From Candidatus Latescibacterota bacterium (GTDB lineage Bacteria > Latescibacterota > UBA2968 > UBA8231), in NCBI GenBank assembly GCA_965215195.1, contig CBDCDC010000002.1:832001-896000 (forward strand): 64,000 nucleotides of DNA, given 5' to 3'. A program made the translations under genes and the position numbers. This document shows positions 1 through 64,000 of the stretch, piece after piece. Within the stretch, counting starts at the first letter, position 1. The number at the start of each line of letters is the position of its first letter. The notes beneath the pieces are model-generated. The model was not told where the DNA came from. It ran no database searches and was given only the letters and a program-made list of their open reading frames with translations.

Positions 1-152
1 ATTCAGCGTATGTTTTTTAGACTACCGAGGCGAAGAAGCTAATGAATACAGTGCCTTTTGACCAATTGGGGCCGGGGCGGTTTGGGTTTAACTTAAACGC
101 GGCGCAACACATCTAAGGCAATACTTTTATTGCCGACCGAAGGGTCGGTAAA

Positions 153-194
153 TATCGACCAATTTGGATCGATTGGCGTGACAATAAGAAAGAA
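153..194 (+). pseudogene. Possible C-terminal remnant of a DUF4258-type toxin
   Basis: Reads YRPIWIDWR, resembling the YRPDPxxWIDWR tail of DUF4258 proteins that normally precede YgiT zinc-finger genes; no intact ORF. Confidence 0.3.
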
Positions 195-1316
195 ATGATG
201 GGGATGTTTAAGGAATGTGCGGTATGTGGCGGCGAGGTTGTCGAACGGGAAGTTGAGAAAGTTTTGCGCGGCGGCAATCACGCTGAGCAAGTGAAAGTCT
301 CAGCAAAAGCTTGTATTCGTTGTGGCGAATACTTTTACGGGCCAAAGGCGATAAAACGCTTTGCAGAAGTCAGAGCGAAATTGAAAATGTCGGATGCTCC
401 AAATACGCCGTGGCTAGGCCTCCTAGACAAATTGGATTACGAGGTTTGGTTGCTCGATTTTCTGGAGAAACGTCGCGCTAAAGACCCCAAGGAGTCGCTC
501 GAGCTCGAGAGCGATAGCGAGCAGAATATCCATGTAAAAACAGTAGCGAAGGATGCGGAATCTTCGCTTGCCTCTTACTACACCGCGCCTCTCCTAAACG
601 CCACGATGCCTCTCACTTTTGTTGCTGTCTTCAAGACGCTGGACATGATTTTTGAATGGATATTTGCAGAAAATGGCCTAACGGTTCCTCGGCAATTTGC
701 GGCCAAGGTCAAGCTGCTAAAGAAAAAACACCAGCTTCCCCCTCTCTTTGAGAGCCGACCGTATCTCTACAAATACGCAAAAGCACTCTTTTGCCAACTG
801 CTGCGATATCGCAATGAAGTAGTGCATGAAAATAGATTCTGCGTCTCCGAAGGCACACTGACCCTATCGAGTTCAATGAAGGGAACCTCCCTAACGTTGA
901 GCAGCAAACAGGTCGATTACCTAGGGCGTTTCGCGCTTGTAATCGTCCGCGCACTCACAGGCAAAACGGTCATCGACGATTACAAAGACAAAATGTTGCG
1001 CCACTATCTCGATATTCTCGCGCCGGCCCACGGGCTAGCGACTTTTGGTCAACAAATGCCGCGTTTTGTGCATGTCGAACTCACCGAGCCCAAGCAAGGC
1101 CCAGCCTTCCCGGTAGACTTAAAAAACGTGCGCGAGCAAGTATCGCGCAGTTTCCCCAATCAAGAAACGATCTTTGACCTTACAGTGGAAGGCGTGGAAG
1201 GCGAGCATCTCATTGCAAAGTGGCACTTCGCACCCGAAGAGATTCCAACTTTTGACGTGATGACTCTGTACGAGGAATCTCACGAGGCGAACCGAGTGGA
1301 ACTCATCCTCCCGTAG
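195..1316 (+). CDS. YgiT-type zinc finger fused to a putative HEPN-domain protein
   Basis: N-terminal CAVC...CIRC (KECAVCGGEVVEREVEKVLRGG); RNEVVH fits the HEPN RxxxxH motif; internal ATG at 387; looks lower in GC than the core genes. Confidence 0.6.
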   Translation: MMGMFKECAVCGGEVVEREVEKVLRGGNHAEQVKVSAKACIRCGEYFYGPKAIKRFAEVRAKLKMSDAPNTPWLGLLDKLDYEVWLLDFLEKRRAKDPKESLELESDSEQNIHVKTVAKDAESSLASYYTAPLLNATMPLTFVAVFKTLDMIFEWIFAENGLTVPRQFAAKVKLLKKKHQLPPLFESRPYLYKYAKALFCQLLRYRNEVVHENRFCVSEGTLTLSSSMKGTSLTLSSKQVDYLGRFALVIVRALTGKTVIDDYKDKMLRHYLDILAPAHGLATFGQQMPRFVHVELTEPKQGPAFPVDLKNVREQVSRSFPNQETIFDLTVEGVEGEHLIAKWHFAPEEIPTFDVMTLYEESHEANRVELILP

Positions 1317-1368
1317 CTGTTGCCATGCTAGACAACATCACCCCTAACCCAAAACTCAGAGTTTAACC

Positions 1369-1683
1369 ATGGCCGAAACGATTGACGAACTCACCATCCA
1401 CTACGAAGAAGACGGCAAAGTCTTGCGCCAAGAAGTGGCCAAGGAAGTGCTCAGCAAAGGGGCTTGGACGACGATCATGTTCCTCTACCAAGACCTCAAC
1501 CGCAAAACCGACGAGTACGGCCCGCGCAAAATATCCATTCGCCGCTACCAAAAGCGCGACGGCACCTTTTTGCAGCGCAGCAAGTTCGAGGTGTCAAGCC
1601 CAGCGCAAGCGCGCGCGATCTGCAGCAAGATACAGGACTGGTTCCCCCCAGAATTAGACGCGCTGCTTACCCGGCCCTGCTAG
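1369..1683 (+). CDS. Small conserved-looking hypothetical protein
   Basis: 104 aa ORF with protein-like composition (KEVLSKGAWTTIMFLYQ, IRRYQKRDG) and host-like codon usage. Confidence 0.7.
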   Translation: MAETIDELTIHYEEDGKVLRQEVAKEVLSKGAWTTIMFLYQDLNRKTDEYGPRKISIRRYQKRDGTFLQRSKFEVSSPAQARAICSKIQDWFPPELDALLTRPC

Positions 1684-2833
1684 CGACCTTCACCCGCACG
1701 CGATGCCAGCCCGTGCGGCCATCGTACAGATCGGCACCGGCGTCTTCTTCTGGCTGCACGTCCCCGGCACTATCCGTTGCCCGTGCGACGATGTGGTACT
1801 CGCCCGTGGCGGGCAACTTCCATTCGTAGGCCCACGTGACCCAAATGTTGGGCAGGCGCTGCGTGGTAATGTGCGCCTCGTTCCAAGACCGCCCGCCATT
1901 GGTGCTGACCTCAACCGATTCGACCGTGCGCTCGCCGGCCATGGCGATTCCGTGGATGACAAAAGGGCTGCCTTGGACCCCGCGCAGGGTTTGCAGCACC
2001 ACGGAAACGCCGCCGTTGGCCGGGTCTTTCACATCGTCCCACACCGAGAGGGGCGCGTCAATCCGCGAGTTCACGGTCGCCACGGCCTCGTCCGACCACT
2101 TGAAGGGCTTGTTCTCGGGCTTGCTTTCCCAGTAGCCTAAATAGACCTCGTCGATCAGCTCAATGCGGGTGATCCACTTGGGCATCTTCTGGCCGTAGTG
2201 CCCGGGGTTTATCAAGCGCAGGGGGAATCCGTGCTTGGAGGGCAGCGGCTCGCCGTTCATTTCCCAAGCGAGGATCACCTCGTCGCGCAGGGCGCGCTCC
2301 AGTGGAATCGACGTGGTATAGCCATCGGAACTGTCGCTATAAAACTTGACTCGGGTCGCTTCGCTCTTAATTCCGGCCAGGTTGAGCACCTCGGACAGCG
2401 GCGTGCCACCCCACTCGGCATTGCCCACCAACGGCCCGCCAATCCAGTTGCCAATGCACTGCATGGTCAAGACCTGCCGCTGCATGGGCAGCGCGGTAAT
2501 ATCCGCATAGGTCCAGTCCGTGCGGGGTTGGTCCACCAGCCCATCCACTACCAAGCGCCAGCTATTGGCCGCCAGCTTCGGGTCGTAATTTTTCCCGTTA
2601 ATCGACTGGAGATAGTGCCGCGCATTGGAAGTAATCGGCGGCAGCGGTAGCGCCGATAGCACCTCTTCCTCGGGCATCTCCTCTAGGTCCAGGTCCATAA
2701 TGTCCATGTCCGGCCCGGTGGGCATGCTCTTGAAGCGCACCTCGTTGCCGTCGCAACCCCAAGTGGGGAGAATCGCGGTGGCGATAGCAGCCCCGCTCGA
2801 CTTGAGAAACTGACGTCTAGTTGATTTGTGCAT
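1667..2833 (-). CDS. Tat-exported molybdopterin oxidoreductase, sulfite oxidase family
   Basis: AAAGGAG RBS before ATG 2833; Tat motif STRRQFLK and lipobox-like WGC; TMQCIGN Mo-ligand Cys, HGFPLRL, YGQKMPKWI; C-terminal dimerisation domain. Confidence 0.88.
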   Translation of the reverse strand: MHKSTRRQFLKSSGAAIATAILPTWGCDGNEVRFKSMPTGPDMDIMDLDLEEMPEEEVLSALPLPPITSNARHYLQSINGKNYDPKLAANSWRLVVDGLVDQPRTDWTYADITALPMQRQVLTMQCIGNWIGGPLVGNAEWGGTPLSEVLNLAGIKSEATRVKFYSDSSDGYTTSIPLERALRDEVILAWEMNGEPLPSKHGFPLRLINPGHYGQKMPKWITRIELIDEVYLGYWESKPENKPFKWSDEAVATVNSRIDAPLSVWDDVKDPANGGVSVVLQTLRGVQGSPFVIHGIAMAGERTVESVEVSTNGGRSWNEAHITTQRLPNIWVTWAYEWKLPATGEYHIVARATDSAGDVQPEEDAGADLYDGRTGWHRVRVKVASRAG

Positions 2834-2843
2834 GACAACTCCT

Positions 2844-3656
2844 TTAGCGAATGAGGGCCAACCCCACACCCAACGACGACCCGGCTCCAATGTTCTCGCC
2901 CCTGAAAACCACCTTCCACAACACGTCGATCCACAGCGGGCCAACCACCTGCACGGCCGCGTTGCCACCTACTTCGGTGAAATCCCCCTCCGACACCTGC
3001 ACTACCCCGACCAGCCCGCCCTCCGAGTCCGCCGCGAGGGTGTACACACTGGCGACAAAGCCCTTGGCAAACAGCCGCGGATGCGGCGTGGCCCCTAGCT
3101 CGACAAAATAGGATGCTTGGTTGGAAAATGGGCCGCCGCGCAGCTTGTACCCCGCCTCGGCACCCGCGTAGAGCGGCAGCGGATAGAGCGACAGCCCGGC
3201 CAAGAGCCGCGTCCCCAGCTCGGAATGGCCGGTGCCAAGGGCCGGGTCGTACTCCGGGTCGTACCCGCTAGGGAACGCGACCTCAACCTGCGGCGACAGC
3301 ACCAACCTACCCCCGGTGAGCTGGTACTTCGCGCCGAGATGCACGTCGCCTAGCCCCCAAGTGATGCGCTCGACAAAGCGATCCTCAGACACCAGCCTGC
3401 CCGCGCCAACCTGCCCGGTCAGGGTCAACCGCTCGCGCAACCCGTACTCGCCGTATGCGAGGACTTGGCGAGCGCGGAATTGGTTGTCGTCCATGCCCAT
3501 GGGCGCACGGCGACCCATGTCGTTGAAGACCTCGGCGGTTGAATAGTGGATCCCCGAGAGCTTGGCGTAGTAGCCTCCGCGGGGCTGGCTCCAAGCCCCG
3601 GCCCCAACCTCGCCGACCCAACACAGGGCCAACAGGCCCGTTGCTAACCAACGCAT
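2844..3656 (-). CDS. Exported putative outer-membrane beta-barrel protein
   Basis: Signal peptide MRWLATGLLALCW..AGAW; alternating beta-strand pattern; YGEYGL and GLGDVHLGAKY motifs. Confidence 0.65.
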   Translation of the reverse strand: MRWLATGLLALCWVGEVGAGAWSQPRGGYYAKLSGIHYSTAEVFNDMGRRAPMGMDDNQFRARQVLAYGEYGLRERLTLTGQVGAGRLVSEDRFVERITWGLGDVHLGAKYQLTGGRLVLSPQVEVAFPSGYDPEYDPALGTGHSELGTRLLAGLSLYPLPLYAGAEAGYKLRGGPFSNQASYFVELGATPHPRLFAKGFVASVYTLAADSEGGLVGVVQVSEGDFTEVGGNAAVQVVGPLWIDVLWKVVFRGENIGAGSSLGVGLALIR

Positions 3657-4804
3657 TTCTCGCTCCCTTTCCGCGGTGCAATCCGCTCGTAGAGTGCTAG
3701 CAATTTCTCGGCCTCGGCCTCCCAATTAAAATGCTCTTCAGCCGCTCGCCGCGCCTGCGCCCCCTTGGCCTGCGCTGCCACCGGGTCGTCGAGCAAGCAC
3801 CCGATGGCGCGCGCGTGAGCGGCCGGGTCGCGCGGGTCCGCGAGCAGGCCCCAATCCGCGACCGCGCGAAACCTGCGTATGGAAGGTAAATCACTGGCGA
3901 CTACGGGCAAGCCGCAAGCGAAGTACTCAAAGAGCTTGGTCGGCACGAAGGAGGCCAAATTTTTGGGCGAGATCTGCCCTGGCACCAAGCCAATCTGACA
4001 CGCGGCGATTGTCGCCCCCAACTCGTCGTACGGCACACGCTTTTCACTGTAGTGTATCTGCTCTTCGAGTCCCCACGCGCGCCGGCGAGCCTCGAATCGC
4101 TCGCGCAGATCCTGCGAGTGAAACTCTCCGACGCTCAAGAGGCGGGCCTGCGGATGGGTCTTGGCCAGTTCGCGCATGATTTCGAGCAAGAACAGCCCGC
4201 CCCGGTCTTCGGATAGCGAGCCAATGTGAACCAGTGCGAAAGGCCCTAGCTGGCCGCAGCCGGGGGAAAACCTCTCCAAGCGCGGGTAGTTCTTCACTAC
4301 CGCAAAGGGGTGCTTGGCAAAGCGGTTGCCTTGTTCCTCGACCACCCCGACCACGGCCGTGACAAAGCAGCGGGCGAGCGAACGCTCCCCCCAGTCGACC
4401 AACCGCGAGAGGGGCCGCCGCAGCCACGAGGGGACCCACGGCCGCACCATGACCACCAGCGGGAAGTGCTCGTGTACGTCGTAGATGACCCGGCGGCCGC
4501 AGAGCCTGAGCACTGCGCCCACCGGCAACAGCTCAGGGTCGTGGAAGTGGAAGTAATCGGCGTCCGCACTCAGCCCGATGCGCAGCAAGCGCCACAGGTT
4601 CAAAAACCGCTGGCCGAACCCTTGCGCTACCGGCACGGTCTGTACGCGCACTCCGGCCCGCTCCCCACACCACGCCTTTGGCCCTGGCCCCACCACTGTC
4701 ACCGCGTACCCCGCACGCGCCAAGGTCTGCGCTTGTTTGTAGAAAATCCGCACGTCAAACGGGTTGTGGACATTCGTCAGGTGGTACACCTCAGGCGCAG
4801 CCAA
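3644..4804 (-). CDS. Glycosyltransferase family 4
   Basis: HFHDPEL, YDVHE, PTKLFEYFACGLPVVASD, FNWE; TTG start 4804 after GGAGA. Confidence 0.9.
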   Translation of the reverse strand: MAAPEVYHLTNVHNPFDVRIFYKQAQTLARAGYAVTVVGPGPKAWCGERAGVRVQTVPVAQGFGQRFLNLWRLLRIGLSADADYFHFHDPELLPVGAVLRLCGRRVIYDVHEHFPLVVMVRPWVPSWLRRPLSRLVDWGERSLARCFVTAVVGVVEEQGNRFAKHPFAVVKNYPRLERFSPGCGQLGPFALVHIGSLSEDRGGLFLLEIMRELAKTHPQARLLSVGEFHSQDLRERFEARRRAWGLEEQIHYSEKRVPYDELGATIAACQIGLVPGQISPKNLASFVPTKLFEYFACGLPVVASDLPSIRRFRAVADWGLLADPRDPAAHARAIGCLLDDPVAAQAKGAQARRAAEEHFNWEAEAEKLLALYERIAPRKGSEKCVG

Positions 4805-5486
4805 AAAGCATCTCCCTGCTTTGCGGACCGCAATTAAAAAGCAAGTCCAACACCGACATCTCGGCGACAAAACCCGCGTGGCACTGGGGATACACCGGAT
4901 GCTCAAAGCGGGTAAAGCGACACTCAATGCCGGCCGCGGCAAACGCCTCCACGTCCAAATACGCCCTCGAGGCCCCGGCCCCGGACAGGTAAACCGGACA
5001 GTCGCACGCCTTGGCCATATCCACCAAGCGCAAGGTCCGCTCGCTCCGCAGATCCATCTGCGAGCTGAAGCGGACCTCGACCTCTAAGCCCAAGAGCGGC
5101 AACAAGTGGCGCAGCAGGGCCACGTTCAAGTCGAGCAACTGGGTCCACGCCCCCGCGTATAGGTCCTCTATGGCTGGGGCGTACGCGTCAAAAAAGGGCG
5201 CGTGGCCGTAGTGCCAGCGCAGCGCTTGGCAGTGCTTGCGCCGCCAAGTGCCGTCGGGTTGGAGCTGGACCTCGCATATCTGCTGCTGGCCCCGGCCCCG
5301 CGTCAGCACCGGCACGGTCAGCCATTGCCAGCCAGAAGCCGTGCGAATGCGGTTGCGGTTGGTCAGGCTGCCGCGGCTGTATTGCACGTCGTCGGCCAAG
5401 ACCCACACGTCGGCTTGCCCCACCTTGTGGAACAAGCCCAGCCAAGGCAGAAAATTGGGCTGGTGCGCCGCCAACACCCGGCTCAT
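4791..5486 (-). CDS. WbqC family protein
   Basis: HQPNFLPWLG, DDVQY, NRNRI, YLSG, MSVLDLLFNCGP; TGATG overlap with upstream gene. Confidence 0.9.
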   Translation of the reverse strand: MSRVLAAHQPNFLPWLGLFHKVGQADVWVLADDVQYSRGSLTNRNRIRTASGWQWLTVPVLTRGRGQQQICEVQLQPDGTWRRKHCQALRWHYGHAPFFDAYAPAIEDLYAGAWTQLLDLNVALLRHLLPLLGLEVEVRFSSQMDLRSERTLRLVDMAKACDCPVYLSGAGASRAYLDVEAFAAAGIECRFTRFEHPVYPQCHAGFVAEMSVLDLLFNCGPQSREMLFGCA

Positions 5487-6118
5487 CAGCGCACCCACCT
5501 GAGCACGTCAAACGCCTCGGCGTACTCCACCATAATCTGCCCGCCCCTGCTCCGCGCCCAGCTCCAGATAAAATCCTCTTGGGTGTACGGACGATGCTGT
5601 TGCGACTGGTAGCAGCGCAGGGCGGCGATCTTGGTATGCACGTGGGCGCGGGTGAGCACGCAAAAATGTCGGTAGTCAAAGCTCAGGTTGTTCCACGGCA
5701 GCTCGTAGCCGAGCACGGTGACCGTCTTGAAGGCGCGCAGGCCCTCGAGGTGAATGGTCTGGTGATCTTGGTGCAGGTCTTGCGCGCTGGGCAAGAATAC
5801 GGTTCCCGGGTCAATTTCCCTTTTGATCTTCACCAACTCTTCGAGGATTTCTTGGCGCATGTGGGGCAGGTGACGCACCGCATACTGATAGATCAGCAGG
5901 TTCGCCGCGGGAATGCCCAGCACCTTGGTGCCCTCCCGCACCTCCTTCTCCAGAATGTCGGGTGGAAAGGGCGGCGGCACCGACTCGGCGGCCGTGGAAA
6001 AGGCCGCGTAGTACACCTCGCCACCCTCTTCCACCATGCGGCTGATGGTTCCCCCGCAGCCGAGCTCGCCATCGTCCGTGTGCGGCGCGAGCACCAAGAT
6101 CCGGTCATGTGCCGGCAC
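5486..6118 (-). CDS. PIG-L/LmbE family deacetylase
   Basis: APHTDDGELGCGG, HQDH, YQSQ, AEAF motifs. Confidence 0.9.
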   Translation of the reverse strand: MPAHDRILVLAPHTDDGELGCGGTISRMVEEGGEVYYAAFSTAAESVPPPFPPDILEKEVREGTKVLGIPAANLLIYQYAVRHLPHMRQEILEELVKIKREIDPGTVFLPSAQDLHQDHQTIHLEGLRAFKTVTVLGYELPWNNLSFDYRHFCVLTRAHVHTKIAALRCYQSQQHRPYTQEDFIWSWARSRGGQIMVEYAEAFDVLRWVR

Positions 6119-7262
6119 GGCAATCTCCTTCTGCCGCGGCCAATAGTTCCGCCAAGCCGCAGCACACCCTTTCCACGGCCTCGTCGCGCAAGCCCGGGAA
6201 CATCGGCAGGGTCACCACCTGCGCCAGCACGGCCTCGGCAACGGGAAAATCCCCGGGGCCATAGCCGAGTTCCCGCTGGTAAAACGGCGTCAGGTGGCAC
6301 GGCGGCCAGTACGCGCTGCCCGCTTCAATGCCCCAGCCATCGCGCAAGGCCGCCACCACTAGGTTGCGGTCCCGGCCTGCGGGCAAGCGCACCGGGAACT
6401 TGTAGTACGCGTGGACCCGGTCGGCAAATTCGGGCAACAGCACGTGGGCCAGCCCTAGACGCGACAGCACGCGCCGGTAGCGCACGGCCAGTCGATTGCG
6501 CTCGGCGATAAATCCGCTGAGGCGGGCCAACTGCCGCAGACCGAGCGCGGCGCTCAGCTCGGGCAGGCGATAGTTGCTGCCCAAGCGCACCAAGGCGCGT
6601 CCCTTGGCGGCCGTGCCGTGGGTGCGGAAACTGCGGGCAAACGCAGCGAGGGGCTCGTCGTCTGTACTTAACACGCCGCCCTCGCCCGTGGTCAGCGGCT
6701 TGGTCGGAAAAAAGGAAAAGCCCGCTGCATCCCCCAAACTTCCGGCCGGCCGGCTGTCGGCTCTAGCGCCGTGGGCGTGGGCTGCGTCTTCGAGCAGAAA
6801 CAGCCCGCGGGCGCGGCAATACGAGCGAATGTCCTCTATGTCGGGTGCGATGAGGCCGGCGATGTGGACTACCACCACCGCCACAGTTTTTGCGGTTATA
6901 CGCGCCTCGATCTGCGGCAGGCCGCTCGACAGGGTCTGTGGGTCAATGTCGCAGAGGACGGGCCGGCCACCGGCCAACAGCGCGGCATTGGCCGAGGCAA
7001 TAAATGTATTCGTCGGCACCACGACCTCCCCTCCTTCGACCCCCCAATGGCGCAAGGCCACCTCCAACGGCGCGGTCCCCGAGCTCATGCCCACGGCGTG
7101 TTCCGTGCCCACACACGCGGCGAACTCCTGCTCAAACCGCTCCAAGTAAGGCCCCATCGTCAGGCGTCCGCTGCGGAGGATCTGGGCAAAATCCTCGAGC
7201 AGCGCGGCCACGTCCTCTTCGGGGATACAGGGCCTTGCCTGGGGCACCAATGTTTTCACCAC
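6105..7262 (-). CDS. DegT/DnrJ/EryC1/StrS sugar aminotransferase
   Basis: SSGTAPL, EDAAHAHGA, SFFPTKPLTTGEGG (PLP lysine), TLPMFP. Confidence 0.92.
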   Translation of the reverse strand: MVKTLVPQARPCIPEEDVAALLEDFAQILRSGRLTMGPYLERFEQEFAACVGTEHAVGMSSGTAPLEVALRHWGVEGGEVVVPTNTFIASANAALLAGGRPVLCDIDPQTLSSGLPQIEARITAKTVAVVVVHIAGLIAPDIEDIRSYCRARGLFLLEDAAHAHGARADSRPAGSLGDAAGFSFFPTKPLTTGEGGVLSTDDEPLAAFARSFRTHGTAAKGRALVRLGSNYRLPELSAALGLRQLARLSGFIAERNRLAVRYRRVLSRLGLAHVLLPEFADRVHAYYKFPVRLPAGRDRNLVVAALRDGWGIEAGSAYWPPCHLTPFYQRELGYGPGDFPVAEAVLAQVVTLPMFPGLRDEAVERVCCGLAELLAAAEGDCRAGT

Positions 7263-7348
7263 AAAAGCTCCTCAATGAATTGAACACTACGAATGATACA
7301 CAAAGGTCCGTTTTCAGCAAGAGAGAGGCCCGGCTACGCCTTCTTCCT

Positions 7349-7376
7349 TTGACAAACAGGGCCTCGCATTTAACTT
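7349..7376 (+). promoter_or_regulatory. Putative sigma70 promoter for ispG
   Basis: TTGACA (7349-7354), 16 nt, TAACTT (7371-7376), 7 nt before the ATG. Confidence 0.45.
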
Positions 7377-7383
7377 TTGGACC

Positions 7384-8520
7384 ATGAACCCAACGACGAG
7401 AAATCCCACCCGCGCGGTCCAAATCGGCCGCACGACCATCGGCGGTGGCCACCCCATTGCCGTGCAAAGCATGGCCGCCACCCGCACCCAAGACATAGCG
7501 GCCACCATCCGCCAGCTCCGGCTCTTAGCCGCGGCCGGGGCGGATGTCATCCGCGTTGCCGTCGATAGCAAAAAAGACGTGGAGGCCCTCGCCCAAATCG
7601 CGCCGACCGTTGACGTGCCGCTGTCCGTGGATCTGCAAGAAAACTACCGCTTGGTGCACAGCGTGGCCCCGCACGTAGAGAAAATACGCTACAACCCCGG
7701 GCACCTTTACCACCACGAAAAGGGCAAGCCGGTCGCCGCCAAGGTCGCCTTTATTGCCGACGAGGCCGCTAAACGCGATTGCGCCCTGCGCGTGGGCGTC
7801 AACTGTGGCTCAGTCGATCCAGCCCAAGCCGAGCGCTTTCCGGCCCACGACTCCATCTCGCCCATGATCGCCTCGGCCCTAGAGCACTGTGCCCTGCTAG
7901 ACGACTTGGGCTTTACTCGCTACTGCGTCTCGCTCAAGGACTCCGATCCGGCCAAGGTCATTGCTGCCAACACCCGCTTTGCCCAAGAGCGGCCCGAGGT
8001 GCCGCTGCACCTCGGCGTCACCGAGGCTGGGATGCCTCCCGAAGGCGTACTCAAGACTCGCATTGCCTTTGAACAGCTCATCAGCGCCGGCCTTGGCGAC
8101 ACCATTCGCGTCTCCCTGACCTTGCCGTTTGACGACAAGGGCGAGGAGGTCACAGTCGGGCGGCAGATTCTCGACGACATTTACTCGGGCCGCTTCCGCT
8201 CGGTCCCCAAGTCGCTCCCGGCCGGGCTGAACATCATCTCCTGCCCCTCCTGCTCGCGGGTGGAAAACGAAGCCTTCATCGACCTAGCCCACCAAGTGCG
8301 CGCACTAACCGCGTACGCCCGCGATCACCAGCTCACCATCGCCGTCATGGGTTGCCGGGTCAATGGCCCGGGCGAGACCGACGACGCCGACTTAGGGCTG
8401 TGGTGCGCCCCCAACTTCGTCAACCTCAAGCGCGGCCCCCAGCTCGTCGGCCAATTTCCCTACGACGAGGTCCTCGGCGTGCTCAAAGAGCAAGTTGACG
8501 CGCTGATTGCCGCGGGCTAG
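7384..8520 (+). CDS. ispG: (E)-4-hydroxy-3-methylbut-2-enyl-diphosphate synthase
   Basis: [56 protein letters not shown]. Confidence 0.96.
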
Positions 8521-8591
8521 GCCCTCTTGCCGCGCCAGCAGCCTGCGGAAAAACCAACCTTTTGGCGGTAAGAGAAGGCCATGGGACCCCC

Positions 8592-9332
8592 ATGCAAAAT
8601 CCCATCAAAGAACAACTCGCCGCCGGTCGCCCCTCCATCGGCTCCTGGCTCAACCTAACCTCGCCGCTGGCGGCCGAAGTTATGGCCGCGGCCGGCTTCA
8701 AATGGCTAGTGGTCGATGCCGAGCACTCGGCCTTTGACCTCGGCCACATTGCCCACACTTTCCGCGCCATTGAGGCACGCGGTGCCCTGCCCTTGGCCCG
8801 CGCCTGGGACCACGCCCCCACCACGGCCGCCCGCCTGCTCGACGCCGGGGCCTGGGGCTTGGTCTTCCCGCACGTCAGCACCCCGGAGCAAGCCGAAAAA
8901 CTGGCCCAAGCCGTGCGCTATCCACCGCGCGGCACCCGGTCGGTGGGCACGGGCCGCTGCGTCACGTTGGCTCCGGACTACCGCCAGCGCTTTGACGACG
9001 CCGTCCTCTGCATCCCGCAAATCGAGGATCTGGAAGGCATTGAAAACGCCGAAGCCATTGCCAGCGTCGCAGGCGTCGACATCGGCTTCCTCGGGCCGGG
9101 CGACTTGGCCATGGCCATGGGCGTGGCTGCCGGCCACCCCGACCACGAGGCCGCCTTGCAGGCTTTTCGCGCTGGCTGCACCCAAGCCGGCAAACCCAGC
9201 GGCATCCCAGTCAAGGACTCCGCCGAAGTCAAACGGCGCGTCGCCGAGGGCTTCCAGTTCATTGACTTCAGCAACGACATGCGGTTTTTGGAAGCCACGG
9301 CGCAAGCTGCCTACCGAGAGGCGACAACCTAG
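8592..9332 (+). CDS. HpcH/HpaI aldolase family protein
   Basis: VVDAEHS, LDAGAWG, YPPRGTRS, QIE, FLGPGDL. Confidence 0.9.
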   Translation: MQNPIKEQLAAGRPSIGSWLNLTSPLAAEVMAAAGFKWLVVDAEHSAFDLGHIAHTFRAIEARGALPLARAWDHAPTTAARLLDAGAWGLVFPHVSTPEQAEKLAQAVRYPPRGTRSVGTGRCVTLAPDYRQRFDDAVLCIPQIEDLEGIENAEAIASVAGVDIGFLGPGDLAMAMGVAAGHPDHEAALQAFRAGCTQAGKPSGIPVKDSAEVKRRVAEGFQFIDFSNDMRFLEATAQAAYREATT

Positions 9333-9360
9333 TTTAACATCCTGTTCCGCTGTAGAAACC

Positions 9361-10362
9361 ATGACAGAAAATGATGCACTCGTCCCCAACAAGATATACC
9401 ACGGCGACTCGCGGCAGCTTCTAAAGAGAATTGAGCGAGAATCCATTGCCCTGAGTGTATGGTCGCCTCCCTATTACGTCGGCAAAGAATACGAACGAGA
9501 TTTGTCTTTTGCCGATTGGCAAAAACTCTTGCGCGATGTGATCGAACTGCACTTCCCCATCATTAAGCGAGGTGGCTTTTTGGTGATAAACATCGCCGAT
9601 ATACTGTGCTTCAAGGACGAGAGTATGCCGAAAATCATGGCAGAAAACATTTCGCGCAGAAAGATCGCCTTGACAAAAGAGGACATTCTCGAGGTTAAAC
9701 AGCAGCATCCCGATTGGAACCGCTACCAACTCGCAGCACACTTTGGATGCAGCGAACAAACGATTGACCGTCGCCTCAACGGCAACAACATTCGCGGCGG
9801 AAAGTACCAACTCCAAACAAGGGTTTATCTAGTTGGCGGCTTGATAGAATCATCCGCAACAGACGCTGGCTTTTATTTGTACGATCGGCGCTTATGGATA
9901 AAAGACGCCGCTTGGGAAAACTCGCGTTGGCACACCATATCGTACCGCTCGGTAGATGAGTCCGAATACCTGTACATCTTTTGGAAACCGGGTATAACGA
10001 AAGTGGATAGATCGCGGCTTGCAAAAAAAGAATGGGTCGATTGGGGTTCGAGAGGAGTATGGGAAATCCCCTCCGTCCGCAGCAATTCAGATCACGATTC
10101 TAAGTTCCCCATCGAGCTGCCGCGGCGAGCCATCAAGCTATTTACCGATCTAGGCGACATCGTTCTCGATTGCTTTGTGGGCAGCGGCACGACGGCCTTG
10201 GCCGCTCTGAGCGAAGGAAGGCGATACATCGGCATCGACAAGGAAAAGCAGTCGGTAGCTATTGCAAACGCCGCGCTACAATCGTTTAGCACCTATCAAA
10301 AAGATCCTGAGCAGATGGAGTTCATGCTGCGGGATTTAGAGGCGTTCTATCAAACACAATGA
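9361..10362 (+). CDS. N4-cytosine DNA methyltransferase (beta class), M.BglI-like, with internal HTH
   Basis: SVWSPPY catalytic motif; LDCFVGSGTT SAM motif; CSEQTIDRRLNGNNIRGGKY and WASRG-like WGSRG segments closely match my recollection of M.BglI; looks lower in GC than flanks. Confidence 0.88.
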   Translation: MTENDALVPNKIYHGDSRQLLKRIERESIALSVWSPPYYVGKEYERDLSFADWQKLLRDVIELHFPIIKRGGFLVINIADILCFKDESMPKIMAENISRRKIALTKEDILEVKQQHPDWNRYQLAAHFGCSEQTIDRRLNGNNIRGGKYQLQTRVYLVGGLIESSATDAGFYLYDRRLWIKDAAWENSRWHTISYRSVDESEYLYIFWKPGITKVDRSRLAKKEWVDWGSRGVWEIPSVRSNSDHDSKFPIELPRRAIKLFTDLGDIVLDCFVGSGTTALAALSEGRRYIGIDKEKQSVAIANAALQSFSTYQKDPEQMEFMLRDLEAFYQTQ

Positions 10363-11231
10363 ACATCCTCAACTTCGGCTCGCTCAACATCGACCTCGTG
10401 TACCAAGTCGAGCATATCGCCTGCCCGGGCGAGACCATCGCCAGCTCGGCGCACCAAGTCTTTGCCGGTGGCAAGGGCGCGAACCAATCAGCAGCCCTAG
10501 CCCGCGCTGGCGCGAGCGTCTTTCACGCCGGCCAAGTCGGGCCAGACGGGCCATGGCTGGTCGATAAATTGGCCGGACTAGGCGTGGACGTGCAGCACAT
10601 CCGCTTCAGCGACACCCCCACCGGCCACGCCATTATCCAAGTTGACCGCCACGGCCAAAACAGCATCGTCCTCTTTGCCGGGGCCAATGCCCAAATAGAT
10701 AGAGGGGCCATAGATGCGACCCTATCCCACTTTGGCGCGGGCGACATCGTACTGCTACAAAACGAAATAAACGACGTCCCGTATATCATGGCCGCAGCCG
10801 CCAAACGGGAGCTACGCATCTGCTTAAACCCCGCGCCCTGCGGCCCAAAGGTGCGCGATTACCCGCTCGATCTCGTCCATTGGCTCGTGGTCAACCAAAC
10901 CGAGGCCCAAAGCCTCGTCGACGAGGAGACCCCCGAGCAGGCACTTGCCGCAATCGCTGCTGCCTATCCACGCGCCGCAATCGTCCGCACCCTCGGCGCA
11001 GCCGGTGTCCACTACCACACCCACCGCGAGGCATTCCACCTCCCAGCACCGCAGGTCGAAGCGGTAGATACGACCGGGGCGGGAGACACTTTCATCGGCT
11101 ATTTTCTCGCGGGCTTAGCCGCCGACATGACGGCGCACGAGGCCATGGCCCGCGCAGTACAGGCCGCGGCCTTGTGCGTCACCCGCCCGGGGGCCATGGA
11201 TTCGATTCCAGCCGCAGCCGAGCTAGCTTGA
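10359..11231 (+). CDS. rbsK: Ribokinase (PfkB family)
   Basis: GSLNID, GGKGANQ, LLQNEI, DTTGAGDTF. Confidence 0.88.
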   Translation: MNILNFGSLNIDLVYQVEHIACPGETIASSAHQVFAGGKGANQSAALARAGASVFHAGQVGPDGPWLVDKLAGLGVDVQHIRFSDTPTGHAIIQVDRHGQNSIVLFAGANAQIDRGAIDATLSHFGAGDIVLLQNEINDVPYIMAAAAKRELRICLNPAPCGPKVRDYPLDLVHWLVVNQTEAQSLVDEETPEQALAAIAAAYPRAAIVRTLGAAGVHYHTHREAFHLPAPQVEAVDTTGAGDTFIGYFLAGLAADMTAHEAMARAVQAAALCVTRPGAMDSIPAAAELA

Positions 11232-11280
11232 GCCGAATTTCTGGGAATTTCGCCAGTCACCTTAAATCAAGGAAATACCC

Positions 11281-12264
11281 ATGCCGAACATCATGCTCAC
11301 CGCCCAATTCGCCAACGCCGAATTCGCTTCCAGCCAGCGCGAACAGGGCCTCGAAAAGCTCCGCTCCCTCGGCACCCTCATCCCGGAGCCAGCCGTGCTC
11401 ACGGCCGAACACGCCCCCGGGCTAATCGCCTCTATTGCCAGTTCATCGGTCTATACGGACGAATTTTACGCAGCGGCCGAGGATTTGCGCATCGTCGCCC
11501 GCTGGGGCGTTGGCTTTGACAAGGTCAATGTCCCGGGGGCCACGCGCTATGGCGTGATCGTCACCGTGACGCCGGTCCACATGGACGCGGTCGCCGAATA
11601 CGCCATTGCCCAGTGGATGGCCACCCTCAAGCGGGTCTATACCCTCAATCACCTCTCCCACCGCGGCGACTTCTCCATCATCCGCACCTATGAGGCCCAA
11701 TACACCACCCTCGGCCTGTACGGCTGCGGTCGCATCGGCCAAGAGGTGGCCCAGCGCGCCGTGCCGCTTCTCGGGGCCGGCGGTCGCCTGCTCGTGTACG
11801 ACACCCGACCCGACATCGCCGCCATCGCCGCCCAATACGGGGCCGAAGTCGCCGACTCGCCCCAAGCGCTCTTTCGCGAGTGCGACACCATCTCGCTCCA
11901 CGTCTCGGGCGACGACACCATCGTCGGCTACGACCTGCTCAGCTTGATGCAGCCCCATGCCTCGCTGATCAATCCCTCGCGGGGCAATCTCGTCAATGAC
12001 GCGGACGTCCACCGCGCCATCGAGGAGGAAAAGCTCTACTACTACGTGGTTGACGATCCAGTCGACGACACCCGCGCCATTCACAAGGATCACCCGCGCA
12101 TCATCTGCACCAACCACAACGCCGGCATCACGGTCGAATCCACCATGCGCCTCGACGCCAAAAGCATTGAGCAAGTCGAAGCGGCCATTGCCGGCCGCCA
12201 GCCCGAATACATCCTCAACCGAGAGGTCCTCGACCATCCACGAGTCAAGGCATGGCTGCGATGA
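11281..12264 (+). CDS. D-isomer 2-hydroxyacid dehydrogenase family protein
   Basis: ARWGVGFDKV, GLYGCGRIG, INPSRG, NHNAG. Confidence 0.85.
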   Translation: MPNIMLTAQFANAEFASSQREQGLEKLRSLGTLIPEPAVLTAEHAPGLIASIASSSVYTDEFYAAAEDLRIVARWGVGFDKVNVPGATRYGVIVTVTPVHMDAVAEYAIAQWMATLKRVYTLNHLSHRGDFSIIRTYEAQYTTLGLYGCGRIGQEVAQRAVPLLGAGGRLLVYDTRPDIAAIAAQYGAEVADSPQALFRECDTISLHVSGDDTIVGYDLLSLMQPHASLINPSRGNLVNDADVHRAIEEEKLYYYVVDDPVDDTRAIHKDHPRIICTNHNAGITVESTMRLDAKSIEQVEAAIAGRQPEYILNREVLDHPRVKAWLR

Positions 12265-13391
12265 AAATAACTCGCTTCGACGTTACGCCGCTCAACAACC
12301 GCGGCCTCTTGCTGCAAGTCGCAACCGACGCCGGCCTCACAGGTCTGGGCGCACCCATGAACTACGAACACGGCCGCACAGTGGCGCGGGCCATCCTCGA
12401 CATGGGCGATTACCTGATCGGCCGCGATCCCCTGCAGATCGAAGACCACTGGCAGACCCTCTACCGCTCCAGCTATTCCCGCCAGATGCCGATCCTGTTG
12501 GCGGCCCTCAGCGGCATAGAAATGGCCTGCCTAGACCTATTGGGCAAAACCGCCGGCCTACCCGTGTGGCAGCTATTGGGCGGAGCGGTGCGCGAGAGAA
12601 TTCGCGTCTATGGAGCGGCCGGGGGCACCACCCCGGAGCAAGCCGCCCAAGCCGCTCGCCAGCGCGTCGCAGAAGGCTTTACAGCGCTCAAAACCACCCC
12701 CTTCCCCGACCCGGTGCGCCCCATCGAAACCCCAGCGGGGATCGACCGGGTCTTGTCCCTGATTGCGGCCATGCGCGAAGCCGTCGGCCCCGCCATCGAC
12801 CTCGCCATTGACTTCCACCGCGCCACCAGCCCGGCGTTGGCCAAAGTGCTCCTGCGCGAACTCGAGCCCCTAAGGCCGCTCTTCGTGGAGGAGCCGACCC
12901 GTTCCACCGACAATGTCGGCCCGCTGCTGGAGCTGACGCGCTCGACCTCCATCCCCATCGCCACGGGCGAGCGCTGCGCCACTCGCTGGGGCTTCCGCCA
13001 ATTGTGCGAACGCAAGGCCGCGGCCATCATCCAACCCGATATCCGCCACTGCGGCGGCCTACTCGAAATGAAGAAAATTGCCGCCCTAGCCGAAGTTCAC
13101 GAGATCGCGATCGCGCCCCACAACGCGGCCGATCCCCTCGGCATCGTTGCCTCAATACACGCGATGGCCGGCACCCCCAACTTCCTCATCATGGAGTACA
13201 GTGGCGGTGGCGGCGCAGGGTTTTTCACCAACCCTTTGCAAATGCAGGATGGATTTGTGGAATTGCCGCGCGGGCCGGGGCTGGGCGTGGAGATCGACCC
13301 AGAGGGGTTAGAGGCGGCTACCCACCGCGGCCCTTGGCGGCAGCGAACGATGCGCCGCCACCCGGAGGACGGCGCATTCGCGGATTTTTAG
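12261..13391 (+). CDS. Galactonate dehydratase-like enolase superfamily enzyme
   Basis: LSGIEMA, GGAVRERIRVY, IDFH, FVEEP, IATGER, IIQPD, APHN. Confidence 0.88.
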   Translation: MKITRFDVTPLNNRGLLLQVATDAGLTGLGAPMNYEHGRTVARAILDMGDYLIGRDPLQIEDHWQTLYRSSYSRQMPILLAALSGIEMACLDLLGKTAGLPVWQLLGGAVRERIRVYGAAGGTTPEQAAQAARQRVAEGFTALKTTPFPDPVRPIETPAGIDRVLSLIAAMREAVGPAIDLAIDFHRATSPALAKVLLRELEPLRPLFVEEPTRSTDNVGPLLELTRSTSIPIATGERCATRWGFRQLCERKAAAIIQPDIRHCGGLLEMKKIAALAEVHEIAIAPHNAADPLGIVASIHAMAGTPNFLIMEYSGGGGAGFFTNPLQMQDGFVELPRGPGLGVEIDPEGLEAATHRGPWRQRTMRRHPEDGAFADF

Positions 13392-13503
13392 ACTCACTGA
13401 CGTTACGCAGTCTTTGCCTTCGCCGGGCAGACTCTTACGCCCGCTTGACTACCGTTGTACAGCGTCACAATGTCGGATGTACTCTCACAGAATGGAGGAT
13501 GTC

Positions 13504-13707
13504 ATGACTATGCCAAGCGAGATAATTTTTGTAGTAGAAGGCGGCTACGACGCCAAGGCGTTGGGCTACGGCATCTTCACGCAGGGGCAGGATTGGGCCG
13601 CCCTGAAGTCCATGGTGAAAGACGCCGTACTCTGTCACTTCGACGCTGACGACGCGCCCAAAGTAATCCGGCTGCATCTGGTCAAGGACGAGGTTATCGC
13701 GGTATGA
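13504..13707 (+). CDS. Small HicB-like antitoxin, possibly with a short internal deletion
   Basis: GGAGG RBS; SEIIFVVEGGYDAKALG..IFTQ..VKDAVLCHFD..PKVIRLH; homologues usually read VEExPEGGY; ATGA overlap with next gene. Confidence 0.65.
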   Translation: MTMPSEIIFVVEGGYDAKALGYGIFTQGQDWAALKSMVKDAVLCHFDADDAPKVIRLHLVKDEVIAV

Positions 13708-13896
13708 GACTGCCCCGCGACCTATCCGGCGATGACTTGGCCGGATTGCTCTATGGCTATCGGCTCATTCGGTAAAGGGGCAGTCATATGTCCAAGGTAC
13801 GGAGCATAGCGTGCCTATCCCGCGTCACCGCCAAGTGAATGTGGTGTCCGATGTCGCTGAATATCTCGGACTGACCCAATGTTGTTTGGCAATTAG
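13704..13896 (+). pseudogene. hicA: HicA toxin pseudogene
   Basis: MRLPRDLSGDDLAGLLYGYRLIR-stop-RGSHM, then in another frame EHSVPIPRHRQVNV..SDVAEYLG; premature TAA plus frameshift. Confidence 0.75.
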
Positions 13897-14104
13897 AGCA
13901 GGACTGCCGACGTGGTCACTAGGCTTTATGAGCTTACCACCTGCTGAATCCGTCGCCGGCTTCTTCTAGCTGTGCATCCTGCTGGCCTTGACCATGCAGG
14001 ACTACTACACGTGCGGCTGGGGCGAGGAAGCACCGGTAGAATTTTTGCAGGAGGCTTGGATCATGGATAATCCACTGGAGCTATGCGGTCGAGAAATGGA
14101 GAGG

Positions 14105-14312
14105 CTACAAACGCTCCCAAATTGTCCGACTGACACCGGCCTGCTCCAAAAAGCCCACGTCCAATGTCGCCACGATGTGGGTTGGGCAGGACAAGACGTG
14201 TCTTCTCTCGGACCATATACTGATGCTTTCCCCCAGAATAGGGGCCTTCAAATCCCAGTTTCCTCAAATAGCGAATAAGATCGCGGCGACCAATCGGCCC
14301 AAATTCGGGCAT
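14105..14312 (-). pseudogene. hicA: HicA toxin, frameshifted near the C-terminus
   Basis: MPEFGPIGRRDLIRYLRKLGFEGPYSGGKHQYM..LPNPHRGDIGRGL; the expected tail LEQAGVSRTIWERL* lies in another frame ending at 14105. Confidence 0.78.
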
Positions 14313-14551
14313 TACACTAGCTCGGGCGCTCCATCCAAGCGCAACCCACCCACTTCTGGAAGCGGATGGTTCATTCTCAATCCGAGGATGACCCAGCCTT
14401 CAAGCACGGATTGCAATTCTTCGCGGCACTGTTCCAAGGTATCCGCATTTGCATACACGCCTTGAAATCCGACAATTTCTCCATAGAACGTTTGATTGTC
14501 GAGGCTCTCGTATGTCGCGTGTCTCATCGCCGCTTGGATATATGGGGCCAT
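14312..14551 (-). CDS. hicB: HicB antitoxin with its native N-terminus replaced by an ankyrin remnant
   Basis: YIQAAMRHATYE..YGEIVGFQGVYANADTLEQCREELQSVLEGWVILGLRMNHPLP; TAATG overlap with hicA. Confidence 0.78.
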   Translation of the reverse strand: MAPYIQAAMRHATYESLDNQTFYGEIVGFQGVYANADTLEQCREELQSVLEGWVILGLRMNHPLPEVGGLRLDGAPELV

Positions 14552-14650
14552 TCTGAGAAAATCTGCCACCTCTTGATGGCCACCCGCTTCGGCCAACATC
14601 AAGGCGGTCTCGTCGGAGTCATTTTTGGCATCGACATCGGCCCCTTTGCA
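14546..14650 (-). pseudogene. Ankyrin-repeat gene fragment
   Basis: KGADVDAKNDSDETALMLAEAGGHQEVADFLR is one canonical ankyrin repeat, in frame with hicB. Confidence 0.72.
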
Positions 14651-14841
14651 AACTTTTGGGCATCTACCTCTTGCCATATTTCTTTACCTAATCCACGTAA
14701 TTCCAGAATACTCCGTTTTTTGGGATCCTGTTGGGCGATGAGGACCAAATTATGAACCGTCATTTCTAACAGGCGCAGACGCTCTGCCGTAGGCAACGGT
14801 TTGACATATTTCTCATAGACGTCTTCCAAGTGATCCGCCAT
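14599..14841 (-). pseudogene. Truncated antitoxin-like small protein
   Basis: AAGGAGA RBS; KRSILELRGLGKEIWQEVDAQ resembles small partners of PIN toxins; breaks into ankyrin-derived sequence near 14650. Confidence 0.55.
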
Positions 14842-14927
14842 ACCATCTCCTTGCTCTACTATAAATGATCCTCGTAAAGTCCTTTGCGGCTAACCGCGTA
14901 ATCGGATAATAGGGGGCAACCGGGCCT

Positions 14928-15293
14928 TTACGCAATGTCGCGGATGAGCACCAAGATCGCCGCTTGCGGCACGACGATGAACTTCTCGTCGTCGAACTTG
15001 ATTTCCACTGCATCTTTGCGCAGGAAAATGGCGTGGTCGCCCTTTTTGGCCTGAAGACCGATGTAGCGCATCTGCTCGCCTCCCTCTTGGTCCCAAGGCA
15101 CGCCGTCGTCATCGGCGGTCGGCGGCAGGGGAACGCCCGGTCCCACCTCTTCGACGCGCCCGCTTTGTACATTCTCCTTTTCCAAGGCGGTCGGCGGTAA
15201 ATAAAGCCCCACAGCCGTGCGCTCTTCCATGTCGTCAACCCGGATGAGCACGCGGTCGCCGACTACGTACAGTTCCTTGTCGCCCCTAATCAT
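14928..15293 (-). CDS. Co-chaperonin GroES family protein (stand-alone)
   Basis: VVGDRVLI, TAVGLYLP, GRVEEVGPG; GGAGGA RBS; no groEL adjacent. Confidence 0.85.
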   Translation of the reverse strand: MIRGDKELYVVGDRVLIRVDDMEERTAVGLYLPPTALEKENVQSGRVEEVGPGVPLPPTADDDGVPWDQEGGEQMRYIGLQAKKGDHAIFLRKDAVEIKFDDEKFIVVPQAAILVLIRDIA

Positions 15294-15315
15294 CTGCTTC
15301 TGTCCTCCTCCTGCG

Positions 15316-16530
15316 TTAAGACGCCAGCCGCAAACACTCGCTGTAGCGAGCGAAGCACTCCCCCTCCGCCTCTTGTGGATCGACGTACTTGAGCCAAAGG
15401 GCACTGTCCTTCTTGTCGCCGCTGAGCTCGCGGCGGCTGCCCAGATGGCTCGGATCGACGCCGTTCCACACCACTTGGCCGTCCTGTAGGTAGATGAACT
15501 GCCCGCCATAGCGGCCGATCAATTGATCCTGTTGATCTTGGTAGATCAGCCCCTGTTCGCAGGTGGTGCGCCGCCAATTGGCCACTGTGGCGTCTGAGTC
15601 CGTAGATACCGAGTCAAATTCGGCCAGCGGAGCCGCGACCTCGCTGGCAAAGTCGATCTCGTGCAAATCCACCGTGCCAAAGCCGCGCTCGGCGGCGATC
15701 AGTAGGTGGTTGCGGTCGCGGCGGAAAGGCGGGGTCGGCCAATCGGCTTGGGGATCGTGGCCCATCAAGGTCATGCCGCAGGCATCGGTCGCCACTACGT
15801 GATCGCCGGCCATCAAGGCATTGCAAATCCGGCCCTCGCCGCCCCATTCGCGGCCCCATTGGCCGGTGAGGGCCTCGACGATGTTGAGGCAGGGCTTGGT
15901 AATCAGGCCCAAGTCCGGCAGGACGTAGGAAAGCCGGATTATGTGGTGGTAATACGACCGCGTCCGCCCTTCCGGCGGGATCATCGGCGGCAGGCCAAAG
16001 AGGTTTTTCAGGGTCAAGGTAATGCCCATAAAGGCGTGATTCTTCATCTTGGCGATGGAGACCACCTCATCGGCCTCGGCAACAACCGCGTTGAGCACGT
16101 AGTGATCGAACATGCAGCCGCCACCGGGCACGGCCAAGGTAGTAAAGGGCGGCAAATTGCCATCGACAAAGCGGACGCCAAACTCGTCTAGCAAGTAGCG
16201 GTAGTTAAAATCGTCCGGGGTCACATAGCCATTGCCGTAGGGATAGGTATCTACGGCCACGAGCTCAGCCGTCGTCCGCTCCCGCAGCAGGCGCAACACC
16301 GCACGGGCCACCGCGTCATCGACCAACTCCCGGCGACGACCCGCAAAATACTCAATGCGCTGCGGCGGCTTAATCATGTTGAACTTCAGCGCAATCCGCC
16401 GCGCCTTGGCCAACTTCTCCCACGAGCGTTTTAGCGGTTCGGTAGTGCGCTTGAGCACTTGATATATTTCCTCGTCGCTCGCCCGATGGTCGCAATGCGA
16501 AGCTCTGACTTTGTACTGTTTGTCGCTCAT
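15316..16530 (-). CDS. DUF362 domain protein
   Basis: ALKFNM, SIAKMKNH, TLTLKNLFG, DHVVATDA; AAGGAG RBS. Confidence 0.85.
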   Translation of the reverse strand: MSDKQYKVRASHCDHRASDEEIYQVLKRTTEPLKRSWEKLAKARRIALKFNMIKPPQRIEYFAGRRRELVDDAVARAVLRLLRERTTAELVAVDTYPYGNGYVTPDDFNYRYLLDEFGVRFVDGNLPPFTTLAVPGGGCMFDHYVLNAVVAEADEVVSIAKMKNHAFMGITLTLKNLFGLPPMIPPEGRTRSYYHHIIRLSYVLPDLGLITKPCLNIVEALTGQWGREWGGEGRICNALMAGDHVVATDACGMTLMGHDPQADWPTPPFRRDRNHLLIAAERGFGTVDLHEIDFASEVAAPLAEFDSVSTDSDATVANWRRTTCEQGLIYQDQQDQLIGRYGGQFIYLQDGQVVWNGVDPSHLGSRRELSGDKKDSALWLKYVDPQEAEGECFARYSECLRLAS

Positions 16531-16652
16531 GGAACGCTCCTTTGGGGCCTTTGCACTGTGCGTACTAGGTGGTATATTGAAAAAACATATTGTGCGACTC
16601 TTCCCTGTCAAGCGAACCGTCCCTCCCCCTCATCCACAGCAAAGGGCATCCC

Positions 16653-17480
16653 ATGAGACCGCTGGTCCTGTTCCACGCAGGCTGCAACGACGGCTTCTGT
16701 GCCGCGTGGATCTACCGCCGCTATGTCAACCCGCATGCCGAGTTTAAGGCGGTTCAGTACAACACCGACCCGCCGGCTACGGCCGGCCGCGACGTCGTCA
16801 TCCTCGACTTCAGCTACGAGCGGACGCAGCTCATGGAGATGCACGACCACGCCCGCTCGCTCTTGGTTTTGGACCACCACGAGACGGCCGCACATGCCTT
16901 AGCCGGCCTCCCCTACTGCGTATTCGCCGAAGACAAGTCTGGGGCGCGCATGACTTGGGAATACTTTTTCGACCCCCGCTCTCAGGTCCGTGCCGACGAC
17001 GTTCCCTGGCTGGTGGCCTATACCGAAGACCGCGACCTGTGGCGGTGGGCCTTGCCCGATTCCAAGGCCGTCAACGCCGCCCTCGCCTCGTACTCACGCG
17101 ACTTTGCCGTGTGGGACAAAATCGCCGAAAAAGGGCCGCAAGCTCTCGCCGTGGAAGGCCAAGCTATCCTCCGCTTCCAACACCGGCTCATCCGGCCGCG
17201 CGTCCGCTATCACGGTTGGACCACCATTAGCGGGTTTCGCGTACCCATTACCAATGCCACGTTTTTCGCTTCTGAAATCGGCAATGCCCTCGCCGAAGGG
17301 CATCCTTTTTCCGCGGTGTTCTTCGTCCGCCCGGACAGCAAGGTCGTGTACAATCTGCGTTCCAAAGGGGATGCGGCCGCAGATGTGGGTCGCATAGCGC
17401 GCACTTACGGCGGCGGCGGGCACAAACACGCGGCCGCTTTTACCCTAGAGACCATGTTGCCGATGGAAGCTGGTGCATAA
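16653..17480 (+). CDS. DHH/DHHA1 family phosphoesterase
   Basis: HAGCNDGF, ILDFSY, LDHHETA, EDRDLW, YGGGGHKHAAAF. Confidence 0.88.
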   Translation: MRPLVLFHAGCNDGFCAAWIYRRYVNPHAEFKAVQYNTDPPATAGRDVVILDFSYERTQLMEMHDHARSLLVLDHHETAAHALAGLPYCVFAEDKSGARMTWEYFFDPRSQVRADDVPWLVAYTEDRDLWRWALPDSKAVNAALASYSRDFAVWDKIAEKGPQALAVEGQAILRFQHRLIRPRVRYHGWTTISGFRVPITNATFFASEIGNALAEGHPFSAVFFVRPDSKVVYNLRSKGDAAADVGRIARTYGGGGHKHAAAFTLETMLPMEAGA

Positions 17481-18281
17481 ATGACCCCGGAACAGCGCTA
17501 TCTATTCGACATCAACGGCTATTTGCATCTCCCCGACGTGCTCAGCGATGGCGAACTAGCGGCCGCCCGAGCAGCCATAGCTCGCTATATGGCCACGCCC
17601 GACCACGAGCTGCCCGAGGGCTTTTCCCGCTCGGACGACGGCAAGTCCTACGCCAACGGCTTTGCTTTCGACAAGGTGCTCGAATCCCTGATCTTCCACC
17701 CGACCCTGTGGCCCATCATCAAAGAATTCACCCACGACCGGCCCGCTTTTAGCCGGGGAACCCTGTTGGTAGATAGCCATCGGCACGAGCCGCTGCGTCT
17801 GCACTGTGCCCGCGAGGACTTTGGCTGGCAAAGCACGCGCTACGACACCCGCGAGGACCGCATCTTCTGCGACGACTTCGTCATCTTCCCCTATTTTGAC
17901 GACGTCTTCCCGGGCGACGGCGGCTTGTTGGTGGTCCCAGGCTCGCACAAAGCGGCGTTTGCGCGACCGCCCAGCCTATTCAACGGCGGCGTCACCGCCC
18001 AGCTAAAGGATTTGCCCGTTGGGGTTGTCAATGTGACGCCGCGAGCCGGAGACGCCGTGGTAATGACGGAAATGCTGGCCCACGGAACGTTGCAATGGAA
18101 GCCCAAGGACCGCCTGCGCCGCACCCTAGTGTTGCGCTACCGACCCCAATTCAAGGGGCAAGCCGCGGTCCCAGAAGTCCTCTGCGATCGCTTGTCGCCG
18201 CAAACTATAGAGCTGATGGCCCCAGCTCACTACACCCATGTCAAGGAAGTCGTCAAGGAGGACGTGGTGCGGCTCACTTAA
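17481..18281 (+). CDS. Phytanoyl-CoA dioxygenase (PhyH) family protein
   Basis: MTPEQRYLFDINGYL, VVPGSHK, AGDAVV..LAHGT. Confidence 0.85.
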   Translation: MTPEQRYLFDINGYLHLPDVLSDGELAAARAAIARYMATPDHELPEGFSRSDDGKSYANGFAFDKVLESLIFHPTLWPIIKEFTHDRPAFSRGTLLVDSHRHEPLRLHCAREDFGWQSTRYDTREDRIFCDDFVIFPYFDDVFPGDGGLLVVPGSHKAAFARPPSLFNGGVTAQLKDLPVGVVNVTPRAGDAVVMTEMLAHGTLQWKPKDRLRRTLVLRYRPQFKGQAAVPEVLCDRLSPQTIELMAPAHYTHVKEVVKEDVVRLT

Positions 18282-18304
18282 ATCGAAATGCTGCAAAGCC
18301 AACC

Positions 18305-18342
18305 AAAACAGGCACCTGCGATGAGCGCAAGTGCCTGTTTTT
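18305..18342. terminator. Bidirectional intrinsic terminator
   Basis: AAAACAGGCAC..TGCG / CGCA..GTGCCTGTTTT hairpin between convergent phyH and tRNA-Lys. Confidence 0.75.
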
Positions 18343-18418
18343 TGGTGAGCCCACTGGGAATCGAACCCAGGACCTACGGATTAAAAGTCCGGTGCTCTAC
18401 CAGCTGAGCTATAGGCTC
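18343..18418 (-). tRNA. tRNA-Lys (UUU)
   Basis: GAGCCTATAGCTCAGCTGGTAGAGCACCGGACTTTTAATCCG...GGTTCGATTCC...GGGCTCACCA; 76 nt; encoded CCA. Confidence 0.97.
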
Positions 18419-18509
18419 TATCAGGGTTGTATTAAAAAAAAATACGCGGTTTGCGCATCCATTGCAAGGCTTCTACTGGAGACCGCGGCCTAGCGATCTG
18501 CCAATAAAC

Positions 18510-20780
18510 TCAGTAGGCCAAAGCGATGATTTTGGTCGTCCCCTGCGTCTGCGCATCGCCTTGCACTTCAACGCGTAAAATGTAGTTCCCCGGCGCGGCT
18601 AGCTGCCCGGATTCGGCCCGGCCATCCCAACTCAACGCTATCGGCCCGGCTATTTGCTGCTGGTCGTGCAGCACTCGGACTTTTCGTCCGCTCAGGTCGT
18701 AGAGTGCCACATGCAGCAAGCGGGGCTGGAGGACGTTCAACAGGGCGAACTCTATCCGCAGCCAATCGCCGATACCATCCCCGTTGGGGGTCACGAGTGC
18801 GGCCGACAACGCAAGCCCGTCGATCAAGGCCGGGCCGACTGGCAGCGACACGGCGATCGCGTCGCTGGCAACCGCGTCGCTGGCATCGCCCACATCCACC
18901 CGTTGCCTTATCTGTTGCTCTCCCCGGCCACTGGCCAAGAACGCCTCGAAAGGCATCTGTTGGCGGTATATCGTGCTGGCGAAGTCGAGCTCGATTAACC
19001 CGGCGCGGACGAATGGGTCGGCAAAGGCGATATCCAACCCACCATCCACTCGGATGACCTCCGCGTCCAATACCCGCCCCGCAGCGCGTATCTCGCCCAG
19101 CTCAATGTCTGCTCCTGAACGCATGAGCAACTGATCGAAACCCGTGCTGCCGGCCCCTGCATCCCAACCAAGATAATAGGTGAACTCGGTGCGCTGCCCT
19201 GGTTGGGCCTCGAGCGGGTCGATCTCGGCGCGCGTTGCCGCGGCCAAAGGCTCGTCGTAGCTGAGGACCAGCTCGTCGAGGATCGCTCCCTGCATGGGGT
19301 CGTCGCTGAGGAAATGGGCCTGCAATTGGACGAAACGCCGCGGCGTCGGCGAGAGAAACCCCCGCTCCGACCGCTCGTACGCTTGGCTCCAGATGCTCCA
19401 GTCCTCGCCGGGGGAACGCACGGTATCGATGCGGCCTTTGAAACTGGGTATGAGCTTGTTGTACTTCCTTTGGGTTACTTCCCTGCCGTTTTTGTCGTGG
19501 AAGACGTATAATTCCTGCAATAGATTGCCCGTCCGCGAGCGAATTTCTACGCGAGTCCCTTCCCAACTCAACGCCGTGGCATTGCGCACCGCCCCCAGAT
19601 CGTAGATCGGGGATTGCATGATGGTGCCGGCCGGATACCCCTCGCCAAAGACCTGAAATTCGGCTGTCGTGCCGGTGATGCAACACTGCCTGTTCGGATA
19701 GCGCATCCGCAGATAGCGCAGCGGCCGGAGCGAGAACTGCTCTTCAAAGTGGACGATATCGCGCAAGTTGCGGGGGTGTTCGGGCAATTCCCCCAAGACC
19801 TGCCAGCGCAGCGACCCGTCCGGTGCCAGCGATCCGTCCGACCCCCAGAGGATATACCAAGGGAAGTGGATGGCGTTGCGCCGGGTCCAGCGCCAGTCAA
19901 CGCTGCTCGGGGCGATGCCGGCCAGATCGCCCAAAATCCGCACCCGATCCACCCAGTACAGGGCCCCCAAATCAAAGGTGAATTCGGTGTCGCCCGGTTG
20001 GGAAAACCCCCAGTAGCGCCAACTCGACGCGATATCGCCGTCGATCAGGGCATTGCTATTGCCGGTTGACTCGTAGCCTTCGGCCCGCGTACCGATTTCG
20101 TTGAGGATATCGACCCGGCCGCCGCGTTCCCGCATCCCCAGCGAGATATTGTCCCCCACGGCCTCCACTGCAAGTGCGCTGATCCCGGCCCCGGCCGTGG
20201 GCAAATCTACTTGGATGCGGATGAATTGCAGCGGTTTAAGGCCGTATTCGATGACCAATTCCCGCTGCTGGTTAAAGCTGTAGCGGACGCGATCGCTATA
20301 GCGCACAGTACTCGGCAGGGGCAGGCCGGTCGAATCAAAAAAGCGCTCGCCATTGGACAGCAAGACCTGCAAAAACTCCAGCTGCGGCTCCCTGAGTTGC
20401 AAGACCACGCGCTGCGCGGAAACGACGCGGCCCAGATCGACCTCAACGTACATGTTCTCGGGATCGTCGTCCCAATCGGGTGCCCAGAAGCTGCCCAAGT
20501 TCCCATCGATCAGGTTGCCGGCAGCACCGCGGTTGGAGCCTGCGGCGCGGATGCCGCCGCCGAAATCCCCCGCATTGGCGACCGCGTCGATATCTCGCCG
20601 CACGAATCTGGGACCGGCTTTCCCACGGCTGATTTCGATTGCGTCGCCGGGCCGCTGCCACGCATTCCAATCCGCGCTGGTCCCGATCCGCAGTTTTTCG
20701 CCTGCCGCGGCTGAATATGCCATGCCGCAGAGCAGCACGGCCCAAAGGGCAGATCCCAACTGGCGTTGACTTTTCATCAC
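18510..20780 (-). CDS. Exported protein with discoidin-like domains and C-terminal FlgD Ig-like domain
   Basis: Signal peptide; LIDG..SFW and VDLG repeats; TPNGDGIGD..LYDLSGRKVR..WDGRAESG..PGNYI. Confidence 0.82.
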   Translation of the reverse strand: MMKSQRQLGSALWAVLLCGMAYSAAAGEKLRIGTSADWNAWQRPGDAIEISRGKAGPRFVRRDIDAVANAGDFGGGIRAAGSNRGAAGNLIDGNLGSFWAPDWDDDPENMYVEVDLGRVVSAQRVVLQLREPQLEFLQVLLSNGERFFDSTGLPLPSTVRYSDRVRYSFNQQRELVIEYGLKPLQFIRIQVDLPTAGAGISALAVEAVGDNISLGMRERGGRVDILNEIGTRAEGYESTGNSNALIDGDIASSWRYWGFSQPGDTEFTFDLGALYWVDRVRILGDLAGIAPSSVDWRWTRRNAIHFPWYILWGSDGSLAPDGSLRWQVLGELPEHPRNLRDIVHFEEQFSLRPLRYLRMRYPNRQCCITGTTAEFQVFGEGYPAGTIMQSPIYDLGAVRNATALSWEGTRVEIRSRTGNLLQELYVFHDKNGREVTQRKYNKLIPSFKGRIDTVRSPGEDWSIWSQAYERSERGFLSPTPRRFVQLQAHFLSDDPMQGAILDELVLSYDEPLAAATRAEIDPLEAQPGQRTEFTYYLGWDAGAGSTGFDQLLMRSGADIELGEIRAAGRVLDAEVIRVDGGLDIAFADPFVRAGLIELDFASTIYRQQMPFEAFLASGRGEQQIRQRVDVGDASDAVASDAIAVSLPVGPALIDGLALSAALVTPNGDGIGDWLRIEFALLNVLQPRLLHVALYDLSGRKVRVLHDQQQIAGPIALSWDGRAESGQLAAPGNYILRVEVQGDAQTQGTTKIIALAY

Positions 20781-23700
20781 GACGAGAGCTTAACGGAACG
20801 CGGCCTAGTCTTGCCCTCGCAAAAGTACAGGGCCTTGAATCGGTCCATTTGTTTGATTTTGTCGATCAATACTCGTTCCTGCTGCGAGCTCGACACATTC
20901 CGTACAAGCGACTTGGCATCCGCTTGGGTCAATCGCAAAACGAGATAGTTGGCGATGGCCGAAAATACCGAGACGTCGAAGTCCTTCGCCTCCTGCGAGG
21001 CAAGCACTAGCGAAATACCGTACTTCCGGCACTCTTTTGCCATGGTGGGAATGAGCTTTAACCCTGCGGCCCGGTGCGCCTCATCGAAAATCAAGGTGTG
21101 CGTAATTCGATCTTGGATGCCTCTGCGGAACATGTCCTTGTAGAGACCGTAAAACACCAACGACGCAAAAGCCCGCTGAAGGTTGTCATTCTGAGTCGTG
21201 TGAATCCGCATGACGGTCGGCTGCTCGCTCTCCCACAAGCTGCTGTGGGACTCGCGGAGATTGAAGAACCCGTAGTCTTCAAGTTCTTCCAACCGCGCAA
21301 GCAGCGTCCGCAACCCGCGGTCTGGTTTTGGATCGCCGCGCAGAATCTCGACGAAGCGATTGAACGGCGGTTCCTGCAAATCCGCGGCCGCCGCGTTGGC
21401 GTTTCCCCAGCCCAGCTCAACGAAGCTGTCCTTAATGGCTCCCCGAATGCGCTCGGCCTGAATGTCGCCGAGTTCCGGGTAGATCGCCGCGAAAATATCC
21501 CGCATCGCACCCGCCACGTCGAGATGCGCCATCCGAGATCCTCGATCAACCACCTCCAGCGGGTTGAAGCCCAAACCATCAAAATCGATGAACCGAACCG
21601 CCGACTGCCCAAGTCGCTCGTCAATGTCCTGATGATAGGAAAAGACGATCGGGCGAATACCGGCTGCCATCATCTGATTGCACAGGTTCAGCAGGCAGGT
21701 AGTCTTGCCCATACCGGGCAGCCCCGCTATCAGAAGGTGGGGGTTGCCCTGTACGGTCAGCGGCCATCGAACTTCTTCGTTGGTCGAGGGATCGGTGCCG
21801 AAACAGATCGAGGGTACAGCTTCCGTTTCTCCCCCGATGGCTTCTAGCTGGTCAACGGATATTGCTGGTGCCCCCCTTGCGGCGTCCTGCTTCGACGACA
21901 GCCGATCCTCCGCTTCAGGGGGGCTGGTGGTCATTTCACCGCGAAAATCCAAGTCCGGCAGCAGGTTAGGACCGCATAGGAATACCTGCGTACTCCGATT
22001 GTCCGGAGAAATTTTCAACGGACTCGCCCCGGCATACTCGGGGCAAAACACCCAGCCGCGGTCTCCGCTTTCGTCTGCGTCCAGCCTGTAGTCGCCGCCC
22101 TTTGCGATCATGCGGTCAAGATCGGCCACAAGCTCGGCATACCGCGCCGCCGGTAAATAGTGCCTACGCGCCTTGTCTGCATAGAAGCGCAGTACCCGGG
22201 CCAGCTTGGCCCGACGCACCGCTCTGAACGCTGAGCACACTTCATGTGCATACCAGTCGTTCCAACGCTTGCGCAGCACAGCGGTCTGTTCCCGAATGCG
22301 GCGCAAAAGGTCCGGGGACCTTGCAGCGCGTAGATCCCGACGGTACTTGACCTCGACGAAACGGAACATCAGTCCCTTTCTCGGTGCCGTGGTCACATAC
22401 ATCAAGTCCGGGCGCACCTCCTTCTCATCGCCGTCCTCGTCCATCAACGGCGGCAAGAGATCTCGAACATCATCGACGGGCACGATGAAACCGCGCTCCA
22501 GCGATACCCAGCATGGATCCGTCTCCTGCGCCTGCTGGCAATTGGCCTGCGAAACGGCGAGCGCGATCAACTCCGAAGTCGGCGGTTTGTCTCCAGTGAG
22601 GCGAATGGCGAGCCGGCCGCTGAGGGCCTTCAGATGCTCCAAGAGGAATTCCGCGTTGCGACGGCTGCGGCTGAGCCCCATCTGCTCCAAGGCACCATCA
22701 AGCAGGACGCGTACCTCCTCCAAATTGCTAGTAGAGGTAATTAGCTGTAAGCAGCCTAAGTCCTCCCGTTCTGGAACGCAGTCAATCACGTACGCATCGT
22801 AGATTGCCCGATTGTCCCGCGGGGAATCGAAGTACTCAATGCCGGCGTTCCGGTCCAGCGTGATAACCCAATCGCAAAGCCGGTGGAGCTTCTTGAGACC
22901 ATCCTCCTTTTCCCGCGAGACCGCTGTGTACAGCACTGGCAGCTTTCCATTCTCAGCACCAGCATGTCGCGCCACAGTGCCCTGTATGGCGCGTTGCAAG
23001 TCCTCCAAGCGTTTAGTATGGGCGCGGTCCGCCGGATGCCTTTCGCCATCTTTCGCCAGCGCGACCGTACTGCGCCATAGCGGCGAGGGCTTGGCGGCGA
23101 AGTCGCGCTGGTAGAACGAAAGCAGGCCAAACGCATGGAACGTCCCGTCGTTTGGCCTTTCTCGCTCGTCCGGCCTTACCTGCGACTCGAATGTGTCAAA
23201 CGCGACGGCAACGTGGGCTGCGGTCTTCGGGTCAAGCCCATTCTTGCGTGCCCAGCGCAACCTCGGCATGTTCACGCCGCCGGGCAGACTCACGGATTCG
23301 AGCATCCACTGATCGTCGGTTGACACCACCCCAGCACCACTGCGCCGCCGTTCCCGCGCCTCGGCAATGAACCGCCCGGCAATTCCGCGCTGTTCCTCAG
23401 AAGGATACATTTCCAGCGAGAAGACGGGTGCCTCGGAAGCACCCTCGTCATCGGCCCAGCGCAGGCGGTCGTGGACGAGGCCCAAAGACCGGGCAATAGT
23501 CAGACCATCTCCCGCCCGAAGGGCGTGAACGCGGAGTAGGGGGGACGTGTTGTGGCAGTCCAAGTACTTGACGATCTCGTCGCCGACCACCTCTGCGCTC
23601 TGTCCCCCTACCGTTGGGGCGGCGTCCATGGACTCACCCTCCCCCAGCGCACGGGCGAGAATCGCCACCGCCGCCTTGGGCTCCTTGTCCGTGTCCGGGA

Positions 23701-25699
23701 CCATGCCGACCGCATGAAAGCCGAGGGTATCCGCAAAGACAAACGATCCGCCGGTTCGATTCGGGAGAAAGGCCGGGAACATGGCACCGTCCAAGCACTG
23801 GAACTCGTCTCTTACGTCTTTTGCCTTTTGAGCCTGCTCGAAGGCCGCGTGGAAAACGAGATTGTCATACGCTGCATGCCATGCGACGCGCAACGGGTGC
23901 ATCGGCAGGACGATGAGGCCAATCATCCGCCCGGCAAGGGACCGCACCTCCACGGTGTTGCACAGGGCCAAAGATGGATCGCCGCTCTCCAACAATGCAG
24001 TCCAAGCGCGGAGGAACTCTTTAACCGAATCAAACGCTTTCGCCTTATCGTCATATACATGGCCCACCACCCCGCCATCCTTGTGGATGCGAGCCGCCAA
24101 TCTTCGGCTCGCCACGGTGGCTTTCTTCCATGTCTTCCCTCTACCCTCATGGCGAATGAACTCCACGTCTCCCGCTCGGGCACCGGACGCACGGACCTTG
24201 ACGCGCCAATACCCAATCGCTCCACCGCGCTCCATCCACTGCTTTTCCACGTCGCGGATCAGCGGCGGACAAGGCACGCGAAAACTCAACCGTTTTGTCT
24301 CTACGGATGTGCGCAACAGCACCAAGTTTCTCTTCTCATCAAAGCTGAAATTCGCCGAACTGTCGGCGATGGTGGACACGCTCTCCCGCTCATCGAGTTC
24401 GACCAAGCCCTCGCTAAACGCACGGACCTTGCGGCCCGCCCCGCCGGCGCTCTTTTCGGGTGGCTCGCCAAAGCGGATAATGAATTCCTCGCTCTCTTGC
24501 GGTTCGACCGCTTCGTTGCCCACCGCGGAAACCACCACTTTGGCGGAGACCAGAGAGTCCTCGTTTAGCGATGAGAAGTCGTCATTACTGAACCGGCACT
24601 TCTCCCCTCCTCTACGCGCCGAGTGACTCACGTCGCGCACGGCCAGCTCTTCGTCCGCACCGGCTACTACGGCAATGCGGTACTCCACCGCGTTCTTTTC
24701 TAAGTTGCCGGGCCGCACCTTCCAGCGGATCTCCAGATTCTTATAGTCAGCCGACGACGCAGCTTCGGGCTTCAGGATCAGAACCGGGGGTTGCTCATTC
24801 GCTTCTCCAGGGAATAGTCCAGCGGATTCCTCAACCAATCCCGACCACTTGGCGATTGCGCCGTTCCGGGTGCGCCAAGGCGTCAGTTCAATGGATTCGA
24901 TGTCATCGGCATTCTCTATCCGCAATTTACCGACCCACAGGTGCTTCTTGTCGGCCAGCGTCGCCAACGCCGACAGCAGCGGTTGGGTTTCTGCGGTATG
25001 CAGGAAAACTGCGAGATCGCGGCGTTGCTCGTCCGTCGGCTGCGAAAGCCGCAGCGACTCAATGCGCGCCGGGATGGTCTGCCCAGAAGCCGCCGTTCCC
25101 AGCAGGTGATCTACAAACCGGCGCGAGTCGTCTAAGGTACTCTCGTCTGTAATGGGCCACAGGCCGAGCAGGTGAAGATACGCGCCGGGATGCCGGTTGT
25201 GCGCCGCAATGCGGCAGAGGAAGTCGAACGCGGTCCATGGCGAAACGCTGTACTGACTGCCGAATCCCTGCGCCTTTTTGATGGCTTGCTCGGCATATTG
25301 GCGATGGGCACTCGACAATCGGCGCGTCACCTCAGCAGCAGCTCGTCGCTGAGCTTCCCTGAATAGGCTTGTCTCATCCACTTCCCGCGAGGCACTGTAG
25401 ATGCCGTCCATGCCGGCGCCGGCAAGCTGGGTATCCACCAGCAGCAAGAGGGCCTCGCCTTTGGCCTCGCGCATCTCGACAGCGCGGTCCGCGGTAATGG
25501 TCCGCAGGTTGGCATCGTCCGAATCCGCTACCTGCCGAACCTGCCAATTTTGTACGCAGAAGTTGTCGTCCGCAGCGAGCTTTGTCACCACATCTGGCGT
25601 CAGGCAGCGGGCGAAGGCCATGGCCCCGGGTTCGGCGCGGCCCAGCACCTTCTCAAACGCCCGCCCGAGTACTTGCCCATGTAGTTTGCTCCACTCCAT
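20777..25699 (-). CDS. MAD8/DndH-like protein: PD-(D/E)xK nuclease plus C-terminal HerA/FtsK ATPase
   Basis: RPDLMYV..FVEVKY nuclease motif; PHLLIAGLPGMGKT Walker A; LIFDEAHR Walker B; ECRKYGISLVLASQ; 1640 aa. Confidence 0.8.
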   Translation of the reverse strand: MEWSKLHGQVLGRAFEKVLGRAEPGAMAFARCLTPDVVTKLAADDNFCVQNWQVRQVADSDDANLRTITADRAVEMREAKGEALLLLVDTQLAGAGMDGIYSASREVDETSLFREAQRRAAAEVTRRLSSAHRQYAEQAIKKAQGFGSQYSVSPWTAFDFLCRIAAHNRHPGAYLHLLGLWPITDESTLDDSRRFVDHLLGTAASGQTIPARIESLRLSQPTDEQRRDLAVFLHTAETQPLLSALATLADKKHLWVGKLRIENADDIESIELTPWRTRNGAIAKWSGLVEESAGLFPGEANEQPPVLILKPEAASSADYKNLEIRWKVRPGNLEKNAVEYRIAVVAGADEELAVRDVSHSARRGGEKCRFSNDDFSSLNEDSLVSAKVVVSAVGNEAVEPQESEEFIIRFGEPPEKSAGGAGRKVRAFSEGLVELDERESVSTIADSSANFSFDEKRNLVLLRTSVETKRLSFRVPCPPLIRDVEKQWMERGGAIGYWRVKVRASGARAGDVEFIRHEGRGKTWKKATVASRRLAARIHKDGGVVGHVYDDKAKAFDSVKEFLRAWTALLESGDPSLALCNTVEVRSLAGRMIGLIVLPMHPLRVAWHAAYDNLVFHAAFEQAQKAKDVRDEFQCLDGAMFPAFLPNRTGGSFVFADTLGFHAVGMVPDTDKEPKAAVAILARALGEGESMDAAPTVGGQSAEVVGDEIVKYLDCHNTSPLLRVHALRAGDGLTIARSLGLVHDRLRWADDEGASEAPVFSLEMYPSEEQRGIAGRFIAEARERRRSGAGVVSTDDQWMLESVSLPGGVNMPRLRWARKNGLDPKTAAHVAVAFDTFESQVRPDERERPNDGTFHAFGLLSFYQRDFAAKPSPLWRSTVALAKDGERHPADRAHTKRLEDLQRAIQGTVARHAGAENGKLPVLYTAVSREKEDGLKKLHRLCDWVITLDRNAGIEYFDSPRDNRAIYDAYVIDCVPEREDLGCLQLITSTSNLEEVRVLLDGALEQMGLSRSRRNAEFLLEHLKALSGRLAIRLTGDKPPTSELIALAVSQANCQQAQETDPCWVSLERGFIVPVDDVRDLLPPLMDEDGDEKEVRPDLMYVTTAPRKGLMFRFVEVKYRRDLRAARSPDLLRRIREQTAVLRKRWNDWYAHEVCSAFRAVRRAKLARVLRFYADKARRHYLPAARYAELVADLDRMIAKGGDYRLDADESGDRGWVFCPEYAGASPLKISPDNRSTQVFLCGPNLLPDLDFRGEMTTSPPEAEDRLSSKQDAARGAPAISVDQLEAIGGETEAVPSICFGTDPSTNEEVRWPLTVQGNPHLLIAGLPGMGKTTCLLNLCNQMMAAGIRPIVFSYHQDIDERLGQSAVRFIDFDGLGFNPLEVVDRGSRMAHLDVAGAMRDIFAAIYPELGDIQAERIRGAIKDSFVELGWGNANAAAADLQEPPFNRFVEILRGDPKPDRGLRTLLARLEELEDYGFFNLRESHSSLWESEQPTVMRIHTTQNDNLQRAFASLVFYGLYKDMFRRGIQDRITHTLIFDEAHRAAGLKLIPTMAKECRKYGISLVLASQEAKDFDVSVFSAIANYLVLRLTQADAKSLVRNVSSSQQERVLIDKIKQMDRFKALYFCEGKTRPRSVKLSS

Positions 25700-25700
25700 A

Positions 25701-27506
25701 TCAGTTCTCCATCGCCAGCTTGAAGCGAGGTTCCAACCGCTTCATGGCTTCTGCATCGTTGACGCCCACCAAAAGCCCTAAGTCGCGCAGCCGCCGCTCC
25801 AGAATCGTGCGATTCCTTTGCAGCAATTCGTTGGAGATCGTCATTCCCTCCGGGGCAGTATCCACGTGGAATCCATAGCGTTCGCGTAACACTTCGAGAA
25901 ATTCCCTGAACGAGAGGGGGCGGACGCCCGGTTTGTTGCCGCTTTTCAACAAGTGAAGATGCACCAGATAGTCCAGCACCGAATCAGTGAACACGAGGGA
26001 ACGAACGTCGCGTTTCCGGCGCGTTGTGCTGGCGCCTAGACCGCGCGTCGTCGTCCGCCTAGCCGCCAGCCCGTTCGGTCGCCCGGTGAGCAAGCTCGAG
26101 TCAATCATCGACATGAAATTGCTACGAGGCTTCCACCCCATTAGCACCATCAAGCCATCGGCAAGCCGCCAGACCGGGTTTTCTTGGCTGGTATCGTTAT
26201 CCAGAATTTCCGCGGCCTCGGGGTAGCCATCCGCTAGTCCCTCGGCCAGTTTGTCGGCATCGTCTTCTATCCTGTCCAAAATTCTTCGTGCTTGCGGATG
26301 GCGGTCGTGCAGCAAGCCCCCCAATAGATTCAGCCAATCCGTGGCATAAGGTCGGGTAGCAATATCCTCCTTTTTGATTCTTTTATTGTCCCGCGCCCGA
26401 TAGTCCAATAGCCGCAATACCATTAAAAGGACGGGAAAACGCTCCATACGCCGCATGTAGTCGTCCATTGACTGCTCGGCCGCATCCCGAATGCTTCGCT
26501 CAACCCCATTAGAGCAATCCATGAACAAAGGGGCGGGCCGCTGTTCTTCGCGAGCTGGGACAGTGCCGGTCTCCGACCACCGCAACAACAGCTCGACTGC
26601 GCTGGTAAGAATAGTCGTCAGACCTATGGCAATACACGATTCCAGCATCTCTACTAAAGCGTGTCGTGGCATCGGGACTGCATACGAACGCACGAAGCGG
26701 CGAATATCATCGGAGAAATTCCGCGCCGCTTCCTCTGCTATGGGGCGTTGATTGGAGATGGGACCTGCTTCCTTGCCCCGCATCTTGTCGGGTGCCCTAC
26801 CAATCTGCTGAGCGAGTCGGATCATCAACAGTTGGTCCAAGCCAACGGTTTCGTCTTCCTCCTTGAACCGATCCGATGCCAAGTCACTCGAGACCGCTCC
26901 CTCGCGGGTAACGCCTTGGCTGAAGCCATTCAACAAAACGTTCTCCTCGTACTTATTCCCCACAGGAAACCACGTTAGCTTTTTATTTTCGCTCTGTCCG
27001 ACATATTCGCCCTTCTGATCGGCCAGCATGGCAACGATCATTTCGGGAACGTAGCGAAGATCCGACACAGATTGTGGAAGATCTATCCAAGTCGCCATGT
27101 AATGGGCTGGCGCGACCCGCTGGATTTGCTGGTCGCGACCGAGATTGTGCTTGGTATTTTCGAGACAGAAACAGAGTAGTAGATCGCCGAGGATGGACTT
27201 CTCGGTTTCCTCGTCGAAACCATCAAACTCTGCCTTGCCGGACAGTGTCTCCGTGACGCGCTCAATGGTCGCCGATCTCCTTATTTGACTAGGCGAGCTA
27301 TTTTTATCGCCGAAGGTCTTTAGAAAATTTCCACCACCTCTGCGTTGACCAAAGCGGAACATATAAAAAACTGCCGGAAGGACTGCGGAAAGTTCAAACC
27401 CATCAATCGAGACTGGCAGTACTTTGTGATAATTACCCGACCATATTTCTCGGGTCATACCGGGGGACAACACTTCTTCGACGAGTTTGCGGGCATTATC
27501 GGCCAT
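25701..27506 (-). CDS. MAD7/DndG-like protein
   Basis: 601 aa between the kinase-ATPase and HerA genes; C-terminal FLEVLRERYG..LERRLRDLGLLVGVNDA resembles the DndG/MAD7 tail. Confidence 0.65.
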   Translation of the reverse strand: MADNARKLVEEVLSPGMTREIWSGNYHKVLPVSIDGFELSAVLPAVFYMFRFGQRRGGGNFLKTFGDKNSSPSQIRRSATIERVTETLSGKAEFDGFDEETEKSILGDLLLCFCLENTKHNLGRDQQIQRVAPAHYMATWIDLPQSVSDLRYVPEMIVAMLADQKGEYVGQSENKKLTWFPVGNKYEENVLLNGFSQGVTREGAVSSDLASDRFKEEDETVGLDQLLMIRLAQQIGRAPDKMRGKEAGPISNQRPIAEEAARNFSDDIRRFVRSYAVPMPRHALVEMLESCIAIGLTTILTSAVELLLRWSETGTVPAREEQRPAPLFMDCSNGVERSIRDAAEQSMDDYMRRMERFPVLLMVLRLLDYRARDNKRIKKEDIATRPYATDWLNLLGGLLHDRHPQARRILDRIEDDADKLAEGLADGYPEAAEILDNDTSQENPVWRLADGLMVLMGWKPRSNFMSMIDSSLLTGRPNGLAARRTTTRGLGASTTRRKRDVRSLVFTDSVLDYLVHLHLLKSGNKPGVRPLSFREFLEVLRERYGFHVDTAPEGMTISNELLQRNRTILERRLRDLGLLVGVNDAEAMKRLEPRFKLAMEN

Positions 27507-30500
27507 TTGTTATCTCCTCCAGTCGCCGAATGATCATCTGTTGCTGAACGCCAGCATCGGCCCCTTCGACGATCTCCGCAGCAACCTCGTAGGTCGCCTC
27601 GTCCTGCATTGGATTCCAAGCCAGCACCGTGCGATCATCCTCGCGCACCAACCGCTGCACAAAGATCGACAAGTGAGCAAAGGTGTCGTCGGTCGAAACA
27701 TCGCCCAACTGATAGCCTTCACTCAGTTCCAAAAGCAGGTGAAACAGATCGGCACCGAGGCGGAGCCGCTCTTCGCCCCCATCCCGATAGCGGTAGATTA
27801 GAAGGGCTTGGCGATGCAGCCGGTCGAGTCCTTCGGCTTCGGCTGGCAGATCAGGTTCAAGCCGAAAGTTGCTCAGTGGCTTCTCCACCCAGAACGCGGT
27901 TTCCGTCGGCGTCCGCGGCGTGATGCGTAGCGGGACCACATCAGGGCGGTCAAGTGCTTGCGGCGGCAGACTTTCCAAGCGCGCAATCCCCTCGCACAGC
28001 CTGCGGCAAAGATCGTCGCGATCACCTTCGGCGATTGGGAGATTGCTGAACTCCCGATAATGCCGCGCTTGGGCCAAGCCGAGGGCGTGAGCATCGCCGA
28101 CAAGCTCATTGAGGTCGTCTGCGGTCCATTCAAAGTAGGCCCGCCGCCGCGCTTCTTTTAGCGTCAACCCCGGATAGTGGGGTGCCCCTTTAGAGGTATC
28201 AACAGAGGGGGTTCGCAGCAGGTGCCGATCAATCTGCGGATGGGCTTCGAGGGCCGGATCAAAGCGAATTAGCTCTTGCAAGACTTCGCCCTGTCGTCCC
28301 GACGACTCCGGCGCAAAGGCGCGTTCCCAATAGGGCAACGGAGCGTCCGCACCGTTGTGATAGTCGCTACAGAAGTGGACGCCGAACAGGATATAGACCA
28401 GTGCGGCCCGCAGCTCGCGGACCGTGATGTGAGTTTCGCCGCGCAGGTGAACGGCTTGCAACATCTCAAACAGCCGCTGCCGAGCGCGTGTACGCTCATC
28501 TTGCGGGGCCATGCCGGGAAGCCCTTGGGGGCCAAATCGCCGCATGGCGCGGCGGACCTCGCAGCGATCTTGGGCCGAACACGTCTCGCAAGGTGCCCAA
28601 TGCTGGGCGGCCTTCTTCCGGCCGTAGAGGCTGTCTAGCAAATCCTCGAGAAAGCCGGTTTCAATGTGCGATTCGCTCGGCACCACGCTTCCAACAAGCG
28701 ACCGTTGATTGAGGCTGATGAAGCGGATGTGTGATTCGGGGGCGGCTTCCTCTCTGTCGAGCAAGCCGTAGAGAGCCTGTGTCAACGGCGTTTCACTTTC
28801 GACTCTCTCAATCCACTCCAAAAGACGCCCATCGTTGATCGCCAGCAGATGGACGATGGCCTCGTCGGGCACGCCCTGTTGAAACGGCTCCAAGAATTCA
28901 TCCAAAAGCTCATCGGCAGAACGTCCCTGCCACGCCGCCGACCCATCGAGATTCATGCGGACGATCAGGCCATCCTCCATCCGATTCTCCAGAATGCGCT
29001 CTGAGGAATTGTGTATGCCAAACCCAAGACGACCGGCAAGGTGCTGGAGCAACGCGGTTTTCCCGTCGCCGGCGTTGCCACACAGGATGACGAGCCGAAC
29101 TTTTCGACGCAGAATGTCGCCATACAGTGCATCTTCGAGCTTGGTTTCAACGTAGGTTTGCGCGGCGAAGTCCGTGTCGAGGCCTCGGGTTTCGCTGTTT
29201 CCCCAGCGAGAGCCGGGGTAGGATTGCAGCAAGAATTGCAGCCAAGGCACTTCGTTCTCACGACGAACAGGAGGTTCCGCTGGTGGCTCGGATTCATCGG
29301 CACTTTCGGCCTCAGTGGCCGCGGGTGGACTCAAAGCAGCCTTTGCTTCGGCCGCAGACGCAAATCGCTGCACCGGGTCGGGATTCGTCGCCTGATCCAG
29401 AAATGCGGCAACGGTCGGGTACGCCGTGCGCTCGACGCCATCCCAATTCAAGCCGCGTTCCTTGGCCCGGCTGCCGTCGTACATAAACGGCTCTTTCTCG
29501 AAAAGCACCTGAAAGAAGCTGGCGGCCAACGCGAAGAAGTCGTCCGCAGGAGCGGCCGGGCGGTCTTTGAGATGAGTATGCGAGCTATACATGACGGTGC
29601 CGGGAGCGGCGACCGGCTCATCGAGCTTGGCTACACAGTCGTAGTCCGTCAAAACAATATCGCCGTTGGCAACGATCATGTTGCGCGGGCTGACGTCGCC
29701 ATGCACCAAGCCGTTGCCATGCAGAACGTCCAACGCAGCGCAAACCGCGTACAGCCAACGCAAAGCTAGTGCTTCCCCGGACTCTTCGTGGAAGTCTTCA
29801 GCAAGGATCGGGAGGACGCCGGCAAGTTCGCTCAAGGGTTCGCCTTCGATCCACCGCATCAATGCAACAAAGCAGTTGTCGCGCCACTCGTCCGCCGTTT
29901 CAAATATGGTCGAAAGCGCGGCCGAATCAGCGAGGTGCGAATGCGCCAAGTTGTACGCCCGCAGAACTCGCTCGCCGGTTCTTTTGTCCCCCACAACCTT
30001 GGCGACGTAGGCACCGAGATCCCCGCCGGTCGCGCCATCGATCCGCACCACCTTGAACGTGGTTCCGACCCCTCCCGAACCGAGACGCGAAACGATCCGG
30101 TAATCCCGGCCGCGAAATTTCACAACCTGATCTTCGGTCCAGAATCGGGCCGGTGGCGCAACGACAGCCGGCGGTTCGCCCAGCAGGGCCGACAATGAGT
30201 CGCGGAGTTTTTCCAATGTAGCTCGCTCCGCCCGATCGTCCGCCTTACCCTCGGCCAGCACCATGCTAGCCTCGTCTCGTTCCGCGAACAGCACGGACAG
30301 ACTGGCGCACAACGAATACACATCGGACTGACGATCCGCCGCCCCAAGGCCCTGTTTGCGAATCTCGGGGGCCACCGCAACGTCCCACTCGTCTTCTTCT
30401 ACCTCGGAGACCGCCACCGTGACGTCTGCGGGAATCCGGGCGTACTGGAGACCCGTCAAGATCGGCGTGTTGTCATGTCTGACGAGAATCGTGCCCGGCG

Positions 30501-31470
30501 TGAGGTTCCGGTGCAGCATGGGTTCGTCGCCCTCGCCCGCTTCGTGCAACTCTGTCAATGCTTCTACTGCTTGCCGAGCAAAGGCTAGTCGCGCCTTCGC
30601 ATCCCACGTATCGTCAGCGGCGCGTTGCGCGAGGCTAGGGGCCGCCGGGTCTGCGACCGTGAAGAACCACATCTCGCCAGCGTATCCCGGTGCCTCTTGA
30701 AATGAATCGACAATGCGCGGTGCCCAAGCTCGAAGTTGCAGCCGGTGCAGTGCGCCAAATTCCCGCCGCGCCCGGTCCTCTGGATTCGGCCGATCGATCG
30801 CCGACACGTCGCAAAGGTGCAGGAGCACGCGATCCCGCCGCTTAGAATGCGTACCCTTGTAGATTCGATGAAGCCGCTCGGCCGCCGGCGTCTGAAGTTC
30901 CAGATTGACATAGCCGGCCAATCGTCTCAGCGCACCGTCCATAACCACGCTGGCCTTTGGGTACAGAGCCTTGCCCAGCATCTTGACCTGCGACGGCGAT
31001 AGAGACGCCGGCGCATTTAGTGCCAAGGCACTTTGCCAAGTTTTCAACGTGTGGAAGCGAACGCCGCGGACTTCCCGCTCCTCAAGAGGCTTGACTTTCG
31101 CCGCATCCTGCGTGACCAAAAATACCCCATCCACCCGGCCGAGATCCGAGATCTTCTGGCGCAAGGTGGTGCCGACCTTGCGCGCCTTGTTCGTTACGCG
31201 CTCGGCTTCGCGTTCCACAAGTTCGGTATTCTGCTTCACCCAAGTCGCGTTCCAGTGTTTGACCTCAATGACCCGAACTCCAGGCGGGCCGATGGCGACA
31301 ATGTCGATTTCATCTGATTGGCGTCGATGAGTGGTGGAAAACGCGAGGTTGGTCAGCAGCAACCACTCGCCATCGCCCAACTCGGAAATCAAGCCCGTCT
31401 TGAGCCGCTCAAAGGCCCGCCGCTCGCTCTCGTTGACGGCCGGACCACAGCTAATAAGGGTAACTTTCAT
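27496..31470 (-). CDS. MAD6-like protein: NERD nuclease, pseudokinase, Ser/Thr kinase, DndF-like P-loop ATPase
   Basis: EIDIVAIGPPGVRVIEVKHW (NERD); HRNLTPGTILV; LGSGGVG..VAKV..HGDVSPRN..TDYD; LCGNAGDGKT; AINDGRL; CETC..C. Confidence 0.82.
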   Translation of the reverse strand: MKVTLISCGPAVNESERRAFERLKTGLISELGDGEWLLLTNLAFSTTHRRQSDEIDIVAIGPPGVRVIEVKHWNATWVKQNTELVEREAERVTNKARKVGTTLRQKISDLGRVDGVFLVTQDAAKVKPLEEREVRGVRFHTLKTWQSALALNAPASLSPSQVKMLGKALYPKASVVMDGALRRLAGYVNLELQTPAAERLHRIYKGTHSKRRDRVLLHLCDVSAIDRPNPEDRARREFGALHRLQLRAWAPRIVDSFQEAPGYAGEMWFFTVADPAAPSLAQRAADDTWDAKARLAFARQAVEALTELHEAGEGDEPMLHRNLTPGTILVRHDNTPILTGLQYARIPADVTVAVSEVEEDEWDVAVAPEIRKQGLGAADRQSDVYSLCASLSVLFAERDEASMVLAEGKADDRAERATLEKLRDSLSALLGEPPAVVAPPARFWTEDQVVKFRGRDYRIVSRLGSGGVGTTFKVVRIDGATGGDLGAYVAKVVGDKRTGERVLRAYNLAHSHLADSAALSTIFETADEWRDNCFVALMRWIEGEPLSELAGVLPILAEDFHEESGEALALRWLYAVCAALDVLHGNGLVHGDVSPRNMIVANGDIVLTDYDCVAKLDEPVAAPGTVMYSSHTHLKDRPAAPADDFFALAASFFQVLFEKEPFMYDGSRAKERGLNWDGVERTAYPTVAAFLDQATNPDPVQRFASAAEAKAALSPPAATEAESADESEPPAEPPVRRENEVPWLQFLLQSYPGSRWGNSETRGLDTDFAAQTYVETKLEDALYGDILRRKVRLVILCGNAGDGKTALLQHLAGRLGFGIHNSSERILENRMEDGLIVRMNLDGSAAWQGRSADELLDEFLEPFQQGVPDEAIVHLLAINDGRLLEWIERVESETPLTQALYGLLDREEAAPESHIRFISLNQRSLVGSVVPSESHIETGFLEDLLDSLYGRKKAAQHWAPCETCSAQDRCEVRRAMRRFGPQGLPGMAPQDERTRARQRLFEMLQAVHLRGETHITVRELRAALVYILFGVHFCSDYHNGADAPLPYWERAFAPESSGRQGEVLQELIRFDPALEAHPQIDRHLLRTPSVDTSKGAPHYPGLTLKEARRRAYFEWTADDLNELVGDAHALGLAQARHYREFSNLPIAEGDRDDLCRRLCEGIARLESLPPQALDRPDVVPLRITPRTPTETAFWVEKPLSNFRLEPDLPAEAEGLDRLHRQALLIYRYRDGGEERLRLGADLFHLLLELSEGYQLGDVSTDDTFAHLSIFVQRLVREDDRTVLAWNPMQDEATYEVAAEIVEGADAGVQQQMIIRRLEEITNGR

Positions 31471-31515
31471 CGGTCGTCGCCTTCCATGAGCACTTAAAAA
31501 AACGCTATCTGTTCC

Positions 31516-32526
31516 CTACCCCACGCGATACTTCTCCACGGCCTCCACATCCAGCTCAACGCCCAGCCCGGGCGCGTCCGGCACGGCCACGAAGCCATCA
31601 ACCGGCGTCAGCGCACCGCCGATTAGGTCGTTCTCGCGGGTAAAGTGCAGGCTGTCCGAGGGAATGGTCGCATTGGGAACGGTCGCGTGGACGTGCGTGC
31701 CATAGGCCCCGGACACGCCCAGCCCCAACCCCACGACCTGCAACCAGACCGGCATCCCGGCCGCCGCAGCCATGCCAGCGCAGATCTGTACGCGCTCGAC
31801 ATGGCCGCCCAGATTGAAGCAATCGGCCGCCTCGGCGCGGATCGCGCTCAGCACCATCTGGGGATCGCCTAAATGGGGCGCGAGCCGGATGCGGGTGTGG
31901 CGGCGAAAGTCGCGGTACTGGTGCCAGCCCGGCAAGTACTGGAAAGGATCCTCAAATGCCTCAATGTGATACGGCTCTAATGACTCGGCCAGCCGCAGGC
32001 TCGTGCTCAAATCGCCGAAGGTGAAATTCGGATCGACGATGATGCCGTAGTCCGGGCCGGCCGCTTGGGTCATCAGCTCAACGGTCTCGACGATGTTCCA
32101 AGGCCGCGCCTTGAGCTTGTGGGTCTTGAACCCGCGCTTGGCCCCTTCCTCGGCCATGGCGGCGAATTCGCGCGGCTCCAGCGGCGGCGACCACCAGCCC
32201 ACCGGCACCCGGTCCCAGTGCTTGGAGCCCATGAGCCGCCAAGCCGGCACCCCGAGGGCCTTGCCGACGATGTCGTACAGGGCCATGATCATGGCCCCGC
32301 CCTTGTCGCCCAAATTGACCTGCATGGGATTGACCCCGAGCCACTCGGCCTCCAAGCTGGCCAGCGAGCCGCCGCGCCCGCCTTCGCCCACGCCGCAGAT
32401 ACCCTCATCGGTATGCACTTTGATCAGGCTGATGGGCTGTTCCAAGTAATGGCCGGGGCGACTTTTTTCAATGGCGGGGATATGCGGCACCGCGGTGACG
32501 AACTCTTCGATCTGGGTGATTTTCAC
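31516..32526 (-). CDS. Mandelate racemase/muconate lactonizing enzyme family protein
   Basis: GTG start after GGGAGG; MALYDIVGKALGVP, HKLK, VDPN, FEDP, PGLGVELD. Confidence 0.88.
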   Translation of the reverse strand: MKITQIEEFVTAVPHIPAIEKSRPGHYLEQPISLIKVHTDEGICGVGEGGRGGSLASLEAEWLGVNPMQVNLGDKGGAMIMALYDIVGKALGVPAWRLMGSKHWDRVPVGWWSPPLEPREFAAMAEEGAKRGFKTHKLKARPWNIVETVELMTQAAGPDYGIIVDPNFTFGDLSTSLRLAESLEPYHIEAFEDPFQYLPGWHQYRDFRRHTRIRLAPHLGDPQMVLSAIRAEAADCFNLGGHVERVQICAGMAAAAGMPVWLQVVGLGLGVSGAYGTHVHATVPNATIPSDSLHFTRENDLIGGALTPVDGFVAVPDAPGLGVELDVEAVEKYRVG

Positions 32527-32528
32527 GA

Positions 32529-33731
32529 TTATACCTCCCTTAGCCAGTCCTCGGGGATGTCGATCCCAAAGCCGGGACCTTGGGGCAGGCCGAGCCGGCC
32601 GTTTTGTGGCACGTTGGTCCCCGGCGGAACTTTGTAGTGTCGTTGCCCCCACTTTGAAGGCGTCCCAATATAGCACTCGGCCAACGGCACGCCGGGCAGC
32701 GATCCGACGAAAAACTCGATCAGCGGGGTATTGGGCATGGCCGCTGTCCAGTGCTGGCCATAAGGGTCGTTGCCCCCGGTGTGCAGGCACATCTGGACGC
32801 CTTGCGAATCGGCGAAATGGGCCAACTTCATGGCCTCGGTAAAGCCCCCGATCCAGTAGATATCGGCCTGGATCAAATCGACGAGCCGCTCCTGTACGGC
32901 CCTCATGCCCGGATGGCGAGTGGACCAGTGCTCGCCATCGGCCAGCGTCTGCCAAGGTACGCGCTGGCGCAGGGCGCGGTGCCCCGCCCAGTCGTGGGGC
33001 ATCAGCATTTCCTCCATCCAGCGCATCCGATACGGCTCGAGGGCCTCGCAGAGGCGCACGGCAAAGTCGAGGTCAAAGGTCATCCAGCAATCGAGCATCA
33101 AGTCGGCGTCCGGGCCGATTAACTCGCGGCACTTGGCCATCAACTCAACCGTGCCGTCGATTCCGGCTTGGCCATCAACGGGTCCGTAGGGACGGGCCAG
33201 CTTGAATTTTTTGAAGCCCAACTCCAAGTACCAATCCACGTCGTTGCCGGTGGCATAGGCTTCCATCTGGGTGCGCTGCGGGCCTCCGGCCAGCCGATAG
33301 ACGGGCTGGTCGAGGGTTTTGCCCCACAGGTCCCACAGCGCCAGATCGACCCCGGCGACCGCCCGCGCCGTAAGCCCTTCGTTGCCAAAGGACAGCGTCC
33401 CCCGCCACATGCGATCGTTGCACCGATCGATGGCCCCCACTTCTTGCCCGACGACTAGGGGGGCTAGGCACTCGGCGATGATCGGCTGGGTCGCATGAGC
33501 CGAATCCGTGCGGCCCAAGCCAAAGGTGCCGTCCTCGGCGATGGCCTTGACCCAGATCTCCCCGCCCGGCTTGGGCATGATCCGCTCCTCGGGCGCGAAT
33601 TTATCCATCGGCGTGGCCTGCTTAGGTGCCCAAAGCCACGTCTGCTCGCGCCGCGGCCGGGTGCCCTCCGCGCTCGGCCGCGGCGGCGACAATTCAAAGG
33701 TTTGGATAGCAGCTATTTTCTTGGCGCACAA
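32529..33731 (-). CDS. L-rhamnonate dehydratase-like enolase family enzyme
   Basis: DLALWDLWGK, YATGND, MLDCWM, WMEE, GEHW, PGFGID; start uncertain (TTG 33731 assumed). Confidence 0.85.
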   Translation of the reverse strand: MCAKKIAAIQTFELSPPRPSAEGTRPRREQTWLWAPKQATPMDKFAPEERIMPKPGGEIWVKAIAEDGTFGLGRTDSAHATQPIIAECLAPLVVGQEVGAIDRCNDRMWRGTLSFGNEGLTARAVAGVDLALWDLWGKTLDQPVYRLAGGPQRTQMEAYATGNDVDWYLELGFKKFKLARPYGPVDGQAGIDGTVELMAKCRELIGPDADLMLDCWMTFDLDFAVRLCEALEPYRMRWMEEMLMPHDWAGHRALRQRVPWQTLADGEHWSTRHPGMRAVQERLVDLIQADIYWIGGFTEAMKLAHFADSQGVQMCLHTGGNDPYGQHWTAAMPNTPLIEFFVGSLPGVPLAECYIGTPSKWGQRHYKVPPGTNVPQNGRLGLPQGPGFGIDIPEDWLREV

Positions 33732-33762
33732 ACTCCCCGTCCTCTCAGGAAAGAATCCATAG

Positions 33763-34221
33763 TCAAGCATTGCATGGCTCTTCACCTTGAGCCGTCATGG
33801 ACGCATTACCGTCATCGGGCAAATCCAAGAGCCTTTTGATCGCGGCGACCACAAAGTTCGCATCCTGCGCCGCCTGCCGTGCATCTTCTCTAGTGTACTT
33901 GTGCTCCAAATAAAACGCCGGTGCCCGAGCCTGCGCTAGCCATAGGGAAATCTCTTCGATTCGGTCTAGTTCCTGAGTATCTGCGGATTCCCGCTTCTGC
34001 CGGAATTGCTCGGAAAACACCGGGGCAACATCGTGTACTTTGGGATAATCTACACCCAGCACTTTTAGGCCCCCCTTTAGGGCAAGCTCGACGACTTCCT
34101 GAGATCGCCGCACGGCCAGATTGGAGTCCTCTTCTTGCAGGGCACCTTGAACATCGCGCAGGTAGATGCGTTCACCTTCGGCGATTAGCTGCTTGCCAGT
34201 CGCTTGGAGGCTGTCCTTCAT
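33763..34221 (-). CDS. HEPN domain protein (COG2250-like)
   Basis: AVRRSQEVVELALKG..YPKVHDV..RAPAFY; ATGA overlap with the MNT gene. Confidence 0.85.
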   Translation of the reverse strand: MKDSLQATGKQLIAEGERIYLRDVQGALQEEDSNLAVRRSQEVVELALKGGLKVLGVDYPKVHDVAPVFSEQFRQKRESADTQELDRIEEISLWLAQARAPAFYLEHKYTREDARQAAQDANFVVAAIKRLLDLPDDGNASMTAQGEEPCNA

Positions 34222-34745
34222 AACACCAATACCTCGTCCGGTTTCAGATCTGGTTTTAAGTCCCAGTACCAGCCGCTGTCGCGCCGGATTTTTCGCGCAC
34301 CCAATTGCCGCAGCCTGTCCTGTAACTTGTCTAAGCGATGGCGAAAAAAATGCCCTCGATCTAGGAGAATCCGCGCCTCTTCGATCATGTCTAGGTAGAG
34401 CGGCAGGTTTTGGTCTGCCTCTTCTCGCGAGAGAATGACGACGTTGGGGGAAGGAAAAATGTGTTGCGCAACTAGTTCCGCCCAGCAGGCTTGGCACCGC
34501 AGATGTCGCAAGAGAGGCAGCAACAACTGAACCCGTTCGCGAAAGACCGGAGGAGCCTTTTCCAGCACGAGCAGCAAATCCACATCGCTTTCCGTTGTCG
34601 CGTTGCCGCGAGCCACAGACCCATAGAGGACAACGGAAAGGACCGCACCACCCAGTGCCTCTTGGACCGAGGCAACGAAGCAGTCAAGCAACGGCTTATA
34701 GGTTGGGTAGCCGAATTTGGCCGCCTCGACAGCTACGACTTTCAC
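34218..34745 (-). CDS. Minimal nucleotidyltransferase (MNT) antitoxin
   Basis: LYGSVARG..SDVDLL; C-terminal WYWDLKPD; GTG after CAGGAGG. Confidence 0.87.
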   Translation of the reverse strand: MKVVAVEAAKFGYPTYKPLLDCFVASVQEALGGAVLSVVLYGSVARGNATTESDVDLLLVLEKAPPVFRERVQLLLPLLRHLRCQACWAELVAQHIFPSPNVVILSREEADQNLPLYLDMIEEARILLDRGHFFRHRLDKLQDRLRQLGARKIRRDSGWYWDLKPDLKPDEVLVL

Positions 34746-34786
34746 GGCTTGCCTCCTGAAGTTAGGTTGGTGCATCTATTTGCTGC

Positions 34787-35815
34787 TTACAGTTCGAGTT
34801 GGCAGCCTCGTTCAGCCGCCTCGTACGCCGCCTCGACAAAGCGCATGGCCTGCAAGGCATCGTCGCCATGGGTGATAAAAGCACCCCGCCCGCGGCTGGC
34901 GGCGACAAAGTCGGCGATAAAACCCAACCCGGCCGCCCCCCCGTACCCGGGGGCCTCGCCGACCGAGAGGTCGAATTGGCGGTACTCGTCCTCGGCCCAG
35001 CCCTCGGCTTGGCTCTGGACGATGAGCCGGTCGCCGCGTCCATCCCAATTTTGCATCACCCAAGTCGCATCCCCTGCGGTTCCCCTGAAACACAAGTAGA
35101 TATCGCCGTAGCGGCGCGGCAGGACATAGCCGGCGTGCAGGCTGCCTAGCGCACCGTTGTCCATGCGGAACGAGGCGGCGAGCACGTCCTCGACGTCGAT
35201 GCCGGTGCCGCTCAGGGTCGCCTTGTGGGCGCTGACGCTCCGGTATTCTAAGCCGCTGATATAGCGGATTAGATCGACCGTGTGGATCGCCAGCCAGTGT
35301 AGGATCCCCCCGCCCGCTTGAGCGCGGTCAAAGAGCCAGTGGTCCGGGTTGCGCTGCTGCACGGTGCTGGTGACCATCCGCCCCTCAATGGAGACGATGC
35401 GGCCCAAGACGCCGGCCGCGATGAGTTGACGCGTCTTGTCGGCAATCGGATGGCAGCGGTTCAAAAAAGCCGTCGCCCACAAGACCTGCTGGGCGGCCGC
35501 TATTTCGTTGAGACGGGCGATGGCAGTGGCCGTGCGGGCGACCGGCTTTTCGGCAATGGTCGGCACGCCGGCCTGCAAAAGCTGGGCGATGAGGGCGGGC
35601 GCTTGGTCGTTGCGCGTACATACTATGGCTAATCCCAGCTTCTCGCCCGCCAGCAGCGCGTCTAGGTTGCCATATACCTGATCGACGCCGGTACATTCTT
35701 CGGCCGCGCAGACGACCAACCGGCCCACGGCCGCGCAGTGCTGTAGCGAGGTCAGCCAACCCTTGCTGTGGGGATTGTCCAGCCCGACGAGGGCCGCGCA
35801 TACTTTATCCGTCAT
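34787..35815 (-). CDS. Gfo/Idh/MocA oxidoreductase
   Basis: AEKPVA, GGGILHWLAIHTVD, VED. Confidence 0.88.
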   Translation of the reverse strand: MTDKVCAALVGLDNPHSKGWLTSLQHCAAVGRLVVCAAEECTGVDQVYGNLDALLAGEKLGLAIVCTRNDQAPALIAQLLQAGVPTIAEKPVARTATAIARLNEIAAAQQVLWATAFLNRCHPIADKTRQLIAAGVLGRIVSIEGRMVTSTVQQRNPDHWLFDRAQAGGGILHWLAIHTVDLIRYISGLEYRSVSAHKATLSGTGIDVEDVLAASFRMDNGALGSLHAGYVLPRRYGDIYLCFRGTAGDATWVMQNWDGRGDRLIVQSQAEGWAEDEYRQFDLSVGEAPGYGGAAGLGFIADFVAASRGRGAFITHGDDALQAMRFVEAAYEAAERGCQLEL

Positions 35816-36791
35816 GGTACTCCACCACCTTTCCCTCCCGCGCCGAGCGGTAGATGTTTTCCAACAGGGCCACCGTGCGCCGGCCCTCGCGGCCATCGAC
35901 CCGCAGTGCCGTCCCGTTCTCTAGGGCCGATACCACGTCCTCGACGACATTGGTCCGGGGATTGTGCATGGCCAGCAGCTTCTCCTCCAAGCCGTCGCCA
36001 AAGACGCGCATCTCGCCCGACAGCACCGCATCGAGCAACACCCCGCCCTCGCTGCCGTGGACCTCGGCGCTAAAGTAAGGGCTGGCCGGGAAGGTCGTCG
36101 TGCCCAAGATGCCCCCTTTGGCCCCGCTCGCGAAATTCAAGATGGCCTGGCCAATATCCTCGGTCTCAATGTCGTGGTTCATAATTGCCGTCTCGCCATA
36201 GACGGTCTTGGGCACACCCATGAACCACAGCAGGAGATCGATCAGGTGCGACCCTTGGTTGGCCAGCGACCCGCCCCCGTCCATGGCCCAAGTGCCGCGC
36301 CAGCCGCCGCCGTGCTCAAAGTACTCCTGAGAGCGAAACCACTTAAAGCGCACCTCGCCCAGAATCGGCCGGCCCAACAGGCCCTGCTTGAGGGCCTCGG
36401 CCACGCGGTAATTGTTGTCGACGTAGCGGCTTTGGTAATCAACGCCGAGCAAAAGGCCGCCCTCGTCAGCCGCGGCGATCAGCTCGTCGCAGGCTTTGGT
36501 GCTGACGTCCATGGGCTTGGTGGTGATTACGTGCTTGCCGGCATGGAGCACCTCAACGCCTATTGGGGCGTGCAGTCCGCTCGGGGTCATTACCAGCACC
36601 ACATCCACATCGCCCCGCCCCAGTGCGTCTTCCAAGCGGACGCACCACGAACAGCCCATTTCCGCGCCTACTTGGCGGGCCAAGTCCTCGTTGAGATCGA
36701 CGACTACGCGCAACTCGGCTCCTTCGGTCTCGGCCACTTGCCGGGCGCGATTGCGCCCCATGCCCAGCCCTACAACAGCAAATCCGATCAT
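35805..36791 (-). CDS. Gfo/Idh/MocA oxidoreductase
   Basis: VVGLGMG, TPSGLH, TKPM, WRGTWAMDGGGSLANQGSHLID. Confidence 0.9.
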   Translation of the reverse strand: MIGFAVVGLGMGRNRARQVAETEGAELRVVVDLNEDLARQVGAEMGCSWCVRLEDALGRGDVDVVLVMTPSGLHAPIGVEVLHAGKHVITTKPMDVSTKACDELIAAADEGGLLLGVDYQSRYVDNNYRVAEALKQGLLGRPILGEVRFKWFRSQEYFEHGGGWRGTWAMDGGGSLANQGSHLIDLLLWFMGVPKTVYGETAIMNHDIETEDIGQAILNFASGAKGGILGTTTFPASPYFSAEVHGSEGGVLLDAVLSGEMRVFGDGLEEKLLAMHNPRTNVVEDVVSALENGTALRVDGREGRRTVALLENIYRSAREGKVVEYHDG

Positions 36792-36795
36792 TTTG

Positions 36796-37461
36796 CTAGC
36801 TCCTTTTAGGATCTAATTCAACAAGGCGTCTATCTGCCAGCCTCTCAAGGCGTTTTGCCTGAGTTAGAAGGGTTTGACGCAACCCCGACGAAACGTTCCT
36901 CTCGCTTATGAGCCGGGCCAAGCTGGCGATCGTACTGGCCCTTCTTGCTATTCTAATATCTGGATGTTGCTCCCTAGCGTAGATATGCGCTGGTATTATC
37001 TTGGCCCGGTGCGATTCGGGTAGCTCAATTTGGTCCGTCGGCTGTATATCTTCCTCATTGAGAATCGCACCAACAGCAGATTCTTGCAGGAGCTTCTGGA
37101 ATACGGTGTATTCCGCTTTGTCCATGAGGAGTTTGGCCGCTCTTTTCTCTTCATTCGTCTTTTGCACAATGCCAAAGAAGGGCCAAACTTCCACTTCGGC
37201 TACTTCTACAGGGTCGAGGACGAATTTACCCACTGCATCACTCCTTCTTCCCGTAAGATGGCGACCAATCCGCCCCCGGACCTCCTCAACGGTCTGCCCT
37301 ACATAAATAGGCTCATCCTCATAGTCGTAGAATGCGTAGATACCACAAAGGGCATTGCCAATTTTGCGTCCCTGCTCGTCTTCGGTGTCGTAAAATTTCT
37401 TTATCTCTTTTTCAATGTCCCTGACATCTTGTGGAGACGATTGCTTGATTCTTTGAGCCAT
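36796..37461 (-). CDS. GIY-YIG endonuclease
   Basis: GIYAFYDY..PIYVGQT..RIGRHL; coupled to the MTase by TAATG. Confidence 0.85.
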   Translation of the reverse strand: MAQRIKQSSPQDVRDIEKEIKKFYDTEDEQGRKIGNALCGIYAFYDYEDEPIYVGQTVEEVRGRIGRHLTGRRSDAVGKFVLDPVEVAEVEVWPFFGIVQKTNEEKRAAKLLMDKAEYTVFQKLLQESAVGAILNEEDIQPTDQIELPESHRAKIIPAHIYAREQHPDIRIARRASTIASLARLISERNVSSGLRQTLLTQAKRLERLADRRLVELDPKRS

Positions 37462-38582
37462 TATACTTCTACCTCACTCAGCTCATCAACAACCGGATTG
37501 AGATAATATCGGGCTATCCACTCAATGGCCGATACGCATACGGCGTCGCCAAAACCAAACAGTGCTCTGTTCACTGGTAGGTCTGGGCGGAGCGTAAATT
37601 CATCGGCCCCCATTAGGCGGGCGCATTCCCGCGGCGTAAGCAGACGGACTGCATACTTCCCGTTGCCTCCGCGAAAAAGGATCTGTCGGCCGCTGCCACC
37701 ACGCGGCGTTCTCAAACATCCGGCGATACCATCGGTGCGCAGTTCGGCCATGGATCGCTTGTTCCGCACCCGGCGAAAGACCGTGCCATAGGAATACTTT
37801 CTGCCAGCGATCATTTTTTCGGCTACTGCCCGGTGCCGTTGGCTCATCTGGTTCAGCAGGTACTCTGCTCGTTGTTTGCTCCACCATTCCTCGACATCAT
37901 CCGGCAAATTTTCGAGCACATCTTCGAGCGGCTGGTCGTTGCCGGTAATTTCTGGTAGCTGTCTAATATGCCATGCCAGTTCAGGGTGTGTAGCGATAAA
38001 ATGGGCGAGGGACTTGGGCCGAATTTGGCTTTCTATGAGGGCCTGTTCGAGCAGGGCAGGGCCTTTTCGTTCGCCCTGAACACCCACCACAAAGAGCCTC
38101 TGCCGACTTTGCGGAACAAACCACGCCGCATTGAGAATAAAGGCATCCACCTGATAGTCTAGATCGTTGAGGGCCTGTAATGCACAGCGCAAATCCTCGC
38201 CTTGGTGGGAGGTCAAAAAGCCGGTGACGTTTTCCAAAAGCACGATAGCGGGCCGGCGCTCGTCCATTTCTTTCAAGCTCTTCACAAAACCCCAAAAGGC
38301 AGAGGACGCTTTGCCGTTTAGACCACGTCGGGCCCCGGCAAGAGACAGATCATTGCAGGGAAAAGAGGCCGTCGCCAGAGCAACCGACGGCAGCCTAGCC
38401 CCTTCTTGGTTGTGGATATCTCCGACGATGAAATGCTCGTCGGCATCCGCGAAGTGGGCCTTGTACATCGCATACTTTTCCTCGTCGATATCGTTGGCCC
38501 AAGATATAGCCCACCCTTGACGCTCAAGACCCATTCTCATCAAGCCGATACCAGCAAAAAACTCGGCAAATGTTTTTTTCAT
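37461..38582 (-). CDS. DNA (cytosine-5) methyltransferase
   Basis: EFFAGIG (I), SFPCNDLSLAG (IV), LENV (VI), PQSRQRLF (VIII), RLLTPRECARLMG (IX), FGDAV (X). Confidence 0.95.
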   Translation of the reverse strand: MKKTFAEFFAGIGLMRMGLERQGWAISWANDIDEEKYAMYKAHFADADEHFIVGDIHNQEGARLPSVALATASFPCNDLSLAGARRGLNGKASSAFWGFVKSLKEMDERRPAIVLLENVTGFLTSHQGEDLRCALQALNDLDYQVDAFILNAAWFVPQSRQRLFVVGVQGERKGPALLEQALIESQIRPKSLAHFIATHPELAWHIRQLPEITGNDQPLEDVLENLPDDVEEWWSKQRAEYLLNQMSQRHRAVAEKMIAGRKYSYGTVFRRVRNKRSMAELRTDGIAGCLRTPRGGSGRQILFRGGNGKYAVRLLTPRECARLMGADEFTLRPDLPVNRALFGFGDAVCVSAIEWIARYYLNPVVDELSEVEV

Positions 38583-38636
38583 TGCGATCTCGCTCGCTCC
38601 TCTCTAATTGCTTGAACGGTGCTATTCGGCCGCGAC

Positions 38637-38697
38637 TTAGACCCAGTTCTCACATTGCAGTCCCCGAATCCGGCTGAACTCTCTCAGATTATTGCTC
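38637..38697 (-). pseudogene. vapC: VapC (PIN) toxin C-terminal remnant
   Basis: SNNLREFSRIRGLQCENWV* is the typical VapC tail; the rest of the gene is missing. Confidence 0.75.
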
Positions 38698-38911
38698 GCA
38701 CAGATCCTCGCGGCTTTGGGGCGGGAGGTCTTCCCGGGTCGCCATAAAATCTTCGGAAGGGAGCGGCGTCTCCTTAAAGAAGGCATCCCAAGACAGCGGA
38801 CGAGGCGAGAGGATGATATTCTGGCCTTCTTTTCTGATCAATACTTCCGCGCCGGCAAAGCGAAATTCTTTAGGCAGCCGCACGGCTTGGCTTGGCAATT
38901 TTAGGTTTCAC
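38689..38911 (-). pseudogene. vapB: VapB (AbrB-type) antitoxin, frameshifted
   Basis: GAGGAGG RBS; GTG start gives MKPKIAK, out of frame with SQAVRLPKEFRF..SW..F..SEDFM; junction reads GCCAAGCCAAGCC. Confidence 0.8.
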
Positions 38912-38931
38912 GATAAAATCCTCCTCGTTGG

Positions 38932-38954
38932 CGTATATCAAAGGTATATACCTT
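38932..38954. promoter_or_regulatory. Putative vapBC operator
   Basis: Perfect 14-bp palindrome AAGGTATATACCTT (38941-38954) plus an adjacent GTATAT, upstream of vapB. Confidence 0.6.
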
Positions 38955-38962
38955 GTCGCCCG

Positions 38963-40567
38963 TCAATCCTCCACCACGTGCAATCGCTGATTGGCAGCCA
39001 CATCCTCAAACACTTGCACCCCCCCGGCCGGCCAGTGAATTTCCAGCCGCTCGACGCGCTCGGCCGTTCCCAAGCCGAACACCGGGTCGCGCTGACTGGT
39101 CGAGAGAAAACCCGACCCTGCCTTCACCTCCCTGAGCTGCCGACGTCCGCCCGCCCATAGATACAGGCGGGCACCAATGCCGTCGCGATTGCTCTGCCGG
39201 CCCTGAAGCGCGACCGCGAGGTAGTTGCCCCCAGCACGGTCGTTGCGCAGCAGGGCGAAGCGGCGGCCGTTGTTGACGAGGGCAATGTCCAAGTCGCCAT
39301 CTTGGTCGATGTCCCCAAAGGAGGAGCCGCGCACCACGTACGCGGCTGCCAAACCCGGGCCGCTCTCGGCGGTCACTTCGCGGAAGACGCCCGCGCCTCC
39401 ATTGCGAAAGACCTGTGCCTGTTGCGCGTAGGTCACCAATTCGTCGTACGATTCAATGTTGTCGTGGACGTGGCCGTTGCCCACGAACAGGTCGAGGTGC
39501 CCGTCGTGGTCCGCGTCGAAGAACCCGGTGCCAAAACCAAGGTAGTTCAGGCTGAGGTCGCCGAGGCCGGCCTTGAAGCTGATCTCGGAGTAAAACGAGC
39601 CGTCGTTGCGATACAGTCCGTTGTTTTCCAACTGGTAGTTGGTGACGAACAGATCGAGGTCGCCGTCTTGGTCGATGTCGCCAGCATCGACGCCCATGCC
39701 CGCTTGGCTGGCCCCGTCTGCGCTCAGCGCGGTCCCGGCCAGCAAGCCGGTCTCGGCAAAGGTGCCGTCGACTTGGTTGACGTAGTGGAAATTGGGCGTC
39801 AAGTCATTGGCCACGTACAGGTCTGGGTCGCCATCGCCATCGAAGTCGCCAGCCACCGCGCCCAACCCATTGCCTTCGCGCACGATGCCCGCTTGGCGAC
39901 CAACCGCGGAAAAGACGCCGCGGCCCTCATTGCGGTAGAGGATATCCGCAGTCGAAGCAAAGACCCGCGGATCGCAGTAGAAGCGCAACCCCATGTCCTC
40001 GCGTCCGCACCAAGGCTGTTCACCCAAGGCAAAGCGGACGTATTGCGCGGCAAAGAGGTCGAGGTCGCCGTCGAGATCGTAGTCGAACGCAACCGCGCTA
40101 GTGGTCCATCCGGCGTGCCCGAGGCCGGCCGCGGCCGTCGCATCGACATAGCCGCTCCCTGCGCGTCGGTAGAACTGGTCCGGCCCCCACGCCGTCAGGT
40201 AGAGGTCTGGGCGGCCGTCGCCATCGTAGTCGGCCGCGGTCACCCCCATGCCATAGGAGGTGCCGGGTGCGCCGGCTGCGCCATGTACCCGAGCAAAGGC
40301 GCGGCCGTCGTTGCGAAAGAGCTGGTTAGCGGCTGGGCCCCGCCCCCGCTCCATGTCTCCGCTGTTGACCAAGTACAAGTCCCAATCTCCGTCATTGTCG
40401 TAGTCGAGAAAGGCACTGCCAGCCCCATTGGTCTCGGGCAGGTTCTTCTCGGCCGAGGCCCCGTTGTGGTGGACGAAGTCAATGCCCAATTCGCCGGCTA
40501 CCTCCACGAAGTGGGGCTGCCCATAGGTAGCTGCCGACAGTAGGAGCACGAGGAGCAGGGCACCCAC
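38963..40567 (-). CDS. CRTAC1/ASPIC-UnbV family protein (FG-GAP repeats)
   Basis: Repeated DYDNDGDWDLY, DFDGDGDPDLYVAND motifs; NRDGIGAR..FGLG..EIHWP C-terminal domain. Confidence 0.92.
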   Translation of the reverse strand: MGALLLVLLLSAATYGQPHFVEVAGELGIDFVHHNGASAEKNLPETNGAGSAFLDYDNDGDWDLYLVNSGDMERGRGPAANQLFRNDGRAFARVHGAAGAPGTSYGMGVTAADYDGDGRPDLYLTAWGPDQFYRRAGSGYVDATAAAGLGHAGWTTSAVAFDYDLDGDLDLFAAQYVRFALGEQPWCGREDMGLRFYCDPRVFASTADILYRNEGRGVFSAVGRQAGIVREGNGLGAVAGDFDGDGDPDLYVANDLTPNFHYVNQVDGTFAETGLLAGTALSADGASQAGMGVDAGDIDQDGDLDLFVTNYQLENNGLYRNDGSFYSEISFKAGLGDLSLNYLGFGTGFFDADHDGHLDLFVGNGHVHDNIESYDELVTYAQQAQVFRNGGAGVFREVTAESGPGLAAAYVVRGSSFGDIDQDGDLDIALVNNGRRFALLRNDRAGGNYLAVALQGRQSNRDGIGARLYLWAGGRRQLREVKAGSGFLSTSQRDPVFGLGTAERVERLEIHWPAGGVQVFEDVAANQRLHVVED

Positions 40568-40570
40568 TGC

Positions 40571-41431
40571 CTATCCCCTGAGCAGCGGCTCAATATGGTC
40601 TTTGGCCCGCAACAAGCCTTCCTGTTGCAGCTCGGGCGTCTGCCAGAAATAGTGGTCTTCGAGTTCCACCGAGAGCACGCCGTCGTAGCCCATGTCCTCG
40701 AGCCGGCGCACCACAAAGTTCCAATCCACCTCGCCCTCCCCGGGGATGGTATAGCGCCACCAGCCCTCGCCGCACACGTAGGTCGAGCCGTATGCTTCGC
40801 CCAAGTTGCCGGATTCGTAGAGCTTTTCCGGCATGATCTCGGTGTCCTTGAGATGGACGTGCCGCACGCGGTCGCCAAACTCGTGCAAGAGCCGCTGATA
40901 GTCTATCTGCAAGCGCACGAAGTGGGAGGGATCGTAGCAGATGCCCAGCCGCGGCGACGGGCACGCCGCAAAAATCAAGCGCAAGCTCTCGGGCGAGCAG
41001 CCCAAATTGGGGTAGTGGGGCCGACCGCCCGGCCAAGGTTCGATGGCGATGTTGACGCCCACCTCCTCGGCGTGGGCCACGACCCGGGGATAGACCTCGG
41101 CAAAGATCTCAAAGGTCTCGGCTTTGGACATGCTGGGGTCGTCTGGGCCGAGCACGGTAAAGAGCGTGTGGCCGCCGTGCCGAGCGATTGCGCTCAAGCT
41201 GTTCTCGATCTCGGCTAAGCCCTTGCGGCGCTTGGCCGCGTCGCGGGTGAGGACTTGGCCGCCGCCATCCGAAGAGCCGATAGCCAAGCCTAGCTGCTCG
41301 CAGGTGCGGGCAATCTGCCGGGTCAAAGGCGGGGTATCGACCGCGCCAAAACCGTGCTCGGCCAACCACGCGGCATAGGCGTCAAAGCCGATCTGCTGGG
41401 AAAATGGGGGCATGCGGGTGCCGATTTTCAT
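40571..41431 (-). CDS. Sugar phosphate isomerase/epimerase (xylose isomerase-like TIM barrel)
   Basis: IAIEPW, YDPSH, HVHLKD, PGEGEVDW, SVELED. Confidence 0.88.
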   Translation of the reverse strand: MKIGTRMPPFSQQIGFDAYAAWLAEHGFGAVDTPPLTRQIARTCEQLGLAIGSSDGGGQVLTRDAAKRRKGLAEIENSLSAIARHGGHTLFTVLGPDDPSMSKAETFEIFAEVYPRVVAHAEEVGVNIAIEPWPGGRPHYPNLGCSPESLRLIFAACPSPRLGICYDPSHFVRLQIDYQRLLHEFGDRVRHVHLKDTEIMPEKLYESGNLGEAYGSTYVCGEGWWRYTIPGEGEVDWNFVVRRLEDMGYDGVLSVELEDHYFWQTPELQQEGLLRAKDHIEPLLRG

Positions 41432-41457
41432 GGTGTGTTCCCTTCTCTTAGGTTGGA

Positions 41458-42612
41458 TTAAATGGGTATGCGGCCCTGCTTTGCTGGATCGACCCACTGG
41501 GTTACTACCAGCGAGACCAGGGCCAAGAGCGCACCGCTGATAAAAATGACCTCGTAGCCAAAAAAGAGCCAAGCATATCCGCCGACTAGGGGCGCGGCCA
41601 CGGCCGCTACGTGGTTCATGGTCACCCCCATGGAGAGGGTGGGTTTGAGTTCGTCCGGGGGCGCGATCTTGTGCGCGTAGGTAGTAAGCGCGATCCCGCC
41701 GAAGAAGATGAGGTTGTCGAGGCAATAGAGCGCGTACAGGCTCGGCCGGTGCTCCACGATTGCATAGCCCAAAAAGACGAAGACCAGCACGCTATAGCTC
41801 AAGCTGAGCATTCGCCGCTCGCCAAAGCGATCGACCAAACGGCCCATCCACGCAGCCGTCAAGGTGATGAGCACTTGGTTGATCAGCACTAAGATCATGG
41901 TCGTCTCCACCGGCATCCCATGCACTTTCACGAGGGCGAAAATGGCGAAGGTTATAAACATCTGCTTGCGCAGGCCCTGGAGGAAATTCAGGGCGTAGTA
42001 GAGCAGGTAGCGCCGCTTGAGCACCAAGCGCTTCTCGCCTGCGGGCGCGTCCTTAGTATCAACCCAAAACAGGGCCAAGCCGCCCGCGGCCGTACACACG
42101 CCGGCTAGGACAAAGACGCCCTCATAGCGCAAAAACTCCAACCCTACCATGCACGCGCCAATCGCCGCTAGCCACGCCAAGCTGCTGATGCTGCGCAATT
42201 GCCCCAGCCAGCGGCCCTTGTCCGCGGTAGGGCCGTAGGCCAAGCCCATGCTCTGCTCGAGCGGGAGCCAGCAGTGAAAGCCCAAGCTCCACACCAGCGA
42301 GAACGAGGCCAACATGAAGACCGAGGCCACCTCCGCGTACGCAGCCAGCCCAATGCCCATCACCACCAGCGAGACTGCGGCGATCTTCGGCGGAGCAAAG
42401 CGGACGATCAGCGCTAAAAAAAATGCGTTGAGAAAACCAGGGACTTCGCGCAGGGCCTCAACGTAGCCCAATTCGTGCGGCTCAATGCCCAGCCGCTCGA
42501 CGATGAAGTTGTTGAACAGGGTTAGCTGTACCCCGAAGAACACCCCCGTCCCGGCCACGGCCACGGCTAAGAGCGCGAAGTTTTTATTCCACTCGGCAAA
42601 AGGATTGGCGAT
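41458..42612 (-). CDS. MFS transporter
   Basis: Multiple TM segments, REVPGFL, GRLVDRFGER; start uncertain (GTG 42564 or ATC 42612). Confidence 0.85.
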   Translation of the reverse strand: MANPFAEWNKNFALLAVAVAGTGVFFGVQLTLFNNFIVERLGIEPHELGYVEALREVPGFLNAFFLALIVRFAPPKIAAVSLVVMGIGLAAYAEVASVFMLASFSLVWSLGFHCWLPLEQSMGLAYGPTADKGRWLGQLRSISSLAWLAAIGACMVGLEFLRYEGVFVLAGVCTAAGGLALFWVDTKDAPAGEKRLVLKRRYLLYYALNFLQGLRKQMFITFAIFALVKVHGMPVETTMILVLINQVLITLTAAWMGRLVDRFGERRMLSLSYSVLVFVFLGYAIVEHRPSLYALYCLDNLIFFGGIALTTYAHKIAPPDELKPTLSMGVTMNHVAAVAAPLVGGYAWLFFGYEVIFISGALLALVSLVVTQWVDPAKQGRIPI

Positions 42613-42682
42613 GACGGCCCCCTTATTGATGTAGTGAATTCAAGTGTGCTTTCCCCTTCCGGTCAACCGGACGCTCAGCCAC

Positions 42683-42711
42683 TTGACGCGCCGATGGACA
42701 GCCATTAAGCT
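42683..42711 (+). promoter_or_regulatory. Putative sigma70 promoter
   Basis: TTGACG, 17 nt, TAAGCT upstream of the creatininase-family gene. Confidence 0.5.
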
Positions 42712-42743
42712 ACCGGCCCCAACTAACGCAAAGGAGTGTTGCG

Positions 42744-43487
42744 ATGGCCGACGAACGCGTCTTTATTGGCGACCTGACCCGCAGAGAATTCCGCGAGCGC
42801 ATCCAAGCCGGCACGATCAAAGCCGCCATCGTGCCCACGGCCGCCACCGAACAGCACAACGAACACCTGCACATGATCCACGACACCTTCCACGCCAGCT
42901 ATATGGCCGAGCACGCGGCCAAAAAGCTCCTGCCCCAAGTGGTGGTAGCCACGCCGGTGGGCATCGGCGTTTCCGAGCACTGGATGGAGCACGTCGGCAC
43001 CCTGACCGTGCGGCCGGAAATTTTCTGCGAATACGTCTTCGACGTCTGCCATTCGCTCGTGCGCGCCGGCCTTGCGAACATCTTGGTGCTCAACGGCCAC
43101 GGCGGCAACGTCAAACCCATGATGCGCCGCATTGACGAATACCGGGAAAAACTCGGCGTCAATCTCCGCTTCCAGTCCTATTGGGACGTATATGACCCCG
43201 ACTACGTGCAGCAACACATGGAGCGGGGACGCCTGCCTGGGCACGCCGACGAATTCGAGACCTCGACCATGCTCTACCTAGCGCCAGAGCGCGTACAGAC
43301 CGAGGCCATCGACAACCCGGCCGCGGCCTTGGGCACACGCGCCAAGGGCGAGGCCCTAGTGGGGCCGGCCGTGGACGGGGTCGCCGCCCTGTTGGAGCAA
43401 ATGATCGCCGGCGAGGAGATCGACCTGCCGCCGGTGACCTTCTACCGAGAGGGCAAGCGCAACCTCGTCACCGGCGAGCCGGTTTGA
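42744..43487 (+). CDS. Creatininase family amidohydrolase
   Basis: TEQHNEHL..D, GVSEHW, NGHGGN, HADEFETS; AAGGAG RBS. Confidence 0.9.
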   Translation: MADERVFIGDLTRREFRERIQAGTIKAAIVPTAATEQHNEHLHMIHDTFHASYMAEHAAKKLLPQVVVATPVGIGVSEHWMEHVGTLTVRPEIFCEYVFDVCHSLVRAGLANILVLNGHGGNVKPMMRRIDEYREKLGVNLRFQSYWDVYDPDYVQQHMERGRLPGHADEFETSTMLYLAPERVQTEAIDNPAAALGTRAKGEALVGPAVDGVAALLEQMIAGEEIDLPPVTFYREGKRNLVTGEPV

Positions 43488-44502
43488 GCACGACTCCGAG
43501 GGCTTCGGCCGGCGACTCCACGAGCACATCTACGGCCGCGGCGATTTCCTCGAGCGCAAACTCGTGGGTATAGAGCGGTTGGACGCGCAGTTTCCCGGCC
43601 GCCATGGCGCGCAGGCACTCGGACAGGTTGCGCTGAGTCGGCCACTCCACGAAGACCTCGGGATACGCTTGGCCGCGCTCGTACGCTGGGTCGTGGTAGC
43701 CGGGGCCAGTGCGCGCCGCACTCCGCACATCCACGTTGCCCAGCGCGGCCCCAAAGCCGTGCGCTACCTGCGCTCCTCCCACGAGGACAATGCGCCCCAT
43801 GCGGTGCGTATCCGGCGCTTGCTTTAGGCTCTGATAGATGGCGGCAAACGCATCGCTGGCCGCGCCGCCAAAAGCAATGACGCCGAAATCCATGCCATAT
43901 CCTCGGGTGAACTCCCCGGCCTGCTCAACCTGCTCAACCACGCGCTCTATGCCCACCTGCCGGGCGATGTCCCGACGGCGCGCAAAGCGATCGACCCCCA
44001 AGACGTGGCAGCCGCTTAGCTGGGCGAATTGGGCCGTGAACTGGCCGACCAAGCCCAACCCGACGACGACCCCGTTTTCCCCGTACAAAGGGGCTGTGCG
44101 GCGCACCGCGTGTAATCCGGTCGCCGCCAGATGCACCGACGCGGCCTCGGCAAAGCTAACGCCTGTGGGTATGGCCGCGCACAAGTTCTGCGGCACGCAG
44201 GCCCAATCGGCGTGCAGGGCGTACCCGCCTCCCATGCAGGCCACGCCCTGCCCCACCGCGAATTGCTCTACCTCGGCCCCGACCGCCTCGACGATGCCGG
44301 CGTTGGCGTAGCCAAAGGGGCGCGGTGGCCTGTCGGGTTGGGGGTTTTCCCGCATGGCCCCTACCCGCCCCAACTCGCTCCCCGGGCTGATCAACGAAGC
44401 CTCCACCCGCACCTGTACCTCGCCGGGGCCGAGGGCGGGCATGGCTTCCTCTAGGCATACCCCCTGACCACTGCCGTCAATAGCGGCAACTTTCCGCTGC
44501 AT
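43468..44502 (-). CDS. Zinc-binding alcohol dehydrogenase (MDR) family protein
   Basis: SLISPGSE, FGYANAG, VVGLGLVGQ; AAGGAGG RBS. Confidence 0.85.
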   Translation of the reverse strand: MQRKVAAIDGSGQGVCLEEAMPALGPGEVQVRVEASLISPGSELGRVGAMRENPQPDRPPRPFGYANAGIVEAVGAEVEQFAVGQGVACMGGGYALHADWACVPQNLCAAIPTGVSFAEAASVHLAATGLHAVRRTAPLYGENGVVVGLGLVGQFTAQFAQLSGCHVLGVDRFARRRDIARQVGIERVVEQVEQAGEFTRGYGMDFGVIAFGGAASDAFAAIYQSLKQAPDTHRMGRIVLVGGAQVAHGFGAALGNVDVRSAARTGPGYHDPAYERGQAYPEVFVEWPTQRNLSECLRAMAAGKLRVQPLYTHEFALEEIAAAVDVLVESPAEALGVVLKPARR

Positions 44503-44582
44503 AAGCACCTCCTTTTCGTGCTGGTTGCGCCTCGGTAGGCTGCTGTATTACTTATATATGTACTTATATTTATTCATTCTTT

Positions 44583-45377
44583 GTGTCTATCGCGCCATTC
44601 GAGGTCTTTGTGAACGTCATCATCGCTGCAATTTTAGGGGGCATCCTCTTGGTTTGGGGCGGGTTTTTGGGCCTGCTCCGCATCGCGGACCCCTTCGAGC
44701 GCAAGCACGTGCTGATCCTCGCCGCGTACACCACCCTCGTCGTCGGCTGTGTCATGGGCTTGGTGCTCTTTATCAATCACGAGCGGCAAAAGGAGCACCG
44801 CTCCGAGCTAGAGGCGCAAATGGACGAGTTCTCCAATCGCCTCTCCGAGCTGAGCACCCGGCTCATTGGCCAGCTAGAGGAAAAAGCCAATCTGACCGCC
44901 TCTGAATTCGAGATTCGCTCCCTCCTGCAAAGCGAAAAGGATCACCACACGCGCACCCGCAACCAACTAGCGACCCAAATCGATCACAACAACGCCCTGC
45001 AAAACAAAATGGACGCCGAGCGCAAGGCACGGCTGCGCTATCAATCCGACACCGACCGCAAGCTCGAAGAACGCTTCGAGCAGGAGGACTTGCGCTACCA
45101 AAGCCTCGCCGATACCCACGAGCGCTCCTTGGCGAGCGTACAGGCGCAGTTCGCTCCCCTGCTCAACAAGTTGGCCCGCCTGCAAGAGCAAACCAATACC
45201 TTGCAGCGCAATCAGCAGGCGATTATAGACAGGCTCGCCGCCGCCCGCGAGACCCAAACGCTCTCGGCCCAAAAACTCAACGCGCTCGCCCGCAGCCTAA
45301 GCACCCTGTCCAACGACTTGAACCAAACCATGGCCCAAGTCGATAGTCTATACCGCAAAACGTCCCCACCGCCTTAA
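44583..45377 (+). CDS. Membrane protein: two N-terminal TM helices plus long coiled coil
   Basis: Two hydrophobic segments followed by about 190 aa rich in E/Q/L/R. Confidence 0.75.
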   Translation: MSIAPFEVFVNVIIAAILGGILLVWGGFLGLLRIADPFERKHVLILAAYTTLVVGCVMGLVLFINHERQKEHRSELEAQMDEFSNRLSELSTRLIGQLEEKANLTASEFEIRSLLQSEKDHHTRTRNQLATQIDHNNALQNKMDAERKARLRYQSDTDRKLEERFEQEDLRYQSLADTHERSLASVQAQFAPLLNKLARLQEQTNTLQRNQQAIIDRLAAARETQTLSAQKLNALARSLSTLSNDLNQTMAQVDSLYRKTSPPP

Positions 45378-45387
45378 GGAGCCGCCA

Positions 45388-46212
45388 ATGAAACGCACCT
45401 TCATCCCTTTCATCGCCTTGTTTCTTGTCTCCTGCACCGATAAGGAGCAGGAGATGCTCCTCCTCCAATTGCAAAGCGACATAGGCCGAGCCAACGCCGC
45501 CATTGACTCGCTGACGTACTCGCTCGACGACTCCAACCGCTTGCTCGACGACATGCGAGCGCAAGTTGACAGCACCCAACAGGTCAACGACACGCTCCTC
45601 GAAAACGTGCAGAAGCTCAACAAGGAACTGCGGCACTGGAGTAAACTGGCCACCGAATACAAGCAGAGCAATGCGCGCTTAAAGCGCGAAGTTGAGCAGC
45701 TAAGAAAGGAAAAGCAAGCGGACCGCTACACCATTTCCCAGCTACGCGCCGAGGCCGACCGCCTCAATGGCGAGCTGCTCGAAACTCATAGCAGCATCCG
45801 CCGCCAGAGCGATCACATCCGCCGCTTAGAGCAGGAGTTGGCCCAGACCAAGGCCGAACTGGACGAGAAAAAGAAACAAGTCGCCGCGCAAAACGCAGTG
45901 TACCTCTACGCTGCCAATGAGACCCAGCTCATAGAGCAGGGCTATCTCAAAACTCGCCGCCCCTTTGGCAGCGGGTTCCGCAAGCAGTACGAGTTGATTA
46001 AAAAAATTCGCCGCGACAGCCCGGGTGCCCAAGTCGCGCCCATCGGCCAAACCATCGCGCTAACAGGCGAAGTCGAGGCTCTCGTCGATCACTACGGCAA
46101 GCTCAGGAAGGGGGATGACTACGAAATGAAGCGCGGCGAAGCCGGAGTGCAGGTCACGTTCCTCAACGAGTTGGCCGGTGGCACGGGCGTCTTGGCAATC
46201 CTCAAGGAATAG
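45388..46212 (+). CDS. Coiled-coil lipoprotein
   Basis: MKRTFIPFIALFLVSC lipobox; heptad-rich middle; beta-rich C-terminus; AAGGAG RBS. Confidence 0.78.
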   Translation: MKRTFIPFIALFLVSCTDKEQEMLLLQLQSDIGRANAAIDSLTYSLDDSNRLLDDMRAQVDSTQQVNDTLLENVQKLNKELRHWSKLATEYKQSNARLKREVEQLRKEKQADRYTISQLRAEADRLNGELLETHSSIRRQSDHIRRLEQELAQTKAELDEKKKQVAAQNAVYLYAANETQLIEQGYLKTRRPFGSGFRKQYELIKKIRRDSPGAQVAPIGQTIALTGEVEALVDHYGKLRKGDDYEMKRGEAGVQVTFLNELAGGTGVLAILKE

Positions 46213-46220
46213 CTTAGCCC

Positions 46221-46640
46221 TCACCAAGTGTGGACATAGACGGCCGAGCGCACCTTCTCCCCGGCTTGGTCGGTCGACAGCAGGGAGTCGGCAAACGACG
46301 CGTGTTTGGCCAGCCGCTCGCGGCTGCCCCCTTTGAGAAATAAGTGCAAGTTGGCTTCGGGTTCGGCCGCGAGGCGGCGCACCATCCGGCGGAACTCCCA
46401 CTCGCTCAAGGGGCTGTCGATGGTGTAGCCATCGCGCGACAGCCCCACGCTCGCGCTCGTGTACAGCACGACCCGATCCCCAGGCTGTGGGTCGTGGCGA
46501 TGCACCCGCCAGACGGGTTGCGTCGCGTTGAGAATCATAATGCCCAAGCTCAACATCAGCATCATAATGCCCAAGAAGAGTTCCTTGCTGATATCGTGCT
46601 CTTCGAGCTCGGCGGCTTGGCGCTTGAGATAGCGGCTCAC
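46221..46640 (-). CDS. ExbD/TolR-like single-TM protein (divergent)
   Basis: Short N-terminus, one TM (ELFLGIMMLMLSLGIMIL), small soluble domain; GTGA overlap with the MotA/ExbB-like gene. Confidence 0.5.
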   Translation of the reverse strand: MSRYLKRQAAELEEHDISKELFLGIMMLMLSLGIMILNATQPVWRVHRHDPQPGDRVVLYTSASVGLSRDGYTIDSPLSEWEFRRMVRRLAAEPEANLHLFLKGGSRERLAKHASFADSLLSTDQAGEKVRSAVYVHTW

Positions 46641-47413
46641 AATTTTCTATTCCTCTCTCGGACCCAAGCGTCCTCCTGCCGGGCGAGCCGCTGCACCAAA
46701 TAGTCGGCAGCCTTGCGCAGCGGCAAGTAGGCCAACAGGCCGACGAGCGTGGTCTTAAAGGCCAACACCAAGCCCTCGGCCATGGCGCTGAGCGCCTTAA
46801 AGGTCTGGGTGGCCTCGTCGATCTGACTCAATTCCTCGGCGGTCAGCAGGATGCCGCAGACCGTGCCCAAGTAGCCGTACAGGGGAATCCTCGCCAAGTC
46901 GCGGCGCACATGCGTCAAAGGATCGCCGAGAAAGCCCACGAGTTCATCTACCAGCTCCTCGTCCCGGCTCTTGCGGTCGCTGTAGTTGGCGGGTTGGTGC
47001 TGCAATTCCGCTAGCTGTTCCATTCTCCTCCGGCCCAAGGTGTTGGGGCCAGGACCTCCTCGCCTCTCCCAAGCCCGTTCCTCGCGCCGAAGGTGCAAAC
47101 TAATGTGTGCCAAGCTCAACAGATGGCCGCCAGCCGACCAAGTGATCAGCACGTATGAGAAGCGGCCAATCCACGCAAAGGCACTGGCTGGCTGCGGGTT
47201 GATGAAGAAGTAATAAGCGGCTAGCGCCCCGACGATCAACCCGGTCAGCACACCTATACTGCTGGCGAGGTACTGCAGGCGGGGCAAGTTCAGATAGTAT
47301 GCTGCGTCGTACCGGCGCATGCGCCGGGCTCGCCGCAAGTGCAAACAGCTAACGCTGACACCGCCAGCCAGCACCAACAGGATGCTGCTGCCTAGTATTA
47401 ACTCGTCGTTCAA
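46637..47413 (-). CDS. MotA/TolQ/ExbB proton channel family protein
   Basis: IPLYGYLGTVCGI..GLVLAFKTTLVGL signature; TTG start 47413 assumed. Confidence 0.82.
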   Translation of the reverse strand: MNDELILGSSILLVLAGGVSVSCLHLRRARRMRRYDAAYYLNLPRLQYLASSIGVLTGLIVGALAAYYFFINPQPASAFAWIGRFSYVLITWSAGGHLLSLAHISLHLRREERAWERRGGPGPNTLGRRRMEQLAELQHQPANYSDRKSRDEELVDELVGFLGDPLTHVRRDLARIPLYGYLGTVCGILLTAEELSQIDEATQTFKALSAMAEGLVLAFKTTLVGLLAYLPLRKAADYLVQRLARQEDAWVRERNRKL

Positions 47414-47418
47414 GAGGT

Positions 47419-48612
47419 CTATCCCTTCGCCCTGAAGAGCTTCCACCACTGCCGACTTACCGCACCCAAATAGAGCAGCAGGCCGGTCGCAATCCCCCAC
47501 AGTTCCCACGGCGCACTGCGGCCGACGCGGACGCTGCGGGCGGACAATTCCCGTCCACCCGCTCCCGTAGCGCGGCCCTCGCCTTTGGCTGAGCCGCGTG
47601 CAGCCGGGGGCGCGTAATCTCGGCGGCGATCTGCTTCCCCACGCCCTGTGCCGGCCAAAGCGCGCTGCGGCACGACGTGGCTCGTGCCTTTGAGCGCTTG
47701 CTTTTTAGGAAAGATCAGCGCCCGTTCCGGAGCGGGCAGGGCCTCGGTCCAAGCGAGCAGTTTTTTCGCCGCGTCTATGCTTTCGACTTCGGCCAATTTG
47801 CCCGCTTTCCCGAGGGAAAAGGCCAGCCGCCCGCGGACAAACCCCTGATAGAGCACGTCCTGCGCCGGGGTGCGGCGCGCTTGGAGCTTTTGCGCCAATT
47901 CATCGCGTTGCTTTTGCAGATGCACCAGACGGCTGACGACCATGTGAGTCTCCATGGGTTGGTGCTTTGCTACGCCGGCCGCGCCGGCGAGCGGCCGCCG
48001 CCGCCCAGCACGAGCCAATTGCGCGGCGTCAAAGCGGGCCTCCAATTCGACCTCGCCAAACAGCGTCGTCCCCCAGATGACTTCGGCTCCGGGAATGTCG
48101 GGCAAGCTGTGGTTGTAAAAACGCGGCTCGGCCGGTTGGCCGGCCACCCTCCAGCGGCCATCGCCGGTCGCCAGCACCTTGCGCAAGCGGCCGCGGCCGT
48201 CTTGTAGGTACAAACCAGCCATAAAGCCGCTCTCGACCCGGTCCGTGTCCCAGCAATGGGCGCGCAGGACATTGGACTTGCGCAGGTACACGACGGGAAT
48301 TTCGACTTTAGTCGGGGTCAAGCGCGTCTCCCCGATCGGGTGCCCATTGAGGTACAGCTCGGCTTCGTCGTCGGCCCAGAAAATCAGCACTAGTTTGGAA
48401 TTGGCCGGCAATAGCCGGCTGTTTCCCTTGCGCTTTGCCACTTCGCGCAGCTTGTCCCCCCCATAGAGGCGGACTAAAGTGTCGATGCTGGCGGACACTT
48501 GGTTGTACTGTTGCCTGAGTGCCACCACGTCGTCGGCTGCGGCAGCCGTGCCCCAACCGACCCCGCACACCGCCCAAGCCAACCAACGCATCCATCGCGC
48601 AGAGCCGCTCAT
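47419..48612 (-). CDS. Exported hypothetical protein with lectin-like domain and C-terminal TM anchor
   Basis: Signal peptide; WADDEAELYLNG beta-sandwich motif; C-terminal WELWGIATGLLLYLG..WWK. Confidence 0.7.
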   Translation of the reverse strand: MSGSARWMRWLAWAVCGVGWGTAAAADDVVALRQQYNQVSASIDTLVRLYGGDKLREVAKRKGNSRLLPANSKLVLIFWADDEAELYLNGHPIGETRLTPTKVEIPVVYLRKSNVLRAHCWDTDRVESGFMAGLYLQDGRGRLRKVLATGDGRWRVAGQPAEPRFYNHSLPDIPGAEVIWGTTLFGEVELEARFDAAQLARAGRRRPLAGAAGVAKHQPMETHMVVSRLVHLQKQRDELAQKLQARRTPAQDVLYQGFVRGRLAFSLGKAGKLAEVESIDAAKKLLAWTEALPAPERALIFPKKQALKGTSHVVPQRALAGTGRGEADRRRDYAPPAARGSAKGEGRATGAGGRELSARSVRVGRSAPWELWGIATGLLLYLGAVSRQWWKLFRAKG

Positions 48613-49379
48613 ATATTGGACTTGGATTGCCCCCCATCAACGTTGATGCAGGCCCCGGTCACCCATTGCGCCCGGTCGGACGCCAAAAAGGCCACTACAT
48701 CGGCGACCTCCTCCGGGGTGCCAAAGCGGCCAAAGGGTATATTGGCGTCGATAAAGGCCTGGATTTGCGCTGGATTTTCCTTCATTCGCCGCTCCCAACT
48801 TCCCCCGGGAAAGAGAATGGAGCCTGGGGCCACGGTATTGACGCGGATGTTCTTTTTGGCCGCTTCAATGGCCAAGTTGGCCCCCATGCTGATCATCGCC
48901 GCCTTGGCAGCATTATAGGCAATAGGCCCGCCGGTTTCGCGGCCAAAAATCGAGGCGATATGGACGATGCTGCCGCCGCCCCCCGCTTCCATCACCGGAA
49001 TGGCCGCACGGCTCACCCGCACGGCCGAAAGAAAGCTCCAGTTGACGATAGCATTCCACTCCTCGTCGTCGATCTCGACAAAGGGCGTCCACTTGGAGCC
49101 GCCGACATTGTTTACGAGAATGTCCAGCCCGCCAAAGCGGTTTTTCGCGGCCTCCACCACGGCGATCGCGCCCTCCGGCGTGGTCACATCTTGCGCGGTG
49201 GCCTCCACCGCTGCGCCTCCACTTGCTAATTCAGCGGCCGCTTCCGCCAGCGCATCGGCACCGCGGGCGCAGATGCAGAGCCGAGCACCTTCGGCGGCCA
49301 AGGCCGCGGCAATGCGCTTGCCAATGCCGCGGCTAGCCCCAGTAACCAAGGCGACTTTGTCTTTGAGTCCTAGATCCAA
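48609..49379 (-). CDS. SDR family oxidoreductase
   Basis: TGASRGIG, NNVG, YNAAK, NVDGG; TTG after AAGGAG. Confidence 0.92.
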   Translation of the reverse strand: MDLGLKDKVALVTGASRGIGKRIAAALAAEGARLCICARGADALAEAAAELASGGAAVEATAQDVTTPEGAIAVVEAAKNRFGGLDILVNNVGGSKWTPFVEIDDEEWNAIVNWSFLSAVRVSRAAIPVMEAGGGGSIVHIASIFGRETGGPIAYNAAKAAMISMGANLAIEAAKKNIRVNTVAPGSILFPGGSWERRMKENPAQIQAFIDANIPFGRFGTPEEVADVVAFLASDRAQWVTGACINVDGGQSKSNI

Positions 49380-49380
49380 A

Positions 49381-50367
49381 CTACACTCCTTTTTCAATGC
49401 CCGGCGCCAGCGCACCGGGGTTGGTCGCGAAAAGCGCGATCAAGTAAGCAATGCACAACGCCAACAACACCAAGCCCTTCCAGCGGTTTAATTCGCAGCC
49501 GATCCGCATGAGCCCGAGCATCGCCAGCACGATCGCCAGCATCCACGGGAACATGAAATTGACCACCTCGGCCGGAACCACCAGCGGATTGGCCAAGGCC
49601 GAAGCACCGGCGATCCAGCAGATATTGAGGATGTCGGCCCCGAGGATGTTGCCCACCGCCAAAGCCCCTTGGCCCTTGCGGGCGGCGGCAATGCAGGTGG
49701 CGATCTCGGGGATTGAAGTGCCCAAGGCCACGACCACCAAGCCGATGACCACGTCCGGCAGCCCCAAGGCCATCGCCACCACCGGAGTCGCCTCGACGAT
49801 AAAGTGGCTGCTGACGACCACGCCGGCCAAGCCGCCGACGAATAGCAACGCTACCATCGAGAGGCTGCGCGGGGGATCCTCCCCCTCGTCGATCACGGCA
49901 CGCGGTCGCCGCTTCTGCTCCCAGAACGAGTACATTAGGTATAAGACAAAAAGCCCCACTAACGCACCGCCTTCTACCCGGGCCAGCGTCCCGTCGGAGG
50001 CCATGTACCAAGCCACTAGATCTACGGTAATGAGAAAAATCGCGGCCGAGCGCAGCACGACGCGGTCAATGGCAATGGCCGCAGTGGCAAAAAGCGCGGC
50101 CATGGGCAGGGCCAAGCCATCGTCGTAAATGACCGACCCCACAGCATTGCCCAGCGCCACTTCGGGCGAGTCCCCGAGGGCCGCGGTCACCGAGACCGCC
50201 AGCTCGGGCGCGGTGGTGCCAATGCCGACGATGACGATGCCGACCAATATCGGCGGAGCGCGGAGGTAGCGCGCAATATCAATGGCTCCCTCCACCAGAT
50301 AGTCGGCGCATTTGGCCAACAGCGCGAAGGATAAGAGCATCAGGCCCGCGGCCTCCCAAACCCCCAT
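49381..50367 (-). CDS. Calcium/sodium antiporter (YrbG/CaCA family)
   Basis: GTTAPE..GNAVGS and GTSIPE..GNILGAD alpha repeats. Confidence 0.9.
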   Translation of the reverse strand: MGVWEAAGLMLLSFALLAKCADYLVEGAIDIARYLRAPPILVGIVIVGIGTTAPELAVSVTAALGDSPEVALGNAVGSVIYDDGLALPMAALFATAAIAIDRVVLRSAAIFLITVDLVAWYMASDGTLARVEGGALVGLFVLYLMYSFWEQKRRPRAVIDEGEDPPRSLSMVALLFVGGLAGVVVSSHFIVEATPVVAMALGLPDVVIGLVVVALGTSIPEIATCIAAARKGQGALAVGNILGADILNICWIAGASALANPLVVPAEVVNFMFPWMLAIVLAMLGLMRIGCELNRWKGLVLLALCIAYLIALFATNPGALAPGIEKGV

Positions 50368-50371
50368 GGCT

Positions 50372-51244
50372 TTAGCTCTTGTCTAAGTAGGAAGACAAGA
50401 GGCGCTCGGCGTTTTGGTAGGCGATCTTGTCAAAGGCTTTCGCAGGTAGCTCAAGGGTGCGCAGAAAATCCATTAGCTTGGAGTCAAAGTAGTCCCGACC
50501 AAAGAGCAATTTGTCCTGAAATTCGAGGAGAAAATCGCGCCCGAAGCGCCGATCCCTTTGCAGCGCGCGCAACCCCGAGCCGGCCGACAGATCGGCATAT
50601 AGGTTGCGGTACTGGCGCATCATCGGGGCCAAGCGCCCATTCGGCAGGACCGGGCCGCTCGGGTAGCTCTCCTTGGCGTAGCGATCATCCCCGGAAATAT
50701 GGGCCCAGAACCCGGGGGCATGGCCGATAAAAACCGTCTGCGGACAGGCTGCAACCGCGCGTTCAAGCGCGTCGAGGCTGCCGCCGTACCACCAGTTGGG
50801 GCGCGGGTAAGCGCCGCGGCCGTGGTCGATTGGATAGTCGAGATGGATCGTAATGGGCAAGCGCATTGCGCCGCAAGCCTCGTACAGGCGCAGCGCGTCT
50901 GGATCGTCAAACGGCAGGCGCACCTTCAACTCGGAGGCGACCTGTACGCCGTGAATTTCGACCGCGGCCTTGAGCCGATCTATGGCATCGGGCCGCTTGG
51001 GATGCGGCATGTAGCCGAGGACAAAGCGCTCGGGCGCTTCCCGGCCGACGGCCAGCACATCTTCTAGGGGGATGCCAAGGCCCGTAGGGGGCAATACCGA
51101 GTGATACGAAGGCGAGTATTCATCTGCAGGGACCTCCCACGAGAAAAGCCACATCTGGTCGATGCCCTGCTCGTCCATGTTGCGCAGAATTTTGGCGGCG
51201 TTAAACCCGTGCCAATTGGGGTGATTATGCGCGTCAATGAGCAT
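50372..51244 (-). CDS. Amidohydrolase_2 family protein
   Basis: IDAHNH, FIGHAPGFW, DLSAGSG, LLFGRD. Confidence 0.88.
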   Translation of the reverse strand: MLIDAHNHPNWHGFNAAKILRNMDEQGIDQMWLFSWEVPADEYSPSYHSVLPPTGLGIPLEDVLAVGREAPERFVLGYMPHPKRPDAIDRLKAAVEIHGVQVASELKVRLPFDDPDALRLYEACGAMRLPITIHLDYPIDHGRGAYPRPNWWYGGSLDALERAVAACPQTVFIGHAPGFWAHISGDDRYAKESYPSGPVLPNGRLAPMMRQYRNLYADLSAGSGLRALQRDRRFGRDFLLEFQDKLLFGRDYFDSKLMDFLRTLELPAKAFDKIAYQNAERLLSSYLDKS

Positions 51245-51299
51245 TTGTTAATGATATTCTCGCAGGTGAAAACTGTCAAGATAAAGCGCGGTTTACCTA

Positions 51300-51350
51300 T
51301 CTTGATTATTAATAATTATTCTTGATTAATGATTTTTATTTCTTAGATTA
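51300..51350. promoter_or_regulatory. AT-rich operator region, possibly tandem ARG boxes
   Basis: TATTAATAATTATTCTTG, 3 nt, AATGATTTTTATTTCTTA upstream of argG. Confidence 0.45.
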
Positions 51351-51376
51351 TTTATCTACCCACAAAAGGAGCAACC

Positions 51377-52636
51377 ATGAATATCGCAGAGCTAAAGGGC
51401 CAGAAAGTCATGCTGGCCGCGTCCGGCGGCCTCGATAGCTGTACCATTACCCATTGGCTGCAATCCCAAGGCCTAGAGGTCGTCGCCTATACTGCCGATC
51501 TGGGCCAGCCCGATGAGGAACGCATCGAAGATATACGGCACCGGATGCGGGCCTGTGGGGCCGCTGAGATGATCCTCGACGACCGCAGAGAGGCCATTTG
51601 TCAAGCCGGCATCCAGCTCGTCCAGGCTCAGGCCCGCTACGAAGGCGGCTATTGGAACACCACCGGCATCGCCCGGCACGTGACAGTGGCCGGCATGTTG
51701 CCCCACATGCAGGAGCGCGGCATCCAAGTCATGGCGCACGGGGCCACCGGGCGCGGCAACGACCAAGTCCGCTTCCAACTGGCGGCGCAGATGCTCGCGC
51801 CGCACATCGAGGTGTACGCTCCTTGGCGCGACCCGGCCTTCTTGCAAAACTTTGGCGGGCGCAGCGAAATGATCGCGTACTGCCAAGGGCACGGCCTGCC
51901 CATAACCGCCACCCCGGACAAGCCCTACTCTACGGATGCCAACATGCTCGGGCTGACGCACGAAGCCGGCCAGCTCGAAGACCTAGAAACCCCCGTCTGC
52001 CTGATCGAACCGGGCATGGGCCGCTTCCCCCAGCAGGCACCCGATGCCGCCGAGGTGTTTACCGTGCGCTTTGAAGAGGGCACTCCCGTGGCCATCAACG
52101 GCCAGTCCGTCGGCCCGGTCGCGGCCATCGCGCAGAGCAACGCCATCGCCGGGCAACACGGCGTCGGCATTGGCTTACACGCGGTGGAAAATCGCTTCGT
52201 TGGCATCAAGTCGCGCGGCGTCTATGAGGCACCGGCCCTAGCGCTGCTCGGCCAGTGCTACGATTACTTGCTCCAGCTCATTCTCGACCGCCGCGCCCGG
52301 CGGATTTTCGCGGTTGTCTCCGGGTTTATTGCCGAGCAAATCTACCAAGGCTATTGGTTTGACACGGCGACCCAAGCGAGCTGGAAGCTCATCGAGCATT
52401 TTAATCAATTGGCGACCGGGACTATCTCCGTCTCGCTCTACAAGGGCCAAGTCGCCTTTTGCGCGGCCTGCGACGCGCCCCACTCGCTCTACAGCGAGGA
52501 CACCGCTTCCATGGAGGCCATCGGCGACTTCGACCATCGCGACTCTGAGGGCTTCCTCGGCGTCTTGGGCGTCAGTGCCCGCGCACTTTACCAGGCCGGG
52601 CAGATTGCGCCACCCAGTGGCGATATAGGGGCTTGA
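51377..52636 (+). CDS. argG: Argininosuccinate synthase
   Basis: ASGGLDS, HGATGRGNDQVRF, YSTDAN, ENRFVGIKSRGVYEAP. Confidence 0.96.
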   Translation: MNIAELKGQKVMLAASGGLDSCTITHWLQSQGLEVVAYTADLGQPDEERIEDIRHRMRACGAAEMILDDRREAICQAGIQLVQAQARYEGGYWNTTGIARHVTVAGMLPHMQERGIQVMAHGATGRGNDQVRFQLAAQMLAPHIEVYAPWRDPAFLQNFGGRSEMIAYCQGHGLPITATPDKPYSTDANMLGLTHEAGQLEDLETPVCLIEPGMGRFPQQAPDAAEVFTVRFEEGTPVAINGQSVGPVAAIAQSNAIAGQHGVGIGLHAVENRFVGIKSRGVYEAPALALLGQCYDYLLQLILDRRARRIFAVVSGFIAEQIYQGYWFDTATQASWKLIEHFNQLATGTISVSLYKGQVAFCAACDAPHSLYSEDTASMEAIGDFDHRDSEGFLGVLGVSARALYQAGQIAPPSGDIGA

Positions 52637-53441
52637 CCTCTTTGGGCAACCGGGCAAAGACTTCTCGCTCAATTGGCACCATCTCGTAGTTTTTGCCTCC
52701 GGTCTCCACCACCATAGCCTCGTGTTCGGGCCGGCCGATGAGCGTGGGGTTTAGGTTCAGCCACCACGGAGCGTAGCGCACGATGAGAGCGACGCGATCC
52801 ATTTCGCTCCTGTTGGGGGCCACCGCGTGCCAAAGCCGGCTGTCGTACACCAAGACGCTGCCGGCCGCTCCTTCGACATGGCACTCGGTCGGATAAGGCG
52901 CGTCCCGATCCATTTCGGGCATGTCTCCGGCTGCGGGATTGCGCGGCCAGCGGTGACTGCCCGGCACCACGAGGGTCCCCCCGGTCTCAGGGGCAAACGG
53001 CGTCAACATCCATATCGTCGAAAGATGTAAAACCGCGTCTGGGTACGGCGCGGAGATGTGCGAGGCGTTGGTCGCGTTGTAAGGCCAGTCGGCGTGCCAA
53101 TAGCCCCGCGCATTGCCCGGGCGATTGACCACGCAGTCGGTGCAGGAAATCCGCGCCCAAGCCCCGAAAAAAGACTCAACTACCCCTAGGAGCTGGCGGT
53201 CGGCCAAGTACGGAGCAAAGGATTGCACCTGATTGATGACCTGCCTGAGCTGGTCCACGCCCGGGTTGCCGATCCGGTGACCGCGACCGCGAATTGCAGC
53301 CAGCTCGGCTGCGGAGTGCCGGCGATTGCGCTCAACCGCGGCCGCTAGCTCGGCGCATATCTCCCCGACCGCAGCCGCGGGAATCACTTGCTCGATAATG
53401 CAAAAGCCGTCGCGCTCAATGCGCTGGTTGTAGGTAGCCAC
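52572..53441 (-). CDS. Phytanoyl-CoA dioxygenase (PhyH) family protein
   Basis: WHADWP, GGTLVVPGSH, DSRLWH..N..R. Confidence 0.88.
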   Translation of the reverse strand: MATYNQRIERDGFCIIEQVIPAAAVGEICAELAAAVERNRRHSAAELAAIRGRGHRIGNPGVDQLRQVINQVQSFAPYLADRQLLGVVESFFGAWARISCTDCVVNRPGNARGYWHADWPYNATNASHISAPYPDAVLHLSTIWMLTPFAPETGGTLVVPGSHRWPRNPAAGDMPEMDRDAPYPTECHVEGAAGSVLVYDSRLWHAVAPNRSEMDRVALIVRYAPWWLNLNPTLIGRPEHEAMVVETGGKNYEMVPIEREVFARLPKEVKPLYRHWVAQSARPGKVRGH

Positions 53442-53442
53442 T

Positions 53443-54342
53443 TCACCCCCGCAAGAGCGGCGCGACGCCGTCCCAAATGATTTCCAACTCGGTCAGTGCG
53501 TCGCTGTCGAGGACGGGCACGGGCGCCCGGCAAACCGCCGAGCGGATCAACCCGCGCTTTTGCAGAATCCACTTGTAGATCGCAATTCCGTAGAGCCGCT
53601 CGTAGTTCATCAGCGGCAAGAGCTGATAGAACTGCGCCCGCGCCGTTGCGGCGTCGCCTGCTTCGAGGGCATTCCAAATCGCCGCCATGGCATCGGTCAC
53701 GTGACAGCCCGGCATATTGCCGCAGGCACCGCGCCGATATTCGTCGAGCAAATAGACCCCGCCTTTGCCGCCCAGTACGCCCTTGCAGGCCGCGCCCGCC
53801 AGCGCCAACGTGCGGCTGACCTGCCAAGGCTCGGGAACGGTTTCTTCCTTGATGTAATCGACGCCCGCTAGCTCGCGGCACATCCGCCCCAACAGCTCGC
53901 CGCTCATGGGCGTACCGACCGGCGCATCGAAATTCTGCACGCAGATCGGGACCTCAACCGCGGCCGCCAACTGCTGGTAAAAGGCGTAGCAACCTTCTTG
54001 GTCAACGCGCAACACATGCGGCGGCATGGACATGATCCCGTCGGCTCCCGCGGCTTGGGCAAACTGGGCGAGAGCCACGGCCGGCACGGCGTGCCCCGAG
54101 GTGATCGAGGCCACTACGGGTACTCGGCCCGCGGCCGCGGCCACGACGATCTCGATCCAGCGGCCGCGCTCCTCGTCGGAAAGGGTCGAAAATTCACTGG
54201 CATTGGCCGGCCCCACCAAGCCCGTGGCACCCGCTTCAATGCTGAAGGCGACCAAGTCCTGCAAGGCTACTTCGTCTAGCAAGTACCTATCGGTAAAGGG
54301 GGTCACCACAATCGGCATAATTCCGCGCCATGTTTCAGTCAT
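53443..54342 (-). CDS. Dihydrodipicolinate synthase family protein
   Basis: GIMPIVVTPF, ANASEF, YIKEE. Confidence 0.88.
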   Translation of the reverse strand: MTETWRGIMPIVVTPFTDRYLLDEVALQDLVAFSIEAGATGLVGPANASEFSTLSDEERGRWIEIVVAAAAGRVPVVASITSGHAVPAVALAQFAQAAGADGIMSMPPHVLRVDQEGCYAFYQQLAAAVEVPICVQNFDAPVGTPMSGELLGRMCRELAGVDYIKEETVPEPWQVSRTLALAGAACKGVLGGKGGVYLLDEYRRGACGNMPGCHVTDAMAAIWNALEAGDAATARAQFYQLLPLMNYERLYGIAIYKWILQKRGLIRSAVCRAPVPVLDSDALTELEIIWDGVAPLLRG

Positions 54343-54994
54343 GAAGATCTCCTTTTAGATCCAGCAAAGCGGCCACTGCAAAAAGCCCATCCACCACGGC
54401 ACACTCCCCCAGCTCCAACCGACGCCGGCTCTGGTGGCCGGAAGGCAGCAGGACGCAATGGGCCCCGAGCGCGGCCGCCACCTCAATGTCGTGTAGGGTA
54501 TCGCCGACGAGCAAGACTTCACCGCTCGGGCAGTTGAGGTCCGCAAGGTGCCGATGTCCGCGCTCGATTTTCCCCTCTCCCAAGCCATTATCCACCCCGG
54601 CGACTGCGGCAAAGTGAGATCGCAGCCCGTAGTGGACGACCATTTCTTCGAGAGACACTTGGTCGTAGGCCGATAAGAGGGATTGTCCGATCCCGTTGCG
54701 GCCCAATGCGGCCAGCACTTCGCACGCTCCCTCGCGCAACCGGCACTCGCGGCGGCGCTGGCTATAGAGGATGTTGAATTCGTCGCCAAGGGCCGCAAAA
54801 TCCTCGCGCTCTAGGTCAAAGCCCAAGCTCTCGTAGTAGGCACGCAGGGGAAAATCGAAGACCTCGCTGTACTCGCGCAGGGTGGTCGGCGCGAGTCCGC
54901 GACGCACCAACAGCTCGTTGACGATCTCCACGCACAGCCAAGCATCGTCCACCAAGGTGCCGTTCCAGTCCCAAATCACGTGATGCGGCTTCAT
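54335..54994 (-). CDS. HAD family hydrolase
   Basis: IWDWNGTL, LLSA, K, VGDTLHD. Confidence 0.9.
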   Translation of the reverse strand: MKPHHVIWDWNGTLVDDAWLCVEIVNELLVRRGLAPTTLREYSEVFDFPLRAYYESLGFDLEREDFAALGDEFNILYSQRRRECRLREGACEVLAALGRNGIGQSLLSAYDQVSLEEMVVHYGLRSHFAAVAGVDNGLGEGKIERGHRHLADLNCPSGEVLLVGDTLHDIEVAAALGAHCVLLPSGHQSRRRLELGECAVVDGLFAVAALLDLKGDLHD

Positions 54995-55068
54995 AAATAG
55001 CGGTCGTAAAAACAGTTCAAATGTGCTCGCGCTTAGGCACGCCTGAACCGGAATTTCTATGCGGATTC

Positions 55069-55812
55069 TTACTCTTTGCAGGCGACTACGCGCAGGCGCC
55101 AGTAGTCGGCGCACCAGACCCCATCGCCGTATAATGCCGGGCGGACAGCGTCCTCCACTGCTTCCCACAGCTCTTCGCGCATTGACCGGGGAACGTCCTC
55201 TGTAAGCGTCTCGGCGAACATCTCCATCCAATCGCGCAACCCGCTCTCGCCCGCTAGGGGCGTTGGACGGGGAAAGTGGCTGGCATAGGCAACGCGCAAC
55301 CCGGCCTGCTCCACGAGCTGCGCGTACTCGCCCAAGCTGGGAAAATACCAAGGCGACTGCGGATAAAAGCCCCGATCGGCCAATTGGTCGGTTAGCGCCC
55401 GGCGGATGGCGGCCACATTCCGCGCACCGCCCAGCTCGGCGACAAAACGCCCGCCCGCCCCCAGACAGGCGGCAATGCACGCGAGGGCCGCTTCCGGCGG
55501 CTTGACCCAGTGCAGGGCTGCGTTGGAAAAGACCGCATCGAACAGCTCGGCAAAGGAGAAATCCCCTGCATCCCCGACGACAAAAGACAGGCCCGGAAAC
55601 TGCTCGCGGGCGGCCTCAACCATCTCGGCCGACAGGTCCATGCCCACGACCTCAGCCCCGGCCGCGGCGATCTGGGCGCTCAGTTGACCGGTGCCGCATC
55701 CCAAGTCGAGGATGCGCTCGCCAGCTCGAGGAGCCAAGACCTCCACCAAGTCGGCACCTGCGGCGGTGACATAGTGGTGTTTGGCTTGGTAGCGCTTGGG
55801 ATGCTGGAACAT
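55069..55812 (-). CDS. Class I SAM-dependent methyltransferase
   Basis: ILDLGCGTG, FDAVFSNAALHW, ADYWRLR. Confidence 0.9.
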   Translation of the reverse strand: MFQHPKRYQAKHHYVTAAGADLVEVLAPRAGERILDLGCGTGQLSAQIAAAGAEVVGMDLSAEMVEAAREQFPGLSFVVGDAGDFSFAELFDAVFSNAALHWVKPPEAALACIAACLGAGGRFVAELGGARNVAAIRRALTDQLADRGFYPQSPWYFPSLGEYAQLVEQAGLRVAYASHFPRPTPLAGESGLRDWMEMFAETLTEDVPRSMREELWEAVEDAVRPALYGDGVWCADYWRLRVVACKE

Positions 55813-56801
55813 CAGCCCAAGAGATCGGCGATGACCGCACGCTCCTCTTTGAGCTCGTCTTCGGTGGCCTTGATCTTGGCCCGGGCGAAGTCGCTCAGCT
55901 CCAAGCCCTGCACGATCTCGTAATGGCCTTGACCGTCGCTGCGAATGGGAAAGGAGAACATCAACCCCTCGTCAATCCCGTAGCTGCCGTCCGCATAGAC
56001 ACCCGCCGAGAAAAAGTCGCCCGCCGGCGTGGCACTCTCCACGCTGACGATGTGGTCGAGCGCGGCATTGGCGGCCGACGCGGCCGACGACAAGCCGCGG
56101 GCGTTGATGACGGCCGCACCCCGCTGCTGGACGATCTGGATGAATTCCTCGCGCAACCAAGCGCGGTGGCCTATGACGTCAGGTACTGGCCGCCCCTCAA
56201 TGCGTGCGTTCTCGGCATCCGGGTACTGGGTGGCACTGTGGTTGCCCCAAATGGCCATATTGGTCACCGCCGCGACCTTGACTCCGGCCTTGTTGGCGAG
56301 CTGGGCTTGGGCGCGGTTTTGATCCAGTCGGGTCATGGCGTGGAAGCGGTCGCGGGGGATGCCGGCCTTATGGCCGTGGCTCATGGCAATCAAGCCATTG
56401 GTATTGGCCGGATTACCCACCACCAAGACCCGCACATCGGCCGCGGCTCGGGCCAGAGCCTGACCTTGGCCGACGAATATCGGGCCGTTTTCCCGAATTA
56501 GGTCGCCCCGCTCCATACCGGGACCGCGCGGCTTGGAGCCAATAAGCAGCCCCCAATTGATCCCATCAAAGGCCACGTCGGCTTGGTCGGTGATCACAAT
56601 GTCGTCGAGGAGCGGAAAGGCGCAGTCGTCGAGTTCCATAACCACGCCTTCGAGGGCTTTGAGCACCGGAGTGATCTCCAGCAAGTGCAGCGAAACCCGG
56701 ACATCGCGGCCGAAAACCTCGCCCGCGGCTAAACGCGGCAATATAGCGTAGCCGATCTGGCCAGCCGCCCCGGTGACGGCTACTTTCACAGTGCGTACCA
56801 T
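55812..56801 (-). CDS. mdh: Malate dehydrogenase
   Basis: [39 protein letters not shown]. Confidence 0.96.
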
Positions 56802-56958
56802 GTATTCCTCCTAAAGGCAGTTTTTATACTTAGAGAAAATCTGCCAAAAAAATGCGCTCCGTGCAATGCACAACCCAGCCATTGACCTGCCCTCGGTCCG
56901 CTGGTTATTCTACGGCTTTACCTCCAACACACAGCCCACGGGCGAAAGGACGGCCATT

Positions 56959-58119
56959 ATGAGCGGCAACTTTGATCTCATCATCCAAGGGGGGCACCTA
57001 ATTGACCCCAAAAACGACCTCAACAGCCCAGCCGATATTGCCATTAAGGACGGGCTAGTCGCGGCGGTCTCCGATCGAATCAAGTGCAGTTCAGCCAAGG
57101 TCATCGACGTATCCGGCCTCTACGTCACCCCGGGCTTGATCGATATCCACGTCCACGTCTATGGGGGGTATCGAGGCTGGCTCTTTCCCGATCAGCACGC
57201 CCTGCCCTACGGCGTGACCACCGTAGTAGATACAGGCGGCGCTGGATGGAAAGATTTTGCCGACTTCAAGCACTCCATCATTGACCCCGCCCAGACCCGC
57301 GTCTTGGCCTTTGTCAATATCGTCGGCGCTGGCATGACCGGCCCTCCCGAACAAGACGTCAGCGAAATGGACCCCGCGCTCTGCGCCGCGGCGATTGAGC
57401 AGTACCGCGAGCATATCGTCGGTGCCAAGTCGGCCCACTTCGGTGGTCCGGGTTGGGAGTCGGCTGGTGGCGCGATCTCGGCGGCGCGCCAGAGCGATTC
57501 CATCGCCATGATTGACTTTGCCCCCCAGCCCACTCGCTCGTACGAGGAATTGCTCGAGCGCATGAGTCCGGGGGACATCCACACCCACCTCTACGCCGCC
57601 CACATCCCCCTGCTCAACGCCGACAAACGGGTCGAAGACTACGTGCGCCGAGCCAGACAGCGCGGCATTGTCTTTGACACGGGCCACGGCGGCGGCTCCT
57701 TTTGGTTTCGCATTGCTGTGCCTGCCATGGCCCAGAACTTCCCCCCGGATACCATCAGCACGGACCTACACAAGGACAGCCGCATGCTGCCCAACGCCAC
57801 CATGCCCATAACTATGTCCAAATTCCTGAGCCTCGGCATGCCCCTCCAAGAAGTCGTCTATCGCTCAACGCGCAGACCAGCCGAGGTAATCAGGCACCCA
57901 CAGCTAGGCCACCTCAGTGTCGGGGCCGAAGCCGACCTAGCGGCCTTTGCGCTGCACGAAGGGGATTTTGCCTTTGTCGATTCGGGCCGGGCGCGCATGC
58001 GGGGCCAACAAAAACTCGAATGCGAGCTAACGCTGAGAGCAGGCCAAGTCGTCTGGGACCTAAACGGCCGCAGTCTAGTGGATTGGGAAAAGGCCGGTGA
58101 ATATCGCCGTCTCGCTTAA
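56959..58119 (+). CDS. Dihydroorotase-like amidohydrolase/deacetylase
   Basis: PGLIDIHVH, GVTTVVD, GDIHTH, DTGHGGGSF, ISTDLH. Confidence 0.88.
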   Translation: MSGNFDLIIQGGHLIDPKNDLNSPADIAIKDGLVAAVSDRIKCSSAKVIDVSGLYVTPGLIDIHVHVYGGYRGWLFPDQHALPYGVTTVVDTGGAGWKDFADFKHSIIDPAQTRVLAFVNIVGAGMTGPPEQDVSEMDPALCAAAIEQYREHIVGAKSAHFGGPGWESAGGAISAARQSDSIAMIDFAPQPTRSYEELLERMSPGDIHTHLYAAHIPLLNADKRVEDYVRRARQRGIVFDTGHGGGSFWFRIAVPAMAQNFPPDTISTDLHKDSRMLPNATMPITMSKFLSLGMPLQEVVYRSTRRPAEVIRHPQLGHLSVGAEADLAAFALHEGDFAFVDSGRARMRGQQKLECELTLRAGQVVWDLNGRSLVDWEKAGEYRRLA

Positions 58120-58153
58120 GGCATGGCTGCCCGCCAATGCCCTTGCAAACGAC

Positions 58154-58182
58154 TTGACGCAGCACTGCTCCTTATGTATAAT
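58154..58182 (+). promoter_or_regulatory. Near-consensus sigma70 promoter
   Basis: TTGACG, 17 nt, TATAAT. Confidence 0.75.
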
Positions 58183-58289
58183 CAGTTAGTTTCGCCTATA
58201 CGGACGCTTACCATTTGCACCGAGAGCATTTCGATGCTGTGGCGCAGGGGCGCAGGCAGCCCCTTTGTACATCAAAGATGAGAGGCTCT

Positions 58290-59138
58290 ATGCAGAATCT
58301 GCACGACGAGGAAAACACCCTGCGGCTCTATTTCGACGATATTGCTGAGTCCACGCCCCTTTCGAGAGAACGCGAGGTAGAATTGGCCGATCGCATCAAA
58401 AATGGCGATATGCATGCCCGCGAAGAAATGATCAGCGCCAATTTGCGGTTTGTCGTTGATGTAGCCAAGAAGTACCAAAATCGCGGCTTGTCCCTATCCG
58501 ACCTCATTAGCGCCGGCAATCTCGGCCTCATCACGGCGGCCGACCGCTTCGACGGCACCAAGGGCTACAAATTCATTTCATACGCAGTTTGGTGGATCCG
58601 CCAGTCCATTCTCCAAACCCTCGCCGAGCACGTGCGCACCGTGCGCCTTCCTCTCAACAAAGTCAGCTTACTCAAAGATATTTCCAAAGCCTCGCGCAAA
58701 TTGGGCCAACATCGCGCCAGTGAGCCTGACATAGAGGAAATCGCCGCTGAACTCGAAGTTCCGGCCGAAGAGGTTCTAGAGACCATCCTCAGTGCCCGCG
58801 CTGTGTGTTCGCTCGACGAGTCCTTCACCGACGACGACGAGCGCAGCCTGCTCAACACCTTGGCCGACAACACGACCGCTGCCCCGGACGCCGACATCCT
58901 GAGCGAATCAGCACGGGAGCAGCTCGAGATGGCCTTGGAAACCCTCGAGGAGCGCGAATTGCGCATTATCAGGCTCTATTTTGGCCTCGACGGCAACGAG
59001 TCTCTGACGCTCGAGGAAATCGGCGACATGATGAATCTCACGCGCGAGCGCATCCGCCAGCTCAAAGAGCGGGCACTCAGCAAGCTGCGCCATCCTTCGC
59101 GGCACCAAGTGCTTAAAACGCTGGCTAGCGGCACCTGA
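58290..59138 (+). CDS. RpoD/SigA-family sigma factor lacking region 1.1
   Basis: ANLRFVVDVAKKY, KFISYAVWWIRQ, TLEEIG..TRERIRQ. Confidence 0.93.
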   Translation: MQNLHDEENTLRLYFDDIAESTPLSREREVELADRIKNGDMHAREEMISANLRFVVDVAKKYQNRGLSLSDLISAGNLGLITAADRFDGTKGYKFISYAVWWIRQSILQTLAEHVRTVRLPLNKVSLLKDISKASRKLGQHRASEPDIEEIAAELEVPAEEVLETILSARAVCSLDESFTDDDERSLLNTLADNTTAAPDADILSESAREQLEMALETLEERELRIIRLYFGLDGNESLTLEEIGDMMNLTRERIRQLKERALSKLRHPSRHQVLKTLASGT

Positions 59139-59147
59139 AAATTTGCC

Positions 59148-59233
59148 GGGGGGATACCGAAGTGGTCAAACGGGGCAGACTGTAAATCTGTTGGCTCATG
59201 CCTTCGCAGGTTCAAATCCTGCTCCCCCCACCA
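59148..59233 (+). tRNA. tRNA-Tyr (GUA)
   Basis: GGGGGGATACCGAAGTGGTCAAACGGGGCAGACTGTAAATCTG..long variable arm..GGTTCAAATCCTGCTCCCCCCACCA. Confidence 0.97.
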
Positions 59234-59235
59234 CT

Positions 59236-59276
59236 AAAAAGGCCGTTCCTTTTGGGAACGGCCTTTTTATTTTTTT
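59236..59276. terminator. Bidirectional intrinsic terminator
   Basis: AAAAAGGCCGTTCC-loop-GGAACGGCCTTTTT followed by a T-run. Confidence 0.88.
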
Positions 59277-59297
59277 GGCATATCCAAGCGCGTTCTA

Positions 59298-60425
59298 CTA
59301 CCCCTCTTCCACGACCCGGTCCAGTTCCAAGCTCAAGGCGTCAGCCAGCAAAAATCCCGTCCGAGTCAAACGCAATCTCCGGCCTTCGAGCGCGGCGTAT
59401 CCAACTTTCTCCAGATCGGCAAAGCACCTGCTGCTATGCACACGGCCGACCTCCTCCTCGGTCAATTCAATCCCCTCTATGGTGCGCAAACCCAGCCATA
59501 GACGTTCCCTGCGGGCCACGTCCGGGGCTATGGTCTCCTCCCCTGCACACGGCGTCCGGCCTTGGTCCATAGCGTCGAGGTAGGCATTGAGATCGCACGT
59601 ATTCCAAAATCGCTTCCCGCTGATGAAGCTATGGGCCCCAAGACCGACACCTAAGTAAGGAATCCCTGTCCAGTAGCCCCAGTTGTGGCGCGAGCGGTAC
59701 CCAAGACGGGCATAGTTCGAAATCTCGTAGTGTTCATAGCCAGCCGCCACCAACTGCGCGTCGGTCCACTCCAAGGTGCGAGCCTGCCGGTCATCCGCGA
59801 CGGGTCTCAGCAGGCCCTGCCGCTGTCGTTGGGCAAAGATCGTACCTTCTTCAATCGTGAGGCTATAGACCGAAAGGTGCTCTGGGGCCAAGGCAATAGC
59901 CCGCTCAACGCTAAAGTGCCAATTGGCCTCTGGGACTTTAGGTACATTGGCCACCAAGTCCAAGCTCACATTGGCAAAACCGGCCGCTCTGGCCGCTGCA
60001 TACGCCCTTTCGACATCAGCCGCGCTATGCTGCCGACCTAAGTGCTGCAAATCGGCATCGCGAAAAGCCTGTGCACCAATGCTTATGCGATTGCATCCCA
60101 GTGCCTTTAGCATTGCGAATTTCTCGCGGTCAACGGTCTTAGGGTTGACTTCAACCGCAATTTCCACGTCTGAATGTAGCCCTAAATGTCGCTGAGCCGC
60201 CTCGAGCATCTGCCCAATTAGCGCCGGCTCAATTTGGCTAGGGGTGCCGCCGCCCAAGAACACAGTCTCCACCGGCCCCGATAAATGAGCCCAAGACTCA
60301 ATTTCGCGGCAGATCGCCTCGGCATATGGGCCGTGGCGATCTCCTTGGCCAACGACTGTAGCAAAGGCGCAGTAGGGACAGCGTTGGGGACAAAATGGTA
60401 CGTGGATATAGAGACCCAACGCCAT
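59298..60425 (-). CDS. hemW: Radical SAM heme chaperone HemW
   Basis: YIHVPFCPQRCPYCAF, GGGTPS, HYEISNY..SRHN..YW; downstream of lepA. Confidence 0.9.
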   Translation of the reverse strand: MALGLYIHVPFCPQRCPYCAFATVVGQGDRHGPYAEAICREIESWAHLSGPVETVFLGGGTPSQIEPALIGQMLEAAQRHLGLHSDVEIAVEVNPKTVDREKFAMLKALGCNRISIGAQAFRDADLQHLGRQHSAADVERAYAAARAAGFANVSLDLVANVPKVPEANWHFSVERAIALAPEHLSVYSLTIEEGTIFAQRQRQGLLRPVADDRQARTLEWTDAQLVAAGYEHYEISNYARLGYRSRHNWGYWTGIPYLGVGLGAHSFISGKRFWNTCDLNAYLDAMDQGRTPCAGEETIAPDVARRERLWLGLRTIEGIELTEEEVGRVHSSRCFADLEKVGYAALEGRRLRLTRTGFLLADALSLELDRVVEEG

Positions 60426-60515
60426 TATTTACTTTGGCTCATTATGGGTAGGAGGCCCCGTATGGCCGGCCCTCATATAGCCTTCATCGCACTCAACGGC
60501 CCCAGGAACAAAAAA

Positions 60516-62312
60516 TCAGGCTTCCATCTTGAGCGCGGCCAAAAACGCTTCTTGGGGAATTTCCACCTTCCCAAACTGCTTCATGCGCTTCTTGCCTTCC
60601 TTCTGCCTTTCGAGCAATTTGCGTTTGCGGGTCACATCACCGCCATAGCATTTGGCCGTCACATTTTTGCGGAACGGCTTGACCACCTCGCGGGCGATCA
60701 CCTTACTCCCCACCGCCCCTTGGATGACCACCTCAAACATCTGCCGTGGGATCAGCTCCTTGAGCTTAGTGCAGAGCTGCCGGCCCCACTCATAGGCCTT
60801 GTCTCGATGGATGATCACTGAGAGCGCGTCCAACGGCTCGCCGTTGATCATAATATCCAGCTTAGACAGCAGGCCGGCCCGCATCTCCAGATGCTCGTAA
60901 TCGAATGACGCATAGCCCCGCGACACCGACTTGAGGCGATCGTAGAAGTCGATCACTACTTCGGCTAAAGGCATCTCAAAGCTCAGGATGGCCCGGCTGC
61001 CGTCGAGATACTCGGTATTGCGATAGCTCCCGCGCCGGTCAGTGCAAATTCTCATCACTGCACCGATATAATCCCTCGGCACCAAGATCTGGACGGCGAG
61101 AATCGGCTCGCGCACCTCGTCGATCTCAGCGGCAGGCGGCAACAAGGAGGGATTGTCCACGTCGATCATTTGTCCGTCTTTGGTCAGAATCTCGTAGAGC
61201 ACATTGGGGAGGGTTGTGATGATTTCGACTTGGTACTCGCGGTCGAGACGCTCCTGTACGATCTCCATGTGCAGCAGGCCTAGGAAGCCGCAGCGAAAAC
61301 CAAATCCCAATGCTGGAGAGGTTTCCGGCTCATAGGAGAAAGCAGCGTCGTTGAGCTTGAGCCGTTCTAAGGCGTCGCGCAGCACCTCGTATTCCTCTGG
61401 GACAACGGGATAGAGACCGCTGAAAACCATGGGTTTGAGTGGTTGGTACCCGGACAACGGCTCTACTTCCATCGCTGCATCAACGACCGTATCACCGACG
61501 TGAGCCTCGGCCAGCTCTTTGATTCCAGCGATGAAATAGCCGACTTCACCGGTCTCAAGTGTTTGGGCCGGCACCCGATTTAAGACCAAGTGGCCGACTT
61601 CTTCGACTTCGTAGAGCCGTCCGGTGGAGTAGAAGCGAATTTTCTGCCCCTTGTGGATGAGCCCGTCAACGACTCGGATAAAGCAAATTACGCCTCGGTA
61701 CTGGTCGTAGAGCGAGTCAAAAACTAGTGCCCGCAACGGCCCCTGCTGACGCCCGGTCGGCGCTGGTATACGGTCGATAATGGCTTCCATCACCTCCTCG
61801 ACTCCAGTCCCCTCCTTGGCGCTGATTTGCAAAATATCCTCGGCTTCTCCCCCCAACAGATCGAGTACCTGCTGTTGCACCGCCGCGACCTGAGCAGCGG
61901 GCATATCGATTTTGTTGAGCACCGGAATGACGACCAAGTCGCTGTTTAGCGCCAATAGCAAATTGCTCACGGTCTGGGCTTCCACGCCTTGGGTGGCATC
62001 GACGACCAATATCGCCCCTTCGCAGGCGGCCAAACTACGCGACACCTCATAGGTAAAATCCACGTGTCCCGGCGTGTCGATCAAGTTGAATTGGCAGATT
62101 CTACCGTCGGCCGCCTGATGGTGCATTCGCACGGCATGGGCCTTGATTGTAATGCCCCGCTCGCGCTCTAAATCCATGTTGTCGAGTACCTGCTCCTGCA
62201 TCTGCTTGGCGGTCAGGGTCGCAGTTTTTTCAAGCAGGCGGTCCGCTAGCGTTGATTTGCCGTGATCAATGTGGGCAATGATGGAGAAATTGCGAATCTG
62301 CGCGATATCCAT
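60516..62312 (-). CDS. lepA: Elongation factor 4
   Basis: IAHIDHGKSTLADR, DTPGHVDF, GFRCGFLGLLH, KCYGGDVTRKRKLL. Confidence 0.98.
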   Translation of the reverse strand: MDIAQIRNFSIIAHIDHGKSTLADRLLEKTATLTAKQMQEQVLDNMDLERERGITIKAHAVRMHHQAADGRICQFNLIDTPGHVDFTYEVSRSLAACEGAILVVDATQGVEAQTVSNLLLALNSDLVVIPVLNKIDMPAAQVAAVQQQVLDLLGGEAEDILQISAKEGTGVEEVMEAIIDRIPAPTGRQQGPLRALVFDSLYDQYRGVICFIRVVDGLIHKGQKIRFYSTGRLYEVEEVGHLVLNRVPAQTLETGEVGYFIAGIKELAEAHVGDTVVDAAMEVEPLSGYQPLKPMVFSGLYPVVPEEYEVLRDALERLKLNDAAFSYEPETSPALGFGFRCGFLGLLHMEIVQERLDREYQVEIITTLPNVLYEILTKDGQMIDVDNPSLLPPAAEIDEVREPILAVQILVPRDYIGAVMRICTDRRGSYRNTEYLDGSRAILSFEMPLAEVVIDFYDRLKSVSRGYASFDYEHLEMRAGLLSKLDIMINGEPLDALSVIIHRDKAYEWGRQLCTKLKELIPRQMFEVVIQGAVGSKVIAREVVKPFRKNVTAKCYGGDVTRKRKLLERQKEGKKRMKQFGKVEIPQEAFLAALKMEA

Positions 62313-62355
62313 ACAGTTTAGTCGGTAAGATTAGTTCGAAGAACTCGGCAAGCAG

Positions 62356-62994
62356 TCAAGAGATGCGCTGGCGATATAGACTTTTGTCGACCACGCTAGC
62401 CATTTGCCGCACATCTAAGGGGAGAGCGAGAAAGGTCTTGATCTCGCGACTCGTGGCAAGCGGGTCGCGCAAGACAGCGGCGTAGTTGACATAGAGCACC
62501 TCCATTTGCGGGTGCTCCGCCAACCATTGTTGCACTGCACTCAAGTGCCGAACGAAAGCGGCGGCCATCTCGGCATCCGAAATCTGATCGCAGGGCTGTC
62601 CTCGCCGCGCCAACATCGCCCGCTGCGAAGCTAAAATCTCGTCCATTTTCCGGAGGGCGAATACTATTTTGTACCGCTTGTGGACCGGCAATTGGTCGAG
62701 TAATTGGGATATGACCTTGACGGCTTTACCTTTCGCCGATTCGAGCCATGTAGTGTCTTTTTTTAGCTGCTTGACCTTCTCGAATTCGTAATACCCCCCG
62801 GGATTGTCGGCGTCGGCCGTGCGAATGCCATCTGTTAGAGGCGGCAAGCCGCCTGCATCCAACATCTTCATCAGCATTGAGGTACCAGAACGGGGCAGAC
62901 CGGACACAATAGTTATGTACTCGTCCGGCTGTAGAAGTGAGGTAGGATGAGAATGCAAAGTAGAGAAGAGACGGGCCACAACACGATACGACAC
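62356..62994 (-). CDS. Sulfotransferase family protein
   Basis: SGLPRSGTSM PAPS loop, DNPGGYYE, LASQ; start uncertain. Confidence 0.8.
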   Translation of the reverse strand: MSYRVVARLFSTLHSHPTSLLQPDEYITIVSGLPRSGTSMLMKMLDAGGLPPLTDGIRTADADNPGGYYEFEKVKQLKKDTTWLESAKGKAVKVISQLLDQLPVHKRYKIVFALRKMDEILASQRAMLARRGQPCDQISDAEMAAAFVRHLSAVQQWLAEHPQMEVLYVNYAAVLRDPLATSREIKTFLALPLDVRQMASVVDKSLYRQRIS

Positions 62995-63051
62995 ACGCTT
63001 CCAAAGCCTAGCTCCGGAAGCGTGTGTCGTGTGCTACATGGTGTGAATCAA

Positions 63052-63999
63052 TTAAAAGACCAGACGTCCACGCAACAGGAGGCCGTGCTCAGCGGTGCTG
63101 GCCATGCGCTGCCAGCGCGTACTCTCAAGGCTCACTGACAGCGACGAATCCACCTCAAAGCGCGTACCTAAGCGCAACTGCATTTGCGCTGGTGCTTGAG
63201 TCATCCCGCTGTACACAGTGTACAATCCCCGACCACCGGGCGCGGCTAAACCATAGCCAACCTCGGCTCTGAGCTGGCCTTGCGCGTTCACAGTACCCCG
63301 GTCCGCTATCTCGGCTACACTGCGTTCCCACAGCGTCAGGCTGTTCGCCTGCGTACCGTAGGTTGGCATCACCCGCAACGACAACCCTCGACCCCCGGTG
63401 CCAGCCGAGCGCTGGAGCAGCAAATGCGCTCCCCATTCTTTATACTCGACCTCGTCGTCGCCGTCACTTACCAGACTCCTCGCCATAGCTGCCAGCGTGA
63501 AGCCACCTCCCTCATAGCGCAGGCCACCGCCAACTTCTACGCCGGCCCCGGTCTGTCCGTCGCCGCCATCTTGGCGCAGGGCAACCTCTAACTCGGGGGT
63601 CACCTGCCCATCCATACCCGCTTCGTAAGCATGGGAACCTTTGAGTGCCAGCCTCAAGCGGTTAGCACTCACCGTCTGTTCGGCGATCCGGTTTCCTTTT
63701 CCATTCTCGACTGCTCCACCCTCGACTTCGACCTGTGCTACAGTAGCAGCAGCCTTGATCCGCAACTGAGTTGGCCCGCTAGCGAGCAAGTCACCGCTAG
63801 CCCCTACACTTGCAGTCCGCAGCGACGTATCGCTCGACTGCTGGCCTACGGTTCCCTGTTCGTCGTCAATATCGAGGTTGCCGCGCCCTAAGCCCGCTGT
63901 CAACCAGACCCCCAACCGCCCCGGCGAGAACCCGACATAAGGATGCAGGCTCAACATGCGGGTCGTATAAGTACCGTCGACTCGCTCTTCGCCGAGCAA
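63052..63999 (-). CDS. Autotransporter beta-barrel domain (gene 5' part lies outside the window)
   Basis: RQDGGDGQTGAGVEVGGGLRY, AEVGYG, terminal GRLVF; runs off the window end. Confidence 0.8.
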   Translation of the reverse strand: MLGEERVDGTYTTRMLSLHPYVGFSPGRLGVWLTAGLGRGNLDIDDEQGTVGQQSSDTSLRTASVGASGDLLASGPTQLRIKAAATVAQVEVEGGAVENGKGNRIAEQTVSANRLRLALKGSHAYEAGMDGQVTPELEVALRQDGGDGQTGAGVEVGGGLRYEGGGFTLAAMARSLVSDGDDEVEYKEWGAHLLLQRSAGTGGRGLSLRVMPTYGTQANSLTLWERSVAEIADRGTVNAQGQLRAEVGYGLAAPGGRGLYTVYSGMTQAPAQMQLRLGTRFEVDSSLSVSLESTRWQRMASTAEHGLLLRGRLVF

Positions 64000-64000
64000 C

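Follow-up and report, generated by a model that had tools for sequence, protein, structure and literature searches.

Three-gene cassette and its insertion site

Three intact co-directional genes, coding for proteins of 1324, 601 and 1640 aa, occupy positions 20777-31470 on the minus strand of the window, i.e. the whole 64-kb stretch of DNA analysed. ORF calls match exactly the tightly coupled trio of the preliminary description: gene 1 (27496-31470; minus strand, as for the leader and all domains below) and gene 2 (25701-27506) overlap by 11 bp, and genes 2 and 3 (20777-25699) are spaced by 1 bp. The 5' neighbour of gene 1, also recognised previously, is an enolase-family gene of the MR/MLE type with its end at 31516, which leaves a gap of 45 bp. 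This leader (31471-31515), from the enolase stop to the gene 1 start, holds an 8-codon frame due to chance and, approx. 12 nt 5' of the gene 1 ATG, the purine run GGAAGG, which may be a ribosome-binding site. The leader DNA is common only to close relatives, and no sigma-70-like promoter was found in positions 18000-33000. As described initially, the window contains two DNA methylase genes, one of the N6/N4 type (within 8716-10362) and one of the C5 type (37461-38582). Defence genes within 7 kb of the trio comprise a HEPN/nucleotidyltransferase pair and a GIY-YIG/C5 methylase pair.

The trio forms a 10.7-kb insertion between the enolase-family gene and a gene for a secreted discoidin-domain protein. 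In seven genomes of the same genus that lack the trio, the enolase stop is followed, after about 30 bp, by the start of the discoidin gene. The trio was thus inserted cleanly, and the site leaves no space in which further genes could have been lost. Left and right junctions are each spanned by contigs from other runs, as an assembly check. The 8-codon frame (GTG..VLMEGDDR..TGA) is present and overlaps the gene 1 ATG as first described, but its interpretation as the remnant of a deleted upstream gene is not supported, given the empty site and the distribution of the peptide, which is found again, with one or two residues exchanged, only in the two close relatives with similar local DNA. The ATGA context at the start of gene 1 is trivial: it occurs in 55 of 66 relatives and is frequent because codon 2 mostly begins with A.

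Domain architecture and conservation of the encoded proteins

Gene 1 encodes an F-type (MAD6/DndF/SspF-like) subunit, as indicated by its ORF and by Pfam, PADLOC (mad6, SspF) and NCBIfam matches, with, in order, a NERD nuclease, a pseudokinase, an active Ser/Thr kinase, a P-loop core that resembles nucleotide kinases and has Cys residues in its lid, and a C-terminal domain. BLASTP aligns it with the kinase protein of a canonical MADS operon at 6e-47 (aa 457-1283) and 1e-10 (aa 5-395). The NERD domain (aa 13-87, 31210-31434; Pfam PF08378, 7.4e-10), of the PD-(D/E)xK nuclease type, has D56, E69 and K71 in all 57 family members aligned. The pseudokinase region (approx. aa 190-440, 30151-30903), included in the NCBIfam MADS6 match (aa 5-400), features HRN near aa 320 instead of the HRD of kinases, with N322 in 53/57 members and D in none; HRN is likewise found in the canonical MADS kinase protein. 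In the active kinase domain (approx. aa 457-735, 29266-30102; Pfam Pkinase, 3.9e-16 over aa 457-668), with PknA/PknB as PDB matches, residues K491, D592, N597, D609 and D611 are each conserved in 55/57 members. The DndF/SspF-type core (approx. aa 770-1324, 27499-29163), matched by the PADLOC SspF model (3.7e-14, aa 773-1031), contains a Walker A motif GNAGDGKT at aa 798, an ND motif, a Cys pair and the C-terminal domain. Residues G798, G803, K804, T805, N879, D880, C961 and C964 are found in 57/57 members, and these motifs are those described for DndF in PMC10853773.

Gene 2 is without match in the Pfam copy searched. Its assignment as a G-type subunit (MAD7/DndG fold) follows from PADLOC (mad7, 3e-15; SspG, 1e-4), NCBIfam MADS7 (151 bits) and the precomputed family PF26611 (MAD7). 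A Foldseek search of the PDB with its AF2 model (pLDDT 84.9) gave DndG (7exx) as the sole match at E≤1e-3 (E 1.2e-5, prob 1.00), and the product is presumed to be the DNA-binding subunit.

Gene 3 encodes an H-type (MAD8/DndH-like) subunit according to its ORF, PADLOC, hhalign and model or fold matches. From the N-terminus it comprises an alpha/beta and helical part, beta-sandwiches, a methyltransferase-fold domain, a region with a PD-(D/E)xK motif, and a HerA/FtsK ATPase. An N-terminal profile aligns with MAD8 of the canonical MADS operon over aa 469-1188 (hhalign, 99.7%, E 6.6e-26). The restriction-endonuclease-like region (approx. aa 1060-1200, 22100-22522) aligns with canonical MAD8; its putative PD-(D/E)xK assignment is based on this homology and on the motif PD(1097-1098)...E1116-V-K1118, with no HMM match, and D1098, E1116 and K1118 occur in 56, 56 and 55 of 59 members, respectively. 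The HerA/FtsK-type ATPase domain (approx. aa 1292-1640, 20780-21826) is identified by PADLOC matches at aa ∼1292-1638 (DndH, 3.3e-21; mad8, 5e-16; HerA models) and by PDB matches to HerA chains and DptH (7es4, E 0.001), with K1332, D1539, E1540 and Q1569 in 59/59 members.

The class I SAM-methyltransferase-fold domain of gene 3 (approx. aa 670-1000, 22700-23692) was detected with VIA-align (best Z 12.2 with 2eg5_E, rmsd 3.6, 189 aligned; Z 9.4 with the DNA adenine methylase M.BseCI, 7qw8_A, rmsd 3.0, 156 aligned). It keeps the GxG loop that follows its first strand (with invariant G730 and D731, and G732 in at least 90% of members) and a conserved D835-T836-F837 after strand 828-834. Were this domain an unusual active methylase, the trio would mark its own host in the manner of a very large type IIG/ISP enzyme complex. 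Fold and conserved loops speak for this possibility, which nevertheless appears unlikely: the motif [DNS]PP[YFW] is found in 0/59 members of the gene 3 family, the equivalent domain of DndH was judged inactive in PMC10853773, and the canonical MADS system, whose MAD8 also contains this region, still depends on a methylase of its own (mad2). The domain is thus probably non-catalytic.

Conservation was evaluated on motif alignments of 57 members for gene 1 and 59 for gene 3, in which catalytic positions are kept in 55-59 of the 57-59 sequences. Values of dN/dS between 0.116 and 0.261 in nine comparisons indicate purifying selection. In a scan with 40-aa windows, conservation ranged from 0.40 to 0.91, with a linker as the lowest stretch, and no hypervariable specificity segment was found. 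Within the genus, the trio is patchily distributed (7/31 genomes), and three of the seven copies are altered, with gene 1 frame-broken (G022) or shortened to 606 aa (G043), or gene 2 split (G046); such copies could suggest that the cassette is costly. Together with the absence of a modification module, these broken or shortened copies would also fit a decaying relic, i.e. a MADS or Dnd system minus its modification half, as the preliminary description had allowed. This reading, for which we see next to no chance, already conflicts with what is seen across the entire clade: the copy in the window is intact, near-invariant catalytic residues and low dN/dS are not those of a relic, the empty site offers no space for a lost half, and the three-gene unit is kept in 80/80 loci from 12 phylum-level groups.

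Relation to known defence systems

The kinship with mad6-mad8 and DndFGH proposed initially is upheld by PADLOC, NCBIfam, BLASTP and hhalign, and by the gene 2 model. Gene order, tight coupling and the fused NERD-pseudokinase-kinase are as in MADS (mad1-mad8) of Pseudomonas aeruginosa SMC4386, and the last three genes of the canonical MADS operon on a Piscinibacter plasmid, the MAD6/MAD7/MAD8 counterparts, are homologous to genes 1-3 over full length. Identity to the canonical operon is, however, only about 23-29%, and the trio scores far below the NCBIfam equivalog cut-offs (MADS6, 167 vs 460 bits; MADS7, 151 vs 410 bits). Unlike MADS, the locus lacks the HTH regulator, the N6 methylase, the MAD3/MAD4 OLD-like ATPase-nuclease and HsdS, and no such assembled set exists elsewhere in the genome.

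With DndFGH (DptFGH; Salmonella enterica Cerro 87 and E. coli B7A) and SspFGH the trio shares the subunit logic, the DndG fold, a HerA-type ATPase related to DptH (7es4) and the SspF-like P-loop core, and a translocation-coupled nicking mechanism may be expected by analogy with DndFGH. Differences are the absence of phosphorothioate genes from the genome, the additional NERD and kinase domains of gene 1, and weak sequence similarity (SspG, 1e-4; DndH sequence HMMs match the C-terminal ATPase of gene 3 only). The NERD, pseudokinase and active kinase arrangement of gene 1 is identical to the N-terminal one of PglW from type 2 BREX/Pgl, as depicted in PMC12839542, and a Rhizobium orthologue of gene 1 matches the PADLOC PglW model (4.8e-17). 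Unlike type 2 BREX/Pgl, the trio is without PglX methylase, PglZ and PglY, and gene 1 has a DndF-type P-loop kinase as its C-terminal half in place of the sensor half of PglW.

The closest counterpart is the stand-alone DndFGH of PMC10853773, repeated in PMC12839542, an F-G-H operon likewise without linked modification genes. There, DndF is described as having NERD, S/T/Y kinase domains both inactive and active, and a P-loop kinase that bears Walker A, an ND motif and a Zn-type Cys insert, as in gene 1. The G subunit has the DndG fold, as gene 2, and the H subunit, like gene 3, combines beta-sandwiches and HerA/FtsK with a REase motif and a methyltransferase fold that lacks the catalytic motif; the beta-sandwich, methyltransferase-fold and HerA parts follow each other as in DndH. 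The published description, which is computational only, presents no essential difference from the trio and reports DndFGH as commonly decoupled from modification genes. The layout is thus already published, and the novelty of a decoupled effector had been overstated.

Stand-alone organisation and possible modes of control

From the genomes of 208 related species, 80 loci were retained, and all of them have the same three genes in unchanged order. Their flanks (589 ORFs) yielded no recurrent fourth gene, the biggest cluster being present in 6/80 loci. The initial view that no self-marking module is linked therefore holds at the locus and in its relatives. Some DNA methylase lies within approx. 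5-6 kb of the flank in about 11/80 loci, and 3 of 48 close co-directional neighbours scanned are methylases, at least one of them in a complete type I system. On two Rhizobium plasmids (∼40% identity) the trio is without upstream methylase and HsdS; one has two methylase genes directly downstream, and a Rhizobium copy adjoins SIR2 and S8-peptidase genes and a type ISP enzyme. The gene 2 tree requires 23 changes of phylum label against a minimum of 11, which indicates inter-phylum transfer. The trio is, then, a horizontally acquired, self-contained and stand-alone cassette that has moved between phyla.

A search for a cognate cluster elsewhere in the genome (assembly 95.2% complete, 2 contigs) left the decoupling intact: no mad1-5 operon and no Dnd/Ssp modification genes were found, with DndC, DndE and DUF4007 not detected and DndD at a best score of 25.6 bits (cut-off 245.9). 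The sole mad4-like match is part of an OLD-like pair that is not linked to the trio and lies at a distance of about 3.9 Mb on the contig.

An unlinked host methylase, either an orphan or a type I M/S pair, might still mark the chromosome in trans, with the H and G subunits sparing marked DNA and the two halves of the system lying apart. Canonical relatives all rely on a mark, m6A in MADS and phosphorothioate in Dnd and Ssp. The genome contains many further methylase-like matches, including two HsdM/HsdS loci (C1:849343-853653 and C1:571968-575154) for which the 18-kb stretches inspected showed no HsdR gene. A modified base could be recognised by the methyltransferase-fold domain that gene 3 retains, and on three plasmids an N6 methylase and HsdS immediately precede distant relatives (<30% identity). 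Against this, four methylases of this genome were compared between the 7 trio carriers and 24 non-carriers of the genus; none is common to all carriers, and all four are found in non-carriers as well. Licensing by the two window methylases, as suggested earlier, is not borne out, since neither tracks the trio (N6/N4 catalytic part in 3/7 carriers and 3/24 non-carriers, C5 orthologue in 3/7 and 1/24). G005, whose genome is complete and whose trio is intact, lacks intact copies of all four, and its only C5 trace is a 103-aa fragment upstream of the trio. Moreover, the cassette has moved between phyla yet without a co-travelling partner gene, it has no hypervariable specificity segment, and an unlicensed nuclease would kill each new host on arrival. 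We regard marking in trans as a minority possibility, perhaps one chance among several.

A role outside immunity, in another DNA transaction (mobile-element competition, plasmid exclusion, repair) or as a selfish addiction-type module, seems very unlikely. ATPases of the HerA/FtsK type have further roles in segregation and conjugation (PMC10853773), and patchiness, inter-phylum transfer and the altered genus copies would be compatible with it; yet every characterised relative is a defence system, the cassette interior is without mobility genes, and defence genes accompany the trio both here and in Rhizobium.

We favour, as somewhat the most probable explanation, that the trio is one self-contained defence cassette of the DndFGH/SspFGH/MAD6-8 class, acquired horizontally, without a dedicated modification partner and switched by infection signals through its kinase. 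DndFGH forms a 2:2:1 complex with translocation-coupled nicking, and harms its own host once the phosphorothioate mark is missing (both PMC11662687); this counts against the favoured reading, since an unmarked stand-alone relative would need a safeguard. By analogy, the F, G and H products would assemble on DNA, with G binding it, the HerA/FtsK ATPase of H translocating, and its PD-(D/E)xK domain nicking or cutting. The degenerate methyltransferase-fold domain of H may serve as DNA reader or blocker, not as writer. F would be the sensor and regulator, its P-loop kinase-like core binding nucleotide and its active Ser/Thr kinase, beside the pseudokinase, switching the complex via phosphorylation, with the NERD nuclease as a second, possibly suicidal, effector. 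As the clade has no dedicated modification partner, a linked epigenetic mark is most likely not what decides between self and non-self, and the choice may more likely come from infection signals (nucleotides, invader proteins, DNA state) via the kinase. Literature searches found no experiment on this clade. In P. aeruginosa, mad6, mad7 and mad8 are each reported as required for defence (bioRxiv 10.1101/2023.03.30.534895), and phosphorylation by a phage kinase was reported to inhibit DndFGH nicking (PMC12345140). In Bacteroidota MADS variants, a PP2C phosphatase gene lies right after the H gene.

Domain composition and kinship of the cassette

The ORF coordinates confirm the three tightly packed minus-strand genes (1324, 601 and 1640 aa) noted in the preliminary description: gene 1 lies at 27496–31470, gene 2 at 25701–27506 and gene 3 at 20777–25699, with an overlap of 11 bp between genes 1 and 2 and a spacing of a single base pair between genes 2 and 3. 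On the upstream side, the trio is separated by 45 bp from a gene of the MR/MLE enolase family, whose end lies at 31516. The downstream neighbour codes for a secreted protein (756 aa) that combines discoidin (F5/8 type C) domains with a tail for type IX secretion, and its start is overlapped by the stop of gene 3 (20774–20780). The G+C content of the region shows nothing unusual, and a sigma-70 promoter scan of positions 18000–33000, a type of scan uninformative for this phylum, returned 0 sites against 3.8 expected from shuffled sequences. The discoidin protein (18510–20780) belongs to a huge paralogue family, each of the 31 genomes of the genus containing approximately 20–37 matches at E≤1e-30.

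Gene 1 encodes the F-type subunit. It comprises a NERD nuclease domain (aa 13–87) in which D56, E69 and K71 are kept in 57/57 sequences of the family alignment; a pseudokinase in which HRN replaces HRD, the position being N in 53 of 57 sequences and D in none; an active Ser/Thr kinase (aa 457–668 and beyond; Pfam Pkinase, 3.9e-16), whose nearest solved relatives are PknA/PknB and whose residues K491, D592, N597, D609 and D611 are kept in 55/57 sequences; and a P-loop core (aa 773–1031) matched by SspF models (PADLOC SspF HMM, 3.7e-14). The PADLOC mad6 model also matches gene 1 (3.3e-17). The Walker A motif GNAGDGKT, the N879–D880 pair and C961/C964 are each kept in 57/57 sequences, so that gene 1 is predicted from its motifs to contain the DndF core as defined in PMC10853773, a P-loop kinase with canonical Walker A, an ND motif at strand 2 and a large lid that may carry a Zn-binding insert. 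Gene 2, the G-type subunit, gave no match in the local Pfam copy or in a sequence search of the PDB; it is matched by PADLOC mad7 (3e-15), SspG (9.8e-5) and NCBIfam MADS7 (151.2 bits), and PF26611, named MAD7 in the protein atlas, is precomputed for 120/120 of its homologues among the matches listed. An AlphaFold (AF2) model built from a 58-sequence alignment (pLDDT 84.9, pTM 0.88) had a single Foldseek match in the PDB at E≤1e-3, namely 7exx, “The structure of DndG” (E 1.2e-5, probability 1.00, TM 0.54 on target); as modelled, gene 2 has the DndG fold, which PMC10853773 describes as a triple winged-helix protein.

In gene 3, the H-type subunit, DndH, mad8 and HerA models match the last ~350 residues only (PADLOC DndH HMMs at aa 1292–1634; PADLOC mad8, 5e-16). 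This C-terminus matches solved HerA chains and DptH (7es4), and HerA residues K1332, D1539, E1540 and Q1569 are kept in 59/59 sequences. A single-sequence PDB search with gene 3 found matches via the C-terminal ATPase only, and a PDB search with the N-terminal profile found none. The model of aa 1–1200 (pLDDT 79.1) features a beta-sandwich at aa 268–414 (Z 8.6) and a class I SAM-methyltransferase fold at approximately aa 670–1000 (best Z 12.2, rmsd 3.6, 189 residues; DNA adenine methylase M.BseCI, Z 9.4, rmsd 3.0, 156 residues), with the catalytic motif [DNS]PP[YFW] present in none of the 59 family members. A conserved PD...EVK nuclease motif follows at aa 1097–1118 (D1098 and E1116 kept in 56/59 sequences, K1118 in 55/59). 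A Foldseek search with the whole aa 1–1200 model gave weak Brr2 rows only (TM ~0.1); the rows listed included no chain of the BpuSI type or of another type IIG enzyme, which says little for a whole-model search. [quoted passage not shown] In two Bryobacterales loci (L076 and L083) gene 3 stops at ~1270 aa with the HerA/FtsK part outside the ORF, and in L076 a 364-aa ORF comes next; the H subunit may be split there.

Several named systems share parts of this organisation. The canonical MADS operon on a Piscinibacter plasmid encodes an HTH protein, an N6 methylase, an AAA ATPase, two hypothetical proteins, a kinase and two further hypothetical proteins. Its kinase protein matches gene 1 at 6e-47 (aa 457–1283) and 1e-10 (aa 5–395), with HRN common to both; its MAD7 matches the gene 2 profile at 98.3%; and its last gene (1858 aa) is matched by the profile of gene 3 aa 1–1200 at 99.7% (E 6.6e-26, aa 469–1188). 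The trio has homologues of mad6, mad7 and mad8 in one operon, the mandatory genes in the authors' MacSyFinder model, but it contains neither a mad2 N6 methyltransferase with a mad5 HsdS-type subunit nor the MAD3/MAD4 module of OLD-like ATPase and Toprim nuclease. Since identity to the canonical operon is only ~23–29%, and since the NCBIfam equivalog cut-offs are missed widely (MAD6, 167.4 against 460 bits; MAD7, 151.2 against 410 bits), the trio falls within the MAD6-8/DndFGH/SspFGH class and is not a MADS equivalog. The conserved F-G-H operon of the DndFGH module, as redefined in the part of PMC10853773 devoted to it, is found here and in the same order in 80/80 related loci, whereas the coupling to dndABCDE phosphorothioate genes of the classical definition is lacking. 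SspFGH is matched through SspF and SspG (3.7e-14 and 9.8e-5), but the SspH model has no match and no sspABCD partner was found. Similarly, gene 1 shares its N-terminal domain grammar with PglW of type 2 BREX (Pgl), but no PglX-, PglY- or PglZ-like gene was found among the scanned ORFs flanking the trio. What had been labelled “hypothetical” or “ATP-binding protein” can thereby be annotated as a defence cassette.

Insertion, mobility and integrity

The trio is carried by 7 of the 31 genomes of the genus. Eleven loci around close discoidin orthologues in other genomes were surveyed for the empty site, which was found in seven (G001, G003, G006, G009, G010, G011 and G044) as the enolase stop, ~30 bp, and the discoidin start. 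Two further loci, in genomes G018 and G043, are occupied and share the 45-bp leader of the window; the remaining two (L117 in G013 and L125 in G041) have partial enolase matches beside the discoidin orthologue and were left out of the seven. The 8-codon frame ahead of gene 1, proposed earlier as weak evidence of a deleted upstream gene, is not a trace of one, since in the empty sites only ~30 bp separate the enolase stop from the discoidin start.

The right border preserves clues on the mode of integration. In G043 a copy of enolase residues 436–459 (24 codons) stands directly after gene 3 (L035, 16806–16877), and in G018 a remnant of ~17 nt of the enolase 3′-end marks the border of the trio (L040, 16650–16860). 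The ancestral spacer is kept in G018 after ~115 extra bases. Both remnant and spacer have been lost in the window, together with those bases, apparently via ATGAA microhomology; the overlap of the gene 3 stop with the discoidin start is due to this deletion. In sequencing run X5, a contig of ~92% identity joins the end of gene 3 to enolase-tail-like sequence. These traces hint that the cassette integrated through recombination within the 3′ end of the enolase gene and that a microhomology deletion came afterwards. No integrase, IS element or terminal repeats were found at the cassette ends in the window. A tRNA gene (18346–18418, minus strand; Rfam 73.8 bits) lies directly downstream of the discoidin gene, 2.3 kb from the cassette junction and hence not at it.

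Misassembly is unlikely, as both junctions are bridged by contigs from other runs, the left by record 5 of run X1 and the right by record 26 of run X6. In run X2, a single contig of 10,770 nt covers exactly the trio (20748–31517) with no differences, and the word depth is 13.4 over the trio against 37–45 over its flanks, with loose ends at 20777 and 31488. This hints at a presence/absence polymorphism in which only part of the sampled population has the cassette.

Over longer distances, the Latescibacterota copies form one clade with support of 100 in a gene 2 tree of 76 sequences, in which phylum labels change 23 times against a minimum of 11. Near-identical copies of the trio occur in two genomes of different families and in different genomic contexts (L040 in G018 and L041 in G032; gene 2 branch lengths 0.044 and 0.039), which points to recent transfer. 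The copy in G032 is flanked by IS elements, an N6 methylase on the opposite strand and OLD-like/DUF4276 genes.

Pairwise dN/dS against four Latescibacterota copies ranged from 0.116 to 0.261 in nine comparisons; left out were two in which the aligned stretch contains a stop codon and one with a split match. Conservation in 40-aa windows varied between 0.40 and 0.91, the least conserved window falling in the linker that precedes HerA, and the scan revealed no hypervariable block of the specificity-domain kind. Three of the seven copies in the genus are altered, for which sequencing error is a possible cause: gene 1 of G022 (L036, 5993–10005) is frame-broken after approximately aa 400–450, gene 1 of G043 (L035, 8191–10011) is reduced to a 606-aa DndF core devoid of NERD and kinases, and gene 2 of G046 (C13:1016633–1018397) is split in two frames.

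Modification genes in the genome and in relatives

No methylase, HsdS, OLD-like pair or regulator was detected in the trio locus, and the neighbours of the trio in syntenic relatives likewise include no mad2- or mad5-type genes, in agreement with the earlier proposal that no self-marking module is linked to the trio. The genome-wide check for dnd and mad1-5 genes that had been called for was carried out on the assembly of two contigs (6.13 Mb, completeness 95.2%). DndC (TIGR03183) has no match, and DndD reaches 25.6 bits against a cut-off of 245.9. DndE (PF08870) and DUF4007/SspB are also without a match in the genome, these being weak blanks in that both searches were silent in control genomes too. 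Models for mad2, mad3 and mad5 matched many generic methylases, ABC-type ATPases and HsdS genes; the mad2 and mad3 searches are unspecific, as they were positive in 14/14 control genomes. The only mad4-like match (C2:4805304, E 2.3e-5) is unlinked to the trio and adjoins an AAA_21 gene; its cluster near C2:4.80 Mb includes a SIR2/Dsr1-like gene, and the 14 kb examined there contain no methylase.

The main rival to a stand-alone, self-controlled system is licensing of the trio in trans by a host methylase, which we regard as unlikely. The genome does hold methylases: seven loci with HsdM/HsdS-like genes were examined, at least two of which are complete type I systems, and HsdM-HsdS pairs with no HsdR within an 18-kb stretch occur at two of them, L027 (C1:844695–853653, pair at C1:849343–853653) and L028 (C1:569946–575154, pair at C1:571968–575154). 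Downstream of the L027 pair come a PDC-M54A-like protein (1520 aa) and an ATPase resembling AAA_15/PD-T4-4; at L028 the HsdM is fused to an HTH and TIR and SLOG genes follow. The HsdM of locus C1:85x (identity ≥80%) is present in two of the seven trio carriers and 0/24 non-carriers, that of locus C1:57x in 3/7 and 11/24. Two more methylases lie in the window itself. The N6/N4 methylase of ORF 8716–10362, found in six of the 31 genus genomes, occupies only about aa 216–548 (~330 aa; PADLOC MTase_II, 2.4e-145); over the first ~205 codons, other genomes can be aligned only by reading through TAG stops, and the annotated N-terminal extension is probably non-coding in this frame. Its catalytic part occurs in 3/7 carriers and 3/24 non-carriers. 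The C5 methylase (37461–38582) adjoins a GIY-YIG gene, with which it looks like a type II pair of its own; its orthologue occurs in 3/7 carriers and one of 24 non-carriers. With each of the two in only three of the seven carriers, the suggestion that these window methylases license the trio had to be abandoned. Of these four methylases, none was found intact in G005, a complete single-contig genome with an intact trio, where only a 103-aa C5 fragment lies upstream of the trio.

The GIY-YIG and C5 methylase pair (36796–38582) and a HEPN and nucleotidyltransferase pair (33763–34775), 2.3–7 kb upstream of the trio with two enolase-family genes in between, make up a small defence neighbourhood.

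For one trio protein (P0002), 1318 of the 8000 candidates scored are database homologues at E≤1e-3. A pattern scan with one genome per species identified 208 genomes with a relative of the trio, and the best 80 loci were kept, with 53–86% identity over the best matched segment. They represent 12 phylum-level groups, including Latescibacterota, Acidobacteriota, Binatota, Chloroflexota, Planctomycetota, Pseudomonadota, Spirochaetota, Verrucomicrobiota and Gemmatimonadota. Genes 1, 2 and 3 were matched in the same order and on the same strand in all 80, some being interrupted by contig ends only, and trio proteins are unusually well conserved across phyla (55–88% identity). No recurrent partner is evident in the flanks: when 589 flanking ORFs of at least 100 aa were clustered, the biggest cluster was found in 6/80 loci and at varying positions, and a seed search of limited sensitivity (13 methylase, 4 HsdS/mad5 and 2 mad3/mad4 seeds) matched 17 ORFs, spread over 14 loci without a constant position or strand. 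Neighbours in the same direction and no more than 200 bp away were seen upstream in 22 of 63 and downstream in 26 of 64 evaluable loci. A Pfam DNA methylase occurs in three of these 48 neighbours: an HsdM after gene 3 (L068), a 189-aa N6/N4 fragment (L075), and, before gene 1, the HsdM of a complete HsdR-HsdS-HsdM system (L110). The stand-alone reading is thus well supported by the locus, the genome and the 80 related loci, and extends to the whole conserved clade; the deleted gene and the window methylases, which had accompanied it in the preliminary description, do not survive. Beyond these loci, the trio is found on two Rhizobium plasmids at 39–43% identity, in one case among SIR2, peptidase and IS genes and in the other followed by two methylase genes.

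Proposed self-control and wider significance

The trio probably encodes a DndFGH-type translocating nuclease complex controlled by its own kinase and nucleotide sensor rather than by a linked mark; that its products form a complex at all is presumed from the literature on such systems. More tentatively, one may envisage an autonomous, mark-free immunity in which the kinase restrains the translocating nuclease on host DNA, sensing of infection by the P-loop domain releases either this nuclease or NERD, and the degenerate methyltransferase domain of the H subunit serves as a base reader. If so, a conserved clade that crosses phyla would show how such nucleases avoid self-damage without modification.

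Published work has anticipated much of this. [quoted passage not shown] The counts stated there, of DndFGH components in 1798 and modification genes in 4287 of 5228 taxa, imply 857 taxa with both (4287 + 1798 − 5228) and ~941/1798 without modification genes, so that about half of the DndFGH-bearing taxa covered seem to be devoid of them. The NERD-pseudokinase-kinase arrangement is repeated in PMC12839542, where it is likened to PglW in the pertinent section. According to portions of the MADS preprint (bioRxiv 10.1101/2023.03.30.534895), defence needs mad2-4 and mad6-8, and the detection model mandates MAD6-8 only; in a section of PMC13662399, MAD3/MAD4 and MAD7/MAD8 figure as two ATPase modules that are not redundant. 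Parts of PMC11662687 and PMC12345140 deal with how DndFGH works, how it is toxic when the mark is missing and how a phage kinase inhibits it. Both architecture and decoupling are therefore already in print, the trio being a further instance extended to a conserved clade, and its value is that of a compact, conserved candidate for a first bench test: no experiment on a stand-alone NERD-kinase trio turned up in our literature search. Canonical DndFGH harms a host that lacks the mark, and how stand-alone modules choose between self and invader is a question that the trio could address. It offers a clean test case, with three genes only, no partner recurring in 80 loci, high conservation and a kinase of its own that could supply the safeguard otherwise lacking; with cloning, what is so far a published prediction would become a mechanism tested at the bench.

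Three distant plasmid relatives (<30% identity) have an N6 methylase and an HsdS gene directly upstream in all cases; in the two from Bacteroidota, the H gene is also followed by a gene for a PP2C phosphatase. The latter, on plasmids of Chondrinema (L126, 1103–16336) and Bacteroides finegoldii (L127, 2834–18251), are Bacteroidota variants of MADS that do not include the MAD3/MAD4 pair, with the order N6 methylase, HsdS, kinase, hypothetical protein, ATPase and PP2C phosphatase. The pairing of kinase and phosphatase in these variants suggests a phospho-switch.
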